NCBI GenBank assembly: GCA_041662965.1
Contig: JBAZRI010000001.1
Coordinates: 35,680 to 99,679, forward strand
Length of the DNA stretch: 64,000 bases
DNA from: Patescibacteria group bacterium
GTDB taxonomy: Bacteria > Patescibacteriota > Patescibacteriia > Patescibacteriales > GWC2-42-12
Reading direction: 5' to 3'
Part shown: positions 1 to 64,000 of the stretch, piece by piece
Position numbering within the stretch: position 1 is the stretch's first letter
Layout: each line of letters opens with the position of its first letter
Notes under the pieces: model-generated
Told to the model about the DNA's origin: nothing
Databases searched by the model: none
Seen by the model: the letters and a program-made list of their open reading frames with translations, nothing else
Position numbers and translations under genes: made by a program

Positions 1-1
1 C

Positions 2-2827
2 GGTAAAAAAGTTCAGGTGGAAAACGCCGGCGAAAAGCATATTTACCGCGACGCCTATCTCAATACCGACGTCGCTCATACCGAATATAGCTTTAAGATT
101 AAGGAAGAGATGATTTTTAAGCGGCCGGGACATCCGATTAAATTTCAATACCGCATCGGCAATATAGATAAATATTATGTGGAAAAAGATAAGGGCAACT
201 TGATTTTTTATAATAAGGAATCATACGGTGAACAGCCGGGTGCCAAAGAACTAAGCCGAGTTTTCACGATTCCCGCCCCGTTCGTTGAAGATAGCCGGCA
301 TTATCGGCGGTTTGACGTCTTAGACATGGAGGTTGAGGGCGATTTATTAATCATCTCCGTGCGCGAAGATTATTTTAAAGACGCCAAATACCCGATTACC
401 CTAGACCCGACCGTAGAAATTAATATTTTAAACCTTTATTCCCATCCGCAACAAGGCGATAATTGGGAAGTGGAATTCACTACCAAGGGCCAAGCTGATT
501 TAAAAATTATCCCCGAAGATCAGGCGACGATTGCTGATGATGAATTCACGAGTTTAGCTTGCGACGGCGAGGAAAAAATTCCGGAAATTTTAACCGGTGA
601 TATTATTTATTATAAAAACTGGCAATGCGCCGGCACGGGCAAAGTAATCCACCGGACTTTAAAAGCCGATAAGCATACTTTAAGGTTTGAGTTCGGCGAT
701 CCGGCCAATCCCGATGATCTGATTACGGTCTGGGCGTATAATTCAGGCGAATCTTGGTATAACGCTAATTGGGGCTATCGAATTAAAATTACGGTTGCTA
801 ATACCGAAGTTGACGCGGATCTAACCGATTTTCCCATTTATGTTAATTTAGACGACTTGCCGGACGATACTTTTTGGGCGCATGTAAAAACCGCTTGCGC
901 GGATGTTAGAATTACCAAAGCGGACGGCCTGGTTGAACTGCCCAGAGAAATCGTCGCCTGCGACACGAGCGCGAAAACCGGAGAAATGCATTTTCAAGCC
1001 GATGCTCTAGCTAATTCAACCGATACGGATTTTTATATTTATTACGGCAATGCCAGCGCCGCCGAGCCGGCGGCCGATAGCGATTACGGCTCGCAGGCGG
1101 TTTGGGACGATGGCGGCAGCGGTTATTACCAAGGGGTTTGGCATCTGCCCAACGGAACATCTTTAACCGCCAATGATTCAACCAGCAACGCGAAAAACGG
1201 AACCATAACCGGATCAGCGGCAATAGCCGGGCAAATGGACGGAGGCGCTAATTTTCCAAATTCTACAGATAGAATAACTATCTCCAGCATTTCTCTGGCC
1301 AGCGGAGTATACACTATCAGCACCTGGTTTAAAACGCCCTTTCCGACAACCAATTATACCACGCTGACCAGAGGAAATAATGATCACCAAGTTTTAACGC
1401 AAGTAACCACCAGATTGCTCGGAGCCTATGATAACGCCGGCGGGACTAATTTTCACAGTTCGGGTTTTGACGTCAGTACGCTTAGCAACGGCTGGCATTA
1501 TTTAACAGCGGAAACTTCGGGCACAAATACCGTCTTTTATATTGACGGCGGTTCGGTGGGAACGGCCGATTGGCGTTCAACCGCGGATATAATTTCTTTA
1601 GGAAATTATCAGGGAGGCGGCCAGCAATGGGGCTATACCGATGAATTAAGAATTTCTACCGGCATCGCCCGCGCCACCGGCTGGATTACCACCGAATATA
1701 ATAACCAGAGTTCGCCGGCAACCTTTTATAATCTTACCGCGGAAGAAGCTTCCGGCATTGAGCCGCCGCCGGCGACCGAAAGCCCCTTAGGCTACCGCAA
1801 ATCGCATACTATCAACGCGGCCGCTGGCGCGGGCACTGATTATCAAGTAAAGATAACCGCTTATTACGGCTCGGGCACGGATAGCGCGGGAAATGTTTAT
1901 CTTAGCGGCCACGGCCGGACGGATTTCGCGGACGTTAGATTTTACGCCAGCGACGGCACGACCGCCCTGGACTACTGGACGCAATTAATAACCGACAGCG
2001 AAAGCGCGATTTTTTGGGTGAAAGTGGCGGCCGATTTAAGCACAGTCAGCCAGAATATCTATATTTATTATGGCAACGAAAGCAATACCACCACTACTTC
2101 CAATGGCCCAAATACTTTTTTGTTTTTTGATGATTTCAGCGGATCCGCGGTTGACGCCACGAAGTGGGACGAAGTAAATACCGGCGCCGGAACCGTTAAC
2201 GTCAGCGGAGGGTCAGTTACGATCAACTCGGGCGGAGATTGGTGGGGCACGGCCGATACTTCCCGCTACTTAGTTTCAAAATCAAGCATGGGAACGAGCT
2301 ATGCTACCGAAGCTTATGTCAAGCAAGACGGGACTTTAGACGGATACAATCGTTTTTACGGCGTGCGTTCAGGCTCGGCGACGAACGCCAAAACATTCGT
2401 GCTTTTAGGCGACGGCAACCATTCTCATATAACTAACGTTTATAGGGATACGGCCGGCGGTTCGGCCAATTGGTATGGCGAAGATTCGGGCGTGGCCGAT
2501 CCCGGAGTGAATAAAATCGCGCGCTTTGAAGTAATCGGCGATACGGTGAACGCCTACTATAATAATTCTTTAGCCAATGCCAGAACCGTCTCCGGCTGGG
2601 ATTTAGGCTATATTGGCCTGACCGACACCAACAATGCCTCTTACGGAGCCGAGTTTGACTGGGTGTTTGCCCGTAAATTCATAGCTACCGAACCGGCGCA
2701 TGGCGCTTGGGGGGAAGAAGAAGCGCTTAGCGTGCCGACTCCGCCCAACCCCCAGGGCGTAAGCGTCCAAGCCGATACGGTTTTTAAAGCCAATATGATT
2801 TTTAAAGCCGGGGAGCCGGTAGAGTAA
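2..2827 (+). CDS. Large surface/secreted protein, 5'-partial: paralogous N-terminal module, two DUF2341-like domains, LamG/ConA-like domains, conserved C-terminal tail
   Basis: The frame is open to the window edge. GKKVQVENAGEKHIYRDAYLNTD aligns with internal residues (~85-110) of the 4838 paralogue, so the true N-terminus lies upstream. The W.YR.KIT...DFYIYYGN motif occurs twice, and LamG-like 'ELRIS...EYNNQ' is present. Confidence 0.8.
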   Translation, partial: GKKVQVENAGEKHIYRDAYLNTDVAHTEYSFKIKEEMIFKRPGHPIKFQYRIGNIDKYYVEKDKGNLIFYNKESYGEQPGAKELSRVFTIPAPFVEDSRHYRRFDVLDMEVEGDLLIISVREDYFKDAKYPITLDPTVEINILNLYSHPQQGDNWEVEFTTKGQADLKIIPEDQATIADDEFTSLACDGEEKIPEILTGDIIYYKNWQCAGTGKVIHRTLKADKHTLRFEFGDPANPDDLITVWAYNSGESWYNANWGYRIKITVANTEVDADLTDFPIYVNLDDLPDDTFWAHVKTACADVRITKADGLVELPREIVACDTSAKTGEMHFQADALANSTDTDFYIYYGNASAAEPAADSDYGSQAVWDDGGSGYYQGVWHLPNGTSLTANDSTSNAKNGTITGSAAIAGQMDGGANFPNSTDRITISSISLASGVYTISTWFKTPFPTTNYTTLTRGNNDHQVLTQVTTRLLGAYDNAGGTNFHSSGFDVSTLSNGWHYLTAETSGTNTVFYIDGGSVGTADWRSTADIISLGNYQGGGQQWGYTDELRISTGIARATGWITTEYNNQSSPATFYNLTAEEASGIEPPPATESPLGYRKSHTINAAAGAGTDYQVKITAYYGSGTDSAGNVYLSGHGRTDFADVRFYASDGTTALDYWTQLITDSESAIFWVKVAADLSTVSQNIYIYYGNESNTTTTSNGPNTFLFFDDFSGSAVDATKWDEVNTGAGTVNVSGGSVTINSGGDWWGTADTSRYLVSKSSMGTSYATEAYVKQDGTLDGYNRFYGVRSGSATNAKTFVLLGDGNHSHITNVYRDTAGGSANWYGEDSGVADPGVNKIARFEVIGDTVNAYYNNSLANARTVSGWDLGYIGLTDTNNASYGAEFDWVFARKFIATEPAHGAWGEEEALSVPTPPNPQGVSVQADTVFKANMIFKAGEPVE

Positions 2828-2840
2828 TAAGTTTTCAATT

Positions 2841-2911
2841 GTTTTAGGAATCCGATTCCTTCGGAGGAATCGGATTCCTTCCGCCGCATACGGCCTTCTC
2901 GCAATGACAAA
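2841..2911. repeat. LamG-upstream module, short copy (hairpin H1 + ctcgcaatgac)
   Basis: gttttAGGAATCCGATTCCTtcggAGGAATCGGATTCCTtccgccgcatacggccttctcgcaatgacaaa. Confidence 0.85.
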
Positions 2912-2929
2912 TTGGGTTAAATTAAAAGC

Positions 2930-4615
2930 ATGCTAAAATATTCAACAAAAATAATTATAATAGGAATTCTGGCGGTGATTTCGCTCACCGGCGGACTGCT
3001 GTATTTTAATTTCAGTAAAACCGCCGGCGATCCGGTTCAGGTTTTTAAAGATATTACCGAAACTAATATCGGCCTAAGCGTCCCGCCGCTAAAAATTTCC
3101 GATTTAAATATTAGTTTTCCTTTTACGGACGATAATCAAGGCGAGACGCTGATTATTAAGTCGGATAAAAAAACTTACTCTGATTTTAACGGCTCGGAGG
3201 TTTATCTAAGCGTGACCAACATCGGCGATCAAGAAGAAAACGCCGTTTTTCTGGCCTACTTTTCCAGATTTAACGGCGAGGTAGAGAATATTCAAAAATG
3301 GGACGGGGGAAAGTGGCAGGACCTGGATGTTTCGCGCGGCAATATTATAATCAATGATACTATTTTAAGCCGGGCTTTAGCCAAAAGAAAACCGATTCCC
3401 GCCGGCCTGGAGGTTAAAGGCGGCGCCAGATTCGCGGTTCTGCCAGGAGAGACTAATTATTTCCGCGCGGAGATTAAATATTATCCGGGGAGTAAAGGCG
3501 AATTTTGGCTGGAAGCTTTAGGTGACCGGGGCGGTTATGGTTTGCTTGATCCATGGTATAATTCTTCTTGGACCTACCGTAAACCACATACTATTAACGC
3601 GGCTACCGGCGCGGGTACGAATTATCAGGTTAAAATAACCGCGCATTATGGTTCGGGTTCGGACAGCGGCGGCGACGTTTATTTAGACAGCCACAGCCGG
3701 ACTGATTTCGCCGACATTATGTTTACCGCCAGCGACGGTTCAACTCTTTTGGATTATTGGCAGGAATCAAAGACCGACAGCGACAACGCGGTTTTCTGGG
3801 TGCAGGTGGCGGCCGACTTAAGCACCGAAAACCAGGATATTTATATTTACTACGGCAACGCCGGCCAATCAACCAGCGCCTCCAACGGCTCAAACACTTT
3901 TTTATTTTTTGATGATTTTTCCGGCGATTTAAGCAAATGGACTATCGACGCGGAGAACACGGATAAAATAACCATAGTCAGCGGCGCCCTGCGCCATGAC
4001 CCGGACAGCACGCAGACCAAGAATTCTTATTTTGATACCCGCTGTTATGTCACGACTTTATCGCTGACCGATTTTTCCCTTAATTACCGAACATATTTGG
4101 GCGGCGGCGCTAACAGGAAAATCCATCAGATGGGCTGGCGGACGGACGGCTTAACTTTTAATTCCGGCTATGCCTGGCGCAACCAAAATTCGGCGTCAGA
4201 CGGCGGTTTTTTTAGATTCGCTTCCGGAGCTTGGACCTCAATCGGCACGGTTTACGGGCCGGTAGCCGCCGACACTTGGTATGCCATGAAAGTCAACGCC
4301 GTCGGCTCTAGCATGGAAGCTTTTATTAACGGCGCTTCAGTCAGAACCGTTACCGATGCCACGACGGCCGGCGGCAGCTTAACTTCCCATGTTCACGGGG
4401 TCAGCCTAGGGGCTAGCGATTATGTTTTGGTTGACGATGTTTATGTCCGCAAATTAGTAGCGACCGAGCCGGCGAATAGCGTTTGGGGCGGCGAAGAAAC
4501 CGCTCCCGCGCCGGAAACGCCGGCCGCCGCGCCCAACCCCCAAGGCGTTAATATCCAGACCGATACGGTTTTTAAAGGCAATATGATTTTTAAAGCCGGC
4601 GCGCCGGTAGAGTAA
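2930..4615 (+). CDS. Membrane-anchored surface protein with a DUF2341-like domain, a ConA/LamG-like domain and the conserved C-terminal tail
   Basis: N-terminal TM helix (IIIIGILAVISLTGGLLYF). WTYRKPHTINAATGAGTNYQVKIT...IYIYYGN is near-identical to the second DUF2341 copy of ORF 2..2827. The C-terminus is PNPQGVNIQTDTVFKGNMIFKAGAPVE. Confidence 0.75.
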   Translation: MLKYSTKIIIIGILAVISLTGGLLYFNFSKTAGDPVQVFKDITETNIGLSVPPLKISDLNISFPFTDDNQGETLIIKSDKKTYSDFNGSEVYLSVTNIGDQEENAVFLAYFSRFNGEVENIQKWDGGKWQDLDVSRGNIIINDTILSRALAKRKPIPAGLEVKGGARFAVLPGETNYFRAEIKYYPGSKGEFWLEALGDRGGYGLLDPWYNSSWTYRKPHTINAATGAGTNYQVKITAHYGSGSDSGGDVYLDSHSRTDFADIMFTASDGSTLLDYWQESKTDSDNAVFWVQVAADLSTENQDIYIYYGNAGQSTSASNGSNTFLFFDDFSGDLSKWTIDAENTDKITIVSGALRHDPDSTQTKNSYFDTRCYVTTLSLTDFSLNYRTYLGGGANRKIHQMGWRTDGLTFNSGYAWRNQNSASDGGFFRFASGAWTSIGTVYGPVAADTWYAMKVNAVGSSMEAFINGASVRTVTDATTAGGSLTSHVHGVSLGASDYVLVDDVYVRKLVATEPANSVWGGEETAPAPETPAAAPNPQGVNIQTDTVFKGNMIFKAGAPVE

Positions 4616-4632
4616 TAAGTTTTCAATTAATA

Positions 4633-4830
4633 TGTCATTGCGAGCGTAGCGAAGCCTGCCTACCGGTAGGCAGGCAATCTCACGGACAATTTTACAGAAT
4701 AAACCTTTATCGCAGGAACAATCTATAAATGTTTTAGGAATCCGATTCCTTCGGAGGAATCGGATTCCTTCCGCCGCATACGGCCTTCTCGCAATGACAA
4801 ACAGCAAGATAGTCGCTCGCAATGACAAAT
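4633..4830. repeat. LamG-upstream module, full copy
   Basis: The order is gtcattgcgag, the palindrome gcctgcctaccggtaggcaggc, acaattttacagaataaacctttatcgcaggaacaatctataaat, H1 (4736-4769), ccgccgcatacggccttctcgcaatgac, and a second ctcgcaatgac. Confidence 0.85.
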
Positions 4831-4837
4831 AATTAGT

Positions 4838-7024
4838 ATGAAAAAAACAGCTAGAACTAAAAAAAGAGTTAACTCAAAAAAAAGGGTAAATCTAGGAAAA
4901 TATATAATCAGCCTGGCTGTTTTCGCCTTGGTTATCTCCGGTTTTTATTGGTTTTTTAACCGTGATTACCGCGACCCGCGGGTTTTAGGCGCCATGGAAA
5001 AGTTATTGCCAAGCATTAGCAAAAATATTCCCGAAATTTACACCCAAGCCGTTGAAGTGAGCTTCGGCGATAAAACGCTGGGCTTACAACCGCTGGCCGG
5101 CGAGCCGGTAAAAGTTAAGCGCCAAGACGTCCGCAGTATTTATGAAGAAGCTTATAAAAATACCGACGTTATTCAGACCGAATACCCTTATAAATTAAAA
5201 GAAGAGCTGGTTTTTTCAGCGCCCGGCCATCCTTTGATTTTTAAATATAACATTAAAAATTATCAAGATTTTATCATTGAAATAGACCGGGAAGGCAATG
5301 TTATTTTTTACGATAAAGAAAATTATAACACAGGTAAAGACTTGGCGAAAGTTTTTACCATTCCCACTCCGTTTATAGAAGATAAAGTCGGCCAGCGCTC
5401 TTTTTCCGCGGTAACTACGACGGTCGCCGGCGGATTATTAACGATCGCGATTGATGAAAACTGGCTCGTAAAAGCAAAATACCCCATCACCCTAGACCCG
5501 ACCGTGGAAATCAATATTTTAAACCTTTACTCTCATCCGCAACAAGGCGATAACTGGGAAGTGGAATTCACCACCAAAGGCACGGCTGATTTAAAAATTA
5601 TTCCCGAAGACCAGGCCACGATTGACGACGATGAATTTATTTCTCTTAGCTGCAACGGGGAAACAAGAATTCCCCAGATTCTGGCCGGGGATATAATTTA
5701 TTATCCAAACTGGCAATGCTTGCCTCGCCAAAGCGGAGCGCCGGCGGGCGCCGGCGTCGGCAAAGTCGTGCACCGGACGTTAAAAGCCGGCAAGCATACT
5801 TTAAGGTTTGAGTTTGGCGATTCAGCCAAGCCCGAAGAGCTGATTACGGTTTGGGCGTATAATGATCCGGGAGATCCATGGTATAATTCCGCTTGGGGCT
5901 ACAGAATAAAAATTACCGCTCTTAACGCCAAAGTTGACGCTGATCTGGAAAATTTCCCGGTTTACGTTAATTTAGACGATTTGCCGGACGCGACTTTTTG
6001 GGCGCATGTTAAAACCGCTTGCGCCGACGTCAGAATCACCAAGACTGACGGAACAGCTGAACTGCCCAGAGAAATCGTCTCTTGCGATACGAGCGCGAAA
6101 ACCGGAGAAATGCATTTTAAGGCCGATGCTCTAGCCGACTCAACCGACACTGATTTTTATATTTATTACGGCAACGCGGACGCCACCGAACCGGTGGCTA
6201 ACGCGGTTTATGGTCCGCAGAATGTTTGGACCAACAGCTATCAGGCGGTTTATCATTTGCAACAAGATCCCAGCGGCAACGGCGCGGATGCCATTAAAGA
6301 CAGCACCGCGAATGCCTATCATGCCACTCCGTCCGGCTCTCCGGTAAATGGCGCGGGTAAACTGACCGGCAACGGCGTTGTTTTCGGGGGAGATAATGAT
6401 CAATTAATAGATGCTGACCAATTATGGCCTAATGCTAATAACAATATTACGATTTCCATGTGGAATAATGAGGCCTCGGCGGATGGCGGGCAAAATTCAT
6501 CAATTGTTTGGTATACGAATTCCGGCAATGAAAGAATCGGCGCGCACGCGCCTTGGTCAAATGTTACGTATTGGGATTTTGGAACTTGCTGTACCGATAG
6601 CCGCATCTCCGGCGATTATACTCCTTATGATGATAAATATTCGCTTTTGCATTATGTTTCCAACGGCAGCGCCAATAAAATTATTTATATAGACGGAGTT
6701 TCGCGCTATAGCAATATGTCAGCCGCGGATAATCCGGGCGTTGATTTAGTCGGACTTGGCATCGGTTCAGGCATTAATCAAATGTGGCATAAGGGAACCG
6801 TGGATGAAGTTAGAATAGCGACTACTACCAGAGCGTCTACCTGGATTTCCACCGAATACAACAACCAAAATTCACCGGCAACTTTTTATGGCTTAGATAC
6901 TGAAGAAGCGGCGCCGGCGACGGAAACGCCGGCCGCCGCGGTTAATCCCCAAGGCATCAATATCCAGACCGATACGGTTTTTAAAGCCAATATGATTTTT
7001 AAAACCGGGGAGCCGGTGGAGTAG
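4838..7024 (+). CDS. Membrane-anchored surface protein: shared N-terminal module, DUF2341-like domain, LamG domain, conserved C-terminal tail
   Basis: Lys-rich N-region plus TM helix. Residues ~100-330 are paralogous to 2..2827 and 16799..20095. WGYRIKITALN...DFYIYYGN is present. The C-terminus is NPQGINIQTDTVFKANMIFKTGEPVE. Confidence 0.8.
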   Translation: MKKTARTKKRVNSKKRVNLGKYIISLAVFALVISGFYWFFNRDYRDPRVLGAMEKLLPSISKNIPEIYTQAVEVSFGDKTLGLQPLAGEPVKVKRQDVRSIYEEAYKNTDVIQTEYPYKLKEELVFSAPGHPLIFKYNIKNYQDFIIEIDREGNVIFYDKENYNTGKDLAKVFTIPTPFIEDKVGQRSFSAVTTTVAGGLLTIAIDENWLVKAKYPITLDPTVEINILNLYSHPQQGDNWEVEFTTKGTADLKIIPEDQATIDDDEFISLSCNGETRIPQILAGDIIYYPNWQCLPRQSGAPAGAGVGKVVHRTLKAGKHTLRFEFGDSAKPEELITVWAYNDPGDPWYNSAWGYRIKITALNAKVDADLENFPVYVNLDDLPDATFWAHVKTACADVRITKTDGTAELPREIVSCDTSAKTGEMHFKADALADSTDTDFYIYYGNADATEPVANAVYGPQNVWTNSYQAVYHLQQDPSGNGADAIKDSTANAYHATPSGSPVNGAGKLTGNGVVFGGDNDQLIDADQLWPNANNNITISMWNNEASADGGQNSSIVWYTNSGNERIGAHAPWSNVTYWDFGTCCTDSRISGDYTPYDDKYSLLHYVSNGSANKIIYIDGVSRYSNMSAADNPGVDLVGLGIGSGINQMWHKGTVDEVRIATTTRASTWISTEYNNQNSPATFYGLDTEEAAPATETPAAAVNPQGINIQTDTVFKANMIFKTGEPVE

Positions 7025-7056
7025 AATAAAAGTTGAAAGTTATAAAGTTAAAAGTT

Positions 7057-7656
7057 ATGACAATAAATAACCAGAAAATTTACGCCTATGTTGACGAAAC
7101 CGGGCAAGACGCGGGATCGGAATTTTTTATTGTGGTAACGGTAACAAGCGATAAAGATCAGCAGTTTTTGCGAGACGCGCTGGTAAACATAGAATTATTA
7201 GCGGGCACCGGCCGTTTAAAATGGCATAAATCCCGCCATGAGCGAAGAATGAAATATTTAGAAATGGTATTGCGAAAAAGAATCGGACAGGGAGAGGTAT
7301 TTTTTGGAAAATATAAAAAACCGCTGCCTTATTTTTTCCCCATGCTGGAAACCATAAAACAAGCGATTATTAAAAAGGCGGCCGGAGATTACCGCGCTAT
7401 TGTTACTGTTGACGGCATTGATAAAAAGAAAGCCGCGGAACTTACTAACGCTTTGAGAATTGGCGGATTAAAATTGAAAACGGTCCGCGGCAAAAGAGAC
7501 GAGAGCGAACCGTTGATCCGCTTGGCCGATATGTGGGCGGGGTGCATTCGGGACGCGTTTTTTACCGGAGGACAGGCGAAAATATTTTACGAGCAAGCGA
7601 CGCAAACCGGATATTTGATTAAAATTGATCAAAACAAAAACCCCTTACGGGGTTAG
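7057..7656 (+). CDS. Hypothetical protein, possibly DUF3800-like
   Basis: The N-terminus IYAYVDETGQD...FFIVVTV resembles the 'xxxDESG' start of DUF3800 proteins (from memory, not searched). The ATG at 7057 is preferred over the TTG at 7033. A hairpin aaccccttacggggtt lies at the 3' end. Confidence 0.35.
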   Translation: MTINNQKIYAYVDETGQDAGSEFFIVVTVTSDKDQQFLRDALVNIELLAGTGRLKWHKSRHERRMKYLEMVLRKRIGQGEVFFGKYKKPLPYFFPMLETIKQAIIKKAAGDYRAIVTVDGIDKKKAAELTNALRIGGLKLKTVRGKRDESEPLIRLADMWAGCIRDAFFTGGQAKIFYEQATQTGYLIKIDQNKNPLRG

Positions 7657-7781
7657 AGTTAGAGTATCTCGGCTATTCCCGATAAATCGGGACCAATCTC
7701 TGCCATACGGACAGGCCTTCGCCGAGGCTTATTATCAATATAGCATATTAAAACAGTTTGTCAAGAGTAATAAAGGGTATT

Positions 7782-7969
7782 GTCGTTGCGAGCCGACAGT
7801 AGTCGGCGCGGTAATCCCACTGACAATTTTACAGAATAAACCTTTATCGCGGGAACAATCTATAAATTTAACAAATAGTTCGTGAGATTGCCGCGCTCCC
7901 TCCGGTCGCTCGCAATGACAAAAAAGAGATTGCTTCGTCGGCCGAGTACGGCCTTCTCCCAATGACAAA
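7782..7969. repeat. LamG-upstream module, copy lacking H1 at the usual position
   Basis: gtcgttgcgag...acaattttacagaataaacctttatcgcgggaacaatctataaat...ctcgcaatgac...tacggccttctcccaatgac. H1 is found instead at 8021..8054, inside the CDS. Confidence 0.8.
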
Positions 7970-7976
7970 TTAAAAT

Positions 7977-10900
7977 ATGAAGATTAAAAGAATAAAATTA
8001 AATAGTCAAAAGATTGTTTTAGGAATCCGATTCCTTCGGAGGAATCGGATTCCTTCGGCCGCTTTGGCCGCCTTGCTTATCTTCGCTTTGGCAGGAAGCT
8101 ATTTTTTATTTTTTAAAAGTACTGCCGTGGAGGCCGGCTGGTGGAACGATTCGTGGCAGTACCGCAAAGCCATTAATATTACTAATGATTCGGGAGCCGA
8201 GCTCGTAGATTTTCAGACTTTGGTTTTAAGCGCGGTTAATTTGTCCGCCGATATCACCGCCGGGAAAATTCGCGCGGATTTAGGCGATCTGCGCTTTGTT
8301 AATTATTTGGGCGAGGTTTTGCCTTACTGGATTGAAGATATTACCGCTACGACCACGGTTAACGCCTGGGTTAAGGCGCCCAGCTTGCCTGCCGGCGGCG
8401 CGACTATCTATATGTATTACGGCAATCCGTCGGCCACGAGCGCGCAAAATCCGAGTAATATTTTTCCGTTTTTTGACGATTTTAATTCTTCTTTAGATAC
8501 GGCTAAATGGACGGCCACGGGCGCTTATTCAATTTCCGGCGGCGCCATGACGATTACCACCGGCGCGGTTTATACCAACAGCCAGATTTTAGCCACGGCG
8601 CAAAATTATATTTATGAATATAAAGCCAAATGGGCGGCCACGGGCTCCGGCTATGCCGGTTTGGAAATCGCGGGCGCGCAAACTACTTATGGCAGTAACA
8701 GTCCGGCTAATAAACTAGCTTATTTTATGACTAACGGCGGCGCTTTAGACAATCAGGCCTGGGCGGGCGATGGAACGGTCACTTCATATAATATTGTCAG
8801 CGGGGTTACGCAATACACGGTTACGGCTAATACTTATTATATAGACGGTTTTTCCGTTGATGCTTCCAATATCAGATATTATCATAATCGCAGCCAAACC
8901 AATCCTTACGCCGGCACCTGGACTTCGGCGCCTTATCTTTGGCTTGGTTATTTTACCGGCGCGGGCGCGGGCACGACCGATACTCGCGACTTAACCGTGG
9001 ATTGGGTTTTAGCCAGAAAATACGCTTCAACCGCGCCGACCGCCGCGGCGCCGGCGACCGAAGAAGTTGCCGCCGGCCCGGTTGCTTATTGGTCCTTAGA
9101 CGACGGGCAGGGCATCACGGCGCAGGACGGCACTACTAATAAAAATAATGGCACGCTGACAAATATGTCCGCCACCGCCTCTTCCACTTCCGGCTGGCAG
9201 ACGGAAGATAATTGTATCGCGGGAAAATGCTCGGCGTTTGATGGGGGGAATGATTATGTGGATATAGGCAATAGCAATATATTAAAACCATCACTACCAA
9301 TTACTGTGTCCGTATGGGTAAAGTTAAAAGTTAATAATGTTTATCAAGGTATTTTAATGAATGACGATTATTATTCGGATAGTAGCGGTAATTATTATGG
9401 AATTGAGGTTGATATAAGCAATAGCGGTAAATTACGAGCAAGTTTTGGAGACGGAGCCGGTAATAGTCTGTCAAACCGTCGTACTAAAACAGGAACAACA
9501 GCTTTATTAACAAATATTTGGTATCATCTTACTTTCGTCATTAGAGGTGCTAATGACATGAGTTTATATATAAATGGTGTTGATGATGGGGGCACTTATG
9601 AAGGAAGTGGCGGTGTATTAGCTTATAGTTCCGCAAGTGGCCGCATAGGAGAAATGGATAGTAATTTTCACATTAATGGTAAAATCGACGAGGTAAAAGT
9701 TTATCCATATTCCCGCACGGCGGCACAGATTAAAATGGATTATAATGTCGGACTGGCCGGGATGAGCGGAGCATCTGCCGGAGACGGCGCGGCTGTTTCC
9801 ATCGGTAAAAAATCTAGCGCCTGGCTGAGTAATGGGTTGGTGGCTTGGTGGAAAATGGATGAAACCGCCACGACTTCCGGAGCGATTGATTATTCGGGCA
9901 ATGGCAATACCGGAACCTACATAAACACGGCTTCCACCACGGCCGGCTATTTTGGCAATGGCGGAAGCTTTGACGGGGTGGATGATTATGTTTCAATTCC
10001 TGATAACGGAACAATTTTAGATTTTAACGCCACCAGCCAATATACTTGGTCAAGCTGGATAAAAAATGCCAGTACGACTTCAGGCACTTCGTGCTTTTTG
10101 TCTAAAGATGGGATTCCGGTATCAAAAATAGTGGGATTTAATTTATGTTTAAATCAAACCGACAGTACGGCCGACGTAGTTGTTTGCAAAGGAAATGGAG
10201 CGTGGGAACTTAATTGTTCCAGCGGGTTAGGCTTAAATATTGCGGTTAACGAATGGAATAATATTGCTATAACTTATGACGGAGCCACCAATTGGGGGAT
10301 TTATAAAAACGGCAGTTTAATGGGAACGATTAATTTCGCGGTTGATTCAGATACTTCGTATAAATATTTCATTGGCGCCGGAGTGGATACAACAAACACA
10401 GGAGTTCAAACCCCAGAACATTTTTTCAAAGGCTCTGTTGACGATGTTCGGGTTTATAACCGCCTGCTTTCTAATCGTGAAGTCAGCGATTTATATAACT
10501 ACGCCCCCGGGCCGATAGCCTATTGGAAGATGGATGAGCGCAACGGCCAGTATGCTTATGATAATTCGGGCAATGGGAATAATGCGACCTTGGGCGCCTC
10601 CGCCGTGAGCGGCTCCGACGACCCGGCTTGGGCCAATGGAAAATTCGGCGCCGGGCTGAAGTTTGACGGGGTGGATGATCGGGTAAGCGTAGAAGATAGC
10701 GATAGCACGGATATCGGTTTCTCCAATTTAACTATTTCTTTTTGGATGAAAAACAACAATGTTTCTTCTTTACAGAGGATAATAGCTAAATTGGCGACTA
10801 ATGCGTCAGGGGCAGGATATTTCGTATCAACGGTTGGCGCCGGCAATCAGTTATATTTTCAGGCGCAAGACGGAGTTAATTCGCTTAATCCGGTTTTCAA

Positions 10901-11429
10901 TCCGTATTTAAAAATTGATAATTTATGGCATTATGTTTCGGTTACTTTGGATCGGTCAATCTCCAGCGGAGTTAAATTTTATTTTGACGGAGTATCGCAG
11001 ACTTGTAATAGTAATTGTTCTTATAACGCGACTTTATTGGGTAATATTTCCAATTCTTTAAAGCTGGCGCTAGGGAATAGAAGCGCAACCGATCCTGGTC
11101 TTCCTATGAATGGTTCTCTTGACGATGTTAAAATTTACAACTACGCCCGGACGCAAAAGCAAATTATTGAAGACATGAATGCCGGGCATCCGGCCGGAGG
11201 CAGTCCGGTTGGTTCGCAAACCGTTTATTATAAATTTGACGAAGGTTATGGCGCGACGGCTAATAATTCGGGCAACGGCGGAGCAACTTTAAACGGAACT
11301 TTAACTCCGGGCGGCGGAGGAGCTAACGATACGGCCGCCAAAATGTGGGATAACGCCGGAAAGTTCGGCAAAGGGGTAGAGTTAGACGGGACGGATGATT
11401 ATATCAGCGTGCCGAATTTTACGTATTAA
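7977..11429 (+). CDS. Giant surface protein: TM anchor, DUF2341-like domain and multiple LamG (Laminin_G_3-like) repeats; appears truncated inside its last LamG repeat
   Basis: WWNDSWQYRKAINITN...IYMYYGNPSA (DUF2341 type). There are at least 5 repeats of the F(D/G)G.DDYV...W(H/Y)...(Y/F).(D/N)G...DDV(R/K).Y type. The ORF ends ...ELDGTDDYISVPNFTY*, just after the start motif of a LamG repeat. Confidence 0.8.
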   Translation: MKIKRIKLNSQKIVLGIRFLRRNRIPSAALAALLIFALAGSYFLFFKSTAVEAGWWNDSWQYRKAINITNDSGAELVDFQTLVLSAVNLSADITAGKIRADLGDLRFVNYLGEVLPYWIEDITATTTVNAWVKAPSLPAGGATIYMYYGNPSATSAQNPSNIFPFFDDFNSSLDTAKWTATGAYSISGGAMTITTGAVYTNSQILATAQNYIYEYKAKWAATGSGYAGLEIAGAQTTYGSNSPANKLAYFMTNGGALDNQAWAGDGTVTSYNIVSGVTQYTVTANTYYIDGFSVDASNIRYYHNRSQTNPYAGTWTSAPYLWLGYFTGAGAGTTDTRDLTVDWVLARKYASTAPTAAAPATEEVAAGPVAYWSLDDGQGITAQDGTTNKNNGTLTNMSATASSTSGWQTEDNCIAGKCSAFDGGNDYVDIGNSNILKPSLPITVSVWVKLKVNNVYQGILMNDDYYSDSSGNYYGIEVDISNSGKLRASFGDGAGNSLSNRRTKTGTTALLTNIWYHLTFVIRGANDMSLYINGVDDGGTYEGSGGVLAYSSASGRIGEMDSNFHINGKIDEVKVYPYSRTAAQIKMDYNVGLAGMSGASAGDGAAVSIGKKSSAWLSNGLVAWWKMDETATTSGAIDYSGNGNTGTYINTASTTAGYFGNGGSFDGVDDYVSIPDNGTILDFNATSQYTWSSWIKNASTTSGTSCFLSKDGIPVSKIVGFNLCLNQTDSTADVVVCKGNGAWELNCSSGLGLNIAVNEWNNIAITYDGATNWGIYKNGSLMGTINFAVDSDTSYKYFIGAGVDTTNTGVQTPEHFFKGSVDDVRVYNRLLSNREVSDLYNYAPGPIAYWKMDERNGQYAYDNSGNGNNATLGASAVSGSDDPAWANGKFGAGLKFDGVDDRVSVEDSDSTDIGFSNLTISFWMKNNNVSSLQRIIAKLATNASGAGYFVSTVGAGNQLYFQAQDGVNSLNPVFNPYLKIDNLWHYVSVTLDRSISSGVKFYFDGVSQTCNSNCSYNATLLGNISNSLKLALGNRSATDPGLPMNGSLDDVKIYNYARTQKQIIEDMNAGHPAGGSPVGSQTVYYKFDEGYGATANNSGNGGATLNGTLTPGGGGANDTAAKMWDNAGKFGKGVELDGTDDYISVPNFTY
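8021..8054. repeat. Hairpin H1 inside the 7977 CDS (in frame)
   Basis: aggaatccgattccttcggaggaatcggattcct encodes GIRFLRRNRIP in the signal-peptide n-region. Confidence 0.85.
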
Positions 11430-11479
11430 TCCTTTCGTAGCATATTACGAATAGAATATGATTAATTCGTGGCGGGCAT

Positions 11480-11508
11480 TTGACAGGAGTTTCTAAATAG
11501 TATATATT
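11480..11508 (+). promoter_or_regulatory. Sigma70-like promoter for the ATPase gene
   Basis: TTGACA (11480-11485), a 17-nt spacer, then TATATT (11503-11508). Confidence 0.45.
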
Positions 11509-11511
11509 ACC

Positions 11512-11553
11512 AATGTTGATAAAATTAAAATATCAACATTAATAATGTTGATA
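11512..11553. promoter_or_regulatory. Operator-like inverted repeat plus a third half-site
   Basis: aatgttgata (11512-11521) and tatcaacatt (11531-11540) form a perfect 10-bp inverted repeat. A third aatgttgata lies at 11544-11553. The element sits between the promoter and the start codon. Confidence 0.4.
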
Positions 11554-11558
11554 AATTT

Positions 11559-12803
11559 ATGATAAATTCAAGCCTTTTGGAAAAAGTAATCATGGATCAA
11601 GCCCGAACATTCAAAGAAAAAGACGCCGGAATCGGCCGGGACGTTGATTTTGAGCAATATCTAAAAACCAAACATATAACAGTAATTTCCGGAATCAGAA
11701 GAAGCGGAAAGTCCACGCTGCTCAAGCAATTTTCAGAGCGTTATTCATCTTTTTATTATCTTAATTTTGATGACGAGCGGCTGATCGGTTTTTCCGTATC
11801 CGACTTTCAAACCCTGATGGTAATGTTTCAAAAACTTTTTCCTGCCAATGTGATTTTGCTTGACGAGATTCAAAATGTGCCAAAATGGGAGCGTTTCGCC
11901 CGTAGAATCTTTGAAGAAGGATATAAAATATATCTAACCGGTTCCAACGCCAAACTTTTAAGTTCCGAGCTGGCCACTCATCTCACCGGAAGATACCTGA
12001 AATTGGAGCTTTATCCCTTTTCTTTCAAGGAATTTTTAAGCTTCCATAATTTTTCTTATCGCGGGCTAACTTCAAAAAAAGAAGCCGGAATATTGAGGCA
12101 TTTTGAGCATTTTATTCAAGCAGGAGGATTCCCTGAATTTGTGACGAGCGGCCGGCGGGAAATTATGGAGCAGATTTTTGAGGATATAGTTTATCGCGAC
12201 TTAATTGCCCGTTTTAAGATTAGGGAAACAAAAAATTTCAAACTGCTGGTTAATTATGTGTTTACGAATTTTACCGGTGAAGCAAGCTATAATTCCATAA
12301 AAAATATTCTTGAATTCAAAAGCACCACTTCAGTGAAAAATTATATTGATTTTATTCAGGAAAGCTACTTGGCCTTTGAGCTTTTTAAGTATGATTATTC
12401 GCTGAAAAAGCAATATGTATCCAATAAGAAAATTTATGTAATTGATAACGGCCTGCGCAACGCGGTAGCTTTTTCCAATTCTCCTGATACGGGAAAATTA
12501 TTGGAAAATACGGTGTTTTTGGAATTAAAAAGGCGCGGCGAAGAAATATATTATTACAAAGGAAAAAATGAATGCGATTTTATTACCAGGCAGGGCATGA
12601 AAATCAGCGAAGCGATTCAGGTGACGAAGAATATTGATCGCGATAATGAAAAGAGGGAACTTGAAGGCCTTTTAGAGGCCATGGAAAAATTTAAGTTGAA
12701 AAAAGGCTTGATTATAACGGAAAATCAGGAAGAAGGCAAAATTGTTAAAAGCAAAAAAATTAAAATAATTCCGGCCTGGAAATGGCTTTTGGAAAAAAAA
12801 TAA
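11559..12803 (+). CDS. AAA+ ATPase of the AAA_14/DUF4143 (COG1373-like) family
   Basis: Walker A GIRRSGKST, Walker B ILLDEIQ, then the family-typical LTGSNAKLLSSELATHLTGRY..L.LYPFSFKEF segment. Confidence 0.75.
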   Translation: MINSSLLEKVIMDQARTFKEKDAGIGRDVDFEQYLKTKHITVISGIRRSGKSTLLKQFSERYSSFYYLNFDDERLIGFSVSDFQTLMVMFQKLFPANVILLDEIQNVPKWERFARRIFEEGYKIYLTGSNAKLLSSELATHLTGRYLKLELYPFSFKEFLSFHNFSYRGLTSKKEAGILRHFEHFIQAGGFPEFVTSGRREIMEQIFEDIVYRDLIARFKIRETKNFKLLVNYVFTNFTGEASYNSIKNILEFKSTTSVKNYIDFIQESYLAFELFKYDYSLKKQYVSNKKIYVIDNGLRNAVAFSNSPDTGKLLENTVFLELKRRGEEIYYYKGKNECDFITRQGMKISEAIQVTKNIDRDNEKRELEGLLEAMEKFKLKKGLIITENQEEGKIVKSKKIKIIPAWKWLLEKK

Positions 12804-12822
12804 AATTGATAATTATTAAAAA

Positions 12823-14652
12823 ATGAATTCAAAATTCAAAATCAAAAATTATTTATTTTTAGCAATAATATTGGTTGCTTGTTTTGGCTTTTTTCATCCG
12901 GCCCAAGCAACATCAGGCAGAGGAAGTTTTTCAGCAAGTATTTTTGTTAATCCTTCCGGTTCAATAGCTTCAAAAGCCATAATCGGCAAAGCGGAAGAAT
13001 TCAGAATGGCGACTGACGCGAACGGATTTCCTCTCTGCCAAGGAAAGTTTATGAGCAGCTGGGTAGCGGCCGCTACTTCTTCTATCGCGATTTCAATCGG
13101 GCAGTGGTCTCAAATCACTTGCGTATTTAATACAACGGATTTAAAAATTTATGTTAATGGAATACTCGCGGGGACGCAAGCGATCAGCGGAATTCCAGTA
13201 ACTGCTAATGTTTGGAAAATCGGCAAGGACGACAGCGCGGGGACGCCTTACGGAATTTTAGCCGGCTTAGTGGACGAATATAAATTTTATAGTTATTCAT
13301 TAACCGCTGACGAAATTAAAATTGATTATAATAAAAACGCGGCGCTAAAACTCGGTTCGTATTCCACCGATGTTAACGGCGTAGCCTCGTCTTCGGCCTC
13401 GGCGATTTATTGCGTGCCGGGTTCAACCGATCCGTGCGCGCCGCCGGTCGGGGAATGGAAGTTTGAAGAAGGTTCGGGGCAAAGCGCGCAAGATACGAGC
13501 GGGAACGGAAATACGGGAACTTTGGGTACCGTCTCTACACCCGATTCGGCAGATCCGGTTTATGCTAATGGAAAAGTCGGCAAGGGGTTGAAGTTTGATG
13601 GGGCGGATGATTATGTGGATGTGGGTGATATAACGGACGGCCTAAGTCAAGTTACTATATGTGCATGGGCAAAATCCGCTGTAGCAGATTTTGGAAGGGA
13701 GATGTCTATTGCCAGAGAATCTGCACAAATCAATCTTCAGAGGAGAGATGATAGTAATCAACAGTTTTATTTTTTAGTTTATAATGATAGCACGTCCGTT
13801 GCTGCATTGGGAGATACCTTTTATACGGATACTAATTGGCATTATGTTTGTGGAGTTTACAATGGAGCTACTGTCGATTTATATGTTGACGGAAAAGACG
13901 ATGAAGCCGCAGTTAATTCTTTAACTGGAACTGTTAGGAGCACAGTTGCGAATTTACAGATATCTGGATCTGATTTTTGGAGCGGAATGCTTGACCAAGC
14001 CCGCGTTTACAACTACGCCCGGACGCCGGCACAAATCGCTTGGGAATATAATCAAGGCGCGCCTGTCGGGCATTGGAAAATGGACGAATGCCAGGGCGGG
14101 GTGATCCATGATTCTTCGCCTAATAAAAATAACGGCCAACTCTATATCGGCACGGGTGGCACGCAAACCGCCACCGGCACCTGCCAAACCGCCGATACGG
14201 TTTGGGGCAATGGCGCTTCGGGAAAACGAAACGCCTCGCTTAATTTTGATGGGAGTGATGATTATGTAAATCAGCCCACTTCCGTGAGCGGCGTGCAATC
14301 GGTTAGTTTTTGGGCTTATCCGACTTCTAATTCTCAATCATTTCTTCAGCTAACCGGCGGCGCTGGGGCGAAGATAATAACTTCAAGCAATGGAACAGTG
14401 AGCGCGAATGGATTTGCCAGCCCGACAATTTATGTCAACGGCATAGCTAACGGAAAAGTTTTGGCTAGCACCTGGAATTATATTACCGTTACTACCGGCA
14501 CCGCTATTACCGCTAATGCTATTAAATTGGGCCTAGTTGGCGCTACCTATTATTCAGGTAAATTGGATGATATCCAGATTTTTAATTACACCCTAACTCC
14601 GGTGCAGATTAAAAATTTATATACCGGCGGGGCGGTAAGGTTTGGGCAGTAG
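12823..14652 (+). CDS. LamG-repeat surface protein; likely the 3' continuation of the 7977 gene with a new signal peptide
   Basis: Signal-like N-terminus (LFLAIILVACFGFFHPAQA). It is followed directly by the middle and end of a LamG repeat (FSASIFVNP...KIYVNG...VDEYKFYSYSLTADEIKIDYN), then three more LamG repeats. Confidence 0.75.
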   Translation: MNSKFKIKNYLFLAIILVACFGFFHPAQATSGRGSFSASIFVNPSGSIASKAIIGKAEEFRMATDANGFPLCQGKFMSSWVAAATSSIAISIGQWSQITCVFNTTDLKIYVNGILAGTQAISGIPVTANVWKIGKDDSAGTPYGILAGLVDEYKFYSYSLTADEIKIDYNKNAALKLGSYSTDVNGVASSSASAIYCVPGSTDPCAPPVGEWKFEEGSGQSAQDTSGNGNTGTLGTVSTPDSADPVYANGKVGKGLKFDGADDYVDVGDITDGLSQVTICAWAKSAVADFGREMSIARESAQINLQRRDDSNQQFYFLVYNDSTSVAALGDTFYTDTNWHYVCGVYNGATVDLYVDGKDDEAAVNSLTGTVRSTVANLQISGSDFWSGMLDQARVYNYARTPAQIAWEYNQGAPVGHWKMDECQGGVIHDSSPNKNNGQLYIGTGGTQTATGTCQTADTVWGNGASGKRNASLNFDGSDDYVNQPTSVSGVQSVSFWAYPTSNSQSFLQLTGGAGAKIITSSNGTVSANGFASPTIYVNGIANGKVLASTWNYITVTTGTAITANAIKLGLVGATYYSGKLDDIQIFNYTLTPVQIKNLYTGGAVRFGQ

Positions 14653-14686
14653 AGGAATTGGATTCCTTTAAAGGAATCCAATTCCT
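14653..14686. repeat. Hairpin H1 variant (perfect 34-nt palindrome)
   Basis: aggaattggattcctttaaaggaatccaattcct. Confidence 0.85.
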
Positions 14687-14806
14687 GAACCGGCGGCGCG
14701 GTCAGATTCGGGAATTAAATCCCCCTAGCCCCCTTTGCTAAAGGGGGCAAGAAAAGAGGGAGGAGCGGTGAGGTTTGGAAATAAAATAAAAAATGATAAA
14801 AATTTT

Positions 14807-15637
14807 ATGAAAAAAAATAAAAAAATCGCGATTTTTGAAGGACAGAAAATTCGCCGAATTTGGGATGAAAATAAAGAATTATGGTATTTTTCCGTGGTGG
14901 ATGTTGTTGAAGTTTTAACTGACAGCGTGGATGCTCGAGATTATTGGTATAGGATGAAGATTAGAGTGAAAAATGAGGATGGAATTGAGTTGTCGACAAT
15001 TTGTCGACAACTGAAATTAATAGCTAATGACGGCAAATATTATTTAACTGATGTTGCTGACACGGAAGGGATATTTAGAGTCATCCAATCAATACCCTCG
15101 CCTAAAGCCGAGCCGTTTAAATTATGGCTGGCTAGAATCGGCTATGAGCGGGTTGAAGAAACCGAAGATCCGGAAAAAGGCATTCAAAGGGCTATGGCCA
15201 CCTATCTTAAAAAAGGCTATTCTAAAGAATGGGTGGACTTGCGCTTAAAGAGCATGGAAATCAGAAAAGATTTAACCAATGAATGGGATAAGCGAGGCGT
15301 TAAAACGTCCGATGAATTCGCAATTTTGACCGACGATATAACTTTCGCCTGGGCCGGGCTGAAAATAAAGGATTATAAAAAACATAAAGATTTAAAGAAA
15401 GAAAATTTACGGGACAATATGACTAATTTGGAATTAGTTTTAAATATGCTGGCCGAAACCGCGACCGCGGAAATTTCCAAAAAGCGCCAGCCTAAAAATT
15501 TTCCGGCCAATCGCAGGGTAGCGAGAGAGGGCGGCGGCATTGCCGGAACGGCGAGAAAACAAATTGAAGCTAAAACCGGACAGCCGGTAATTTCCAATGC
15601 CAATTTTCAAGCGCGAAAAAAGCTGTTGAAAAAATAA
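14807..15637 (+). CDS. Bro-N domain protein (DinD/antirepressor-like)
   Basis: FEGQKIRRIWDENKELWYFSVVDVVEVL (Bro-N type), then SIPSPKAEPFKLWLARIGYERVEE. The ATG at 14807 is preferred, because the upstream part of the ORF only translates repeat sequence. Confidence 0.6.
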   Translation: MKKNKKIAIFEGQKIRRIWDENKELWYFSVVDVVEVLTDSVDARDYWYRMKIRVKNEDGIELSTICRQLKLIANDGKYYLTDVADTEGIFRVIQSIPSPKAEPFKLWLARIGYERVEETEDPEKGIQRAMATYLKKGYSKEWVDLRLKSMEIRKDLTNEWDKRGVKTSDEFAILTDDITFAWAGLKIKDYKKHKDLKKENLRDNMTNLELVLNMLAETATAEISKKRQPKNFPANRRVAREGGGIAGTARKQIEAKTGQPVISNANFQARKKLLKK

Positions 15638-15655
15638 TAACTAATTTATAAATAT

Positions 15656-16570
15656 ATGCAAAAAATAATAAATTTCCTCAAGTACAACAACGCCGCGGTT
15701 ATAATCCTCGCGATTATTTTAATCCTCGGCGGCGGCGCGCTCGCGGCCGGCCCGGAAAATATCGGGGTTAAACAGACCAGCGTAGAAGGCACGGACAATA
15801 CGCTGCTACTTTCGGCTGATTTAAGCGCGTTTAATATGGATTTTAAAATTGAAAAAATTGAGCAGGATGAAAATTATTATTACGCGACCTATAGCTATTT
15901 GGATTTAACGGTTATAGACAGCGCCTGGCAATACCAGCTAAGCTCAAAAACGCAAAAAATCAGCAAAAAAATCAGAGAAGATTTAGGCGTTTATCTGGCC
16001 AAGTTTTTAGCCAAGCATTACCAGGCGCGGGTTAGAGAGCTAAAGCAGGCTAAAGCCGAAGCCGAGTCGTTAGGCGAACAAAGACGAATAGAAGTCACGG
16101 AATACAGCGGCTTAATCGGTTTAACCCTTGATTTAGCGGCTAAAGTTTTTCCCGGCTACGAGCCGATAGTGAAAACAGAATTGCCCGCGCCGGAATTCAA
16201 CCTGCCCGACTTTAACGCCGACGCGCCGGAGAACAGCCCGGCGGATAATTTAACGCAGATTTATAACGATTACATAGCCGCGCATCCGGAAATTTTTACC
16301 ACGCCGATGCCGGACGATACGGCCAGCGGCACGCCGGAGACGGTCGTTCCGGAAGATACTACCGTTCCGGACGAGACCGTAACTCCGGAAACCCCGCCTG
16401 AATCTGAAACTCCGATCATCCCCGAGCCGGACAGCGTGGACATTATTGAATTGCCGGTTGAGGAGCCGGCGAGCGAAACTCCAGTAGCCGAGCCTGCGCC
16501 TGAAGCACCGGTATCAGAAAGTGAAACAGCGCCGGCGGAAAACGCGGCGCCCAGCGAACCGGCGGAATAG
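15656..16570 (+). CDS. Hypothetical membrane-anchored protein with a Pro/Glu/Thr-rich C-terminus
   Basis: N-terminal TM helix (AAVIILAIILILGGGALAA) and a low-complexity PE/PET tail. No recognisable domain. Confidence 0.5.
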   Translation: MQKIINFLKYNNAAVIILAIILILGGGALAAGPENIGVKQTSVEGTDNTLLLSADLSAFNMDFKIEKIEQDENYYYATYSYLDLTVIDSAWQYQLSSKTQKISKKIREDLGVYLAKFLAKHYQARVRELKQAKAEAESLGEQRRIEVTEYSGLIGLTLDLAAKVFPGYEPIVKTELPAPEFNLPDFNADAPENSPADNLTQIYNDYIAAHPEIFTTPMPDDTASGTPETVVPEDTTVPDETVTPETPPESETPIIPEPDSVDIIELPVEEPASETPVAEPAPEAPVSESETAPAENAAPSEPAE

Positions 16571-16580
16571 TTGTATTTAT

Positions 16581-16795
16581 GTCATTGCGAACCCCGTAAT
16601 CGGGGTGAAGCAATCCCACGGACAATTTTATAGAGTAAATTTTTATAGCAGGAACAATCTATAAATGTTTTAGGAATCCGATTCCTTCGGAGGAATCGGA
16701 TTCCTTCCGCCTTCCTTCCGCCGCATACGGCCTTCTCGCAATGACAAAAAGAGATAAGCTCGCAATGACAAAAGAGAAGTTCGCGATGGCAGATA
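16581..16795. repeat. LamG-upstream module, full copy
   Basis: The order is gtcattgcgaa, the ccccgtaatcgggg hairpin, acaattttatagagtaaatttttatagcaggaacaatctataaat, H1 (16672-16705), a duplicated ttccttccgcc, and 2-3 copies of ctcgcaatgac. Confidence 0.85.
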
Positions 16796-16798
16796 AAT

Positions 16799-19700
16799 AT
16801 GAAATTAAAAAAACTGAAAAATTTTTTCAAGCCTAAAAAAACCGCTATTATAGCGGCGGTTTTGCCTTGTTTGCTTATCGCCATATTGGGAAGCCTGGTT
16901 TATTGGAGCGTAACCGGCCAAAATGACAAAACCGCTTTTAATTTCGCCCTGCCCGCGACTTACGACCAGCCGATAAGAATAACTTTAGCCGGCCGGGAGC
17001 TTCTAATTTCTCCTCTAGGCAACGTTGCCTCGGCTAAAGCCGAGACTGATAAAGATAATAGTAATATCATCAGATACCTAGACGCTTTTACCAATACGGA
17101 TATCGTCCAGACAAAATATGCCAACAAACTCAAAGAAGATATTATTTTAAAACAGCCGGGCCATCCGGAAATTTTTGAATATCAAATCAATGTTCAGTTA
17201 TACGATTTCATAAAAAGCGAGTCGGGCGATTTTGTTTTTTATCAAAAAGGCAAAAGCGGCGAGGAGCTGTATAAGCTTTTTACCATTCCGGCGCCATTTT
17301 TAGTTGACGCGGACGGAATAAAAAGTTCGCTTAACGACGTGGAAACTTTTTTAACCGGCGACGGCCGGCTGACTTTAAAACCCAGCGTTGAATGGCTAAC
17401 CAAAGCTAAGTATCCGGTGATTTTAGATCCGACCATAGAAATCAGCATAATAAATGTTCATTCCCATCCGGCTCAAGGCGAAAACTGGACGGTTGAATTT
17501 AAAACCCAAGGCGCGGGTGATTTAAAAATTATTCCTAATGATCAAGCGACCATAGACGACGATGAATTCGTGTCTTTGAGCTGTGGGACCGAAAAACGCG
17601 ATGCGCAAATTTTAGCAGGAGATATTATTTTTTATCCAAATTGGTCGTGCGGTGAAACAGCGACAGTTATTCACTATACCAAAAAAGCCGGCCAGCATAC
17701 TTTAAGATTTGAGCTCGGGGAGCAGATTGCCTTCGCCTATAATCAGTCCCTTCCTGCCGACCCCGTCCACTCCAAAACCGAAACCTTAAGGCCGAACGGC
17801 GCGGGCAGCGAAACGGCCATTACTAATCAATTTCCTGCTTCCGGCGAGCATTGGGACAAGATTGATGAAACGACGGCGGATGATGATAGTACTTATGTCA
17901 TGACAGGCGGTTCCTGGCAAAGAGATCTTTATGCTTTGCCAAATCATGCTAGCTCGGGGAGAATCAATTATGTCAAGATTTACGCGCGCTTGAAAAATAA
18001 TTTAGGTTCCGCTTCTAACGGTAAAATTTCTATCAGAACAAATGGTACTGCTTATGATTCCAGCGCCTATCCCCTTACAACCAGTTGGGCAAATTATTCC
18101 AATACTTGGGCAACGAACCCGCAGACCGGCAAGGTCTGGACTTGGGCTGAAATAGACGCGCTTGAAGCCGGTGTTTCCCTGAATAGCGCAAGCATACTTA
18201 AAGGCCAGCCGATTTTAATGGCCGACGGCAGCCAGAAAAATATTGAAGACGTAAAAATTGGCGATGAAGTGATGTCATATAATTTGGATTTAAAAAAAGC
18301 TGAACCGGACAAAGTTGTTGGGCTGGGGGGCGGCTCGCATGATGACTACCTTGTTTTTAACGGCACCTTAAAAACTTCACTGAACCATGTTATTTGGACG
18401 ACCAGCGGCTATAAGCCGGCGGAAGAGATAAAAGTCGGCGACTGGCTTTTAAATTCCGCGGGCGAGGAAGTTGAAGTTCGGCAAATAGAATATGTTAAAG
18501 AAAAAGTTGACACCTATGATTTAACCATAGAAAAAAATCATAATTTTTTCGTCAGCAATTATTTGGTTCATAATCGTGATATTATCAGTGGACTTGCCAC
18601 GCAAGTTTATGTGGAAGTTGGTTATACGCCGACGACGCAAATCAACTCGCCGCTTTCCGGACGATTTAAAGATTCGTCGCTGGTCGGCTACTGGAGTTTT
18701 GACGGCGCGGATATGAGCTGGGGGTCTACTACGGCCGAAGCGCTGGACCGTTCGGGCAATAGCAACAACGGCAATGTGATTGGTTTTGACAGTAAATCCA
18801 CGGCCTCGGGCATTTCCGGCCAAGCGTTAAGTTTTGACGGGGTGGATGATTATGTGGATGCGGGAGCAAACAGTATTACAGGCAGCAATCCATTTACTTT
18901 GGCGGCTTGGCTAAAAAAAGGAGGTGTTCAGCCGGATGGTTACGGCTTAGCTGTTTTTATTGGAGATGCTTCCTCTGACCAATCTGCTTGGATTGGTTGG
19001 TGCAGTACCGCCCAGCATGGAACCGCTAATTCAATCGGCGGCGGTTTTTACGGCACGAATTATGGTTCCGGTATTACTGACAGTGATTGGCATTATGTGG
19101 TTCAAACTTTTGCCGGCGGAAGCAATGGAGCGGTTGTTTTATATGTTGACGGCGTGCCGAAAGTAAATGATAACATGACTCCAAATTTACAAAATACCTC
19201 GGTCAGATTTGGTAAGACCAATACAGGGACAGCGTATTCTTATAATGGTTTTGTTGACGACGTCCGCATTTACAATCGTGCTTTGTCGCCTGCGGAAATT
19301 TCCGAACAATACCGCGCCGGCTCGGCGCGGATGAAAGTTAATTCTCCGGCGCCGGCGGTCGCCGATACCGCTAGTTCATTGGTCGGCTATTGGAGTTTTA
19401 ATGGCGCGGATATGAACTGGGGATCTACTACGGCCGAATCACTAGACCGGAGCGGAAATAATAATAACGGCGATGTGCTTAATTTTGACAGCAAGTCCAC
19501 GGCCTCGGGCATTTCCGGCCAGGCGCTAAGTTTTGACGGGGTGAATGATTATGTTTCAATTTCTGATAACGGAACGGTTTTAGATTTTACTAATACCAGC
19601 CAATATACTTGGTCAAGCTGGATAAAAAATGCCAGCACAACTTCGGGGATTTCATGCTTTTTGTCAAAAGATTTTGGAGCCACGGGGAAAACAGCGGGAT

Positions 19701-20095
19701 TTAATTTATGTTTAAATCAGACCGGCAGTACAGCGGACGTTGTAATTTGCAAAGGAAATTCATCTTTTGCGTTAGATTGCTCCAGCGGATTAGGATTAAA
19801 TATCCCGGTTAACCAGTGGAATAATATTTCCATTACTTATGATGGAGCTTCTAATTGGGGAATCTATAAAAACGGTAGCTTTAGGGGAAATGTTAGTTTT
19901 GCGGTAACATCTGATACTTTATATAAATATTTTATTGGCGCAGGAGTAGATACGATAAGTATCGCAGGTCAAACCCCAGAATATTTTTTTAAGGGTTCTA
20001 TTGACGACGTTCGGGTTTATAACCGCACCCTTACGGCTGATGAAATTTTGCAATTGTATAATTTTGGCGCGAGAAGGGCGGAGGTTAGGCAGTAA
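16799..20095 (+). CDS. Giant surface protein: TM anchor, shared N-terminal module, unknown ~140-aa domain, Hint domain, three LamG repeats
   Basis: N-terminus paralogous to 2..2827 and 4838..7024. Hint blocks lie at residues 465-592. LamG repeats show FDGV(D/N)DYV...DDVR(I/V)YNR. Confidence 0.8.
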   Translation: MKLKKLKNFFKPKKTAIIAAVLPCLLIAILGSLVYWSVTGQNDKTAFNFALPATYDQPIRITLAGRELLISPLGNVASAKAETDKDNSNIIRYLDAFTNTDIVQTKYANKLKEDIILKQPGHPEIFEYQINVQLYDFIKSESGDFVFYQKGKSGEELYKLFTIPAPFLVDADGIKSSLNDVETFLTGDGRLTLKPSVEWLTKAKYPVILDPTIEISIINVHSHPAQGENWTVEFKTQGAGDLKIIPNDQATIDDDEFVSLSCGTEKRDAQILAGDIIFYPNWSCGETATVIHYTKKAGQHTLRFELGEQIAFAYNQSLPADPVHSKTETLRPNGAGSETAITNQFPASGEHWDKIDETTADDDSTYVMTGGSWQRDLYALPNHASSGRINYVKIYARLKNNLGSASNGKISIRTNGTAYDSSAYPLTTSWANYSNTWATNPQTGKVWTWAEIDALEAGVSLNSASILKGQPILMADGSQKNIEDVKIGDEVMSYNLDLKKAEPDKVVGLGGGSHDDYLVFNGTLKTSLNHVIWTTSGYKPAEEIKVGDWLLNSAGEEVEVRQIEYVKEKVDTYDLTIEKNHNFFVSNYLVHNRDIISGLATQVYVEVGYTPTTQINSPLSGRFKDSSLVGYWSFDGADMSWGSTTAEALDRSGNSNNGNVIGFDSKSTASGISGQALSFDGVDDYVDAGANSITGSNPFTLAAWLKKGGVQPDGYGLAVFIGDASSDQSAWIGWCSTAQHGTANSIGGGFYGTNYGSGITDSDWHYVVQTFAGGSNGAVVLYVDGVPKVNDNMTPNLQNTSVRFGKTNTGTAYSYNGFVDDVRIYNRALSPAEISEQYRAGSARMKVNSPAPAVADTASSLVGYWSFNGADMNWGSTTAESLDRSGNNNNGDVLNFDSKSTASGISGQALSFDGVNDYVSISDNGTVLDFTNTSQYTWSSWIKNASTTSGISCFLSKDFGATGKTAGFNLCLNQTGSTADVVICKGNSSFALDCSSGLGLNIPVNQWNNISITYDGASNWGIYKNGSFRGNVSFAVTSDTLYKYFIGAGVDTISIAGQTPEYFFKGSIDDVRVYNRTLTADEILQLYNFGARRAEVRQ
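18191..18574 (+). other. Hint (Hedgehog/intein) domain, bacterial intein-like (BIL), 128 aa
   Basis: Block A: SILKGQPILMADGSQKNIEDVKIGDEV. Block B: KTSLNHVIWT. Block F: TYDLTIEKNHNFFVSN. Block G: YLVHN, followed by Arg at +1 rather than Cys/Ser/Thr. Confidence 0.75.
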
Positions 20096-20134
20096 TAAAA
20101 TTAATTTTCTAATTCCTAATCAATTTTAATAATA

Positions 20135-20592
20135 AATCCCAAACCCCAATGACCAATGACCAAGCAAATCCCAATGGCATAAAACCCAAAGCAAAATACG
20201 ATTTAGAAGAAAGAACAGCTAAATACGCGGAAGCAATAATAGATTTTTCAAGAAAACTGCCGCAAGATACTATCAGCCGGCCATTGATAAATCAAATAAT
20301 CAGATCAGGAACCAGCATAGGAGCAAACTACAGCGAGGCGGATGAAGCCAGCTCTAAAAAAGATTTTTTAAATAAGATTGCCATAGCTAAAAAAGAAACA
20401 AAAGAAACTAAATATTGGTTAAGGATTATCGCTCATGCGTTACCGCAATATAAAGATGAGGCCAGAATATTATGGCGGGAAGCCCAGGAATTAAATTTAA
20501 TTTTTGCCGCTATAACCAGGAACTGTAAAAATAAAAATTAGGATTTAGGGTTTATGATTTTATTGGTCATTGGGGTTTGGTTGTTGGGATTT
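20135..20592. mobile_element. IVS-like cassette: four-helix-bundle gene enclosed by ~30-45-nt inverted repeats
   Basis: Left arm aatcccaaaccccaatgaccaatgacc (20135-20161, contains the ATG). Right arm ttggtcattggggtttggttgttgggattt (20563-20592). Confidence 0.5.
20149..20541 (+). CDS. Four-helix-bundle protein (23S rRNA intervening-sequence protein / Avd-like family)
   Basis: Family-typical ...QIIRSGTSIGANYSEADEASSKKDFLNKIAIAKKETKETKYWLRI...; 130 aa. Confidence 0.8.
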   Translation: MTNDQANPNGIKPKAKYDLEERTAKYAEAIIDFSRKLPQDTISRPLINQIIRSGTSIGANYSEADEASSKKDFLNKIAIAKKETKETKYWLRIIAHALPQYKDEARILWREAQELNLIFAAITRNCKNKN

Positions 20593-20609
20593 AATATATA
20601 TTTAAATTC

Positions 20610-22877
20610 ATGTCCGAAAAATTCATAAATAAAATAGATGGCTTAATATCAATCTTAATCAAGGCGACTATTTTTCTCTTGCCTTTATTTTTTTTACTTT
20701 GGACTAGCGAATATTTTGAGTTTAATAAGCAATTTTTACTCCGCCTGATTATGCCTTTGGCGCTATTTTTATGGCTCGCGCGTCAAGCGGCAAGAGGAGA
20801 GATAACCATTAAAACTAATCCCTTAAATCTGCCGATTATAATTTTTTTAGCCTTAACCGGCCTGTCGGCTATTTTTAGTTTAGATATATTTTCTTCTTTT
20901 TTCGGCTCTTACGGCCGTTTTTCCGACGGCTGGCTCGGCTTATTAAGCCTGGCGATTTTTTATTTTTTATTAATCAATACCGGCCTGGCCGACAGCGCGG
21001 CAAAGATTTTTGTTTTGCTGAAATTATTATTTTATTCAGCCGGCGCGGCGGCAATTATTTCGCTGCTAGCCATGTTCGGCGCGACGCAATCGCTCGCGGC
21101 CGGCTGGTTTAATATTTTAGCTTTACCTTCGTTTAATCCGGCCGGCGAATCGTTTTTGAGTTTAGCTGTTTTTTTAGCCGTGATGGCGGTTTTAGCCGCG
21201 GGATTTTTATTTTCCGGCGCCATAAAAAAACTTGACCGTTTTATTTTTAGCGCCGGCCTGGCTTTGTTTTTAGTAGTTTTAGCGCTAATAAATTTTTATT
21301 TAAGCTGGATAATATTGGCTTTAGGCGCCGGGCTTTTAATTATTTTTTGCTGGCTTAAAATCGGTTTTAGTTTTAAAAAAATATTAAATTATTATTTATT
21401 AATTCCTATCGCCTTAATGCTGGCGGCTGTTTTAATGCTGGTCTTGCCTAACTTCAGCCCGGCTAAAATAATTTTGGGCCGCGAATTGCCGAGCGAAGTT
21501 AGGCTTGATTATAAAACAGCGGTTTTAATAACGAAAAATGTAATTAATAAAAATCCGATTTTCGGCAGCGGACCGGCGACTTTTTCCCAAAGCTTTTCCC
21601 TTTACCGCCCGGCCGAGCTTAATAAAAATAATTATTGGCAGGTTAGGTTTGATAAAAGCTATTCGCAATTTTTAGAAATACCGGCTACCTCCGGATTGCC
21701 GGCGCTTTTAAGCTGGCTCTTAGTCGTTAGCCTGATAATTTACATAAATATAATTTTATTTATCAAATATTTTAAAAATCGCCAGCCGGCGCTCGCGGAC
21801 GGGGACTATGATTTAATTACCGCCGTCTTTACGGCTTTTCTTTTATTATTTTTCGCCCAGCTGTTTTTTCCGGTTAACACGGTTTTAAATTTTTCCGCCT
21901 GGCTTTTCGCCGCGCTGGCGATCGCTTTTTGGCAAATCCATAATCAAGCGGTTTTTAAAGAAAAAATATTCAATTTAAAAACAACCGCGATATTATCTTG
22001 GCTGTGGCTCCTCGGCTTGTTTTTATTAAGCGCTTTATGCCTGCCGCTGGCATTTTTTGAAATAAAATTTTTTACGGCTGAAATAGTTGCGGCCCCTGCC
22101 TTTAGCAGCGAAGCTAATTTGCTGTTAGCGGTTAAGCTAAATCCCAACCGAGCCGAATACCATATCAAGCTGGCTGAATTTTATTTAAATCGCGCGCGAG
22201 TAGAAGCGGCTAAACCGCGAGGCGAAAAAGACAATAATGTTACGGAGCTATATATTACCCGATCAATAGAAGCCGGCCGGCGAGCCGTTTTAGCCGCGCC
22301 CAATTCGGTACAAACCCACGAGACACTTGCCATGATTTACCGCGATGTCCGGCCGCTAACCATCGGAGCGGAAATTTGGGCCGTACAGTTTTTTACGAGC
22401 GCTTTAGCGCTGGAGCCGACTAATCCGATCTTAGCCGCCGAGCTGGCTAAAGCTTATTTAAATAATAATGACGCGGCCAGCGCGGAAAAATATTTTATTA
22501 AGGCCTTAGAGCTGAAAGCCGATTACTACGAAGCTAAATTTGGCCTGGCCAAAGCTTATTTAAAAAATAAAAAAGATTATTTGGCGCTTAATCTTTTAAA
22601 TGAATTGGCTACGGAAGTTTATGACGCGGAAATTTTTTATGAGCTGGGCAGATTTTATTATAACCACGGCGAAATCGCTAAGGCCATAGACAGATTTAAG
22701 CTGGTTTTAAACATCGCGCCCAAACATTCCAACAGCTTATACAGCTTAGCCGTAGCTTACGAGGCTAAAGGCGATACTGAAGAAGCCTTAAAATATTATA
22801 ATCAAGTATTGGAATTAAATCCGGGAAATGAAGAAGTGATTAAGAAAATTAAAGAGTTAAGCGGTAAATCCCGCTAG
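20610..22877 (+). CDS. Polytopic membrane protein, O-antigen ligase/polymerase-like, with C-terminal TPR repeats
   Basis: At least 10 predicted TM helices over ~480 aa, then TPR-like repeats (AEYHIKLAEFYL..., AKAYLNNND..AEKYFIKALELKADYYEA, ALKYYNQVLELNPGNEE). Confidence 0.55.
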   Translation: MSEKFINKIDGLISILIKATIFLLPLFFLLWTSEYFEFNKQFLLRLIMPLALFLWLARQAARGEITIKTNPLNLPIIIFLALTGLSAIFSLDIFSSFFGSYGRFSDGWLGLLSLAIFYFLLINTGLADSAAKIFVLLKLLFYSAGAAAIISLLAMFGATQSLAAGWFNILALPSFNPAGESFLSLAVFLAVMAVLAAGFLFSGAIKKLDRFIFSAGLALFLVVLALINFYLSWIILALGAGLLIIFCWLKIGFSFKKILNYYLLIPIALMLAAVLMLVLPNFSPAKIILGRELPSEVRLDYKTAVLITKNVINKNPIFGSGPATFSQSFSLYRPAELNKNNYWQVRFDKSYSQFLEIPATSGLPALLSWLLVVSLIIYINIILFIKYFKNRQPALADGDYDLITAVFTAFLLLFFAQLFFPVNTVLNFSAWLFAALAIAFWQIHNQAVFKEKIFNLKTTAILSWLWLLGLFLLSALCLPLAFFEIKFFTAEIVAAPAFSSEANLLLAVKLNPNRAEYHIKLAEFYLNRARVEAAKPRGEKDNNVTELYITRSIEAGRRAVLAAPNSVQTHETLAMIYRDVRPLTIGAEIWAVQFFTSALALEPTNPILAAELAKAYLNNNDAASAEKYFIKALELKADYYEAKFGLAKAYLKNKKDYLALNLLNELATEVYDAEIFYELGRFYYNHGEIAKAIDRFKLVLNIAPKHSNSLYSLAVAYEAKGDTEEALKYYNQVLELNPGNEEVIKKIKELSGKSR

Positions 22878-23038
22878 AAGGGTATTATAATCAGGATCTC
22901 GGTTCGCTGATTGTAAAATATTTATATATTTCGTTACTCTCTTTTTTATATGATTACATTCGTGGCGCTGCGCTAGGTGATTCCGCTCCGCTTGGGGCCG
23001 CTTTTTTAGAAAAAGCGGCGCAAAAATCGCGAGCTAGA

Positions 23039-23169
23039 GAAAAATTTAGGAATTTATGCCAATAATTTCTAACAAAATTTTCAACTCGCTCCGCTCAAAC
23101 AGGAAAATTTTGTAAAGAAATTTTGCCATAAATTTTATCCTAAATTTTTCTAGGCTCGCCTTAAAATAC
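23039..23169. repeat. Long AT-rich hairpin element, family M2
   Basis: ~45-nt arms (gagctagagaaaaatttaggaatttatgcc... / ...ggcataaattttatcctaaatttttctaggctc) surround the core aactcgctccgctcaaacag. The core is shared with 57709..57807. Confidence 0.55.
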
Positions 23170-23216
23170 AAATTCCCTGGTGAGTTTAAATTTTGATTTT
23201 TATTTTTATAAAAAAA

Positions 23217-23252
23217 GAAGGACACGGCTTTAAAAAAGCGGTGTCCTTTTGA
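23217..23252 (-). terminator. Rho-independent terminator after purC
   Basis: Minus strand: aaggacaccgc-tttttaaa-gccgtgtcctt followed by a T-run. Confidence 0.6.
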
Positions 23253-23281
23253 AATTAATTGTTTTTATTTCTTCCCCTCGT

Positions 23282-24199
23282 TTACAGTATGACTCCTGCG
23301 TAAGCTTCGGCTACAGTTTTATATCGCCAGCCGATTTCGGCGATGGTTTCCTCCGGCAGAAGGGGGATGGGCGGATCAGGTTTGCCGGCTAAGCGCGCTT
23401 CATCAAGCTGGCGCTTGTAGCCTATTTTGATAAGTTCCTGACGAATAAATTCCTTGGAATGGTGTTCGACGATGCCGTATCTTAATTTATCAAGCGGTAC
23501 TGGTCGATCCTCGTCCGGCGTGCAGAAAACGTCGCCAATCATTTTTTTTCTCCCCGGCCCCATAATGGGTTCGCATTTACCGTCAAGTAAAGCGTAGCCG
23601 ACTCTGGCCATCGCCAGGGAGCAGGCGCCGATTAAGCGATCAATCATTGACCAATACTGGTCGCGATCCTCGGGGGTTATGCCGGCCATGGCCAGCATTT
23701 CTTCGTCGGATAGATCACGGTCGATTTTTTCAAATTTTGTCGTGAACATATGGATCGGGTAGGGGAACGGGGTTCCGACTGCAGGAATAACACCGGCCGG
23801 CAAGCCATAATCTTCCGGCTTCTTTTTACCTGATCTGAAATCGCGATCAATACTGCCGGCATTATTAAGGCGATAAATATGTTCGGCCGGGATGACATAG
23901 TTTTCGTCTTTCGCGGTCATGTGGCGATTCGTAATGATCTGGGCTTCTTTGACGCGGATAGTCACATCGTCAATCTGCTCCACGAAATGGGTGGGTATGC
24001 CTATTTCCGCCGCTATCCGGAAAGATTTGACCGCACAAGCACACATAGCCCTGTCTTTTCCCGGAATGCCGTAGCTGGCCCGTCCGACGTCAAAGACCGA
24101 AAACCATTTCGTAAAACGGAAAGCGATGTCGGTTTTATCCACCCGATAGATGTCTTTGGCGCTACCCCTTCTAATTAACGTTAAATTCGTGAGTTTCAT
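23282..24199 (-). CDS. purC: Phosphoribosylaminoimidazole-succinocarboxamide (SAICAR) synthase
   Basis: GSAKDIYRV...FSVFDVG matches the PurC N-terminal signature. The ATG at 24199 is preceded by GGGAGA; the longer ORF to 24298 would overlap purE. Confidence 0.75.
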   Translation of the reverse strand: MKLTNLTLIRRGSAKDIYRVDKTDIAFRFTKWFSVFDVGRASYGIPGKDRAMCACAVKSFRIAAEIGIPTHFVEQIDDVTIRVKEAQIITNRHMTAKDENYVIPAEHIYRLNNAGSIDRDFRSGKKKPEDYGLPAGVIPAVGTPFPYPIHMFTTKFEKIDRDLSDEEMLAMAGITPEDRDQYWSMIDRLIGACSLAMARVGYALLDGKCEPIMGPGRKKMIGDVFCTPDEDRPVPLDKLRYGIVEHHSKEFIRQELIKIGYKRQLDEARLAGKPDPPIPLLPEETIAEIGWRYKTVAEAYAGVIL

Positions 24200-24245
24200 G
24201 TTCTTATCTCCCTTCCATTTTTGTTTTTTGGTTACTGGCTCAAGG

Positions 24246-24773
24246 TTAATCAGGCCAGCCGGCTTTTTTAAGTTTTTCCGCTTTATCTCTGGTTTCATAT
24301 ATTAGTTTTTTGCGGTATGTAGAGAGCTTATTTTCTATCGCGGTATCACTAATCGCCAGAATTTCTATGGCCAGAAGAGCCGCATTGGCCGCTCCGTTAA
24401 TCGCCACCGTTGCTACGGGAATTCCTGTGGGCATTTGCGCGCTTGAAAGTAACGCGTCAAGTCCGTTGACCGCTGTCAACGTTTTACCGGCTATAGGTAT
24501 GGCTATTACCGGCCTGACTGTTCGAGAAGCTATAGTTCCAGCCAGATGAGCGGCGGCTCCGGCCGCGGCGATAAAAATTTTACAACCGCGATTTTGCTCC
24601 CAGTCCCTGACAATTCTCTCTAAATCTTCAGGCGTACGGTGAGCGGAACAGATTGTCGCGGCATAAGGAATTTTGAATTCTTCAAGTATTTCTTTCGCTT
24701 TTTCAACGATCGGTACGTCCGAATCGCTGCCGATAATAACTCCGACTGCAATAGGTCTTTTTTCCGTTGTCAT
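24246..24773 (-). CDS. purE: PurE (N5-CAIR mutase / AIR carboxylase catalytic subunit)
   Basis: VGVIIGSDSDVPIV...CSAHRTPEDL...FIAAAGAAAHLAG motifs. SD GGAGGAGG is present. Confidence 0.85.
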   Translation of the reverse strand: MTTEKRPIAVGVIIGSDSDVPIVEKAKEILEEFKIPYAATICSAHRTPEDLERIVRDWEQNRGCKIFIAAAGAAAHLAGTIASRTVRPVIAIPIAGKTLTAVNGLDALLSSAQMPTGIPVATVAINGAANAALLAIEILAISDTAIENKLSTYRKKLIYETRDKAEKLKKAGWPD

Positions 24774-24806
24774 GACTTCCTCCTCCTTTGGCGGTTAGTG
24801 GTTATT

Positions 24807-26291
24807 TTATTCTTTCAAAATTTCTTGATACAGAAACGCTTCATTGCGCAAGAGGAACGACGGGCTGAAAAGTTTTTTCCATTCCGCCTTGCATGATTCA
24901 TCAGAGAAGATTTTGGCGAGAGCCTGGTTCCACTTCGCAACGTCAGCTTCAGACGCTTTCAACAGCTCATGCGTTGCCAGCGATGCCGTGAGTATTTTTG
25001 TCTCAATGGTCATGCCGCAATCGCAAGCAGTGTTTTTAAACCTTTCGAGCCATTGGTCCGCCTGAGTTAAGTCTTTAAGAGTCATGGTTTTATACTCTTT
25101 CATCAGTTGATCCGGTTCAAGGACATTAAAAGCGGCCAGTTGCACGATGCGATAACATTCTTCGGCAGTTAAGCCAAGCGCGACCGCTTTCTTTTTGATA
25201 AATTCTTTAGCTTCATCCGAGGCATAGCAGCCGCGAGATTCAACAATCTCCATCAGCATGTTTTCCTGATGCACATCAAGCCCTGACAATACTTTATTCA
25301 TAGTTTCAAGGCAATGGATGACGATGTGGAATAAATCAGGCCAGGCAACTCGCTCGACGCATGACTGCTCAATGGCTCTTTCCTCCCAGGTGCGGATGTT
25401 CTGCAAGATGGCAATAAAGCACCCCATCCCCAGCCTGGACATGCCTTCCATTTGTTCGGTGCTTATCGTATTCCGCTTATGCGGCATAGCCGATGAACCC
25501 ATTTGTTCCTTATTAAATGGTTCCTGATAAATTGGGCGGCCGCTTCTCGCTCCCAGCCTTATGTCAAGAGAGATTTTTTCCAGCGTAAAAATCAGCTGGC
25601 AAAGCGCCGACGCGAGCATAGCATATATTTCCCGCGGCATAATTTGGGTAGCGCCGTAAAATGGCTTGAAGCCAAGGTAGCCCAAGGTTAATTTTTCCAA
25701 TTCCGGATCAATATTTCCGTAGTTGCCTACGGCGCCGGACATTTTTGAAAAATTAAGATAGTGTTCGATAAATGAGAGGAGCCGGAGGTCAATAGCCAGC
25801 TGTTCGCGCCAGCCAAGGCATCTTTTGCCGAAAGATTGAAGTTTGGCGCCTTGGCCGTGAGTATGCGCGTACATGACAGTGTATTTATATTTAACGGCCA
25901 TTGTTCCAAGAATGTTAAAAGTAATTTCAACCTCTTTTTTAACTTCAGCCACCGCATCTTTTAACATTCTAATAAACGCCGACTCTTCCGTGTCGTAGGA
26001 GGTTATATCTTCATGCACCTTAGCCGCGTCATCTTCGTCCAAATGCCTGTTTCGTTCTCCGAGAAAAGAGTTGAGATCATGTTTTAATCTCTTCTCTAAT
26101 TCATGAAGATAAGATATATCGATTGGGTGCTTTCCCCAGATTCCTATAATCCGTCGGTATATTTTATCTTGCAGTATGCCTAACTCCACCCTGGCCCGCA
26201 GCAACATTTTTTCGGTCATTTCCCAAAGTAAATATTTTCTTGGTTCGTTAAATATCTCCTCTATCTTTTGCTTCTGGTATCGCTTTATCAT
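24807..26291 (-). CDS. purB: Adenylosuccinate lyase
   Basis: MIKRYQ... N-terminus and the signature SSAMPHKRNTISTEQ (the SSxMPxKxN lyase motif). The ATG at 26291 is preferred over the GTG at 26300. Confidence 0.85.
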   Translation of the reverse strand: MIKRYQKQKIEEIFNEPRKYLLWEMTEKMLLRARVELGILQDKIYRRIIGIWGKHPIDISYLHELEKRLKHDLNSFLGERNRHLDEDDAAKVHEDITSYDTEESAFIRMLKDAVAEVKKEVEITFNILGTMAVKYKYTVMYAHTHGQGAKLQSFGKRCLGWREQLAIDLRLLSFIEHYLNFSKMSGAVGNYGNIDPELEKLTLGYLGFKPFYGATQIMPREIYAMLASALCQLIFTLEKISLDIRLGARSGRPIYQEPFNKEQMGSSAMPHKRNTISTEQMEGMSRLGMGCFIAILQNIRTWEERAIEQSCVERVAWPDLFHIVIHCLETMNKVLSGLDVHQENMLMEIVESRGCYASDEAKEFIKKKAVALGLTAEECYRIVQLAAFNVLEPDQLMKEYKTMTLKDLTQADQWLERFKNTACDCGMTIETKILTASLATHELLKASEADVAKWNQALAKIFSDESCKAEWKKLFSPSFLLRNEAFLYQEILKE

Positions 26292-26459
26292 CTCTTTCAC
26301 CTTTTCCTTTCGTTTAAGTTATTGGTTTATATTTCTGTTTCAGTTAATTTATTTTAATTTTAAGGAACATAAAAAGCCAGCTCCTCCTAAGCCGGCCTCC
26401 TTTTAGTTTTTGTTATATTAGAATAAAATGGGAGAAAAAGCAAGCGTAAAATTTTATAA

Positions 26460-26500
26460 TAAAAAAAGGGTTTCGGCTTGTAGGCGCGAAACCCTGTATA
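26460..26500 (-). terminator. Rho-independent terminator after the AICARFT gene
   Basis: Minus strand: agggtttcg-cgcctacaa-gccgaaaccct followed by tttttttt. Confidence 0.6.
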
Positions 26501-26520
26501 GTCCTCTTGGCGAGGATGGT

Positions 26521-27774
26521 TTAGTGTTTGAAGCTTCTCTGCCCGGTGTAAACCATCGTAACATCCACCTCGTTGCAGGCTTCAATGGATTGGTAATCGT
26601 TATCCGATCCACCCGGCTGAATAACGCAGGAGATTTCCTCCCTAATTCCGACATCAACTCCGTCGCGGAAAGGGAAGAACGCATCGCTTACCATTGCGGC
26701 TCCGGACAATCCTCCTTTTTCTCTCGCCACCCTTTTGTCTATTTCCGCTTTTCTATCTTCATCTTTAAAGTCGTTATATGCAATTCCGTATGTTTCAAAG
26801 CAATACCTGTCAGCCAGCTTTCTGTAGGCTTTATCTCTGGCTATCTCGGCAACTCCGACCCTGTCCTGCTCACCGGTTCCGATGCCGACGGTCACTTTAT
26901 CTTTAACATAGATGACCGAATTGGAAGTAACACCCGATTCGACCAGCCAGCCAAAAAGCATATCTTCGTATTCTTCCTTGGTTGGTTTTCTGTTTATTCT
27001 GTAAGCGTTTCCCTTGTACACGCACTCGGCAAGCCTGAGACTCTCTTTAGTACGGGCTTCGGGCACGAATGACCATTGAGCGACAATTCCGCCGTCTATG
27101 AGGCTTTTGAATTCAACGCATCTTTTACCGACAAAAGCCCAGAGTCTTTCTATATTTTCGATTCTAATCACCCTTAGATTTTTCTTCTTCGCGAAAATAT
27201 CCATGACTCCGGTTTCAAATTCAGGCGCCACCACCACTTCGGCATACTGCATGTTTATCGCTTCGGCCGTCGCCAAGTCAACCGCTCGGTTAAGCGCGAT
27301 ACAGCCGCCGAAGGCCGCGACTCTGTCCGCCATATTGGCCTTGATATATGCCCGTTCAAGAGATTCATCCTGGGCAACGCCGCAAGGGTTGTTATGTTTA
27401 ACAATAACCACGGTGGGCGTGTCGGTAAAATACCTGAGAATGTTCAGGGCATTATCCGCGTCGGTCAGGTTGGTTTTCCCGGGATGCTTGCCGGACTGAA
27501 GCAGTTCGATATCTGAAGCAAGACAATTGCCCGGCAGAATTGTCTGTGTCTCACCTAGTACCAGGTTCCCGTTTGTAAGCTTGTAAAGAGCGGCCTCCTG
27601 CCCCGGGTTTTCCCCGTAGCGCAGCCCTTTTTCCACACCGTCGATCGTCCAGGTTGCTTTTTCATAAAAAAGTGTCTGTCGCTTTTTTCCGTCAACAAAG
27701 CTGATTTCCATTTTTGGCGGGAAATGGTCATCCATAATGGTTTTATACATTTTTTTTAGGTCTTGTTGTGCCAT
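26521..27774 (-). CDS. purH: AICAR formyltransferase domain protein (C-terminal half of PurH, stand-alone)
   Basis: LRYGENPGQEAALY and the PurH-type C-terminus ...QPGGSDNDYQSIEACNE..MVYTGQRSFKH. It has its own GGGAGGT SD and ATG. Confidence 0.8.
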   Translation of the reverse strand: MAQQDLKKMYKTIMDDHFPPKMEISFVDGKKRQTLFYEKATWTIDGVEKGLRYGENPGQEAALYKLTNGNLVLGETQTILPGNCLASDIELLQSGKHPGKTNLTDADNALNILRYFTDTPTVVIVKHNNPCGVAQDESLERAYIKANMADRVAAFGGCIALNRAVDLATAEAINMQYAEVVVAPEFETGVMDIFAKKKNLRVIRIENIERLWAFVGKRCVEFKSLIDGGIVAQWSFVPEARTKESLRLAECVYKGNAYRINRKPTKEEYEDMLFGWLVESGVTSNSVIYVKDKVTVGIGTGEQDRVGVAEIARDKAYRKLADRYCFETYGIAYNDFKDEDRKAEIDKRVAREKGGLSGAAMVSDAFFPFRDGVDVGIREEISCVIQPGGSDNDYQSIEACNEVDVTMVYTGQRSFKH

Positions 27775-27814
27775 TTATCTTACCTCCCTACGGTACGGTT
27801 AAATGGTTAATCGA

Positions 27815-28489
27815 TTATTGTGTAGCATTTTTTACATCATCAATAGTTATGTCGCCGAGGAAGTCGGCGATATTTCGGTCGTATCTGGCCGTATGGCTGA
27901 ATGCCTTTTTGGCCAGGTTAAAGCGTAAGCCTAAAGGGATTGCCCCTTCATTTTTTTCCATTGCTATAATGACCGGAATATAATCAGTCGGGTCAACGAC
28001 TGAAGCCACACGCAGGAAATTCTTGGCCGAGGCTCTTATCATACAAGGCCCGCCGATATCAATATTGCCCCGCGCTTCTTCGGCCGTTACGCCAGGTTTC
28101 AAGATGGTTTTAGAAAAGGGGTAGAGATTAACCACGACCATATCAATAGGAACGCTTTTTGTTCTTTCCAGATCCGCCTGATGGGCTTCGTTATACGTTT
28201 CAGTAAGAAGCCCGAGATATATTTTGAAATCAAGCGTCTTAACCAGGCCGCCCTGGGTTTCGGGCTGTCCGGTATAATCAGCTACTTGAGTTAAACAGCT
28301 TTTGGCTCTGTCGCCGAGGATTTTGGTAATTTCTCCGAACGTACCGCCGGTAGAAAAAATTCTGATGCCCGGATTTATTTCCATAAGCTGCGGAATAAAA
28401 GGATCAAGGCCCTTTTTGTCTGAAACGCTTATTAACACGTTTCTTACCTCTACCAAACCATCAATTTTTTCAACAACATTGATTGACAT
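27815..28489 (-). CDS. purH: IMP cyclohydrolase (MGS-like) domain protein (N-terminal half of PurH, stand-alone)
   Basis: VLISVSDKKGL...STGGT...VKTLDFKIY...VVVNLYPF...IDIGGPCMIRASAKN...HTARYD. It has its own GGAGGTG SD. Confidence 0.8.
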   Translation of the reverse strand: MSINVVEKIDGLVEVRNVLISVSDKKGLDPFIPQLMEINPGIRIFSTGGTFGEITKILGDRAKSCLTQVADYTGQPETQGGLVKTLDFKIYLGLLTETYNEAHQADLERTKSVPIDMVVVNLYPFSKTILKPGVTAEEARGNIDIGGPCMIRASAKNFLRVASVVDPTDYIPVIIAMEKNEGAIPLGLRFNLAKKAFSHTARYDRNIADFLGDITIDDVKNATQ

Positions 28490-28644
28490 AATCCACCTCC
28501 ATTTTTTAAGTTGCAGTTAGTTTATATTCACCTGAAATATCGCCAAGCTCCTTAATGACAATTCTAATTTTTAAGGAACATAAAAACCAAACTCCTTGTT
28601 TGGTCTCCTTTGGTCGCCTACGCTAAAGCTTAGACGAACCGATG

Positions 28645-28728
28645 TGCCGCTGGTCGGAGTCGAACCGACATGGGATTGCTCCCACACGATTTTGAGTCGT
28701 GCGCGTCTACCAGTTTCACCACAGCGGC
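28645..28728 (-). tRNA. tRNA-Leu (anticodon CAA)
   Basis: Cloverleaf on the minus strand: acceptor GCCGCTG/CAGCGGC, anticodon stem CACGA/TCGTG with loop CTCAAAA, long variable arm GGGA-GCAA-TCCC, T-arm GTCGG-TTCGACT-CCGAC. CCA is not encoded. Confidence 0.9.
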
Positions 28729-28843
28729 TTGATTATAAAATAAAACTAGCAATTATTGCTAGCGGTTTTATTATAAATTATATCATTAAAATTGTCAAAG
28801 CAAGAGAAATGAGTTATAATATTGTGGTAAATATAAAATTATA

Positions 28844-29014
28844 TGTCATTGCGAGAAGCCCGTAATCGGGCGACGAAGCAATCTAATTATTTGTCATCTC
28901 GATGAGCGGAGCGAGGAGAGATCTATAATAGCTGGTTAGCGCGATTACTAAATATTATAGATTTCTCGCCTACGGCTCGAAATGACAAAAAAATATTGTC
29001 GCTCGCAATGACGA
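28844..29014. repeat. Composite nested inverted-repeat block upstream of parA
   Basis: The outer pair is tgtcattgcgag (28844) and ctcgcaatgac (29002-29012). It encloses the inner TIR element 28892..28987. Confidence 0.6.
28892..28987. mobile_element. MITE-like element, family 'tgtcatctcga...gagagatctataat'
   Basis: The inverted termini are tgtcatctcgatgagcggagcgaggagagatctataat and attatagatttctcgcctacggctcgaaatgaca. A second copy lies at 30848..30970. Confidence 0.6.
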
Positions 29015-29023
29015 AACTGCCAA

Positions 29024-29794
29024 ATGGGTAAAATTATTTCCATAGTCAATCAAAAAGGCGGGGTGGGTAAAACCACCACGGCTTTAAATTTGGGCGCTTA
29101 TTTAGCTTATCTCGGCAAGCTGGTTTTACTCGTGGATATTGACCCGCAGGCTAACGCCACCTCCGGCTTAGGCATTGACCATAAAAACTTGGAGCATGGA
29201 GTTTATGAAGCTTTAATCGGGCAAAAGCCGATTTTTGAAATTATAAAATACACTTTGCAGGACGGCTATAAAATCGCTCCGGCCACGATCGCTTTGGCCG
29301 GCGCCGGCATTGAACTCGTCAATATGGAAGACAGGGAATTCAGGCTGGCGCGAATTTTAGATCTTGTTAAAGATGAATATGATTATATTATTATTGACGG
29401 ACCGCCATCAATGGGATTATTAACGGTAAACAGCTTAGTGGCCGCGGACGAAGTCTTAATTCCGATTCAAAGCGAGTATTTCGCCTTAGAAGGCTTAAGC
29501 CAGCTTTTAGAAACTATCGGTTTGGTGCAAAATAATTTAAAGCCGGAATTAGGCATTATGGGCGCGGTCATTACCATGTTTGATAAGCGCAACCGCTTGT
29601 CCGGCTCGGTCATGAACGAGCTTTACCAATATTTTCCCAATAAAGTTTTTAGAAGCATTATTCCGCGCTCGGTTAAGCTGGCCGAAGCGCCGAGCTACGG
29701 CCGATCCATTTTATATTATGACCCGGCGTCAAAAGGCGGCCGGGCGTATGAAAAATTGGCAAGAGAGGTAATTGATTTAGAGAGAAAATATTAA
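29024..29794 (+). CDS. parA: Chromosome partitioning ATPase ParA/Soj
   Basis: Deviant Walker A NQKGGVGKTTT and overall ParA layout; 256 aa. Confidence 0.9.
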   Translation: MGKIISIVNQKGGVGKTTTALNLGAYLAYLGKLVLLVDIDPQANATSGLGIDHKNLEHGVYEALIGQKPIFEIIKYTLQDGYKIAPATIALAGAGIELVNMEDREFRLARILDLVKDEYDYIIIDGPPSMGLLTVNSLVAADEVLIPIQSEYFALEGLSQLLETIGLVQNNLKPELGIMGAVITMFDKRNRLSGSVMNELYQYFPNKVFRSIIPRSVKLAEAPSYGRSILYYDPASKGGRAYEKLAREVIDLERKY

Positions 29795-29798
29795 TAAA

Positions 29799-29917
29799 AA
29801 AATCCCAAACCCCAATATCCAATGACCAATAAAATCCTAAATTTTAAATCCCAAAAATTAAATTAGGATTTGGAGTTTAAAATTTTATTGGGCATTGGGA
29901 TTTGGAAATTAGGGTTT
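29799..29917. repeat. Solo (gene-less) hairpin related to the arms of the four-helix-bundle cassette
   Basis: aaaatcccaaaccccaatatccaatgaccaat... pairs with ...attgggcattgggatttggaaattagggttt. It uses the same cccaaaccccaat/ccaatgacc vocabulary as 20135..20161. Confidence 0.55.
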
Positions 29918-29959
29918 AAAAATTTTAAAATAATTAATTAAATATAATTTTATAACAAT

Positions 29960-30841
29960 ATGCCTAATAACAGCCTTGGTCGGGGACTAGGCTCCCTGAT
30001 TCCGCAAAAAGTCAATAGAGCCGCTATGACATCGGCCGGCGATGCCGTGGTTGACGTGACCAGCGTTGATGACAGAGGAAAAGTTTTGCAGTTAAAACCG
30101 GACGAGGTCGCGCTTAACCCCATGCAGCCGCGTAAGAATTTTAACGAGCATCAGCTTAACGAGCTGGTTGAATCAATTAAGCAGTACGGCATTATTCAGC
30201 CGCTGATCGTTACGCAAAAAAACGGCAAGTATGAATTAATCGCCGGCGAAAGGCGCTTAAGAGCGGCGAAAATTTTAGGTCTTACGTCCGTGCCGGCCAT
30301 AGTCAGGCAGGCTGACGAGCAGCAAAAACTGGAACTGGCGCTCGTAGAAAATCTGCAAAGGGAAGATTTAAACGCGATTGAAACGGCCATCGCTTACCGC
30401 AAGCTGATTGACGAATTTAATTTAAGCCAGGAAGAATTAGCGGTTAGAGTCGGCCGGTCGCGCCCGGTCATAACCAATACTTTAAGATTTTTAAATTTGC
30501 CCGGAGAAATCCAGGAAGCTTTAATCCAGGGGAAAATTACCGAAGGCCATGCCAAAATAATCGTCGGGCTAGAAAGCGAAGCCCGGCAATTCGCGCTGTA
30601 TAAAAAAATATTATTAAATAAAATGACGGTTGACGACTCGCTAAAAGAAACCAGGATTATGGGCGGGACCAAGCAGGCCAGGATTAAGATAAATTACGCT
30701 GATAAAGACAAAGAATTCGCTTTCCGCCAGTTTTTCGGCACCAAAGCCGAAGTTAAGCGCAAAGGCAAGGGCGGAGAAATTATTATTTATTTTTATAGCG
30801 ACGAGGAGCTAGGGGAATTAGTGGCTAAGATAAAAAATTAA
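29960..30841 (+). CDS. parB: Chromosome partitioning protein ParB/Spo0J
   Basis: IQPLIV...YELIAGERRLRAAK... and an HTH segment; 293 aa. Confidence 0.9.
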   Translation: MPNNSLGRGLGSLIPQKVNRAAMTSAGDAVVDVTSVDDRGKVLQLKPDEVALNPMQPRKNFNEHQLNELVESIKQYGIIQPLIVTQKNGKYELIAGERRLRAAKILGLTSVPAIVRQADEQQKLELALVENLQREDLNAIETAIAYRKLIDEFNLSQEELAVRVGRSRPVITNTLRFLNLPGEIQEALIQGKITEGHAKIIVGLESEARQFALYKKILLNKMTVDDSLKETRIMGGTKQARIKINYADKDKEFAFRQFFGTKAEVKRKGKGGEIIIYFYSDEELGELVAKIKN

Positions 30842-30847
30842 TTTTTT

Positions 30848-30970
30848 TGTCATCTCGACGACTGCAGGGAGGAGAGATCTATAATACTAAGCGCGGCCAT
30901 AAAAACAAGGTAATTTTAGCTAAGATGTATTATAGATTTCTCCCCCGCAAAATGCGGGGTCGAAATGACA
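30848..30970. mobile_element. MITE-like element, second copy of the 'tgtcatctcga' family
   Basis: The termini are tgtcatctcgacgactgcagggaggagagatctataat and attatagatttctcccccgcaaaatgcggggtcgaaatgaca. Confidence 0.6.
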
Positions 30971-30982
30971 GAATAATAAAAT

Positions 30983-31324
30983 ATGGATGATATTAAAGAC
31001 AAATTTAAAAATAAAAAATTTCAAGCGAATATTATAATTTACGCCGTAATTTTTGTTATTATAATTTTATTATTAAATTGGCTGGTAAAATCCGGGCAAA
31101 CTTCTAGAAATAAAAATCAAGAGGAAAATTTCAGCGATTACTATAAGAGCTTATTAGTTAAGTGCGATAAGCAAGACGAAAAAATATATAACTGCTGTTT
31201 TGCTTCGGTGGCTTATATGGCGGCCAATAACTTGGAACTGGCCGGCATCGGCTGCCAGCCGGCGTTTAAGCTTAATACTTTCGGCTGCTTAGGCTCTTAT
31301 AAGTGGTGCGAGATGGTTAGATAA
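30983..31324 (+). CDS. Hypothetical small membrane protein (Cys-rich ectodomain)
   Basis: TM helix IIIYAVIFVIIILLLNWL and 6 Cys residues in the C-terminal part. It is followed by a terminator. Confidence 0.45.
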   Translation: MDDIKDKFKNKKFQANIIIYAVIFVIIILLLNWLVKSGQTSRNKNQEENFSDYYKSLLVKCDKQDEKIYNCCFASVAYMAANNLELAGIGCQPAFKLNTFGCLGSYKWCEMVR

Positions 31325-31342
31325 TAAAAACAAAAAAATAAA

Positions 31343-31375
31343 AATCGCCCGATGAATCGAGGCGGTTTTTTTGTT
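31343..31375 (+). terminator. Rho-independent terminator
   Basis: aatcgcccga-tgaa-tcgaggcggtt (one bulge) followed by ttttttt. Confidence 0.55.
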
Positions 31376-31419
31376 TGCTATTTTTCTGCAAAATGTTATA
31401 TTAAAAAGGTAAAAATCCC

Positions 31420-31451
31420 CCCGCCCGCCTCGCAAGCGAAGCGTTGCGGGC
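31420..31451. repeat. 32-nt GC-rich hairpin repeat (copy 1)
   Basis: cccgcccgcctcgcaagcgaagcgttgcgggc is the exact reverse complement of 47432..47463. Confidence 0.85.
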
Positions 31452-31490
31452 AAGGCCCGACCCCCTTTGTCAAAGGGGGCGAGAAAAAAT

Positions 31491-34400
31491 ATGAAATTTA
31501 CCCATCTCCACGTTCATAGCCATTACTCTCTCTTAGACGGATTGACTAAAATTGACGAGTTAATTCAAAAAGCCAAAGATGAAGGCTCTACCAGCCTGGC
31601 CTTAACCGACCATGGCGTTATGTATGGCGCCATAGAATTTTATCAAAAATGCAAAAAGGCCGGCATAAAACCGATTATCGGCGTGGAAGCCTATTTAGCG
31701 CCCGGGTCACGCCTTGATAAAAACGTCAAAGCCGATGAAAGAAATTATCATCTGGTGCTTTTGGCTAAAAATGAAATCGGCTATAAAAATTTGATTAAAC
31801 TGACTTCTATCGCGCATTTAGAAGGCTTCTATTATAAGCCGAGGATTGACTGGGAAGTTTTAACCAAGCATAAAGACGGCCTGATCGCCTTAACCGCCTG
31901 TTTGGCCGGCGAAATTCCCAAACTGATAACGGCCGATAAATTAGATAAGGCTAAAAAAAGAATTTTAGAATACGCCGAATTATTCGGGTCGGGAAATTTT
32001 TATTTGGAACTGCAGAGCCATCCTAACCTTGAAAATCAAGCTAAGGTCAACCGGGCTTTAATAAATTTTTCGCGCGAACTAAATCTGCCTTTAGTAGCGA
32101 CCAATGACGTCCATTATTTAAATAAAGACGACGACGAAGCGCAGGACGTTTTGCTTTGCCTGCAGACTAAGAAAAAAAAGGAAGATCGGGACAGGATGAC
32201 GATGATCGGCGGCGATTATTCTTTTCGCGGAGTAAAAGAGATGACCGAGTCTTTTGAGCATGTGCCAGAGGCGATCGCCAACACGGAAACCATCGCCGAA
32301 GCCTGCAATTTAGAAATTGAACTGGGTAAAATCCAATTGCCTTATTTTTCCGTTCCGGACGGGCAGAATATTGACGATTATATTGATAATTTATGCCATC
32401 AGGGCTTAATTGAGCGCTACGGCAAAAGCTATGGCGAAATTGATCCGGTTATAAGGGAAAGAATGGATTACGAGCTAACCGTCATTAAAAAAATGGGCTG
32501 GCCGTCATATTTTTTAATTGTTTCCGACTTTGTCAATTGGGCGAAAAACAATAAAATCGTGGTCGGCCCGGGCCGCGGTTCGGCCGCCGGCTCCCTGGTT
32601 TCTTATTTATTAAATATCACCAATATTGATCCGCTTAAATATGATTTATTGTTTGAGCGTTTTTTAAATCCGGACAGAATCTCCATGCCGGATATTGATA
32701 TGGATTTCGCCGACGCGAGGCGCGACGAGGTTTTAAGATATGTGGAGAATAAATACGGCAAAGACCATGTTTCGCAAATAATCACTTTCGGCACCATGGC
32801 GGCGCGGGCCGCGATTCGCGACGTCGGCCGGGTGCTTGGCTATCCTTATGAATTATGCGATAAATTGGCCAAGATGATTCCCATGTTTTCTAAAATCGAT
32901 CAGGCGGTTAGCGAAATCGGCGAGCTGAAAGAAATTTACAGGACCGATCAGGCGGCCAAGCAGGTTATTGATTATGCCAAACGGCTTGAAGGCGTGGCGC
33001 GGCATGCCTCAACCCATGCTTGCGCGGTCATTATCACCAAAGATGCTTTAACCGAGTATGTGCCTCTGCAATACGCTTCTTCCTCGGACCGGACTATTGT
33101 CTCGCAGTTTTCCATGCATCCGGTAGAGGATTTAGGGCTTTTAAAAATGGACTTTTTAGGCTTGAAAAATTTAACTATTATTGAGTCGGCCATAAAAATC
33201 ATTAAAAATACCCGCGGGCTTCTAATTGATATTGATAAAATTCCGCAAGACGATGAGCTGGCTTATAAATTATTTCAAGCCGGGGAAACCACCGGCGTGT
33301 TTCAATTTGAATCCAGCGGCATGAAAAGATATTTGCGCGAGCTTAAGCCGACTGAATTTGAAGACATTATCGCCATGGTGGCTTTATACCGCCCCGGGCC
33401 CATGGAATGGATTCCTGATTATATTAACGGCAAGCAGGGCAAAAAAAAGCCGAATTATCTGCATCCCAAGCTTGAACCCATACTTTCAAAAACTTATGGC
33501 GTGGCGATTTATCAGGAGCAGGTCATGCAGATCGCCCGTGATCTGGCCGGCTTTACCATGGCCGAGGCCGATGTTTTAAGAAAAGCCGTGGGCAAAAAAA
33601 TCGTTAAGTTATTAGGCGAGCAAAAAGAAAAATTTATTGACGGCTGCGTTAAAAACAGCATTCCCAGCCAGCTGGCCGAAAAGATTTTTTCTTTTATTGA
33701 GCCTTTCGCCGGCTACGGCTTTAACCGCTCTCATGCCGCCTGCTACGCTTTAATCGGCTATCAAACCGCTTATTTAAAAGCGCGCTGGCCCACGGAATTT
33801 ATGGCCGCTCTGCTTACCGCCGACCAGCAGAATACCGACCGCATCGCCATTGAAATTGACGAATGCCGGCATATGGGCATAAAAGTCATGGCGCCGGATA
33901 TAAACCAATCTTTTGATTCTTTCACTGTGGTAACGTCCGGCACGGAAAAAAATATGGCGGTTAACCCGGATGAAGCGCCGGACACTATCCGCTTCGGGCT
34001 CAAAGCCGTGAAAAATATCGGCGACCATATTGCCGAAGAAATAATCATTGAGCGCAAAAAGAACGGGCCGTACAAAGATATTACCGATCTTTTAGAAAGA
34101 GTCTGCGATAAAGATTTAAATAAAAAGTCGCTGGAAAGCTTGATCAAATCGGGCGGACTTGATAAATTCGGCGAACGCGGCCGGCTCTTAGGCAACATGG
34201 ACAACATTTTGGAATTTAACCGCGAAACCACTAAAACAAAATCCAACGGCCAGGTCAGCCTGTTTTCCGATGCCCCGAGCTTGAATTTCAGCCGCCAGCT
34301 TAAGCTTGTTTCGGCGCCGGCCGCCACGGGGCGCGAAAAATTAGCTTGGGAAAAAGAACTTTTAGGCCTTTATGTCAGTGAGCATCCTTTTTCCGAGTTT

Positions 34401-35126
34401 AAGCAATTTTTAAATCAAGCGGTTTTGCCGGTGGCGCGCTTGGCCGAACATAAAGCCGATCAGCAGATTTATGTCGGCGGCGTTATTACCAAGATTAAAA
34501 AAATAATTACTCGCTCTAACGAGCCCATGCTGTTCGTTAAGATTGAAGATAATAGCGGCAGTTTGGAAATATTGGTTTTCCCGAGCCTGTTAAAAGAGAA
34601 TAATTTAATTTGGCAAGAAGGCAAAGTGGTGCTGTGCCAAGGCAAATTATCCGATAAAGACCAGGATCTTAAATTGCTGGCGAATAAAGCGGTTGAGCTT
34701 AAAATTGAAACCGCCGGTGAGGCGATAAAAAAATTCACGGCTTCGGGCAACGGGAAAAACAGCCACGAGCCGAGAAAATTTTTTGGTTATCAGCGGCCGA
34801 AATCTTATCCGCCGGCTCGCCTCGCTGACCCGCGCTACGCCGAAAGCTTCAGCGAGGCGAGAGCTCCGGCGAAGCGGGCCGGCACAGCGCCGACGGCGAA
34901 GCATTTAATTTTTGAAGATGATAATTTATATATAAATTTAAATTCAAGCATCAACGCTTCGGCGCTGGAAAAATTAAAACAAGCGCTTTTAAAAAATAGC
35001 GGCGATAAAAAAGTATTTTTTAAATTATCGTCCGGCGCCGGCGCCAATATTAAATTAGTTGAGACCGATTTTAAGGTTGATTACAATAAATTTTTAGTTG
35101 AAGCCATAAATAATATTTTAAAATAA
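31491..35126 (+). CDS. dnaE: DNA polymerase III alpha subunit
   Basis: PHP domain start MKFTHLHVHSHYSLLDG and ...GPGRGSAAGSLVSYLL..., FNRSHAACYA. The ATG at 31491 is preferred over the TTG at 31467, which lies in a hairpin repeat. Confidence 0.9.
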   Translation: MKFTHLHVHSHYSLLDGLTKIDELIQKAKDEGSTSLALTDHGVMYGAIEFYQKCKKAGIKPIIGVEAYLAPGSRLDKNVKADERNYHLVLLAKNEIGYKNLIKLTSIAHLEGFYYKPRIDWEVLTKHKDGLIALTACLAGEIPKLITADKLDKAKKRILEYAELFGSGNFYLELQSHPNLENQAKVNRALINFSRELNLPLVATNDVHYLNKDDDEAQDVLLCLQTKKKKEDRDRMTMIGGDYSFRGVKEMTESFEHVPEAIANTETIAEACNLEIELGKIQLPYFSVPDGQNIDDYIDNLCHQGLIERYGKSYGEIDPVIRERMDYELTVIKKMGWPSYFLIVSDFVNWAKNNKIVVGPGRGSAAGSLVSYLLNITNIDPLKYDLLFERFLNPDRISMPDIDMDFADARRDEVLRYVENKYGKDHVSQIITFGTMAARAAIRDVGRVLGYPYELCDKLAKMIPMFSKIDQAVSEIGELKEIYRTDQAAKQVIDYAKRLEGVARHASTHACAVIITKDALTEYVPLQYASSSDRTIVSQFSMHPVEDLGLLKMDFLGLKNLTIIESAIKIIKNTRGLLIDIDKIPQDDELAYKLFQAGETTGVFQFESSGMKRYLRELKPTEFEDIIAMVALYRPGPMEWIPDYINGKQGKKKPNYLHPKLEPILSKTYGVAIYQEQVMQIARDLAGFTMAEADVLRKAVGKKIVKLLGEQKEKFIDGCVKNSIPSQLAEKIFSFIEPFAGYGFNRSHAACYALIGYQTAYLKARWPTEFMAALLTADQQNTDRIAIEIDECRHMGIKVMAPDINQSFDSFTVVTSGTEKNMAVNPDEAPDTIRFGLKAVKNIGDHIAEEIIIERKKNGPYKDITDLLERVCDKDLNKKSLESLIKSGGLDKFGERGRLLGNMDNILEFNRETTKTKSNGQVSLFSDAPSLNFSRQLKLVSAPAATGREKLAWEKELLGLYVSEHPFSEFKQFLNQAVLPVARLAEHKADQQIYVGGVITKIKKIITRSNEPMLFVKIEDNSGSLEILVFPSLLKENNLIWQEGKVVLCQGKLSDKDQDLKLLANKAVELKIETAGEAIKKFTASGNGKNSHEPRKFFGYQRPKSYPPARLADPRYAESFSEARAPAKRAGTAPTAKHLIFEDDNLYINLNSSINASALEKLKQALLKNSGDKKVFFKLSSGAGANIKLVETDFKVDYNKFLVEAINNILK

Positions 35127-35171
35127 TAGCTATTAGACAAAAAATGAAAAAATTGGTAGAATAAAAATAAT

Positions 35172-35263
35172 CTCGTAACTCATAACTCGCAACTCATAAC
35201 TCATAGCTTGTAAATCACAAAATTTTTATTTTGCGTTGCGAGTTGTGGGCTATGAGTTGCGAG
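35172..35263. repeat. Low-complexity long hairpin
   Basis: ctcgtaactcataactcgcaactcataactcatagc pairs with gcgttgcgagttgtgggctatgagttgcgag. Confidence 0.6.
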
Positions 35264-35273
35264 AAATAAATAT

Positions 35274-36590
35274 ATGAATGAAGAAAAAACAATCGCCTCG
35301 GCTAAGGCCGGAGCCGTTAAGAAGGCAAAAATTAAAACCGCCAGAAAAGCCAGAGCGAAAAAACCGCCTTTCGGCTTAAACGATGATTTAAATATCGCGC
35401 CGGCAAGACCGGAAGCCGGATTTAAAATAGAAAAAAAACCGTTAGCCTCAAAGTCGGGCGAGCCGAAAAATAGCTATCGCAAAATCGCTTTCAGTTTTAT
35501 TGTTTTAACTTTGCTATTGGTCGCGGCCGTTTTGTATTTCGGCTTGGCCAAGCTAACTATTGTAATTATTCCGGCTCAAGAAAAAATTACCGACAGTTCA
35601 ACCATAGAAGTATTGGACAATGAAGCCGGCGCGGCTTTGGCCGCTCTCGGCCAGGATCAGATATATGGCGTAGTCAAACAGGTGCCGGTGGAATTATCCA
35701 GAGAGTTTAGCGCCAGCGGCAAAGAAATTCTAGGCGAAGAGGTAGCCGGCAAAGTTACGATTATTAATGATTATATAAAAAATCAGCCGCTGGTAGCGAC
35801 TACCAGGCTGTTAAGCTCGGACAATAAGCTTTTCAGATTGAAGAACACGGTTAATGTTCCGGCCGGAGGCCGGGTGGAGGCGGAAATTTATGCCGATACG
35901 GCTAAGCCGGAAATGGCGGTCGGGCCGGGCAAATTCACCATACCGGGATTATGGGCCGGCCTTCAGGATAAAATATACGCCCAGAGCCAAGCGCCGATGG
36001 CCTACAGCCAAAAGGTTAAATATATCATAGGGCAAAGCGATATTGATAACGCGGTCAGCCAGTTAAAAAATGATCTTTTAGCTAACGCCAAAAGCCAGGT
36101 TGAAGAGGCCTACCGCGATTATGACCAGTCGATTTTCGCGGTTGACAATAATTCAGTGACGCAGGAAGTGAACGGCAAGGTTGGCGAAGCCAAAGAAAAA
36201 TTTACGATTAAAATGAAAACCATGGTGACGGTAGTGGCTTTTAACGATGATGAAATTTACAATCAGATTAAGGCTAAATTGGCCGCGGCCTTGGCCGATG
36301 ATAAGGAAGTTTCCAAATTTGACAAGCAAGATATGTCTTATGCTTTGGCCAGTTTTGACATAAGCCGGGGATCGGCCATGGTTAACATTGATTCCATGGC
36401 GCAGGCGGCTTTAAAAGACAGCGCTAAAATAATAAAGAAAAATAACTTAACCGGGCTGGATTACGAGCAGTTGAAAACCTATTTAAACGGACTGCCGGAA
36501 GTGGCCGGCTATCAAATAGATTTTTTTCCTTCGTTCGTGAAAAAGGCGCCTAATTTAGTTGACCGGATTGAGATAGAAATAAAGAAGTAA
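35274..36590 (+). CDS. Hypothetical membrane-anchored protein
   Basis: Lys/Ala-rich N-terminus, a single TM helix (IAFSFIVLTLLLVAAVLYFGL) and a large extracytoplasmic domain. No recognised motif. Confidence 0.5.
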   Translation: MNEEKTIASAKAGAVKKAKIKTARKARAKKPPFGLNDDLNIAPARPEAGFKIEKKPLASKSGEPKNSYRKIAFSFIVLTLLLVAAVLYFGLAKLTIVIIPAQEKITDSSTIEVLDNEAGAALAALGQDQIYGVVKQVPVELSREFSASGKEILGEEVAGKVTIINDYIKNQPLVATTRLLSSDNKLFRLKNTVNVPAGGRVEAEIYADTAKPEMAVGPGKFTIPGLWAGLQDKIYAQSQAPMAYSQKVKYIIGQSDIDNAVSQLKNDLLANAKSQVEEAYRDYDQSIFAVDNNSVTQEVNGKVGEAKEKFTIKMKTMVTVVAFNDDEIYNQIKAKLAAALADDKEVSKFDKQDMSYALASFDISRGSAMVNIDSMAQAALKDSAKIIKKNNLTGLDYEQLKTYLNGLPEVAGYQIDFFPSFVKKAPNLVDRIEIEIKK

Positions 36591-36636
36591 ATTTTTTTGT
36601 CATCCCGAGATTGACCGGCAATCCTGCATATATGCT

Positions 36637-36735
36637 ATGGCTGGAAAAAATTGTTTTTCCGGCTTAGACGAAATTTGGGCTCCTTATAGTCGCTACAATT
36701 TCGTATGCGCGGCAAAAACAATTTTTTCCAACCAT
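36637..36735. repeat. Long hairpin element, family M1
   Basis: The arms ggctggaaaaaattgtttttccg and cggcaaaaacaattttttccaacc surround the core gcttagacgaaatttgggc...tcgctacaatttcgtatgcgcg. A second copy lies at 45254..45388. Confidence 0.6.
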
Positions 36736-36741
36736 GAATAA

Positions 36742-36770
36742 TTGACAATATTTATTTTTTAAAATATACT
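36742..36770 (+). promoter_or_regulatory. Sigma70-like promoter of the thrS leader
   Basis: TTGACA (36742-36747), a 17-nt spacer, then TATACT (36765-36770). Confidence 0.55.
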
Positions 36771-36777
36771 AATATTA

Positions 36778-36951
36778 TCTAAAGGCGATTGCTATGGTTA
36801 CCAGCCATAGTCCTTAAGTGGAATCCGCTTAGCGGATCTAAGCCGTTTTTAAAGAGCTTTCGTTTAAACGAAAGAAGTCGGGTGGAACCACGGGCTAATT
36901 TCAAAGCTCGCCCCGAACATTTATTTTTTAGATGTTCGAGGCGAGCTTTTT
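36778..36951 (+). promoter_or_regulatory. T-box riboswitch leader (Thr-specific) with terminator
   Basis: T-box sequence gtcGGGTGGAACCACGGgc at 36878-36895. Terminator aaagctcgccccgaacat / atgttcgaggcgagcttttt at 36903-36951. An ACC(A) Thr codon at 36800-36803 is presented in the hairpin gctatgg-ttACCAg-ccatag. The element lies directly upstream of thrS. Confidence 0.75.
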
Positions 36952-37016
36952 AAATTAAAAAATAATTAATTTTATCTCCCAACAGAAATGTAATTATAAA
37001 TAATTAAACAAAAAAT

Positions 37017-38768
37017 ATGCCAGAAGAAAAAAATGACAAACTAGAAATTATGCGGCATTCACTGTCGCATATTATGGCGGCCGCGGTTGCTAAATTATAC
37101 CCTAAAGCGAAATTCGCCATCGGCCCGGCCGTAGATAACGGCTTTTATTATGATGTGGATTTCGGCAAAATTAAAATCAGCGACGGCGATTTAACGAAGA
37201 TTGAAGCGGAAATGAAAAATATCATTAAGGCTGGTTTGCCTTTTGAAAAATCTTCTTTGCCAGTTACCAAGGCTTTAGCGCGCGAAAAAAAGAGCGGGCA
37301 GGTTTATAAGGAAGAGATGATAAAAGATTTGAAAAAAGCCGGCGAGAAAACCGTCAGTTATTATAAATTGGGCGAATTTGAAGATTTATGCCGCGGCCCG
37401 CATTTAAAATCAGCCGGACAGGTTCAAAACGGCAGCTGGAAACTTGAGAAATTAGCCGGCGCTTATTGGCGCGGCGACGAGAAAAATAAAATGCTGACTC
37501 GCGTTTACGGCTTGGCTTTCGCGAGCAGGTCGGAGCTGGAAAATTATATTAAAATGCAAGCGGAAGCGGAAAAGCGCGACCACAGAAAAATCGGTAAAGA
37601 GCAAAATTTATTTATGATGCATGACGTTGCTCCGGGCATGCCGTTTTTCCTGCCTAACGGCATGATTATATTAAATGAATTAATTAAATTTGTGCGAGAA
37701 TATTCTTACGGCGATGGTTATCGGGAAGTCAGGACGCCGCAATTATTAAATTCAGAACTTTGGAAAATTTCCGGCCATTGGGAACATTATCAAGCTGATA
37801 TGTTTTGCCTGCATCATGCCGAGGATAATACTGACATTGGGATAAAGCCGATGAATTGCCCGGCGCATATGCTTATTTTTAAGCGCGATATCCAATCTTA
37901 TCGTGATTTACCCTTAAGAATAGCCGAAACGACCACCCTCTATCGAAATGAAAAATCAGGCACGCTTCATGGCCTAACTAGGGTTAGAAGTTTATCGCAG
38001 GACGATACCCATATTTTTTTAAGGCCGGATCAAATACTCGATGAAATATTAATATTATTAGGCAAAGTTAAAACCATATATAAAATATTTAATTTGCAAA
38101 TTGATGAAATACATCTATCAACTAGGCCGGAAAATTATTTAGGAGAAAAGTCGGTTTGGGATAAAGCGGAAGATAATTTAAAAGAAGCTTTAGAAAAAGC
38201 CGGTCTAAAATATCAAATTAACGAAGGCGATGGCGCTTTTTATGGACCGAAAATTGATGTAAAAGTAAAAGATACAATTGGGCGGGAATGGCAATTAGCA
38301 ACCATTCAGCTTGATTTTCAATTGCCGGGTCGTTTTGGTTTAAATTATATTGATTCTGACGGATCAAGTAAAACGCCGGTGGTAATCCATCGCGCCATTT
38401 TAGGCTCAATGGAAAGATTTATGGGTATTTTAATTGAGCATTACGCCGGCGCTTTTCCGGTTTGGCTGTCGCCGGTACAGGTTAAAATCGTTTCGGTCGG
38501 TTCGACTCACGTAGAATTTTGTAAAAAGTTGGCCGATGAGTTTAAGCAAAATAATATCAGAGTAGAAGTTGATGAAACCGACGAAACCGTTGGCAATAAA
38601 ATCAGAAAAGCCGCTCAAGAAAAAGTTCCGTATATGCTGGTAATCGGCGATCGGGAAATAGCCTCCGGTAAACTGGCGGTCAGGGACAGGGGAGAGAAGA
38701 TAACCAGAGAAATCGGGAAAGAGGAGTTTATAAAAGAGGTGAAAGAGAAAATAAAAGAGAGAAAATAA
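37017..38768 (+). CDS. thrS: Threonyl-tRNA synthetase (lacks the N-terminal TGS domain)
   Basis: It starts at the editing/SAD region (LEIMRHSLSHIMAAAV, CRGPH). Class II motifs and HRAILGSMERF are present. 583 aa, versus ~640 aa for the E. coli type. Confidence 0.9.
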   Translation: MPEEKNDKLEIMRHSLSHIMAAAVAKLYPKAKFAIGPAVDNGFYYDVDFGKIKISDGDLTKIEAEMKNIIKAGLPFEKSSLPVTKALAREKKSGQVYKEEMIKDLKKAGEKTVSYYKLGEFEDLCRGPHLKSAGQVQNGSWKLEKLAGAYWRGDEKNKMLTRVYGLAFASRSELENYIKMQAEAEKRDHRKIGKEQNLFMMHDVAPGMPFFLPNGMIILNELIKFVREYSYGDGYREVRTPQLLNSELWKISGHWEHYQADMFCLHHAEDNTDIGIKPMNCPAHMLIFKRDIQSYRDLPLRIAETTTLYRNEKSGTLHGLTRVRSLSQDDTHIFLRPDQILDEILILLGKVKTIYKIFNLQIDEIHLSTRPENYLGEKSVWDKAEDNLKEALEKAGLKYQINEGDGAFYGPKIDVKVKDTIGREWQLATIQLDFQLPGRFGLNYIDSDGSSKTPVVIHRAILGSMERFMGILIEHYAGAFPVWLSPVQVKIVSVGSTHVEFCKKLADEFKQNNIRVEVDETDETVGNKIRKAAQEKVPYMLVIGDREIASGKLAVRDRGEKITREIGKEEFIKEVKEKIKERK

Positions 38769-38774
38769 ATATAC

Positions 38775-38807
38775 AAAAAACGCCTCGTAAAATGCGAGGC
38801 GTTTTTT
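38775..38807. terminator. Bidirectional rho-independent terminator between the convergent thrS and gyrB genes
   Basis: aaaaaacgcctcg-taaaat-gcgaggcgtttttt, with an A-run on one side and a T-run on the other. Confidence 0.75.
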
Positions 38808-38821
38808 GTATTTGTAAATTT

Positions 38822-40873
<2,052 letters not shown>

Positions 40874-41002
40874 TTATTATTAGCCATTTTAACATGAAAA
40901 CAAAGCCAATGCTTTAGGCTTTTTATTATACCTTAATTTTAGCAAAAAAATGTCGGCATGGCAAGAGAATGAATTGATATCAGAGGCCTCTTTTAACAAC
41001 AA

Positions 41003-41036
41003 AGATGTCCGAGGTCCCATAGGACGTCGGACATCT
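41003..41036. repeat. Hairpin repeat, family 'agaYRtccgacgtc'
   Basis: agatgtccgaggtcccataggacgtcggacatct. The related copy is at 46263..46295. Confidence 0.6.
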
Positions 41037-41065
41037 AAAACTAGTTTGCCACAAGAGTTAAATTT

Positions 41066-42043
41066 ATGTTAAAATATGCATATATGGATAACAATCAAAA
41101 TTTAAATCAAGATGAAATTAAAACTAAAGACGTTGAGGCCAGAATGAAAAATTATGTCTCGACCGAAGGCATCACTACCAAGCAGCTGGAAATCGGCTTA
41201 TGGTATGTTGAGCATAAAAAGCAGCTTAGAATGGCTTTAATCGGTTTTTTAATTTTAGTTTCCGCGGTTTCTTGGGTTTATACTATTTATGGTTTTGCCA
41301 ATTATATCGCCCGCGGCATGAGCGAAGACGATATTTTGCTTAAGCAGATGGTGCAGGTTAACAGCGTCGGCCATGATTATATTAAGCAAGTCGGGGCCAA
41401 GGATTTAATTCTCGGGCCGGTGGAAATTATCAGGTCGTCTGACAAAAAATACGATCTTTATACCAGGCTAAAAAACGATAATCCGAAATGGTGGGTGGAG
41501 TTTGATTATTATTTTACCGCCGCCGGCCGGCAGACGGAAAAAAATAAAGGCTATATTTTGCCGGATGAGGTTAAATATCTGGCGGCTTTAGCCGAAGATT
41601 TTCCTTATTATCCGGAAGGCGCCCAATTAGTTGTGGAAAATATCAGCTGGCAGAGAATTAATCAGCACGAGATTGCCGATTGGGACGCTTACCGAACCAG
41701 CCATTTAAATATTACCAGTACGGATCTTAAATTTATTCCGGCTTATGCCAGCCCGTTATCGGAAAAGTTAGGCTTAAATCAGCTAAGCTTTAAAGCCATT
41801 AACCAGACGGCTTATAATTATTGGAGCGTTGGCTTTGTTATTTTGCTTTACGCCGGCGACCGAATAACCGGCATTAATCATTATATTATAAATGATTTTA
41901 TGTCAGAGCAGGAACGATACGTGGAAATCAGCTGGCCCGGAGATTTAGGCCGGGCGGACAGGGCGGAAATTATCCCGGAAATAAATATAATGGCCGACAA
42001 TATATATATAAAGTACGAGGGAGGAACGGGACAGGAAAAGTAA
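41066..42043 (+). CDS. Hypothetical membrane protein
   Basis: One TM helix (MALIGFLILVSAVSWVYTIYGF) and an extracytoplasmic domain. No known motif, and the start is uncertain (alternative ATG at 41084). Confidence 0.45.
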   Translation: MLKYAYMDNNQNLNQDEIKTKDVEARMKNYVSTEGITTKQLEIGLWYVEHKKQLRMALIGFLILVSAVSWVYTIYGFANYIARGMSEDDILLKQMVQVNSVGHDYIKQVGAKDLILGPVEIIRSSDKKYDLYTRLKNDNPKWWVEFDYYFTAAGRQTEKNKGYILPDEVKYLAALAEDFPYYPEGAQLVVENISWQRINQHEIADWDAYRTSHLNITSTDLKFIPAYASPLSEKLGLNQLSFKAINQTAYNYWSVGFVILLYAGDRITGINHYIINDFMSEQERYVEISWPGDLGRADRAEIIPEINIMADNIYIKYEGGTGQEK

Positions 42044-42046
42044 GAA

Positions 42047-42150
42047 AAATGACAAATGACTAATTTCCAATGACAAATATAAATCAAAAGCATATTTGAA
42101 ATTTGTCATTTGACATTGATTTGACATTTGTCATTAGTCATTGGTAATTT
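42047..42150. repeat. Low-complexity long hairpin
   Basis: aaatgacaaatgactaatttccaatgacaaat... pairs with ...atttgtcatttgacattgatttgacatttgtcattagtcattggtaattt. Confidence 0.55.
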
Positions 42151-42156
42151 AAATCA

Positions 42157-43263
42157 ATGTTCAACAAACTCTTAATATATTTTAAAAATTTTGACTGGAT
42201 AATGTTTACCTCGGTCCTGCTTTTAATCTGCTTCGGTTTGGCGGAAATTTACAGCGTCGCCCTAAGCCGGTCGCAGTTGGATTTGCTTAATTTTGAGAAA
42301 CAAATTGTTTTTATTATTTTAGGCATGATACTGCTTTTTTTATTGGCCGGTTTTGATTATCACAGCCTAAGAAGCTATAGCAAGTATTTTTATGTTTTAG
42401 GCCTTGTTTTATTGATTGGAGTATTATTTTTCGGGCAAACTATCCGCGGCACAAAAGGCTGGTATAGTTTAGCCGGTTTTAATCTCCAGCCGGTTGAATT
42501 CATAAAATTTGTTTTAATTTTATTTTTGGCTAAATATTTTTCTTCCGTCCCGCCTAAGATCAAAGAATTTAAACGCCTGTTACTTTCCTTCAGCGGCGCT
42601 TTATTATTTATAATTTTAGTTTTAGCCCAGCCTGATTTCGGCTCGGCGTTTATTCTATTTTCGCTTTGGCTCGCCATGATTGTTTTAGTCGGTTTTAATA
42701 AAAAATATCTTTTGGTTATAGGTTTGATTCTCGCCGTGGTTTTTTCCGGCGCTTGGTATTTCGTTTTGCAAGATTATCAAAAAGAGAGAATAATTACTTT
42801 TTTAAATCCTTCATTCAATCCCTTAAGCCAGGGTTATAATGTCTCGCAGGCGATCATCGCAGTTGGCGCCGGCGGCTTAATCGGCCGCGGGCTTGGCTTC
42901 GGCTCGCAATCGCAATTGAAATTTCTGCCTGAAGCCCAGACTGACTTTATTTTCGCCGTCGTGGCCGAAGAGCTTGGCTTTTCCGGGGTCTTGCTAATTT
43001 TGTTATTTTTTGGTATATTTTTTTATCGCTGTCTGTATCACTTGAAAAGAATCAACAATGATTTCGGCATATTTTTTATTTTAGGCTCCATGAGCTTGAT
43101 TTTTATTGAAATGTTTATTAATATTGGTATGAACCTCGGCATCTTGCCGGTAGTGGGGATTTCTTTGCCTTTTTTAAGTTATGGCGGCAGCGGCCTGATA
43201 TCCAGCTTAATGCTGGTCGGAGTGATAGAAAGCATTGTTATCAGATCAAAAATAAACTACTAA
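42157..43263 (+). CDS. SEDS-family peptidoglycan polymerase (RodA/FtsW)
   Basis: QPVEFIKFVLILFLAKYF, QPDFGSAFILF, PEAQTDFIFAVVAEELGF, PFLSYGGSGL. Confidence 0.85.
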   Translation: MFNKLLIYFKNFDWIMFTSVLLLICFGLAEIYSVALSRSQLDLLNFEKQIVFIILGMILLFLLAGFDYHSLRSYSKYFYVLGLVLLIGVLFFGQTIRGTKGWYSLAGFNLQPVEFIKFVLILFLAKYFSSVPPKIKEFKRLLLSFSGALLFIILVLAQPDFGSAFILFSLWLAMIVLVGFNKKYLLVIGLILAVVFSGAWYFVLQDYQKERIITFLNPSFNPLSQGYNVSQAIIAVGAGGLIGRGLGFGSQSQLKFLPEAQTDFIFAVVAEELGFSGVLLILLFFGIFFYRCLYHLKRINNDFGIFFILGSMSLIFIEMFINIGMNLGILPVVGISLPFLSYGGSGLISSLMLVGVIESIVIRSKINY

Positions 43264-43342
43264 TAATATACGCGAATGTGAGCGAATATTGCGAATGGAT
43301 AATTCGTTTGGTTAGCTTGAATTCGTTAAAATTTGCAAATTT

Positions 43343-44011
43343 ATGACAACAAAAGTACAGCTAAACGCTCAAGCGAGAGGCGAGAGCAACGGCAAGGCTA
43401 AAAAAATCAGAACGGCCGGTTTTATTCCGGCGGTTATTTACGGCTTTGGCAAGGCCAACAAGAGTATCAAAGTTAAAAAGCATGATTTTGAAAAAGTTTT
43501 CGCCGTAGCCGGTGAGTTTAATTTGGTTGATTTATCAATCGACGAGGCCGTGCCGGAGAAAGTTATTATTAAGGATGTTCAGCGCGATAGTTTAACCGAC
43601 GGCGTCATCCATATTGATTTTTACCAGGTTGATATGACCAAAAAAATTACCACCGAGATTCCTTTGAATTTCATCGGTGAAGCTAAAGCGGTTAAAGAAT
43701 TGGGCGGAACTTTGGTAAAAAATATGGACGCGGTGGAAGTTGAATGTTTGCCCGGAGACTTAGTCAGCGGTATTGACGTTGATATTTCCCAATTGGAAGT
43801 TTTCGATCAATTCATCAGACTGCATGATTTAGTTTTGCCTAAGGGCGTAACTTTAGCCCAGGAAACCAACGAAGCCGTGGTCGGCGTGGTAGAGACTAAG
43901 ATTGAAGTGGAAGCCCCCAAGGTTGAAGCCGCGCCGGTTGAAGGCGAGGCAGCCGCTCCGGCCGAAGAGGGCGCCGGCGCCGAAACCAAAGCCGCGCCGG
44001 AAAAAAAGTAA
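43343..44011 (+). CDS. rplY: Ribosomal protein L25/Ctc (bL25)
   Basis: KIRTAGFIPAVIYG...IKDVQRD..T..VIHIDFYQV and an acidic/Ala-rich C-terminal tail. Confidence 0.85.
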   Translation: MTTKVQLNAQARGESNGKAKKIRTAGFIPAVIYGFGKANKSIKVKKHDFEKVFAVAGEFNLVDLSIDEAVPEKVIIKDVQRDSLTDGVIHIDFYQVDMTKKITTEIPLNFIGEAKAVKELGGTLVKNMDAVEVECLPGDLVSGIDVDISQLEVFDQFIRLHDLVLPKGVTLAQETNEAVVGVVETKIEVEAPKVEAAPVEGEAAAPAEEGAGAETKAAPEKK

Positions 44012-44168
44012 ATTTTGCCAACATATTTTTAAAGATAAAAAACAGCCTAAGCCAAGGTTGTTTTTTTATTCGGCGATAATACACGAATTTGCGGTCTAAG
44101 TTAAAATCTGGTATAATTAATATTAAGAATAATTATTTTTAAAATATATTTTCTTCTCGTTTGATATA

Positions 44169-44732
44169 ATGTATCGGCGAGAAAATAAAAGTATGCTTAA
44201 ACAAATATTTAAGAGCGCTAATCGGCTAAATAAAAATAAATCCACCGGGTTTACCCTATTAAATTCGACAAGGTCGGAGCGAAGCAATTTAACCGGGTTT
44301 ACTTTAATTGAACTTCTGGTGGTAATTTCAATTATCGGTTTTATAACAGTATCTTCGGTGGTGGTTTTCAATATCGTGAGGAAAAATTCCCGCGACGCCG
44401 TCAGGGTGGGCAATATTACCACTATCAAGCGCGCTTTAGCCATGTATTTAAACGATAGCGGCGGTTATCCGGCTTCGGTCGGCGAGTGCTTAAGCGCCGG
44501 CGCCGGCGTTGGCGCCATATTAAAAACTTCTAAAGTTTTATTGACCGTGCCGTTAGACCCTTTGCCCCAACTGCAGAGCGCCGCGCCTAACCCTAGCGTC
44601 GCCGGCGATACGGACGGTTTCTGTTATTGGTATGTCAGCAGCAGCCAAAAATTATTTGACTTAAGCTATTTTCTGGAATCTACTTCCAACTCGGGCGCGG
44701 CCGGATCCCATACCATAAATCAATTTCAATAA
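44169..44732 (+). CDS. Type IV pilin / pseudopilin-like protein (start uncertain)
   Basis: Prepilin motif LTG|FTLIELLVVISIIGFI. The leader is unusually long (alternative start ATG at 44193) and contains a duplicated STGFTLL. Confidence 0.7.
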   Translation: MYRRENKSMLKQIFKSANRLNKNKSTGFTLLNSTRSERSNLTGFTLIELLVVISIIGFITVSSVVVFNIVRKNSRDAVRVGNITTIKRALAMYLNDSGGYPASVGECLSAGAGVGAILKTSKVLLTVPLDPLPQLQSAAPNPSVAGDTDGFCYWYVSSSQKLFDLSYFLESTSNSGAAGSHTINQFQ

Positions 44733-44737
44733 ACAAT

Positions 44738-45244
44738 ATGCCGGAAATCAGCGGCGTCACGCGCTATAGGATGCAAAAATTGGTGGCGGTTGTTTTTATT
44801 GGCTGTTTGCTGGCGATATTTTTATCCGGTTTTGACGTGATCAAATCAAAGGTTAGAGATATAAAAAGGCGGGCTGATATTAAAATTTTAATAAAAGCCT
44901 TGGATTTGTATCATGATAAATACGGCCAATATCCTGATTCGGCCGATGATTGGCAAGGCTGGGATATAAGCATTAGCTATAATAAAGGCGAAGAAGATTT
45001 TTTAAGCATTTTGCGGAAAGAAGGCTTAATTGACAGGCCGGTAAGAGATCCGATAAATAATGACCTCTATTATTATCGCTATCAAAATTTTTCAGCCGGG
45101 GAATTCGGCTGCCAGAATTCTTTTTATATTCTGCAAGCGAGCAATTTTGAGCTGCCGACAAACAATAATGGCGCCGGGCAATGTCTGGAATTTAATTGGG
45201 CGCAGTTAATGCCGAACGGCTATACGGCGCAAAATTTTAATTAA
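44738..45244 (+). CDS. Pilin-like protein (non-canonical N-terminus)
   Basis: N-terminal TM helix, then KRRADIKILIKALDLYHDKYGQYPDS, which resembles the pseudopilin alpha1-C / 'G.YP' region. There is no G|FTLxE site. Confidence 0.4.
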   Translation: MPEISGVTRYRMQKLVAVVFIGCLLAIFLSGFDVIKSKVRDIKRRADIKILIKALDLYHDKYGQYPDSADDWQGWDISISYNKGEEDFLSILRKEGLIDRPVRDPINNDLYYYRYQNFSAGEFGCQNSFYILQASNFELPTNNNGAGQCLEFNWAQLMPNGYTAQNFN

Positions 45245-45253
45245 GATATTTTC

Positions 45254-45388
45254 GTCTGGCTTGGTAAAATTATTTTTCCTGCTTAGATAAAATTTGGGCG
45301 TTTTTTACAAAAAATTATTTTAAATAATTTTTGTAAAAAATCGCTACAATTTTATATGCGCGATAAAAATAATTTTACCAAGCCAGAC
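45254..45388. repeat. Long hairpin element, family M1 (copy 2, with a nested AT hairpin)
   Basis: The arms gtctggcttggtaaaattattttt and aaaaataattttaccaagccagac surround the core gcttagataaaatttgggcg[40-nt AT palindrome]tcgctacaattttatatgcgcg. Confidence 0.6.
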
Positions 45389-46254
45389 TAGGCAACTTCA
45401 ATAATTACCAATCTATTAAGGCCAGCTAGGTCTTTTTTTATTTGGCAGTTTGCCCGAGGCAGTTTGCGCTTAATGAGTTGTTTCATTTTGACAGTTTGGC
45501 GCGGGTCGAATTCGCAAAGCGCGTAACCGGCAATCTGCAACGCTTTTATTTGTTTAAATAGTTCTTCGTATAGTTCGAGTCCATTTTTACCAGTATAGAG
45601 CGCGATTTCAGGTTCAAATTTTAGGCCGATAGTATCCGCGGAACTGTTATTTTTCCAGGCTTTCCAGCCGTAGGGCAGGTTGGCGAGAATAATAAACTTT
45701 TGATTACGGATTTTCGTAATCGGTTCAAGCAGGTTGCCATGCAGAAATTTTATATTTTTTGCCCCATGCGCGTAAGCATTTTTTTTGGCTATGGTCAGGG
45801 CTTTAGCCGAGATATCAATGCCGATAAAATTGTTGGCTTTTGATTTTGATATTTTAGCTAAAGTAATAATTACACAACCTGAGCCCGTGCCAACGTCAAT
45901 TAAAGTAGCGTGCTGCTGGTTGTGTTTCAAGATATTTAAAGCTTCGTCAACCATCAGCTCGGTTTCCGGCCTGGGGATCAAGACGTTTTTATTGACAATA
46001 AAATCAAGCCCGTAAAATTCTTTATGTCCAGTTAAATAGGCGACCGGCTCGCCCTTAAGGCGCCTGGCTAGTAATTTTAGATAATTATTTATTTGCTTTT
46101 TTGACAATTTTTTCTCTCCATGCGCCAGTAAGAATTCCCGCGGTTTTTTTAAAATGGCGGATAATAAAATTTCCGCCTCAAGGTGCGGAAGATCGGTTAT
46201 GTCGCTGGCGGTTAGCTTGGCGATGGCGAATTTAAGAGTTTGGGAGATGGTCAT
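45388..46254 (-). CDS. prmC: Release-factor glutamine N5-methyltransferase
   Basis: DVGTGSGCVIITLA (SAM motif), NLPY (an NPPY variant), and synteny immediately downstream of prfA. Confidence 0.85.
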   Translation of the reverse strand: MTISQTLKFAIAKLTASDITDLPHLEAEILLSAILKKPREFLLAHGEKKLSKKQINNYLKLLARRLKGEPVAYLTGHKEFYGLDFIVNKNVLIPRPETELMVDEALNILKHNQQHATLIDVGTGSGCVIITLAKISKSKANNFIGIDISAKALTIAKKNAYAHGAKNIKFLHGNLLEPITKIRNQKFIILANLPYGWKAWKNNSSADTIGLKFEPEIALYTGKNGLELYEELFKQIKALQIAGYALCEFDPRQTVKMKQLIKRKLPRANCQIKKDLAGLNRLVIIEVA

Positions 46255-46262
46255 TTTTTAGA

Positions 46263-46295
46263 AGACATCCGACGTCCTGGAGACGTCGGATGTCT
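46263..46295. repeat. Hairpin repeat, family 'agaYRtccgacgtc'
   Basis: agacatccgacgtcctggagacgtcggatgtct fills the prfA-prmC spacer. Confidence 0.6.
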
Positions 46296-46298
46296 AAA

Positions 46299-47333
46299 TT
46301 ATTTTGTCGCCTTTTTTAACGCTTCTATGATGTCGGCGATATCTCCGTCCATAATCCTCGCCAGCCCGTGCCAATTTTGCTTGATGCGGTGGTCGGTAAA
46401 TCTGTCTTGGGGAAAATTATAAGTTCTGATTTTTTCGCTCCGATCGCCCGAGCCGATTTGCTGTTTTCTTTGGGCGGATTCGCGGGCTTGTTTTTCTTCT
46501 TCCATTTTAGCATAGAGGCGGGAGCGCAGAATCTGCATGGCTTTTTCTTTGTTCTGGTGCTGGGATTTTTCATCTTGGCAGGTCGCTACCAGGCCGGTTG
46601 GCAGATGGGTTATTCTAATGGCCGAATAGGTCGTATTAACGCTTTGCCCGCCGGGTCCGGAAGAGCAGTAAGTATCAATTTTTATGTCTTGGGGCTTTAT
46701 TTCCACGTCCATTTCCTCGGCTTCGGGCATAACCGCGACCGTGACGGCGCTGGTATGCACTCGTCCGGCTTTTTCGGTTTCCGGCACTCTTTGCACGCGG
46801 TGGGTACCGGCTTCGTATTTTAAGTCTCCGTAGACATTTTTACCCTCAACGGAAAATATGACTTCTTTATAGCCGCCGATGCCGATGCGGCTGGCGTATA
46901 AAATTTTTAACTTCCAATTTTGTTTTTCCGCGTAATGGGCGTAAAGCCTAAAAAGTTCGGCTGCGAATAAAGCCGATTCATCGCCGCCGGTGCCGGCCCG
47001 GATTTCCATAATAATATTTTTTTTATCGTTCGGGTCGGCCGGGTTGAGCTCGGTTTTAATTTCGTTGGTTAATTTTTCAATTTGTTGTTTTAGCTCGGCG
47101 ATTTCATCTTTAGTGATTTTTAATAATTCCTGGTCGGATTCGCTTTTAATCATCTCTTCGCTTTGACTTAGCTCGGTTTGCTTTTTATTCAATTCTAAAA
47201 TCAACCCGACCGCGTATTTTAAGTCGTTATGCTGTTTGGAAATTTCCCTTAATTTTTTAGGGTCGCTTAAGACGCTTTGATCCGCAAGCTTGATTTCCAA
47301 ATCGTTAAATTTTTTGATTATATCTTCGTGCAT
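46299..47333 (-). CDS. prfA: Peptide chain release factor 1
   Basis: GPGGQSVN and the RF1-type tripeptide region [18 protein letters not shown]. Confidence 0.9.
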
Positions 47334-47431
47334 AGTTTATCTATTAGGCAAATACTCATTTGAATATTTTATTATACTCGCTTTAAATTTTTCCATTCGT
47401 GACGCTCCGCTAGGGGTTACTTTCTTACCGC

Positions 47432-47463
47432 GCCCGCAACGCTTCGCTTGCGAGGCGGGCGGG
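47432..47463. repeat. 32-nt GC-rich hairpin repeat (copy 2, inverted)
   Basis: gcccgcaacgcttcgcttgcgaggcgggcggg is nested inside the hairpin ggttactttctta.../...taagaaagtaacc. Confidence 0.85.
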
Positions 47464-47483
47464 TAATTAAGAAAGTAACCAAA

Positions 47484-47504
47484 CCTGCCTGCCGGCAGGC
47501 AGGG
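47484..47504. repeat. Palindrome of family 'cctgcct(a/g)ccg(g/t)(t/c)aggcagg'
   Basis: cctgcctgccggcaggcaggg. Other copies lie at 4654..4675, 47674..47693 and 48764..48782. Confidence 0.8.
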
Positions 47505-47718
47505 AACTTTTGGGGTGCCTCAATTGGCTATCACGCCAATTAATCTTCCTACTGTAAGCCTTGGCGCCAATTCGTCACCCCAAACCCCGGGGTGATTTTA
47601 ACTTGATTTTAAATAATAGTAATAACAAAAACGGTTATTCCCTTAATTATGCCATAATTATATTATAGCACAACCTGCCTGCCGTCAGGCAGGCAAAAAG
47701 AATAACCGTTTAGAGTAG

Positions 47719-48003
47719 CTATTTTTTCTCGGTTTTTCGGGCCGCTTTAGCTTTGGTTTTAGTGGCGCGTTTGGCTCGTTTGCTTTTAGGCGCGGTTTTA
47801 GCTTTGGCCGCGACTTTGGCATGGAATTTTTCCACTCGGCGGGCCGAGTCTAAGAGCTTCTGCTTGCCGGTATAGAACGGATGGCAGGCCGAACAAATTT
47901 CAGTTTTTATCTCCGGCAAAGTTGAACCGGTAACAAAACTATTTCCGCAAGCGCAAGTCATTTTGGCTTTGGGGTAATATTTCGGGTGAATGTCTTTTTT
48001 CAT
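47719..48003 (-). CDS. rpmE: Ribosomal protein L31 with a Lys/Ala-rich C-terminal extension
   Basis: [10 protein letters not shown]...CACGN...[13 protein letters not shown]. Confidence 0.9.
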
Positions 48004-48224
48004 AAGATTTATAGAATTAAAAACAATCTTTCAGAAGATCGTATTTGCTAAACTATATATTAACATAGAGGTTTATTTTTGGCAAGATCAGCCCGTCAGC
48101 TGTCAAAAAAATTTCAAAAGGGCTCTTTCAATAAGGTAAGTTTATTTTTTAAAACTCAAGGAGACGTCGCATTCTCACTTCGCTAACGCTCCTTCGGGTC
48201 ATTTAACAAGTTGTATCTGGTTTT

Positions 48225-48684
48225 ATAAATAATAAATTTTAGTTATTCTTCTTTATTAAATGATTTTTTTTAAAAAATAAAAAGAGCCCTGTACGATTGA
48301 TGTTTGACGTACGAAGGCTCGTTTGAAAAAACGTTTCATACTACTAACCGGCAAACTCCCTAATCATTTGATCGTTGAGACTGAACTTGTCCCAATCTTC
48401 ACGAGGAATAACCTCAATTATCTGTTTGGGGCATATCGCCTCGTAGCCATGCATTGATTTTCCTTGGATTTTGCCATCACACACTGGAAAAGGAAATGAC
48501 CATCTGCCATGCAGGTAGGCGAAAAAAAGTTTATTCTCGCCGCCATCATTGAGAAGAAAAAAACCGCTCTCAAGTTTACCGAATTCCATTTTGATAAGTG
48601 CCATTTTAATTCCTCCTTCTTTTATATAGACGTTTTTTTAAAAAAGTTCTAAATCAATAAGAATAATTAAAATTTATTATTTAT
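48225..48684. mobile_element. Mini-cassette bounded by 24-bp inverted repeats that carries the 86-aa ORF
   Basis: The reverse complement of ataaataataaattttagttattc (48225-48248) matches gaataattaaaatttattatttat (48661-48684) at 23 of 24 positions. Confidence 0.5.
48344..48604 (-). CDS. Hypothetical 86-aa protein
   Basis: Strong SD (GAAGGAGGAattaaaATG). A downstream terminator (gagccttcgtacg...cgtacagggctc + ttttt, ~48281-48325) follows. No recognised motif. Confidence 0.55.
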   Translation of the reverse strand: MALIKMEFGKLESGFFLLNDGGENKLFFAYLHGRWSFPFPVCDGKIQGKSMHGYEAICPKQIIEVIPREDWDKFSLNDQMIREFAG

Positions 48685-48951
48685 TCCACCAAAATTTAAT
48701 CCCTTAATTAAGCTATGATAGCAAAGATAATAGTTTTTGTCCAGTCTAGGCCTATATGATGTTCTGCCTACCGGTAGGCAGGGTTGACAAAATATTAATA
48801 ATATTATAATCTACTGACATAGCTTTAATCGGCTTCCGCCTTATTCGGCGGATAAAATTTTAATTTATTAAATCTCTCATACTTCCGTAAAAATTTTCCT
48901 TGTTTCGCTTTTAGCGAAATAATTGGGAGTAGAGGCAAACCGCTTCGGCGG

Positions 48952-48982
48952 TACCCGCCTTCGCTAAAGCTACGGGCGGGTA
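48952..48982. repeat. Hairpin repeat, family 'cgcctNcgctaaagct'
   Basis: tacccgccttcgctaaagctacgggcgggta. Related copies lie at 28612..28640 and, inside gap, at 53353..53380. Confidence 0.7.
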
Positions 48983-48999
48983 AAAAAGGAAAAACATCT

Positions 49000-49704
49000 A
49001 TGAAACTACCTTCAATCGAAGAGATGCTTAAGGCCGGAATGCACTTCGGGCATCGCACCTCAAAATGGCACCCTAAAATGGAGCCTTTTATTTTTGGCTC
49101 AAGAAAAGGCGTGCACATCGTTGATTTAAGAAAGACGCAAAAAATGCTGGGCCTAGCTTTAGAGTATCTAAAAAAGCAGGCGGCCGAAGGCAAATCCATC
49201 CTTCTAGTCGGCACTAAAATGCAGGTTAAAAGCATTTTGAAAAAAACCGCCGAAGAAGCCGGCGTGCCTTATGTTTCCGCAAAATGGCTGGGCGGATTTT
49301 TAACCAATTTTCCCATTATCAGAAATTTAATCAGAAAGTTTAAGGATTTATCGGAGAAAAGAGCCGGCGGAAAATTGGATAAATATACTAAAAAAGAACG
49401 GCTGGATTTTGACCGCCAGATCGCCAAGCTAGAAACTAACGTCGGCGGTTTAGTCAGCCTGACTAAGACTCCGGATGTAATTTTTATCTGGGATATTAAG
49501 AAAGAAAAAACCGCTTTTACCGAAGCTGTAAAAAAGAAAATTCCAGTAGTGGCGGTTTGCGACACCAACGTTAATCCCGACGGCGTTAAATATATCATTC
49601 CGGCTAACGACGACGCCTCTAAAGGCATAAAGCTGGTGATGAATTTAGTTAAGGAAGCGATTTTAGAAGGCAAGGCGGAAGCTCAAAATAAAGAAAATAA
49701 ATAA
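49000..49704 (+). CDS. rpsB: Ribosomal protein S2
   Basis: MLKAGMHFGHRTSKWHPKM... and the conserved core; 234 aa. Confidence 0.92.
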   Translation: MKLPSIEEMLKAGMHFGHRTSKWHPKMEPFIFGSRKGVHIVDLRKTQKMLGLALEYLKKQAAEGKSILLVGTKMQVKSILKKTAEEAGVPYVSAKWLGGFLTNFPIIRNLIRKFKDLSEKRAGGKLDKYTKKERLDFDRQIAKLETNVGGLVSLTKTPDVIFIWDIKKEKTAFTEAVKKKIPVVAVCDTNVNPDGVKYIIPANDDASKGIKLVMNLVKEAILEGKAEAQNKENK

Positions 49705-49858
49705 TAAAATTATCTGTCATTGTGAGCGATGCAATTTAATTTGTCATTGCGGGCTTGACCCGCAATCCAGAAACTTGTTTATCGCACTGAATCCTGGATT
49801 CCGGCTCGGGGGCCGGAATGACAGTAAAAAACTCCTCGCAATGACAATATATGTACAT

Positions 49859-50656
49859 ATGGAAAATATAAAAATTTTACGCGATAAAACCGGCGCCGGC
49901 ATGGTTGATTGTAAAATCGCCCTGGATGAATCCGGCGGCGATATTAATAAGGCCGTGGAAATTTTAAGAAAGAAAGGCATCGCCAAGGCGGCGAAAAGAA
50001 GCGATCGCCAAGCCGGCGAAGGCGTGGTTAAAGTTGCTTTAAGCGGCGACGCTAAGACCGGCTACATTTTAGAAATAAACGCTGAAACCGATTTTGTGGT
50101 TAAAAGCGAAAAGTTTCAGGAGTTTGCCGAAAAAATTATGCAGTTGATTAGGGAAAAACAGCCTAAAGATTTAGCCGAGTTAATGGCTTTAGATATTGAC
50201 GGCGCTACGGTTAAAGAAAATTTAGACAGCTTAAGCGGAATTATCGGCGAAAAATTAGACATAAAAAGATATGAGCTGCTTAATGCCATCGGCACGGTAG
50301 CGGCTTATTCGCATTTGGGCGGGAAAATCGGCGTCTTAGCAGCTTTAAATAAAGAAGGCCAAAGCGATATCGCCTACGACCTAGCCATGCAAATCGCGGC
50401 CGCTAATCCGAAATATATTTATCCGGAAGATGTCCCGGCCGATGAAGTTGAAAAAGAAAAAGAAATTTATAAGGCCCAGCTTTTAAAAGAGGGCAAGCCG
50501 GAAAATATGATTGATAAAATCATGCCGGGAAAATTGGCCAAATTCTACGAAGAAGTCTGCCTGGTCAAGCAGGAGTATATTAAAGACGATAAAAAGAAAA
50601 TTGAAGATATCCTCGGGGGCGTCAAGGTGGAGAAATTTATTAGGTATAGTTTATAA
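49859..50656 (+). CDS. tsf: Elongation factor Ts
   Basis: MENIKILRDKTGAGMVDCKIAL (UBA-like N-terminus). The ATG at 49859 is preferred, because the upstream part of the ORF translates repeat sequence. Confidence 0.9.
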   Translation: MENIKILRDKTGAGMVDCKIALDESGGDINKAVEILRKKGIAKAAKRSDRQAGEGVVKVALSGDAKTGYILEINAETDFVVKSEKFQEFAEKIMQLIREKQPKDLAELMALDIDGATVKENLDSLSGIIGEKLDIKRYELLNAIGTVAAYSHLGGKIGVLAALNKEGQSDIAYDLAMQIAAANPKYIYPEDVPADEVEKEKEIYKAQLLKEGKPENMIDKIMPGKLAKFYEEVCLVKQEYIKDDKKKIEDILGGVKVEKFIRYSL

Positions 50657-50706
50657 GCACACATAGATAGCTTCGCGGGCAATTATCCGCTCGCTGTAAT
50701 TTATAT

Positions 50707-51540
50707 ATGAAAGCAATCCAAGTACAATTTTCACCTTGGGATAAAAGATATAATTTTGATCCGGCCGATTTTACCGTAAATATCGGCGATCAAGTTATTG
50801 TTAAGACTGAATTAGGCGTTGAGATCGGCAAAGTAGTCGGCTGCCAAGATTTGCCGGATACAAAAATCAAGGCTAAGGCCGAAGATGGCGCGCCGGCTAT
50901 GGAAATAAAAGAAATTATCAGAATCGCCGGACCGGCTGATTTTAAAAAATTGCCGGACGAAAAGCAGAAAAAGAAAGATTTCGCTTTCTGCAAAAAAATT
51001 ATTGAAAAATACCAGCTGCCCATGAAGTTGGTTGACGTGCACTACTCTTTTGACGACGCCAGAATCACTTTTCCTTTTATCGCCGATTCCAGGATTGATT
51101 TTCGGGAGCTGGTTAAAGATTTAACCAAGCATTTTAGCCGCAGTATAAGATTGCAGCAAATCGGCATCCGCGATGAAGCCAGATTTTGCGGCGACTTCGG
51201 CCATTGCGGCCGCTCGCTATGCTGCGCCCGCTTTTTAGGCGACCTTAATTCCATAACTTCGGAAATGGCCGAGCTCCAGCAATGCGTGCACCGCGGCTCG
51301 GAACGGATTTCCGGCATCTGCGGCCGCTTGATGTGCTGTTTGGCCTATGAAGAAGACGGCTATAAAAAGCTGGCGGAAAAATTGCCGCCGATTGACAGCG
51401 AAGTAAAAGTTGAAGGCCGAAAGGGGCGAGTTTTAGCGCGCTATATTTTAAAGCAGACGGTGAAAGTGCTCTTAAGCGAAGGCAATGGCGAAGCCGGCGG
51501 AGTGGTTGAAGTTGAAGCCGGGAAAATAAAGAAGCTATAA
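50707..51540 (+). CDS. PSP1-domain protein (RicT/YaaT-like)
   Basis: PSP1 C-terminal-type domain and the Cys cluster CGDFGHCGRSLCCARFL...CGRLMCCLAYE. Confidence 0.75.
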   Translation: MKAIQVQFSPWDKRYNFDPADFTVNIGDQVIVKTELGVEIGKVVGCQDLPDTKIKAKAEDGAPAMEIKEIIRIAGPADFKKLPDEKQKKKDFAFCKKIIEKYQLPMKLVDVHYSFDDARITFPFIADSRIDFRELVKDLTKHFSRSIRLQQIGIRDEARFCGDFGHCGRSLCCARFLGDLNSITSEMAELQQCVHRGSERISGICGRLMCCLAYEEDGYKKLAEKLPPIDSEVKVEGRKGRVLARYILKQTVKVLLSEGNGEAGGVVEVEAGKIKKL

Positions 51541-51584
51541 TAATAGTATTGTCCGTTTAATATTATTATGCTATAGTGTGAAAT

Positions 51585-51884
51585 ATGGAAAAAGAAACAT
51601 CAAAAAATGAAATTTTAGAAGCTATTAATGAATTTTCAACTAGAGTTGACGAGAGGTTTGACAGATTGGAAGGAAGGGTCGGCAAAATTGAAGCTACTAT
51701 GGTGACTAAGGATTATCTTGACGATAAGCTCGGGGATTTGCGCGGCGATTTAGTGGTATTGATGCGCAAAGAAGACACCAAGATGATAAAATTAGTGGAA
51801 ATTTTAAAAAGGCGCGCCGTTATTACCGAGGCTGAAGAAAAAGAAATATTGTCCATGGAACCGTTTGCCAAGCTTTATGCTTAA
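51585..51884 (+). CDS. Hypothetical small coiled-coil protein
   Basis: 99 aa, predicted helical. A terminator-like hairpin with a T-run lies at ~51908-51940. Confidence 0.45.
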   Translation: MEKETSKNEILEAINEFSTRVDERFDRLEGRVGKIEATMVTKDYLDDKLGDLRGDLVVLMRKEDTKMIKLVEILKRRAVITEAEEKEILSMEPFAKLYA

Positions 51885-52135
51885 TTTTTAGTTAATCAGA
51901 AATTATAACCCGGCTTGCAAAAGCGGGGTTTTTGTTTTTTTGTCCCCCTTGATAAAGGGGGCTGGGGGTTATTATGTTGTTTTTTTAGTATAAGCAAAAA
52001 TTATTTAAACGGTTGACAAAAATTTAATATCGTGGTAAAAATTAAGGTCAAAATTGTACCTTTAACTGCGAGCCTGATATTTCGGCATGGGGTCGAAATA
52101 AAGGGCAAGCCCAAATTACATAGGAGGATGTCGCC

Positions 52136-52843
52136 ATGAAGAATTTGTCCCCATCCAAAGGTCTTAGCCGAGGCCAAATCGGCAAAATACAGGAGATGAT
52201 AGGACACGGTATTTTAAAGTCAACCGTGTTTCAAGACACCCCGACCGCTGAAGTGGACCGGTTTATCAAAAAAGTCGGTCCGGGTTTAAGGGATGCCTGG
52301 GTGGAACTGCTGGAAAAGCGGTTTCAAGATTTTATCGGCGCAGAACTGCTGGAAAAGCGGTTTCAGGATTTTATCAGCACTTTTCTCATTCCGGTCGATT
52401 ATGATGAACCGGAAGCGATCGCTAAGGCGATTGAAATGAATAAGTTCGACTGGAAATATGTCGGACTATCACCCGCGGAAATTCCGCTTGTCGGCACCGG
52501 CCGGGCTATATGGGATGTGCATGAAGTGCCTTTCGGCCGAATGATGTATAATAGCGACCTGCCGAACGCGCTTAAGCAGAGAGGCGAAGAGCTCGGCTAT
52601 AAAGGCGGATTTAAGTTTGTGGATCCGCTTACCGCCCTGCGTTTCGCTTGGACTAAACCCGATCGGCAGAAGAAACACCAGTTGGCTATATCTTTTATAG
52701 ACAAGGGGGGCCGGTCCTGGAGTCTTTGCCTTAGTGAGAATAACGGCGAGCGCCACCTGTACGTTTACCAGTTCAATCCCGGCGATAGCTGGGATGAGCA
52801 TGTTCGCTTTCTGGCCGTCTGCGAGTTGCCCTCGGTCGCTTAG
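52136..52843 (+). CDS. Hypothetical protein (orphan, SD-bearing, contains a 39-bp tandem duplication)
   Basis: Has an SD (AGGAGGatgtcgccATG). Its own promoter is TTGACA-17-TAAAAA at ~52015-52043. A terminator lies at 52886..52915 (cccgcggaa...ttccgcggg + T-run). Confidence 0.55.
   Translation: MKNLSPSKGLSRGQIGKIQEMIGHGILKSTVFQDTPTAEVDRFIKKVGPGLRDAWVELLEKRFQDFIGAELLEKRFQDFISTFLIPVDYDEPEAIAKAIEMNKFDWKYVGLSPAEIPLVGTGRAIWDVHEVPFGRMMYNSDLPNALKQRGEELGYKGGFKFVDPLTALRFAWTKPDRQKKHQLAISFIDKGGRSWSLCLSENNGERHLYVYQFNPGDSWDEHVRFLAVCELPSVA
52304..52381 (+). repeat. Tandem 2 x 39-bp in-frame duplication
   Basis: gaactgctggaaaagcggtttcaagattttatcggcgca is followed by gaactgctggaaaagcggtttcaggattttatcagcact, encoding ELLEKRFQDFIGA / ELLEKRFQDFIST. 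Confidence 0.9.
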
Positions 52844-52993
52844 ATTTTAAGCGTTTTTCGAATTTTTTGCCCTTTAGCATTTTCCCCGCGGAATTTTTAT
52901 TCTTCCGCGGGTTTTTTATTTTTGGGCTGTTTTTTTGTTTTTAAGAATTTATGCTATAATAAATTACATAATTATTTTTTATAAATAAATTAT

Positions 52994-54031
52994 ATGATTA
53001 ACATCGCAATAAATGGATTTGGCCGGATCGGCCGGGCGGTTTTTAAAGCTTTGCTTAATAAAAAGGGCATTAATGTCGCGGCGATTAATGATTTGACCGA
53101 GACTAAAGCGCTGGCGCAGCTGTTGCAGTATGACAGTTGCTACGGGATTTATGAAAAAAAAGTCAGCGCCGAGGCTGGTAATTTGGTAGTGGACGGTAAA
53201 AAGTACCAAGTGCTGGCGGAAAAAGAGCCGGCTAAATTGCCTTGGGGCAAACTGAAAATTGATATTATTTTAGAATGCACCGGCAGATTCTTAGATGAAG
53301 CTGGCGCCGGAGAGCATCTTAAAGCCGGAGCAAAAAAAGTAATTTTGTCCGCGCCCGCCTCCGCTAAAGCTACGGCGGGCAAGCCGTCTGATGACGAAAA
53401 TATCAAAACTATCGTTTTATCGGTTAATGAAAAAGATTTAACCAAGAACGATAAAATTATTTCCATGGCCTCCTGCACGACTAACTGCTTAGCGCCGGTG
53501 ACCAAAATAATTTCGGATAATTTCGGCGTTAAAAAAGCCATTATGTCCACTATCCATTCTTATACGGCCGATCAGAATTTAGTGGACGGACCGCATAAGG
53601 ATCTGCGCCGGGCCCGCGCCGCGGCTGTGAATATCGTGCCGACGACTACGGGCGCGGCTAAAGCCGCGGCTAAAACCATGCCGGAGCTGATCGGAAAATT
53701 TGACGGCTTGTCTTTTAGGGTGCCCACTCCGGTAGTGTCGCTTTGCGATACGGTTTATATTACGGAAAAGCCGGTGACCGCGGAAGCGGTAAACGCAGTT
53801 TTTAAAAAAGCCGCGGCCGGAAATTATAAAGGCTATGTGGACGCGACCGACGAGCCTTTAGTGTCATCGGATTTTATCGGCAACCCGGCCAGCGCGATCG
53901 TTGATTTACCTTTAACCAAAGTTATCGGCGGCGATATGCTGAAAATTATTTCTTGGTATGATAATGAATGGGGGTATAGTTGTCGGCTGGCGGATTTATG
54001 CGAGTATATTAGTAAGAAAGGTTTAATTTAA
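52994..54031 (+). CDS. gap: Glyceraldehyde-3-phosphate dehydrogenase
   Basis: INGFGRIGR, SCTTNCLAP, WYDNEWGYS. An extra ~11 aa (SAKATAGKPSD) follows the SAPA motif. Confidence 0.92.
   Translation: MINIAINGFGRIGRAVFKALLNKKGINVAAINDLTETKALAQLLQYDSCYGIYEKKVSAEAGNLVVDGKKYQVLAEKEPAKLPWGKLKIDIILECTGRFLDEAGAGEHLKAGAKKVILSAPASAKATAGKPSDDENIKTIVLSVNEKDLTKNDKIISMASCTTNCLAPVTKIISDNFGVKKAIMSTIHSYTADQNLVDGPHKDLRRARAAAVNIVPTTTGAAKAAAKTMPELIGKFDGLSFRVPTPVVSLCDTVYITEKPVTAEAVNAVFKKAAAGNYKGYVDATDEPLVSSDFIGNPASAIVDLPLTKVIGGDMLKIISWYDNEWGYSCRLADLCEYISKKGLI
53353..53380. repeat. Intragenic copy of the 'cgcctNcgctaaagct' hairpin inside gap
   Basis: gcccgcctccgctaaagctacggcgggc compared with the intergenic cccgccttcgctaaagctacgggcggg (48954-): one mismatch and one indel. 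Confidence 0.7.
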
Positions 54032-54035
54032 GTTT

Positions 54036-54422
54036 ATGAAAATTAATAATGTAGATTTGGTAATACCTAAAACATATTTTACTATTTTTTTGTTTACCTT
54101 GATTGGTGTGTTTACATTTCCTATCGTAGACGGGAATGATTCATTGATAATTATTGATGCATTTTCTTTGGTAAGCTTAGCGATCGGCTTTTGGCTTTTA
54201 CTAAATAAAGGAATTTTGTATAAAGGGATAATAGACAGTGAAAATATTTTTAACCGTGTCGAAGGAGTAGGCAGAATGATTGATAAAATAAATAATCCAG
54301 AAAAAATTAAAAAAGATATAATTTTAATTAACCCTGTCTGGTCTATAATTTTTGGTTGTTTTTTTGTGATTACAGGGGTTGGCGGTTTATTTATAATGAT
54401 AAAAATAAAATATTTACTATAA
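54036..54422 (+). CDS. Hypothetical small membrane protein (very AT-rich)
   Basis: 3-4 predicted TM helices. Its stop overlaps the next start (taATG). Its composition is visibly AT-richer than its neighbours. Confidence 0.45.
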   Translation: MKINNVDLVIPKTYFTIFLFTLIGVFTFPIVDGNDSLIIIDAFSLVSLAIGFWLLLNKGILYKGIIDSENIFNRVEGVGRMIDKINNPEKIKKDIILINPVWSIIFGCFFVITGVGGLFIMIKIKYLL

Positions 54423-55414
54423 TGCAGGATATCTTATCTAAAATTCAACAAGCCAATCTAGTCGGGCGCGGCGGCGCCGGTTTTCCTACGGCCCAGAAAT
54501 GGGCGGCGGTTAAAAATGCTGTCGGTGATAAAAAATATATCATCTGCAACGCGGCTGAAGGCGAGCCGGGCGTTTTTAAGGACGGCTATATTTTAGAGCA
54601 TTATCCGGAAAAAGTGATAGACGGCATGAAAATAGCCATTGATTTTTTAAACGCCGAAAAGGGCTATATATTTTTAAATTATGGTTATAATAAAAAGTTA
54701 AATAAAAAATTAGCCGCTTTGTTAAAAGATTCCAAGATTGAGATATCGGTTAAGCCGGCCAACGCCGGCTATATCGGCGGAGAAGAAAGCGCGGTTTTAA
54801 ACACCATTCAGGGTAAAAGGATTGAGCCAAGGTTAAAGCCGCCGTTTCCCACAACCGCCGGATTATGGAACTGCCCGACTTTAATAAATAATGTGGAAAC
54901 TTTTTATAACGTCAGTTTAGCGGCGGCCGATCAATATAAAAATAAAAGATTTTATACGATTACCGGCGATTGCCTTAACGAGGGAGTTTATGAACTGCCG
55001 GATAATTTAACCATTGAAAAACTGCTTAAGCAAACTAAAAATTATCCGAAATTTCCTTTTTTCGTGCAAATCGGCGGCAATGCCTCGGGCGAAGCCTTAA
55101 ACAGCGCCCAGCTTAAAAAGCAGGTCTCGGGCGCCGGTTCAGTCGCCGTTTATAGCTTGGCTAAAAATAACTATAAAAAAGTCATAAAAAACTGGCTTAC
55201 TTTTTTTATCAACGAGTCTTGCGGCATGTGCGTGCCTTGCCGCGAAGGCACTTACCGGCTTAATGAAATATTCAGTAAAGAGAATATTGACTGGGAGCTG
55301 TTTAATGATTTACTGGATAATTTAAGCGATGCTTCGCTTTGCGCCCTCGGCGGCTCCGCGCCTATAGCCATAAAAAGCTTTATGAAAAATGTTTATCCAA
55401 TTTTAAATAAATGA
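54422..55414 (+). CDS. NuoF-like flavoprotein subunit (NADH-binding, hydrogenase-associated, HydB/HndC-like)
   Basis: GRGGAGFPTAQKW (FMN site), GEPG, ESCGMCVPCREG (4Fe-4S). The ATG at 54422 is preferred. ATGA overlap with hydA. Confidence 0.75.
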   Translation: MQDILSKIQQANLVGRGGAGFPTAQKWAAVKNAVGDKKYIICNAAEGEPGVFKDGYILEHYPEKVIDGMKIAIDFLNAEKGYIFLNYGYNKKLNKKLAALLKDSKIEISVKPANAGYIGGEESAVLNTIQGKRIEPRLKPPFPTTAGLWNCPTLINNVETFYNVSLAAADQYKNKRFYTITGDCLNEGVYELPDNLTIEKLLKQTKNYPKFPFFVQIGGNASGEALNSAQLKKQVSGAGSVAVYSLAKNNYKKVIKNWLTFFINESCGMCVPCREGTYRLNEIFSKENIDWELFNDLLDNLSDASLCALGGSAPIAIKSFMKNVYPILNK

Positions 55415-57183
55415 AAAAAATAAATTTAAAAATAAACGGCCGGGAGATAATCTGCGATCAAGGCAAAACCATCATGCAAGCCGCCAGAGCCAACGGGATT
55501 GCTATCCCCGGCTTATGCGGCCACGCGGATTTTTCGCCTAAAGCCAACTGCCGGATTTGCGTGGTGGAAATCGCCGGGCGCAAGGGCCTGGCCACTTCCT
55601 GCTCAACTCAAGCCGAAGACGGCATGGAAGTCAGGACCGATACCGAGCGGGTAAAACGTTCGCGCAATTTAAACATTGAATTAATTTTCGCCGAGCATAT
55701 TGAAAAATGCCCGACTTGCATTTGGCGGGTTAATTGCAAATTATTGGAATTGGCCGATAAATATAAAATTGAAATAACAAAATTCAGCGACCGCAAAGCC
55801 AAGCGCAAGGTTTATAAATTCGCCAACGCGGTGGAGATTGACGGCACGCAATGCATTGACTGCCGCAATTGCCTGGAGGCTTGCAATACGCTGCAGAAAA
55901 TAAATTATTTGGAGTTAAAAGGCAAGGGGATTAATCAAGAGGTCGTGCCGGTTGGCGAAACCAGCATTTTTCCTTTTATCCATAAAAAAGCCGATAAAGT
56001 TGATTGCATTTATTGCGGCCAGTGCGCCGTGCATTGTCCGGTCGGCGCGGCCCAGGAGCAAGCCCATTGGCATCTGGTGGAAAAAGCTTTGCAGGATAAA
56101 TCCAAAATCACGGTCGCCCAATTCGCGCCGTCAATCAGGGTAAGCATCGGCGAAGAATTCGGCGCCGAGCATGGAAAAATAATGTCCGGCCAAGTCGTGG
56201 CGGCTTTAAGAAGGCTAGGCTTTAATTATGTTTTTGACGTGAATTTCGGCGCTGATATCACTACCATGGTTGAAGCCGAGGAGCTAGTGGAAAAAGTAAA
56301 ATCAGGCGGAACTCTTCCCATGTTCACTTCCTGCTGTCCGGCCTGGGTGAAATATATTGAATTTTACCGCCCGGATTTAATGCCGAATTTAACCACGGCG
56401 CGCAGCCCGCAAATGCACAGCGGAGGCCTCATAAAAACTTATTGGGCGGAAAAAATGAAGATTAACCCGAAAAAAATCGTAGTGGTTTCGGTTATGCCGT
56501 GCACGGCCAAAAAATTTGAAGCCGATCGGAGCGAATTAAAAATTAACGGCCAGCCGCCGGTTGATTACGTCATAACCACGCGCGAATTAGCCTGGCTGAT
56601 AAAAAAGAACAAAATAAATTTTTGCCGGCTGAAGCCGGCCGCGGCCGATAATCCTTTAGGCGAGGCCAGCGGGGCGGCGGCGATTTACGGCGCCACCGGC
56701 GGAGTCATGGAATCGGCTTTAAGGACCGCGGAATATTTATTAACTACGGCCCAAGGCTCGGTCTGCGCCGAAATAAAAGACAAAAATAAATTAAAGCTTT
56801 GCAACAGCCGGATAGAATTTAAGGACGCGCGCGGCCAGGCCGGCGTTAAGGAAGCTGTAATTGAAATGGCCGGGAAAAAATTAAGGATCGCGGCCGTTAA
56901 CGGCATCGGCAATATCGGGCCGATTTTAAAAAATCTTAAAGACTATGATTATATAGAAGTTATGGCCTGCCCGGACGGCTGTATCGGCGGCGGCGGCCAG
57001 CCGATTCCGACCAACGCGGCTATCAGGAAAAAAAGGCTGGAAGCTTTGTATAAAATTGACGGCCGAAGCAAAATTCGGCGGGCGCATGAAAACGAAGAAG
57101 CGGTCGAGGCTTTAAAATGGCTGGAAGGCAAAGGCAAGCTTAAAAAGCAGGTGCTATATACCGGGTATAAAAAGAGACGATAA
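55411..57183 (+). CDS. hydA: [FeFe]-hydrogenase catalytic subunit (M3/CpI-like architecture)
   Basis: N-terminal 2Fe-2S fold (CGH...CRICVVEI), HxxxCxxC...C, and two CxxCxxCxxxCP motifs. H-cluster motifs are FTSCCPAWV, MPCTAKKFE and EVMACPDGCIGGGGQP. Confidence 0.88.
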   Translation: MKKINLKINGREIICDQGKTIMQAARANGIAIPGLCGHADFSPKANCRICVVEIAGRKGLATSCSTQAEDGMEVRTDTERVKRSRNLNIELIFAEHIEKCPTCIWRVNCKLLELADKYKIEITKFSDRKAKRKVYKFANAVEIDGTQCIDCRNCLEACNTLQKINYLELKGKGINQEVVPVGETSIFPFIHKKADKVDCIYCGQCAVHCPVGAAQEQAHWHLVEKALQDKSKITVAQFAPSIRVSIGEEFGAEHGKIMSGQVVAALRRLGFNYVFDVNFGADITTMVEAEELVEKVKSGGTLPMFTSCCPAWVKYIEFYRPDLMPNLTTARSPQMHSGGLIKTYWAEKMKINPKKIVVVSVMPCTAKKFEADRSELKINGQPPVDYVITTRELAWLIKKNKINFCRLKPAAADNPLGEASGAAAIYGATGGVMESALRTAEYLLTTAQGSVCAEIKDKNKLKLCNSRIEFKDARGQAGVKEAVIEMAGKKLRIAAVNGIGNIGPILKNLKDYDYIEVMACPDGCIGGGGQPIPTNAAIRKKRLEALYKIDGRSKIRRAHENEEAVEALKWLEGKGKLKKQVLYTGYKKRR

Positions 57184-57200
57184 AAAATAATTAAAATATT

Positions 57201-57467
57201 ATGGCGACGAAAAAACATTTAGGCACGATTACGATTTTAGTTAAAGACCGCCACGCCAATTCACCCGACGTCAATAAAGTATTGAGCGAACAGGGCAACT
57301 TAGTTATGGCGCGCTTAGGCGTTAACGTCCAGCCGCTTTGCGCCAGTAATTGCTACGGGCTGATTACCGTCGCGGTCCAGGGCACGGCCAAAGAAATCAG
57401 CGCGCTGACTAAAAAGCTTGACGGCCTCTACGGCATCGTAGCTAAAAGCTTAATTATAACCGAGTAA
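57201..57467 (+). CDS. Small ACT/NikR-C-like protein, probably a TM1266-type iron-only hydrogenase system regulator
   Basis: 88 aa. The pattern ITILVKDR...VN.VL...G..V.AR.G......GLITVAV.G....I.ALT.KL..L.G matches my memory of that family. It lies immediately downstream of hydA. Confidence 0.5.
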   Translation: MATKKHLGTITILVKDRHANSPDVNKVLSEQGNLVMARLGVNVQPLCASNCYGLITVAVQGTAKEISALTKKLDGLYGIVAKSLIITE

Positions 57468-57471
57468 ATAT

Positions 57472-57678
57472 ATGATAAAAATAGATTATGAAAAGTGCTG
57501 TTTTAAAGACGGCAAATGCTCAAGCTGTTCCTGCGGCGGGGCATGTACTGGCTGTGTTGAAGCTTGCCCGGTTCAGGCGATCAGCCGAAAAAAAATAGTT
57601 GAAGTTGATCAGGCAATCTGCATAAATTGCGGGGCTTGCGTTGCTGCCTGTAAGCACGGAGCGATTACTTTGGTTTAA
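57472..57678 (+). CDS. Small 4Fe-4S ferredoxin-domain protein
   Basis: CxxC...CP (CTGCVEACPVQA) and CINCGACVAAC motifs; 68 aa. Confidence 0.7.
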   Translation: MIKIDYEKCCFKDGKCSSCSCGGACTGCVEACPVQAISRKKIVEVDQAICINCGACVAACKHGAITLV

Positions 57679-57708
57679 GTGGCATATTTATTTATTAATT
57701 TCATAATA

Positions 57709-57807
57709 GATTGGGCTAAATTTATTAAATTTTCTTCTGCGGAACTCGCCCGCTTGAAGCGGCCTCAAACAGTCCTCGTTCAAAAATTTAATAAATTTAG
57801 CCCAATC
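57709..57807. repeat. Long AT-rich hairpin element, family M2 (copy 2)
   Basis: The arms gattgggctaaatttattaaatttt and aaaatttaataaatttagcccaatc surround the core ggaactcgcccgct[tgaagcggcc]tcaaacag. Confidence 0.6.
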
Positions 57808-57830
57808 AATAAGTATAATTTACATAATAT

Positions 57831-58367
57831 ATGCTTAATATCATTAAAGAAGAAGTTTTAGAAAAAGTTAACGTCCGGTCTTTAAGCGAGTTTATCGGCC
57901 TGGCCGGCTTAGCTTTATTCCTGCCATTTTTTATCCATCTGCAATGGATAACCGGCCCGATCGTCAACGCCATTTTAATTTTAACTTTATTTTTAGCCGG
58001 CATAAGAAGCGCCATGGTTGTAGCGCTGGCGCCGAGCTTAATGGCTTTAGCCGGCGGGCTACTCCCGGCGGTTTTAGCGCCGACCGTGCCTTTTATTATG
58101 ATCGGCAACGTAATTTTTATTTTAACCGTTGATTGGTTTTATAATCAGGCTAAAGACAGCGGCCGGGGCTATTGGCTGGGGGTTATTTTCGGCGCGGCCT
58201 TAAAATTCGTTTTTTTGTTTTTAAGCGTTGGCTTTATTACCCGCTTGCTATTTAAGCAAGAGTTGGCGGTTAAAGTGGCCGAGATGATGAGCTGGCCGCA
58301 ATTCGCCACCGCGGTTCTCGGCGGCCTGATTGCCTGGATAATTTTAAAATGGCTGAAGAGGTTTTAA
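57831..58367 (+). CDS. Hypothetical polytopic membrane protein
   Basis: 5-6 predicted TM helices; function not recognised. Confidence 0.5.
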   Translation: MLNIIKEEVLEKVNVRSLSEFIGLAGLALFLPFFIHLQWITGPIVNAILILTLFLAGIRSAMVVALAPSLMALAGGLLPAVLAPTVPFIMIGNVIFILTVDWFYNQAKDSGRGYWLGVIFGAALKFVFLFLSVGFITRLLFKQELAVKVAEMMSWPQFATAVLGGLIAWIILKWLKRF

Positions 58368-58417
58368 ATTGTGAATAACTTGTGGAATAATAGTTGAAAA
58401 GTTAGGCATTTTACGTC

Positions 58418-58446
58418 TTGACTATTTTTAAAGTTTTTAATATGAT
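58418..58446 (+). promoter_or_regulatory. Sigma70-like promoter of the orphan transcription unit
   Basis: TTGACT (58418-58423), a 17-nt spacer, then TATGAT (58441-58446). Confidence 0.5.
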
Positions 58447-58452
58447 AAATAG

Positions 58453-58686
58453 TCTGGAGAGTAAGAAAATATTTTTATAAGTACTCCCTCGCGTTTGAGA
58501 ATAACATTTTTGATTTAACTACTGCTATTAGCAGATAGCTTAAATACAAATTTATAAATTTATAATATTATTCTCTCGGGGGTAAGTCAACTAAAAATAT
58601 AATTATTATTCTCCGCCATATTTAAAAGATTGCTATATGCTAATTTATAAAAAATAACCCCATTTTTTTGGGGTTATTTATTTTTG
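58453..58686 (+). ncRNA. Candidate structured ncRNA (~230 nt; long imperfect hairpin, possibly 6S-like)
   Basis: The region from promoter to terminator (aataacccca-ttttttt-ggggttatt + T-run, 58653-58686) contains no ORF. The 5' arm ggagagtaagaaaatattttt..actccc..gagaataa pairs with the 3' arm ttattctc..gggggt..aaaaatataattattattctcc. Confidence 0.4.
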
Positions 58687-58769
58687 GGATATTTTGACAT
58701 AAAGAATTATTTATTGTATATTTTAGCTATAATTAAGGCGTAAATTGCCTTAAATTTTTATGTATTTTT

Positions 58770-60215
58770 ATGCAGATCCCTGATTATGTAAAAAATATAG
58801 TGGAAAAATTAGAGCAGGCCGGCTTTGAAGCCTACGTCGTGGGCGGTTGCGTGCGCGATTTACTAATGGAAAAAATACCTAAAGACTGGGATATAACGAC
58901 TAACGCGCGGCCGGAAAAAATATTGGAAATATTTCCTCAAGGCAAATACGAAAATATTTTCGGTACGGTTTTATTGCCGATAAAATCGGCCAACGGCGAA
59001 ACTCAAGATGTAATAGAAATAACGACTTACCGCTCGGAGCAAGGCTACTCGGACCGCCGGCATCCGGATAAAATTACTTTTGAAGACAGTTTGGAAAAAG
59101 ACCTGTCGCGGCGCGATTTTACGGTTAACGCTATGGCGCTTCGGCTGTCGGGTGAAAATCAAGAAATTACAGATCTGTTTGGCGGGGAAAAAGATTTAAA
59201 GAAAAAAATTATCCGCGCCGTGGGCGAGCCGGAAGACAGGTTTAAAGAAGACGCTTTGCGCATGATGCGCGCGGTCAGGTTAGCCTGCCAGCTTAATTTT
59301 TCCATAGAAGGCAAGACCGAACGGGCGATCATGAAAATGGCCGGCGGCATTAAATTTATTTCCGGCGAACGGATCCGCGATGAGCTCGTAAAAATAATGG
59401 AAACGGGCGAAGCTTATGAAGGCGTAATGATGCTTCATGAATTCAAGCTATTACAATACATTATTCCCGAGCTGGAGCGCGGCGTTGGCGTTAACCAAAA
59501 CAAGCACCATGTTTATACGGTTTTTAAGCATAGCGTTTTGTCTTTAAAATACACGCCCAATAAAAAATGGCAGGTTAAATTCGCCTCGCTGCTCCATGAC
59601 ATAGCCAAACCGCAGACCAAGAGGATGATTAAAGGCGACGCCACTTTTTATAACCACGACCTGGTCGGCGCCAAAGTGGCGGCTAAAATTATGCAAAGGC
59701 TTAAATTTTCCAGCGCTGACACGGAAAAAATAACGACTTTAATCAGGAACCATATGTTTTATTATAATGTCGGCGAGGTCACGGAAAGTTCGGTGCGCCG
59801 GCTAATCAGAAAAGTCGGCGAAGAAAATTTAGCCGATTTGATTGATCTGCGCGTTGCCGACCGCTTAGGCTCGGGCGTGCCTAAGGCCAAGCCGTATAAA
59901 CTGCGCCACCTTGAATATATGATGGAAAAAGTCAGGTTTGACGCGGTTTCGGTTAAGATGCTGAAAATCAACGGCGATGATTTAATGAAGGTTTTAAAGA
60001 TAGAGCCCGGGCCGAAAATCGGCGCGATTTTAGACGTCTTGTTATCCGAAGTGATTGAAGATCAGTCGTTGAATGAAAAAGCCTATTTGGAAAAACGGAG
60101 CTTGGAATTGAATAAAATGGATTTGCGCGAGCTGCGCGAACAAGCCAAAGAGAAAATTGAAGACAAAAAAATGGAAGACGACGAAGAGATAAAAAAAGAA
60201 TTTTATGTTAAGTAA
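58770..60215 (+). CDS. cca: CCA-adding tRNA nucleotidyltransferase with an HD domain
   Basis: GGCVRDLLM..PKDWD (pol-beta head), RDFTVNAM, and an HD region (LLHDIAKP). Promoter TTGACA-17-TATATT at ~58693-58721. Confidence 0.85.
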   Translation: MQIPDYVKNIVEKLEQAGFEAYVVGGCVRDLLMEKIPKDWDITTNARPEKILEIFPQGKYENIFGTVLLPIKSANGETQDVIEITTYRSEQGYSDRRHPDKITFEDSLEKDLSRRDFTVNAMALRLSGENQEITDLFGGEKDLKKKIIRAVGEPEDRFKEDALRMMRAVRLACQLNFSIEGKTERAIMKMAGGIKFISGERIRDELVKIMETGEAYEGVMMLHEFKLLQYIIPELERGVGVNQNKHHVYTVFKHSVLSLKYTPNKKWQVKFASLLHDIAKPQTKRMIKGDATFYNHDLVGAKVAAKIMQRLKFSSADTEKITTLIRNHMFYYNVGEVTESSVRRLIRKVGEENLADLIDLRVADRLGSGVPKAKPYKLRHLEYMMEKVRFDAVSVKMLKINGDDLMKVLKIEPGPKIGAILDVLLSEVIEDQSLNEKAYLEKRSLELNKMDLRELREQAKEKIEDKKMEDDEEIKKEFYVK

Positions 60216-60218
60216 AAT

Positions 60219-60968
60219 ATGAAAAAGAATATAATCGCGCTAAAAAATTTTTATATTTTTTTATTTATAATAATTGTTGCTGTAATTTTGCTTACTCCCT
60301 GGCTAATCAGGCAAGGCTTTTCCATTCTTGATGAAGAAACTTTAGAAGTAATAATCATCGGCCTGCTTTTTATCGTCAGCTATGTCATTTATGTTTTATA
60401 TCAAAATGAAATTAAAAAAAATTTAGAGGCGTTAAAAGATTCAGAAAATCATCGGCTAACGCTTGAAGAAAGGCTGGACGAAGCTTTTAAGCATATCGGC
60501 CAAGTGAATGTGCAGATTCAGGAAATCAGGTCTATTTTCAGCGGATTGAAGAAATATCCGGAAAACAAAAATGATTTTAAAAACATTTTAAAATATTTTG
60601 CCGAAAAAGTATTAAGCATCATCGCCGTTGACTGGGTTTTGTTTAAAATAATTGACATAAATAGCGTTAAAACTTTAGGCGAGCATAGCCAATGCCGGGA
60701 GGGCGCGGTTTTTCCGATAAATAAAATCGGCAACCACGATTTGATTGATAAAATCAGCTTGGAAGCATATAATATTTTACGCTCCGATCAGAATGATTTA
60801 AAAATTAAAGTTTATTGCATTACTCCGAAAATTGAAATCGCCAAACAAACGGAGATATTCATTAAAGCGGTTGTGAACCAGCTGGAGATGCTGTTTTTAA
60901 TTTTTTCTTCAAACTATTATAAAAATAATAAAATAATAAATAATCAAGAAAATATTCAGATATTTTAA
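60219..60968 (+). CDS. Hypothetical membrane protein (AT-rich)
   Basis: Two N-terminal TM helices, then a coiled-coil and a soluble domain; no recognised motif. Confidence 0.45.
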   Translation: MKKNIIALKNFYIFLFIIIVAVILLTPWLIRQGFSILDEETLEVIIIGLLFIVSYVIYVLYQNEIKKNLEALKDSENHRLTLEERLDEAFKHIGQVNVQIQEIRSIFSGLKKYPENKNDFKNILKYFAEKVLSIIAVDWVLFKIIDINSVKTLGEHSQCREGAVFPINKIGNHDLIDKISLEAYNILRSDQNDLKIKVYCITPKIEIAKQTEIFIKAVVNQLEMLFLIFSSNYYKNNKIINNQENIQIF

Positions 60969-60972
60969 TTAT

Positions 60973-61857
60973 ATGAAAAAATTAATTTTACCGGCAATAT
61001 TATTGCTGGTTTTAACCGCCTGCTCTAATAGCCAATTTAGCTATGACGAATCGAGCGCGCCTAAAACTATGGACAATTTCAATGAAGCGGATATAATAGG
61101 TAGAATGACCGATCTAAAAAACGGCTTAACGCCGAAAATCAAACCAAGCGGCAAATCCGCGGCCGGCGGATCAAGTCAGGCGGCGGGGCAAGCCGCGGCC
61201 GAGCCAGCCGGACAGAGACAGCTCCAAAATTTAGCCGCTCAATATGACGGCGCGGTTATTAAAACCAATTTCGGCGATTTAACGGTTAAATTTTACGCCC
61301 AGGAATCGCCGGTGACGGTGAATAATTTTTTAAATTTGGCCAAAGACGGTTTTTATAACGGCACGAAATTTCATCGGGTGATAAAAGATTTCATGATTCA
61401 GGGCGGCGATCCTTTAAGTAAAGACGATGATTGGTCAAACGACGGTACCGGCGGCCCGGGCTATAAGTTCCAGGATGAAATCAACCAGCATAAATTAGTG
61501 CGCGGCAGTTTGGCCATGGCCAATTCCGGACCCAATACCAACGGCTCGCAGTTTTTTATCGTTACGGCCGCGGCTACGGCCTGGCTTGACGGCAAGCATA
61601 CGAATTTCGGCTATGTGGCCGGCGGGCTGGAGGTAATGGAAAAAATAGAAAAAGTTAAAGTCAACGAGAACGATCATCCGACCGAAGACGTTATTATAAA
61701 TAGCATTGAATTAACCAAAGGCGGAGCCGGCGATCAACCGGAAATTACCGGGCCGGAACCGGCGCCCGGCGCCAGTTCAACTCCGGAAATAAATTCGGCC
61801 AGTTCAACCTCCGCGGTCGGAGAAGAAGAAACAGGGGATTTTAAATTAAAAGAATAA
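60973..61857 (+). CDS. Cyclophilin-type peptidyl-prolyl isomerase, lipoprotein
   Basis: Lipobox LVLTAC, FHRVIKDFMIQGGDP, MANSGPNTNGSQFFI. Confidence 0.88.
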   Translation: MKKLILPAILLLVLTACSNSQFSYDESSAPKTMDNFNEADIIGRMTDLKNGLTPKIKPSGKSAAGGSSQAAGQAAAEPAGQRQLQNLAAQYDGAVIKTNFGDLTVKFYAQESPVTVNNFLNLAKDGFYNGTKFHRVIKDFMIQGGDPLSKDDDWSNDGTGGPGYKFQDEINQHKLVRGSLAMANSGPNTNGSQFFIVTAAATAWLDGKHTNFGYVAGGLEVMEKIEKVKVNENDHPTEDVIINSIELTKGGAGDQPEITGPEPAPGASSTPEINSASSTSAVGEEETGDFKLKE

Positions 61858-61863
61858 ATTTTT

Positions 61864-61937
61864 GGGCCTATGGTCTAGTGGTATGACGCGACATTCGCAT
61901 TGTCGAGACGCCAGTCCGATTCTGGCTAGGTCCACCA
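61864..61937 (+). tRNA. tRNA-Ala (anticodon CGC), CCA encoded
   Basis: Acceptor GGGCCTA/TAGGTCC with the G3:U70 Ala identity pair. Anticodon stem CGACA/TGTCG with loop TTCGCAT. The T-loop TCCGATT is atypical. Confidence 0.8.
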
Positions 61938-62002
61938 AAAACGATTTGTCATTCCCGCGCAGGCGGGAATCCATTTCATTATAAATAATAAATAACAAAT
62001 TT

Positions 62003-62344
62003 ATGTCCATTATCATTAAATGGCTGGTCATGGTCTTAGCGATTATGATAAGCTCGTATTTAATTCCGGGCGTAGTCGTGGCCGGATTTTGGGCGGCTTT
62101 ATGGCTGGCTTTGTTTTTAGGGATTATCAATGTTTTAGTCAAGCCGATTTTAATTTTAATAACTCTGCCGATTAACATTTTAACTTTAGGCTTGTTCACT
62201 TTTGTCATTAACGCTTTGCTGATTTTACTGGCATCGTCGGTGATTGAAGGTTTTTCGGTCGGCGGTTTTTGGATCGCCATGCTGTTCAGCATTGTTTTAT
62301 CGGTTGTCAGTTATTTTTTAAACGCTTTGACAAGGGCGAAATAA
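62003..62344 (+). CDS. Small membrane protein, phage-holin-4/DUF360 (YvlD-like) family
   Basis: 113 aa with 4 TM helices and the family-like pattern ...INALLILLAS..I.GF.V.GFW.A... Confidence 0.55.
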   Translation: MSIIIKWLVMVLAIMISSYLIPGVVVAGFWAALWLALFLGIINVLVKPILILITLPINILTLGLFTFVINALLILLASSVIEGFSVGGFWIAMLFSIVLSVVSYFLNALTRAK

Positions 62345-62352
62345 GAATTCAG

Positions 62353-62385
62353 CCCCTTTTAGCAAAGGGGTCGCCCATAAGGGCG
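62353..62385. repeat. Hairpin of family 'cccc(c)tttNNNaaagggg(g)' plus an adjacent cgcccataagggcg hairpin
   Basis: ccccttttagcaaagggg. Other family copies lie at 14728..14748, 31461..31479 and 51944..51961. Confidence 0.75.
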
Positions 62386-62420
62386 GGGGATTTTATTATT
62401 CGTAATTAATAATTGATTTT

Positions 62421-62491
62421 CGGGCCATCGTATACCGGTAGTACGCACGATTCGGGTTCGTGTAGACTGGGTTCAATTCCCAGTGGCCCGA
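62421..62491 (+). tRNA. tRNA-Pro (anticodon CGG)
   Basis: Acceptor CGGGCCA/TGGCCCG (C1:G72 is typical of bacterial tRNA-Pro). Anticodon stem CACGA/TCGTG with loop TTCGGGT. T-arm CTGGG-TTCAATT-CCCAG. CCA is not encoded. Confidence 0.85.
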
Positions 62492-62504
62492 CAGGTAAAT
62501 AAAA

Positions 62505-62544
62505 AAGGTTCTCTTTGGGATTAACCCCAAAGAGAACCTTTTTC
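62505..62544 (+). terminator. Rho-independent terminator after tRNA-Pro
   Basis: aaggttctctttggg-attaac-cccaaagagaacctt followed by ttt. Confidence 0.7.
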
Positions 62545-62660
62545 GTTGTGATCCAATAATGCAGCCTAATTCCTTCTTATTTTTAATTTTATATTTTTCC
62601 TCTTAATTAGTTGTGGATAAGTATTTTTTAAAATAGCTATTATAAGCTATTTTTTATTAT

Positions 62661-62689
62661 TTGACAGTCATATTTTAGTCATATATAAT
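62661..62689 (+). promoter_or_regulatory. Consensus sigma70 promoter of lexA with direct repeats in the spacer
   Basis: TTGACA (62661-62666), a 17-nt spacer, then TATAAT (62684-62689). The spacer gtcatattttagtcata contains 'agtcata' twice. Confidence 0.55.
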
Positions 62690-62697
62690 ATAGATAT

Positions 62698-63339
62698 ATG
62701 ATAAAAAATATTACTCCAAAACAGAAAAAAGTACTAGAAATAATATATAATAATATAAAATCTACCGGCTTTCCTCCCACTTTAGCCGACTTAAAGAATG
62801 AATTAGACGTATCTTCTAACCAGGCAGTTTTAAATTATTTAGCGGCCCTTAAGAGTAAGGGGTGTATCGAGCGAGCAGAAGGACAAGCCAGAGGAATAAG
62901 AATTTTGCCTTTAGGCTATAAGATTTTAAATAAAGATCAGTTAGTGCCTGTCGTCGGCGAGACTGCGGCAGGCCCTTTTATTGAAACTCTTGAAGAAACT
63001 TCATTCACCTGGACCTCTCTGCCGGGGCAGATATTGAACGATGAAAAAATTACTCAATCAAATGAAAAAATGTTTGCCGTAAAAGTCAACGGAGATTCAA
63101 TGATAAATGTCGGGATTGATAATGGCGATATGCTTTTGGTAAAAGTAGTTAAAGAATTTAAAAGCGGTGATATTATCCTGGCGAGAACCGACGCAGGAAC
63201 TACCGTAAAAAGATTTATAGCTGACGGAGGAAAGAGATATTTAAAACCGGAAAATCCGAATTATAAAAATATTACTATTATTCCCGGCGAAGTGGAATTC
63301 CAAGGCAAAGTAATTTTAAATCTTAGTAAAGTAAAATAA
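62698..63339 (+). CDS. lexA: LexA-like repressor (wHTH + S24 peptidase)
   Basis: An N-terminal wHTH (FPPTLADLKNELDVSSNQAVLNYLAALKSKGCI), an AAG cleavage-site-like ETAAGPF, Ser in NGDSM, and Lys in TVKRF. Confidence 0.8.
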   Translation: MIKNITPKQKKVLEIIYNNIKSTGFPPTLADLKNELDVSSNQAVLNYLAALKSKGCIERAEGQARGIRILPLGYKILNKDQLVPVVGETAAGPFIETLEETSFTWTSLPGQILNDEKITQSNEKMFAVKVNGDSMINVGIDNGDMLLVKVVKEFKSGDIILARTDAGTTVKRFIADGGKRYLKPENPNYKNITIIPGEVEFQGKVILNLSKVK

Positions 63340-63344
63340 AAAAT

Positions 63345-64000
63345 ATGGCAAATCAAAAATTAGCCAGTGAAATTATCGGTAAGATATTTCGTAATCCGGA
63401 TATGCAATACGGCTTATCCGTATTTGAAGGCATTAAGCCGGAGTTAGTGCTTGAATTTTCAGAAAAAGACGGAAAATATTATTTAAAGTGCCTGAAGAGA
63501 AATAAAAATTTGGTAGCCAAGCCGGAGGAAATTATCCGCCAGCTCATGGTTTATAAATTGATTAATCAATATAAATATCCGCTTGACCGAATTGACGTTG
63601 AGGTTGACGTGCAATTCGGCCGGGAAGTCGGAAAAAAACGAGCCGATATAGTTATATATCGCGACGACGGCAAAACGCCATATTTAGTGGTAGAAGTTAA
63701 AAAACCGGACGTTAAAGACGGACTGGGGCAGTTAAAAAGTTATGCCAACGCTACCGGCGCGCCCATCTTAGTTTTAACCGACGGGAAAATTCAAAATAAT
63801 ATTTTGAGGACTGATCCGAATCTTTTTGAAGATCTCTTGGAGATTCCTAAATTTAATGAAACCGTGGAAGACGTGCGCTCTAAAAAAATCGTTTATGAAG
63901 ACCTTGAAGAAATCGCCAATTTAAAACAGCTGATTTACGATTTGCAGGAAGTTGTTTTAGCCAATAGCGGGGTTGATTCTTTTGATGAGATATTTAAGCT
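63345..64000 (+). CDS. 3'-partial protein with an HsdR_N-type (PD-(D/E)xK) N-terminal domain, probably the start of a restriction/modification enzyme
   Basis: Translated by hand: open from the ATG at 63345 to the window end. It contains ...RADIVIYRDDGKTPYLVVEVKKP...LKSYANATGAPILVLTDG... (HsdR_N pattern), then ...ANSGVDSFDEIFK, as seen at the start of N6-MTase modules. Confidence 0.55.
   Translation, partial: MANQKLASEIIGKIFRNPDMQYGLSVFEGIKPELVLEFSEKDGKYYLKCLKRNKNLVAKPEEIIRQLMVYKLINQYKYPLDRIDVEVDVQFGREVGKKRADIVIYRDDGKTPYLVVEVKKPDVKDGLGQLKSYANATGAPILVLTDGKIQNNILRTDPNLFEDLLEIPKFNETVEDVRSKKIVYEDLEEIANLKQLIYDLQEVVLANSGVDSFDEIFK

Follow-up and report, generated by a model that had tools for sequence, protein, structure and literature searches.

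The window analysed here is a 64,000-nucleotide stretch of a Patescibacteria genome. One of its genes encodes a large surface protein with the N-terminus MKIKRIKLNSQKIVL-GIRFLRRNRIP-SAALAALLIFALAGSYFLFF, the middle part of which is read from a short DNA palindrome, H1. The features of this gene are as follows.

7977..11429, plus strand: gene for a 1150-aa DUF2341 surface protein with three LamG (Laminin_G_3) domains, from Pfam and homologue comparison
7977..8135, plus strand: predicted signal peptide of 53 codons, from inspection and family alignment
8021..8059, plus strand: net insertion of 39 nt (13 codons), made up of H1 and TCGGC and encoding (L)GIRFLRRNRIPSA, from DNA alignment with the homologous locus L001

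H1 itself occupies 8021-8054 on the plus strand and is a 34-nt perfect hairpin, AGGAATCCGATTCCT-TCGG-AGGAATCGGATTCCT, in which two 100% complementary arms form a 15-bp stem around the 4-nt loop TCGG. As RNA it folds with −24.2 kcal/mol (z = −5.4 vs shuffles), and each arm is in turn a 6+3+6 palindrome of the form AGGAAT-NNN-ATTCCT. None of the six reading frames of H1 contains a stop codon, and the frame in use (+4, from four Arg) is the sole basic one, the others being acidic. The initial annotation had placed H1 in frame at this position, starting 44 nt after the A of ATG 7977 and read in its second frame as GIRFLRRNRIP, and the sequence confirms this. The identical 1150-aa product occurs under two NCBI accessions and in ENA (NCBI proteins of the window genome's MAG: MFA6306197.1 and MFA6454328.1), and the longest contig measures 294 kb, which makes an assembly artefact unlikely; moreover, the assembly k-mer, inferred from the contig name k141, greatly exceeds the repeat in length.

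The signal peptide consists of an n-region (residues 1-27) with nine K/R, an h-region (residues 28-46, AALAALLIFALAGSYFLFF) and the c-region KSTAVEA. By inspection and family alignment it has the basic n-region, the 19-residue hydrophobic core and the site AVEA|GWWNDSW of a cleavable Sec-type signal peptide. The N-termini of about 25 homologues likewise combine a K/R n-region and a hydrophobic core with AxA directly before WWNDSW, and the length of the n-region is very variable in this family, from about 10 to more than 70 residues. Because AxA stands family-wide directly before the conserved WWNDSW, we infer that cleavage before G54-WWNDSW would most likely remove the H1 peptide together with the signal peptide. 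It had been suggested that H1 supplies the positively charged n-region, which goes too far: the 15 residues before H1 already include five K/R, to which H1 adds four Arg, and a homologue lacking H1 has seven K/R in its n-region. Among 192 retrieved proteins, the window protein alone carries the H1 peptide; its 90% cluster is a single sequence, with no H1-less allele of the same gene in the cluster.

The comparison with a homologue lacking the element was run on that close relative, P0003 (locus L001; organism assembly GCA_041643395.1), as the empty-site reference. P0003 has the same start codon, first 15 codons and h-region as gene 7977, and exactly 13 codons (39 nt) are missing at the H1 spot; it reads MKLKKLKLNRKKIVL|AVAVLLIFALASSYFLFFKTPSVQAGWWNDSW, while the window protein reads MKIKRIKLNSQKIVL|GIRFLRRNRIPSA|ALAALLIFALAGSYFLFFKSTAVEAGWWNDSW. 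At the DNA level, the empty site ATTGTTTT|GGCGGTT... corresponds to the filled site ATTGTTTT|H1-TCGGC|CGCTTTG..., a net gain of 39 nt whose right end can be placed only to within a few nt, the flank TCGGCCGC being common to another H1 copy (L002:626, see below). The alignment shows no direct repeat on the two sides of the 39-nt insertion, and hence no target-site duplication. Within the first 15 codons, 34/45 nt are identical, with four synonymous and five conservative changes, whereas the 45 nt upstream of the ATG match at only 13/45 positions, and conservation with P0003 begins exactly at ATG 7977. On the 3' side of the insert, 235/300 nt are identical, and of the differing codons 26 are synonymous and 21 non-synonymous. 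H1 is absent from both the 83-nt leader and the CDS of P0003. Since P0003 lacks exactly 13 codons and conservation starts at ATG 7977, the comparison shows that H1 in gene 7977 was inserted in frame and is translated, as opposed to lying in a leader with the start downstream of it. The initial proposal of an in-frame, translated palindrome in the signal-peptide region, analogous to the Rickettsia palindromic elements (RPEs), is thereby strongly supported. A deletion in P0003 in place of an insertion was rejected, because no other retrieved protein has the segment and the segment is a repeat found elsewhere.

Within the ~76 kb examined there are seven H1-type copies, namely six identical ones and one variant. 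Besides 8021, three identical copies lie within the window (chance expectation 0.00 matches), and two further ones lie just 5' of it, at L002:626 and L002:1679. Locus L002 also encodes a GIY-YIG protein, and a search for sequence still further 5' with the C-terminus of a 1766-aa LamG protein gave no candidates. The remaining copies in the window are listed here.

2846..2879, plus strand: H1 copy in a spacer, 19 nt past the stop of ORF 17..2827 and 51 nt before ATG 2930
4736..4769, plus strand: H1 copy in a spacer, directly 3' of module M and 69 nt before ATG 4838
14653..14686, plus strand: variant H1-type palindrome AGGAATTGGATTCCTTT/AAAGGAATCCAATTCCT, preceded by GTAG, upstream of Bro-N paralogue 2
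16672..16705, plus strand: H1 copy in a spacer upstream of a 1098-aa LamG/HINT gene

All seven copies are found in one orientation in a ~18-kb cluster of DUF2341/LamG and Bro-N genes, and none in the other ~58 kb of the sequence examined. Six of the ten called genes of the cluster have a spacer H1 upstream, three have none, and gene 7977 holds the one copy of the seven that lies inside an ORF. For ORF 2930, the gene caller places the start elsewhere. The perfect copies are preceded by GTTTT (five of six) or CCTTT and followed by TCC or TCG. The intergenic copies at L002:1679, 2846, 4736 and 16672 could have arisen by segmental duplication, since their flanks are long and identical. Flank types are also reassorted among copies, ATTGTTTT being common to 8021 and 2846 and TCGGCCGC to 8021 and L002:626, with matches only 8 nt long. 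An 11-nt tandem duplication, TTCCTTCCGCC, follows the copy at 16672 (positions 16701/16712). In the variant, both partners of two base pairs are replaced (C:G by T:A, and C:G by G:C); the palindrome begins 1 nt past the stop of gene 12823..14652, and the GTAG before it overlaps the stop codon. Otherwise strong hairpins are kept out of ORFs: of 12 with stems of 14 bp or more, only 2 lie in ORFs, though ~88% of the window is coding.

Several other repeats accompany H1 in the window.

7822..7867, plus strand: module M (GACAATTTTACAGAATAAACCTTTATCGCGGGAACAATCTATAAAT) without H1, from repeat comparison
7925..7970, plus strand: X'-type repeat (GAGATTGCTTCGTCGGCCGAGTACGGCCTTCTCCCAATGACAAA) of family D11, just 5' of ATG 7977
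41003..41036, unstranded: copy of the palindrome family H2, intergenic
46263..46295, unstranded: copy of the palindrome family H2, intergenic

Module M abuts GTTTT-H1 at 4685-4730 and 16621-16666 and stands without H1 at 7822..7867, so that H1 is separable from it. A sigma-70 promoter was considered for module M and dropped, as the scan gave no promoter-like site there. The X'-type repeat corresponds, without H1, to the ...CGCCGCATACGGCCTTCTCGCAATGACAAA block found 3' of H1 in the intergenic copies; a literature search with the X-repeat core GTCATTGCGAG returned unrelated primer matches only. Outside the window, the n-region of a paralogue contains a third H2 copy (L002:1753), which is in frame and encodes the Arg-rich peptide RDVRRPARRRTSR. 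This copy is an independent parallel to H1 in gene 7977.

The same comparison bears on where translation starts. A start 3' of H1, at TTG 8064 or 8073 or at ATT 8049, would make H1 part of a 5' leader and the ATG-KIKRIK stretch fortuitous, which we regard as very improbable. Such codons do exist: in-frame TTG occurs at 8064, 8073 and 8088, and ATT 8049 lies 5 nt after GGAGGA (8038-8043), so the initial statement that no alternative start exists downstream was overstated. A start at any of the four would keep part of the hydrophobic core and lose the charged n-region, and the downstream TTG starts are rejected on the comparative evidence, not for their absence. A published warning also speaks for a downstream start: because of mis-called starts, many extragenic REPs are wrongly placed at ORF N-termini (PMC3733652). 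Nevertheless, the 15 codons before H1 are conserved in protein with P0003 through synonymous and conservative changes, and identity falls from 34/45 to 13/45 immediately upstream of the ATG. A signal peptide starting at TTG 8064 would have no charged n-region, unlike every homologue inspected, and GGAGGA would be sequestered in the −24 kcal/mol stem. Most genes here also do without a Shine-Dalgarno sequence (8/50 have one), the region before the ATG being A/T-rich as at 7977. A ribosome-binding role for the GGAGGA of H1 was likewise dropped, as no canonical start lies 5-13 nt after it in the intergenic copies. Two other explanations concern what H1 does, the more serious being that it is a selected cis-acting element, either an mRNA hairpin (stabiliser, processing or translation tuning) or a protein-binding site, and that the copy in gene 7977 is kept for the same role. 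We consider this possible but rather unlikely; it is compatible with the in-frame insertion and denies that the insertion is a neutral passenger. The restriction to one cluster and one orientation, the six identical copies and the paired variant also fit such an element. The copies are 100% identical despite strongly diverged neighbour genes, all have the same orientation relative to the genes, and an H1-type palindrome precedes each of the two Bro-N paralogues, which are 56% identical. In the variant at 14653, two double compensatory changes preserve full pairing, and complementarity is retained at the arm centres too (TGG/CCA), a property that a model with an operator only would not demand. 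However, the distance to the start is not conserved (51 to ~150 nt upstream in the spacers versus 44 nt downstream of the ATG in gene 7977), two copies lie 1-19 nt past an upstream stop, like 3' REPs, and the closest homologue is without H1 in leader and CDS. Database scans argue against this role as well. Rfam matched nothing at H1 (its matches in the window are three tRNAs only), collections of genome, metagenome and viral contigs gave 0 matches to the exact and the degenerate H1 pattern, and neither H1 nor module M coincided with a site from a promoter/terminator scan, whose one terminator-like call nearby was at 8056-8070, just 3' of H1. A concatenated protein query with the six-frame peptides of H1 gave five candidates with common words, none of which scored, which at most hints that H1 peptides are rare at the protein level.

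The length of 34 bp, with inverted arms round a short asymmetric core (readable as 13-8-13 or 15-4-15), also recalls lox/FRT-like sites for site-specific recombination. As such, the copies would mark cassette borders of a variable surface-protein locus and the one in gene 7977 would be a recombination by-product, an explanation to which we give very little credence. The perfect identity of the copies, their position in the spacers upstream of 6/10 cluster genes with the seventh inside gene 7977, and the reassorted left and right flank types (ATTGTTTT with 2846, TCGGCCGC with L002:626) agree with it. Yet the shared flanks are merely 8 nt, there is no recombinase or integrase in the ~76 kb examined, and a 39-nt segment cannot arrive as a recombination circle. 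Furthermore, the sites are all direct and each gene is equipped with a start and a signal peptide of its own, which leaves no expression-site logic.

In our view, H1 is quite probably the core of a lineage-specific repeat of the REP/RPE type, one copy of which was inserted in gene 7977, translated and tolerated. H1 would then be the hairpin core of a short non-coding palindromic repeat that resides in the spacers between same-strand genes of the cluster. One copy (H1 plus ~5 nt, together 39 nt or 13 codons) entered gene 7977 exactly at the junction of the n-region and the h-region; translation from ATG 7977 passes through the hairpin and extends the n-region, which is cytoplasmic and positively charged, by GIRFLRRNRIPSA. 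The gene seems to tolerate the insertion rather than to need it. Four observations speak for this: the inserted length is divisible by three, all six frames of H1 are free of stops, the frame used is the sole basic one and agrees with the positive-inside rule, and the segment belongs to a length-variable part of the protein that cleavage at AVEA|GWWNDSW most likely removes. After such a cleavage the mature protein would stay unchanged. As to movement, microhomology or template-switch copying from another H1 copy may have brought the segment, or a trans-acting enzyme may have directed the hairpin to a site 3' of TGTTTT; the two routes are about equally likely. Only one clearly independent H1 insertion event is documented, and with 0 matches in the genome, metagenome and viral scans, mobility has no support from other genomes.

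Elements of the IS200/IS605 type are hairpin elements that insert 3' of a short specific target and cause no target duplication. H1 resembles them in its hairpin, in the missing target-site duplication, in the GTTTT before 5/6 perfect copies and in the ATTGTTTT already present at the empty site, and differs in having a single hairpin instead of distinct left and right ends, with no TnpA/Y1 gene seen near it. The likeness rests on one independent event, which microhomology-mediated copying fits equally. H1 does not conform to a MITE (terminal inverted repeats with target-site duplication, 70-300 bp), as it measures 34-39 nt and no direct repeat flanks it. As a protein feature, the insertion belongs with the length-variable Sec n-regions, in which basic residues stand N-terminal to the hydrophobic core; here the source of the extension is identifiable as a repeated DNA hairpin, as opposed to the ordinary indel drift of other Sec n-regions.

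REPs and REPINs are GTAG- or CGTC-tagged, are mobilised by RAYT (Y1) transposases and occur in more than 100 dispersed copies. Like H1, they are palindromes of 20-40 bp with a stable stem-loop, mostly located between unidirectional genes and often just past stops. In contrast, the GTAG/CGTC tag is missing at the six perfect H1 copies (the variant at 14653 alone follows GTAG), the copy number of H1 looks low and local within the ~76 kb examined (7 in ~18 kb versus >100 dispersed), and Pfam scans of the window and locus gene tables gave neither a transposase nor a RAYT, the cognate of REPs, in these ~76 kb. Occasional intragenic REP copies, including some at ORF N-termini, have been described (PMC3733652). 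RPEs have in common with H1 that they are repeated palindromic non-coding elements whose in-frame copies in ORFs are translated without destroying the gene, and Rickettsia proteins decorated with an RPE at the N-terminus are reported to be expressed (PMC10969869; PMC3733652). An RPE size of ~150 bp has been given (PMC10969869). With ~100-150 bp, a conserved peptide module encoded in them and about ten families, RPEs are far longer than H1 (34 nt, 39 nt inserted); they are dispersed in many unrelated genes, nearly half of them in ORFs, whereas H1 has 1/7 in an ORF and one cluster within ~76 kb. RPEs end in CGTC, which H1 has at neither end, and the RPE peptide is in the mature protein while that of H1 is in a presumably cleaved signal peptide. 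The hosts also differ (Rickettsia versus Patescibacteria). By size, end tag and lineage, H1 falls outside the RPE and tagged REP families. The RPE-like phenomenon proposed for this lineage holds for the in-frame H1, joined by the H2 copy in the n-region of a paralogue, but is not supported as a general one, with 1/7 copies in an ORF and a single cluster.

A further-reaching idea is that H1 and H2 are Patescibacteria-specific hairpin repeats of ~34 nt that are preferentially inserted or retained in secretory n-regions, are exapted and are mobilised by a hairpin-specific, TGTTTT-targeted single-strand mechanism without a known transposase link. We think this unlikely. If the exaptation were true, the repeats could be Arg-rich extenders of the n-region, or hairpins in the early coding part of the mRNA that set the pace of translation for targeting to the membrane.

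Intragenic repeats of the REP/RPE type are already documented, and H1 is a new example, not a new mechanism. Its value is that in gene 7977 the translation of a short hairpin repeat can be verified by comparison and unusually cleanly. An empty-site homologue confirms the start here, while for many N-terminal intragenic REPs in the literature a mis-called start is probable. Our literature search found no description of such palindromic repeats for CPR/Patescibacteria, and small palindromic repeat families are documented here in a genome of this group. The n-region of a secretory signal peptide emerges as a place where such insertions are permitted. In paralogous genes, two palindromes that are unrelated to each other are both read there as Arg-rich peptides, which points to a filter of charge and frame on the insertions that survive. 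For annotators, hairpin-encoded N-terminal peptides in these genomes can be real.

The window is chromosomal DNA from a Patescibacteria (CPR) bacterium. In its first ~20 kb, genes for large DUF2341/LamG surface proteins form a cluster on one strand, with Bro-N, DUF3800, AAA_14 and other genes between them, and housekeeping genes (dnaE, thrS, gyrB, prfA, rpsB, tsf, parAB and pur genes) are located elsewhere in the window. Two NCBI accessions list the product of gene 7977..11429 as 'MAG: DUF2341 domain-containing protein [Patescibacteria group bacterium]', the longest contig being 294 kb. Locus L002 contains the window contig plus 2 kb further upstream; a search of ~76 kb turned up neither a transposase nor a recombinase. 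Among the other genes, purH (26521-28489, minus strand) appears split into two ORFs 40 nt apart, one of 224 aa with the MGS domain and AICARFT profile positions 1-59, the other of 417 aa with AICARFT 74-311 and its own GGGAGG ribosome-binding site, together ~100 aa above typical PurH. A 1098-aa LamG surface protein (16799-20095) carries a HINT/intein-like domain (PT-HINT, Hom_end_hint) at residues ~468-592.

ORF 7977..11429 (1150 aa) begins MKIKRIKLNSQKIVL GIRFLRRNRIP SAALAALLIFALAGSYFLFF KSTAVEA GWWNDSW..., where GIRFLRRNRIP is the translation of the hairpin repeat H1 at 8021-8054. H1 is AGGAATCCGATTCCT-TCGG-AGGAATCGGATTCCT, in which two 15-nt arms of 100% complementarity enclose a 4-nt loop; its RNA folds as one 15-bp hairpin at -24.2 kcal/mol, with z = -5.4 vs shuffles. 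As the initial annotation described, it is translated 44 nt past the ATG, in the second frame of the element itself, directly on the N-terminal side of the hydrophobic core.

Searching for homologues with residues 1-400 of this product identified P0003, a close homologue encoded on a 2.4-kb contig (locus L001) of NCBI assembly GCA_041643395.1. Its N-terminus reads MKLKKLKLNRKKIVL directly followed by AVAVLLIFALASSYFLFFKTPSVQAGWWNDSWQYRK..., as compared to MKIKRIKLNSQKIVL, GIRFLRRNRIPSA and ALAALLIFALAGSYFLFFKSTAVEAGWWNDSWQYRK... in the window protein. At the DNA level, the empty site ATTGTTTT-GGCGGTTGCCGTCTTGC corresponds to a filled site ATTGTTTT-(H1-TCGGC)-CGCTTTGGCCGCCTTGC, a net difference of 39 nt, or 13 codons. 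The H1 peptide occurs in the window protein only, among 192 retrieved proteins, and the segment is identical to a repeat found elsewhere, so insertion here is the parsimonious reading and a deletion in the P0003 homologue the less parsimonious one. The 90% cluster of the 7977 protein held no H1-less allele.

Identity of gene 7977 to locus L001, by segment
45 nt upstream of ATG 7977: 13/45, random level; codon changes not applicable
First 15 codons: 34/45; 4 synonymous and 5 conservative changes (I/L, R/K, I/L, S/R, Q/K)
300 nt 3' of the insert: 235/300; 26 synonymous and 21 non-synonymous changes in 100 codons

The jump in identity at the ATG, together with the synonymous and conservative changes, indicates that coding constraint starts exactly at ATG 7977, which is also the start used by the gene caller and at NCBI (both 1150 aa). 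The ATG is preceded by ATTAAAAT without a Shine-Dalgarno sequence, which is the norm here, an SD-like motif being present in only 8 of 50 genes. The claim that H1 has no start codon downstream does not hold literally, since TTG at 8064, 8073 and 8088 and ATT at 8049 lie in frame downstream of H1; these were rejected as starts because the upstream codons are conserved and the n-region would be lost. Judged from these alignments, the comparatively verified start codon shows that H1 really lies within the translated region, and the core of the earlier proposal, an in-frame, translated insertion resembling Rickettsia palindromic elements (RPEs), was right.

Identical H1 copies with the same loop orientation are present at 2846, 4736 and 16672 (0.00 matches expected in shuffled sequence), and L002 adds two perfect copies, L002:626 before a Bro-N gene and L002:1679 before a 1032-aa DUF2341 gene, the truncated end of which opens the window. 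A variant at 14653-14686 brings the total to six perfect copies plus one variant, all within ~18 kb; the window's other ~47 kb and the 10 kb past it (locus L003) contain none. Pattern scans of genome, metagenome and viral contig collections gave no H1 match elsewhere, and no Rfam family matched. In the variant, pairing is fully kept by two double substitutions (C:G to T:A and C:G to G:C) and the arm centres are still complementary (TGG/CCA), which argues that hairpin complementarity between the arms, rather than just a pair of protein half-sites, has been preserved. The variant lies directly 3' of GTAG (14649-14652), overlapping the stop of gene 12823..14652; this tetranucleotide, the canonical tag of repetitive extragenic palindromes (REPs), precedes 0 of the 6 perfect copies.

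The intergenic copies lie in a mosaic of small repeats. An X'-type repeat, TCCGCCGCATACGGCCTTCTCGCAATGACAAA (repeat family D11), is found 3' of L002:1679, 2846, 4736 and 16672, and a near-variant, TCGGCCGCATACGGCCTTCTCGTAATGACAAA, at L002:626. A ~46-nt module M, ending ...CTATAAAT-GTTTT, precedes L002:1679, 4736 and 16672, is truncated at L002:626 (…AACCTTT directly before H1) and is absent altogether at 2846 (CAATTGTTTT directly before H1). In the leader of gene 7977, M (7822-7867) is present with two X' units (7883-7970) but without H1; as M and X' occur without H1 and the flanks differ among copies, H1 is separable from its neighbours. Since L002:1679, 2846, 4736 and 16672 have long identical flanks in common, these copies may have descended by segmental duplication, not by separate insertions. 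An 11-nt tandem duplication, TTCCTTCCGCC (16701-16722), lies immediately 3' of the 16672 copy only. The abundant X-type repeat is TGTCATTGCGAG-variable hairpin-GCAATCTCAC, or the reverse complement ...CTCGCAATGACAAA; it often ends 8-30 nt 5' of start codons, and in the homologue P0005 such repeats are translated as a spurious N-terminal extension. Further AT-rich inverted-repeat families, e.g., AAATCCCAAACCCCAATGACCAAT and its complement, occur in several spacers and flank the 23S_rRNA_IVP gene 20149..20541.

Small repeats in the window
4633-4684, 7781-7822, 16580-16620: X-type repeat
7883-7970, 2880-2911, 4770-4830, 16716-16773, 28972-29018: X-type repeat, reverse orientation
20100-20160, 20545-20605, 29800-29917, 42047-42150, 35172-35263: AT-rich inverted-repeat families

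GTTTT lies directly 5' of 5 of the 6 perfect H1 copies, the empty site in L001 already has ATTGTTTT, and the alignment of filled and empty sites contains no target-site duplication. The 7977 copy has the left flank ATTGTTTT in common with 2846 and the right flank TCGGCCGC in common with L002:626. H1 could have been copied from another H1 copy by microhomology or template switching, or inserted by a hairpin-directed reaction 3' of a short target, as is known for IS200/IS605 and RAYT (REP-mobilising transposase) systems; this pattern fits both routes, neither being preferred.

Tolerance of H1 would rest on several features of element and site. The insert preserves the reading frame, its net length being a multiple of three, and H1 has no stop codon in six frames. 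The frame used, GIRFLRRNRIP, carries a charge of +4, and the palindrome gives the same peptide from either strand; the other frames are acidic (RNPIPSEESDS, ESDSFGGIGF) and beside the hydrophobic core would conflict with the established positive-inside rule. Within the family, length varies most in the n-region, with ~10 to >70 residues before the core. In the homologue N-termini inspected, a small-x-small site (AEA, VEA, VQA, TSA and similar) directly precedes the conserved WWNDSWxYRK, so the 53-residue leader is most likely cleaved between AVEA and G, and this predicted cleavage would leave a mature protein free of the H1-encoded residues. That H1 supplies the charge of the n-region was overstated: 5 K/R are native in 7977 and 7 are present in the H1-less homologue, so H1 adds charge.

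H2, another palindrome family (core AGAyrTCCGAsGTCC...GGACGTCGGAyrTCT), provides a parallel. The leaders and N-terminal coding sequences of the paralogue L002:1753 (the 1032-aa DUF2341 protein) and window gene 4838 are almost identical, and the signal-peptide n-region of the former contains an in-frame H2 copy, AGAGACGTCCGACGTCCCGCGAGACGGCGGACGTCC (L002:1780-1820, ~220 nt before window position 1), encoding Arg-rich RDVRRPARRRTSR, which is absent from gene 4838.

Intergenic H2 copies
41003-41036: H2, folds at about -24 kcal/mol
46263-46295: H2, folds at about -24 kcal/mol

The leader of the pilin-like ORF 44169..44732 (N_methyl) contains a 48-nt in-frame segment (region 44244-44302). Copies of an 11-nt direct repeat, ACCGGGTTTAC, bound it at 44244 and 44292, and it duplicates the G|FTL motif (STGFTLL...LTGFTLIELL) in an unusually long prepilin leader of ~41 residues; the putative inserted part resembles the 3' half of the X-type repeat (…GAGCGAAGCAATTTAAC). 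Coding sequence otherwise excludes strong hairpins: of 12 with a stem of at least 14 bp, only 2 lie inside ORFs, although ~88% of the window is coding. The common denominator of the intragenic cases is an N-terminal leader peptide that is predicted to be cleaved. Elsewhere, ORF 4838..7024 has a 30-nt in-frame GC-rich insertion, GCTTGCCTCGCCAAAGCGGAGCGCCGGCGG (5718-5747), relative to the paralogous segments 540-760 and 17562-17780. Both Bro-N paralogues contain a 15-bp palindrome (TCGACAATTTGTCGA core; 14985-15015 and L002:~895-925) encoding a conserved ELSTICRQLK, with the palindromic codon choice kept in proteins only 56% identical.

Intragenic palindromes of the REP/RPE type are already documented. 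Many Rickettsia genes carry in-frame RPE insertions of ~150 bp (PMC10969869), and GTAG- or CGTC-tagged REPs of 20-40 bp are intragenic in several species, with an N-terminal excess, many of these N-terminal cases being suspected mis-called starts (PMC3733652). H1 is like both in behaviour, but differs from RPEs in size, end tag and dispersion, from REPs in end tag and apparently in dispersion, and from both in lineage, so the generality of an RPE-like phenomenon was overstated. H1 is best described as a new, lineage-specific example of a short palindromic repeat occasionally inserted in frame, and the case is of unusual value because its start codon, verified by comparison, places H1 truly inside the translated region.

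Follow-up and report, generated by a model that had tools for sequence, protein, structure and literature searches.

A 30-nucleotide hairpin repeat lying in frame within gap of a Patescibacteria group bacterium, with relatives in many bacterial phyla

Palindromic repeats between and within genes

Rickettsia palindromic elements (RPEs; Ogata et al. 2000, as summarised in PMC10969869) appear in that summary as sequences of about 150 bp, found in Rickettsia only and sorted into ten families. PARCELs (PMC2996958) are also palindromic; they encode similar peptides in both orientations, spread horizontally and form longer tandem intragenic repeats. REPs, in the portion of their literature drawn on here, are extragenic, reach hundreds per genome, are lineage-specific and are co-inherited with a single RAYT gene. 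Elements of the IS200/IS605 type carry two different subterminal hairpins and use a fixed target of 4-5 nt. MITEs, which measure 50-500 bp, end in inverted repeats and are flanked by target-site duplications.

Here we describe H1, a 30-nt hairpin that lies in frame within gap, and also in the leader of rpsB, in a stretch of 64,000 nt (hereafter the window; contig JBAZRI010000001.1 of assembly GCA_041662965.1) from a Patescibacteria group bacterium. Coordinates in the window are collected in Table 1.

Table 1. Location of the H1 copies, their host and neighboring genes, and other candidate hairpins in the window
Feature	Position	Strand	Basis or remark
Hairpin behind tRNA-Leu(CAA)	28612-28640	+	3 nt downstream of the tRNA gene; only the CGCTAAAGCTT core and hairpin shape in common with H1
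Short-loop form, TCCGCCTTATTCGGCGGATAAA (TCCGCC-TTATTC-GGCGGA-TAAA)	48835-48856	+	H1 stem and tail; marginal family member
CCGC-TTCG-GCGG tetraloop hairpin	48940..48951	+	Directly abuts the rpsB-leader H1 copy; absent from L004
Intergenic H1 copy in rpsB 5' leader, CCCGCCTTCGCTAAAGCTAC(G)GGCGGGTAAA	48954..48984	+	Ends 15 nt before the rpsB start codon (49000)
Spacer hairpin as first delimited, cccgccttcgctaaagctacgggcggg	48954-48980		Followed after 20 nt by the ORF at 49000
rpsB, ribosomal protein S2	49000..49704	+	Near-identical L001 gene has PF00318; N-terminus and upstream sequence match
gap, type I glyceraldehyde-3-phosphate dehydrogenase, 345 aa	52994..54031	+	Host gene of the insert; ORF list
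gap hairpin as first delimited, gcccgcctccgctaaagctacggcgggc	53353-53380	+	7-bp perfect stem GCCCGCC/GGCGGGC, 14-nt loop
H1 hairpin element in gap, 30 nt, CCC GCC TCC GCT AAA GCT ACG GCG GGC AAG	53354..53383	+	Covariance model, empty sites
Host codons CCG TCT GAT (Pro-Ser-Asp)	53384..53392	+	Mutated from Pro-Ala-Lys of the original SAPAK; codon comparison with L002 and L006

A 30-nt insertion in gap

The gap product is 100% identical to P0001, which has PF00044 and PF02800 and carries the NCBI name type I GAPDH, Patescibacteria group bacterium. It matches the solved GAPDH 1GD1 at E 3.5e-107, and that alignment has a clean 10-residue gap where the insert sits. The H1 copy lies in frame between Ala120 and Pro131, so that residues 121-130 are PASAKATAGK; the peptide expected from read-through is ATAGKPSDDENIK. 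The repetition of CCNGC behind the element leaves a 3-nt ambiguity in its register, and the first G of the hairpin as first delimited is part of the host Ala120 codon, outside the insert. The preliminary description had counted about 11 extra residues: the insert is real, but it comprises 10 codons (30 nt), and the eleventh residue is an N-terminal difference (MIN vs MN). The element folds with an MFE of -17.6 kcal/mol into a 6-bp stem, a 3x3 internal loop, a GC/GC helix and a UAAA loop.

Relative to its orthologues, the 30-nt block is an insertion. Close syntenic orthologues (84-88% identity) have an empty site, SAPAKDENIK, and are exactly 10 codons shorter there; in L002 (86-88% identical) the codons read TCA GCA CCC GCT AAA GAC. 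The site is also empty in about 25 other relatives with products of 333-335 aa. L006, by contrast with these empty sites, is filled, with host codons CCC GCA AAA GAG (PAKE) intact after a clean 30-nt block. The alignment of orthologues proposed earlier thus sorts relatives into those with no loop, those with the same element and those with other hairpin elements; among close relatives, none was found with the same loop encoded by unrelated nucleotides.

The insert starts two residues past Ser119 of the SAP motif, a residue that we take to contact NAD, as in GAPDH generally. It leaves the catalytic residues untouched, and both the SCTTNC motif (C161) and H188 are invariant in gap alignment A1. 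In the AlphaFold model of the product, pLDDT falls below 50 at residues 124-133 and exceeds 90 in the flanks.

Family membership and other candidates in the window

The gap insert belongs to a repeat family that is also found in spacers. A covariance model built from 111 H1 copies of other genomes scores the gap copy at 50.1 bits (E 2.3e-9) and the rpsB-leader copy at 38.1 bits (E 1.4e-6). A 22-nt core occurs at these two places only in the window, and 0 of 100 dinucleotide shuffles contain any match to it. The 64-kb window holds two significant copies, the genic one in gap and the intergenic one ahead of rpsB. The strings quoted in the preliminary description were found where it had placed them, and the two copies differ, as it had said, by one mismatch and one indel.

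The rpsB-leader copy folds at -17.1 kcal/mol (z -3.1). Its slot lies between a conserved 'ggagtagagg' and the RBS; L004 has nothing there, and L005, L007 and L008 have unrelated hairpins in its place. Farther upstream, the short-loop form scores 18.7 bits (E 0.044); at its position L005 has TCCGCCCGAGGCGGATAAA and L004 nothing. Marginal as it is, this form is a better candidate for a third relative than the hairpin behind tRNA-Leu(CAA), for which that standing had been proposed. The latter gives the covariance model a local match of 10.3 bits (E 3.8) and is missed by H1 searches allowing up to 3 and up to 6 edits, and we reject it as a member. Its minus strand folds at -13 kcal/mol, and the 9-mer CGCTAAAGCTT is only mildly enriched (5 observed, 1.47 expected). 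Sites matching CGCTAAAGC at 22401 and 37272 are unrelated coding sequence without a hairpin.

H1 across bacteria

The family has the 30-nt consensus YCCGCC-TTC-GC-TAAA-GC-TWC-GGCGGR-CAAG, over which conservation begins and stops sharply. The two outer stem positions change together: 69 copies have T-A and 59 have C-G, while 13 have another combination (Fisher p = 5e-26). Exact copies are carried by environmental bacteria of about ten phyla (at least 120 species) and by 20 viral contigs; by our own estimate, roughly 4 matches would be expected. Isolate genomes are among the carriers, including the complete chromosome of Maricaulis MIT060901. H1 is therefore not a speciality of the candidate phyla radiation (CPR) but widespread. 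The unit has no match in 5,426 E. coli genomes or in 50,697 GenBank phage records, and these absences rule out templating from a universally conserved RNA. Among plasmids, only a partial match (22/23) was seen, in Thermus megaplasmids and inside a hypothetical gene; it is uninformative. The elements of six carrier loci and window positions 48500-53500 gave no Rfam 15 match at E <= 1. A literature search that took in few subscription journals found no paper describing the element.

Copies occur singly and in tandem, and in GC-rich genomes also as inverted doublets. The upstream flank has at most a weak composition bias. The stem is followed on its 3' side by a conserved C-A-A-G (CAAG or YAAR) and then by random sequence, with no T-run; with respect to flanking genes the two orientations are equally frequent (10:10), and copies do not favor 3' ends. 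Flank composition and orientation together rule out an intrinsic terminator or a strand-specific RNA regulator. No signature of mobilization was seen: flanking direct repeats, as a sign of target-site duplication, do not exceed shuffled controls, and junction microhomology is not general, the 5-nt CCNGC repeat being peculiar to gap. When the 3,665 ORFs of 140 loci around copies were clustered all against all, no protein family recurred (maximum 7/140 loci) and no linked transposase emerged.

Copies inside genes

By a crude gene map, 31 of 74 H1 copies in low-GC genomes (about 40%) lie inside ORFs. Of 20 host ORFs tested, Pfam confirms 18 as genes whose domain contains the element; hosts include gap, TGT, ValRS/IleRS, LigA, ThyA, YchF, RecG and PheT, among others. 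Alignment to solved homologues gives a 10-residue gap for YchF and TGT, and one of about 9-10 residues for ThyA. The planctomycete RlmN was set aside as a clean example: it has an exact in-frame 30-mer, but its alignment with 6FZ6 shows a 7-residue gap in a variable helix.

Four of the six frames of H1 are stop-free. In genomes with GC <= 0.5, the element sits in a stop-free frame in all 21 host ORFs that are restored by its in-silico deletion, an outcome of probability (4/6)^21 = 2e-4. In-gene copies are thus restricted to open frames, and these frame statistics suggest that they are translated. The earlier reading of an in-frame, spacer-type palindrome that lengthens the gap loop is borne out by the empty sites in orthologues, the 1GD1 gap, the near-identity of the insert between otherwise diverged gap genes, and the copies in spacers and genes; its comparison with RPEs also stands, H1 being in frame in many unrelated genes, and the phenomenon proves broader than supposed.

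One junction with several hairpins

The gap junction is an insertion hot spot, and its loop tolerates insertions. Natural inserts there range from 0 to 37 residues. Relatives carry two further hairpin families at the same junction, alone or in tandem: H2 (ATCCCCCYARCCCCCTTT...AAAGGGGG, peptide 'PPTPFIKGE') and H3 (CCTCACCCTAACCCTCTCC...GGAGAGG, 'PHPNPLLSKERG'). Nested 30-mers are found as well, and all unit lengths at the junction (30, 33 and 39 nt) are multiples of three. Elsewhere in the same lineage, related copies occur in prmC (L002) and in a nuoF-like gene (L007, L006 and L002), and a copy of family H3 lies in mgsA of L007.

All eight gap copies carry the variant TCC...ACG...GGC, which is rare in the family (about 4%, 6/143). 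They are therefore related by descent and are not independent landings, which makes repeated independent insertion into gap unlikely; the patchy distribution consequently needs many precise losses or allele exchange.

The insert is better conserved than the gene around it. In two gap genes that otherwise share only 70.6% identity, its DNA matches at 28/30 positions. Across gap alleles identity is 26-30/30, against 44-64% at other third-codon positions, and between the window and L006 third-codon identity is 8/10 in the insert vs 0.49 in the gene. PASAKATAGK is unchanged in seven of the eight filled alleles. In two separate lineages (L005 and L150) GCT AAA has become GCC AAG, a paired, compensatory T-A to C-G change in the apical helix. 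The third base of the insert Pro codon, located in the stem, drifts freely among C, G and T, leaving one stem pair broken or weakened.

H1 compared with described elements

Like RPEs, H1 is a palindrome repeated both in spacers and, without a frameshift, within unrelated housekeeping genes. A further likeness is translation as extra peptide segments, apparently tolerated at permissive sites, although for H1 translation is deduced from the frames. The units differ in size, RPEs having about 100-150 bp and a peptide of tens of residues where H1 has 30 nt and 10 residues. They differ also in range, since H1 is near-identical across about ten phyla and viral contigs; it is by description that we set it beside RPEs.

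Like REPs and REPINs, which RAYT transposases mobilize, H1 is a short (20-40 nt), GC-rich, imperfect palindrome, its own 6-bp stem covarying, with a conserved tetranucleotide on one side of the stem, arranged in singles, tandems and inverted doublets without target duplication. That tetranucleotide, however, is not a 5' GTAG but CAAG or YAAR 3' of the stem, and H1, with the in-gene share given above, is not purely extragenic. One H1 sequence is common to many phyla, and within the 140 loci around copies no neighbor gene recurs.

With IS200/IS605 elements and their miniature derivatives, H1 has in common hairpin-defined ends and the lack of a target-site duplication, and the seamless excision of such elements would explain its clean empty sites. 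It departs from them as a single 30-nt hairpin whose upstream flank is weakly biased at most, and TnpA was not seen. Intragenic MITEs (ERIC, Correia/NEMIS, BOX, QMITE1) are likewise small, non-autonomous and capable of in-frame fusions, whereas H1 is solitary and 30 nt long, with flanking direct repeats no commoner than in shuffled controls. PARCELs resemble it as small, non-autonomous palindromic repeats and differ from its solitary 30-nt unit without duplication.

Origin and persistence of the gap insert

We think it probable that an H1 copy inserted into gap between the Ala120 codon and the Pro codon of SAPAK, that it is carried as a tolerated passenger, and that its distribution is patchy through loss or exchange. 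Because the unit is 30 nt long, the frame of gap is preserved; the same length, with the stop-free frames, would allow the copy to be read through, adding PASAKATAGK to the loop. Since the family occurs in both orientations, without bias to gene ends and without a T-run behind it, H1 probably acts at the DNA level, as selfish or neutral DNA, and its persistence in gap would reflect tolerance and not a new enzymatic function. The patchy distribution suggests one old insertion, repeatedly and precisely lost or exchanged. Flanking direct repeats together with a hairpin are a classical substrate for slippage deletion, and the CCNGC repeats at gap could feed such a process. As to spread, the mechanism that we favor, as a guess, is a single-strand process that depends on the hairpin and causes no duplication, like REP/RAYT or the 'peel and paste' of IS200/IS605; short homology at the target perhaps helps.

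The high third-codon conservation of the insert could instead mean that the hairpin is under selection for function and is not merely tolerated, the element having been exapted to adjust gap translation or mRNA stability through its RNA structure, or to serve as a functional peptide loop. The near-identity of insert DNA among diverged alleles, the compensatory changes in L005 and L150 and the constant peptide would all fit. We nevertheless regard this as unlikely, as most close relatives manage well with an empty site, the Pro third base drifts despite its place in the stem, the junction accepts other, unrelated hairpins, and the family, in genes as in spacers, occurs in either orientation and favors no position.

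The palindrome could also have arisen locally through template switching (quasi-palindrome mutagenesis), its left arm being host GCG CCC GC codons, with no donor from the family. The left arm GCCCGC does consist largely of native Ala-Pro-Ala codons, with GCGGGC as its exact complement on the right; the empty site CCCGCTAAAG already resembles the CCCGCC..CGCTAAAG of the element; and L002 and L007 each have, in a nuoF-like gene, a run of 10 native codons seemingly reshaped into an element-like hairpin without change of length. Yet the empty site offers no template for the 15-nt loop TYCGCTAAAGCTACG or the CAAG tail, which both recur unchanged in hundreds of copies from unrelated phyla, the host PAKE codons of L006 are whole after the 30-nt block, and the covariance model score disfavors local origin, which makes such an event very improbable.

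Removal of the element from the RNA, intron-like and before translation, has some appeal in its symmetric bulged hairpin shape and a precedent in CPR rRNA genes, which carry excised insertions. A spliced element would have no need of stop-free frames (21/21) or of unit lengths divisible by three, however, and we give this explanation very little weight. An ordinary lineage-specific GAPDH loop, similar to the rpsB leader by chance or through Ala/Lys/Gly codon bias, is scarcely credible: palindromes form readily from GC-rich Ala/Gly codons, and just two significant copies lie in the window, but against this stand the shuffles, the covariance model (E = 2e-9), the empty sites of close relatives and the same 30-mer inside unrelated genes. 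An assembly or library artefact can be dismissed on similar terms, for although carriers are mostly short-read metagenome-assembled genomes (MAGs), the same insert occupies the same codon in independent ENA, NCBI, JGI and Logan assemblies, isolate genomes (the Maricaulis chromosome among them) carry copies, and the frame filter holds.

Implications

Tentatively, and with the balance of our own judgment somewhat on the other side, H1 may represent an undescribed class of ultra-small mobile DNA, to which H2 and H3 would also belong: a frame-neutral hairpin of 30 nt with sharp ends and with no target duplication, no terminal repeats beyond the stem and no linked transposase, presumably spreading horizontally through environmental bacteria and viruses and colonizing spacers and the loops of essential proteins with equal ease.

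In-frame colonization of essential genes by palindromes has been treated as a Rickettsia curiosity. With a unit five times smaller, H1 extends this behavior to CPR bacteria and well beyond, in a sequence nearly invariant across phyla. Filled, empty, nested and tandem sites at one locus make questions of conservation and movement testable. For annotation, H1 units are a source of spurious ORFs in metagenome-assembled genomes and make the proteins there look more diverged than they are, and alignments and phylogenies of marker genes (gap, TGT, ValRS, LigA, PheT) can be misled by them. For protein evolution, they are a recurrent source of 10-residue loop insertions.

A hairpin unit in frame within gap

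The gap gene carries an in-frame insertion of a member of a 30-nt hairpin family, here called H1, which adds residues 121-130 (PASAKATAGK) to the protein. The ORF is identical to an NCBI-named type I GAPDH of Patescibacteria group bacterium. The 120 closest homologues have lengths of 333-380 aa, many of those at 84-88% identity having 334 aa, and nearly all of the length variation falls at a single alignment junction, between SAPA and K..IKT. Syntenic loci of relatives were compared as DNA across the gene set rpmE, rpsB, tsf, PSP1, gap, and nuoF-like. The orthologue alignment proposed in the preliminary description finds the loop missing from the syntenic locus L002 and present in some relatives. 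The empty site of L002 reads TCA GCA CCC GCT AAA GAC GAA AAT; the filled site of the window reads TCC GCG [CCC GCC TCC GCT AAA GCT ACG GCG GGC AAG] CCG TCT GAT GAC GAA AAT. In relative L006, whose protein is 69% identical, host codons continue unbroken after the block (...AAG] CCC GCA AAA GAG), and 1GD1 (334 aa), the best solved homologue, shows a clean gap of 10 residues when aligned. The strings quoted in the preliminary description were all found exactly where it placed them, and its extra loop is real, but the loop comprises 10 codons (30 nt) rather than about 11 residues, the eleventh being N-terminal.

This junction tolerates insertions. The catalytic residues C161 (in SCTTNC) and H188 are invariant in the alignment, and an AlphaFold2 model built from a 59-sequence alignment is confident over the N-terminal domain except at residues 124-133 (pLDDT <50). 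The insert starts two residues past the SAP-motif serine, a residue that contacts NAD in GAPDH.

The proposed match to a hairpin in the rpsB leader was borne out: a 22-nt core, CCCGCCTYCGCTAAAGCTACGG, occurs in the window at these two places only, and 100 dinucleotide-preserving shuffles gave zero matches. Window copies were scored with a covariance model trained on 111 foreign copies (see table); the hairpin put forward as a third relative scores too poorly to count as a family member.

Repeats and associated features in the window, with covariance-model scores for H1
Feature	Position	Strand	Bits	E	Remarks
gap, host ORF of insert	52994-54031	+			345 aa; contains 53353-53380
H1 copy in gap	53354-53383	+	50.1	2.3e-9	
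H1 copy, rpsB leader	48954-48980		38.1	1.4e-6	intergenic; 20 nt upstream of ORF at 49000 (rpsB)
Short-loop form	48835-48856		18.7	0.04	
Proposed third relative	28612-28640		10.3	3.8	
Two further CGCTAAAGC sites	22401, 37272				rejected: unrelated coding sequence
rpsB 5' leader	48835-48990				no Rfam match
H2 hairpins	14729-14747, 31461-31479, 51944-51961				intergenic
34-nt perfect palindrome AGGAATCCGATTCCTTCGGAGGAATCGGATTCCT	2846-2879, 4736-4769, 8021-8054, 16672-16705				four identical copies
34-nt palindrome, variant copy	14653-14686				
dnaE	31467-35126				
Hairpin in dnaE	34816-34861				in frame; 13-bp stem; -27.8 kcal/mol; encodes ...ARLADPRYAESFSEAR...
Hypothetical protein	52136-52843	+			upstream of gap; no Pfam match
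Spacer hairpin group	41003-41036, 46263-46295				AGAYRTCCGA.GTCC...GGACGTCGGAYRTCT
Spacer hairpin group	47484-47503, 47674-47695, 4654-4675				CCTGCCTGCCGGCAGGCAGG with variants

The intergenic copy is lineage-specific: the slot from 'ggagtagagg' to the RBS is empty in L004, whereas two hairpins fill it in the window and in L001 and unrelated hairpins do so in L005, L007, and L008. Across the window and L004, L005, L007, and L008, the rpsB leaders have two variable slots, where hairpins are absent, short, or ~120 nt long, in a conserved surrounding ('ctctcatactt...ggagtagagg').

Breadth and form of the family

H1 extends far beyond the candidate phyla radiation (CPR). A one-genome-per-species collection scanned for CCTYYGCTAAAGCTWCGGSSGR yielded at least 120 stretches, with chance expectation estimated at ~4. 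Carriers among the matches listed include ~35 CPR genomes together with Alphaproteobacteria, Gammaproteobacteria, Bacteroidota, Verrucomicrobiota, Acidobacteriota, Planctomycetota, Bdellovibrionota, Nitrospirota, Omnitrophota, and Acidimicrobiia; four of the carriers listed are isolates, one being a complete Maricaulis chromosome. The unit is present in 20 IMG/VR viral contigs, with no match in 5,426 E. coli genomes or 50,697 GenBank phage records and, among PLSDB plasmids, nothing save a partial Thermus match.

Members of the family have sharp ends and lack a duplication. In 141 unique copies, conservation covers 30 nt and stops abruptly at both ends, the flanks being random, and no target-site duplication was found around copies. 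At positions left free by the search pattern, 69 copies have T-A as the outer stem pair, 59 have C-G, and 13 have something else (Fisher 5e-26); the fourth pair is G-C in 90, C-G in 7, and mismatched in 40. All copies share a 6-bp stem, a 3x3 internal loop, a 2-bp GC helix, and a UAAA loop. No Rfam family matches the unit, and no recurrent neighboring protein was found near copies.

Copies in GC-rich genomes frequently form a pair with an inverted CCAAGG variant or stand in tandem arrays of period 30-33. One Bdellovibrionota MAG has four copies (L046, L080, L087, L128), each within a longer repeat in which an inverted CCAAGG-variant hairpin lies ~25 nt downstream, a REPIN-like doublet. Many viral contigs and non-CPR genomes have direct tandem repeats of 7-10 nt, varying by genome (e.g., aagtcca, caatatt, ggaatta), that border the unit on both sides (L062, L138/L142, L043, L105, L121, L075, L028, L120).

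Copies inside genes

In low-GC genomes, roughly 42% of copies fall within ORFs; those that are intergenic are evenly oriented (10:10) and do not favor 3' ends. Pfam validated 18 of 20 long host ORFs tested, with the unit within a domain: TGT (twice, at different sites), HsdM, a pyridine-nucleotide disulphide oxidoreductase, ValRS/IleRS (twice), LigA (twice), RlmN, a radical SAM protein, ThyA, YchF, RecG, a P-type ATPase, PheT, two glycosyltransferases, HlyD, and ComEA. In alignments with solved homologues, the unit falls opposite a gap of 10 residues (YchF, TGT) or ~9-10 (ThyA).

Copies are filtered by reading frame. When the 30 nt were deleted in silico to restore the host ORFs of genomes with GC <= 0.5, the frames occupied by the unit were SAFAKASADK (11), LSAEALAKA (6), and LVRRSFSEGG (4); both stop-containing frames and the open frame PPSLKLRRT had zero copies. 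Stop frames would be avoided without selection with a chance of (4/6)^21 = 2e-4, which argues, on sequence grounds, that in-gene copies are translated and against their being cut out of the RNA.

Relatives carry copies in further genes. The covariance model identifies an H1-type unit, read in reverse frame as SPEALAKG (46 bits), in prmC of L002 (3122-3151), and additional copies in the nuoF-like gene adjoining gap: a clean 10-codon insert, SAYAKASADK, in L007 (11595-11624) and a composite insert in L006 (4749-4778). At L002 11185-11214 an element-like hairpin (SSVAKALADK) stands in place of 10 native codons (SAVKNAVGDK in relatives) with length unchanged, which suggests that the repeat converts similar native sequence. 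L007 has intermediate sequence at the homologous site, and its prmC has a longer insert, 'RRPARRQAG...'.

The gap junction as a hot spot

Several hairpin families share this junction as a hot spot. Among relatives it may hold none, H1 alone ('SAKATAGKP'), H2 (a 33-nt unit encoding TIPPTPFIKGE or LTPPTPLVRGE; hairpin CCCCCTTT..AAGGGGG), or H3 (a 39-nt unit encoding TPHPNPLLSKERG; hairpin CCTCTCC..GGAGAGG), and homologues P0003 and P0013 combine H1 with H2 and H3, respectively. A second 30-mer (TCCGCC GAC GCY AAR GCT TTG GCGGAY AAR) is nested in H1 at two different positions, in L007 and L152. H2, of the form (A)TCCCCCYAR-CCCCCTTT-NNN-AAAGGGGG, is intergenic in the window genome and in L001 (11055-11073) and is an in-frame gap insert (PPTPFIKGE/PPTPLVRGE) in L004 and L008. 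H3 also occurs inside an mgsA-like gene of L007 (20290-20310); the protein has 431 aa there, its orthologues in L002 and L008 having 402 aa. In Alphaproteobacteria L027, L054, and L057, H1 sits within a longer conserved context, cccctcacccgac[unit]tcgacctctccccgc..gcggggagaggtg, resembling the CPR H3 insert (CCTCACCCTAACCCTCTCC..GGAGAGG), and H3-like hairpins may thus be shared across phyla.

A second gap hot spot follows KKG (~residue 26 of the GAPDH alignment), with 'NPVKSGSAGAKQFDGV' in P0037, P0039, and P0040. By-eye back-translation of the segment there, 'NPVKSGSAGA..KQFDGV', gives AACCCCGT...ACGGGGTT arms, and P0039 has a nested insertion. Many GAPDH gene calls run upstream through an N-terminal '..ISNGV' segment, and this segment resembles the right arm of a similar 5'-leader hairpin.

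History of the gap copies

On a neighbor-joining GAPDH tree without bootstrap, H1 appears at 8-9 separate tips or small clades, and several carriers (e.g., P0003, P0013, P0059, P0062) have a sister without it. This patchiness does not reflect repeated independent landings. All eight sequenced gap copies share their register and the variant TCC...ACG...GGC, a combination found in 6 of 143 family members, and non-gap copies in those genomes are other variants; it follows that descent or gap-allele exchange connects the gap copies. Insert DNA is 26-30/30 identical between gap alleles, the rest being 69-83% identical and third positions 44-64%; recent exchange, hairpin constraint, or both could account for this synonymous-site conservation. 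A common origin requires many precise losses. The gap unit is bordered by CCNGC direct repeats and forms a hairpin, and direct repeats with a hairpin are a classical substrate for slippage deletion; we infer that H1 was lost from gap by slippage.

Other repeats in the window

The 34-nt palindrome is a separate repeat family, its copies lying mostly directly 3' or 5' of genes. The dnaE hairpin, past the OB fold and close to the DNA polymerase III alpha C-terminus, may represent a further case of a hairpin inserted into an essential gene. The hypothetical protein preceding gap contains an internal tandem duplication, ...VELLEKRFQDFIGAELLEKRFQDFIS..., and its gene is missing from several syntenic relatives.

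Spread and relation to known elements

We infer that H1 is a selfish or neutral element acting at the DNA level. Its spread might involve single-strand hairpin transposition, for which REP/RAYT and IS200/IS605 are the nearest analogies; the conserved tetranucleotide by the stem would fit such an analogy, as would seamless empty sites without duplication. No mobilizing enzyme was found, however, and the cross-phylum identity of the unit is unlike known REP-RAYT pairs. Short homology may aid insertion, since two targets resemble the unit (gap SAPAK, TCN GCN CCC GCT AAA; nuoF SAVKNAVGDK), although junction microhomology is not general among copies. The unit fails the definitions of REP, MITE, and terminator on the features tested. 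The parallel drawn earlier with Rickettsia palindromic elements holds for the phenomenon in functional terms, but size and host range speak against membership. A literature search, with most subscription journals outside its scope, found no description of the unit. The phenomenon reaches well beyond the CPR bacteria considered in the preliminary description, and it is the existence of a pan-phylum 30-nt family that is the most interesting aspect.
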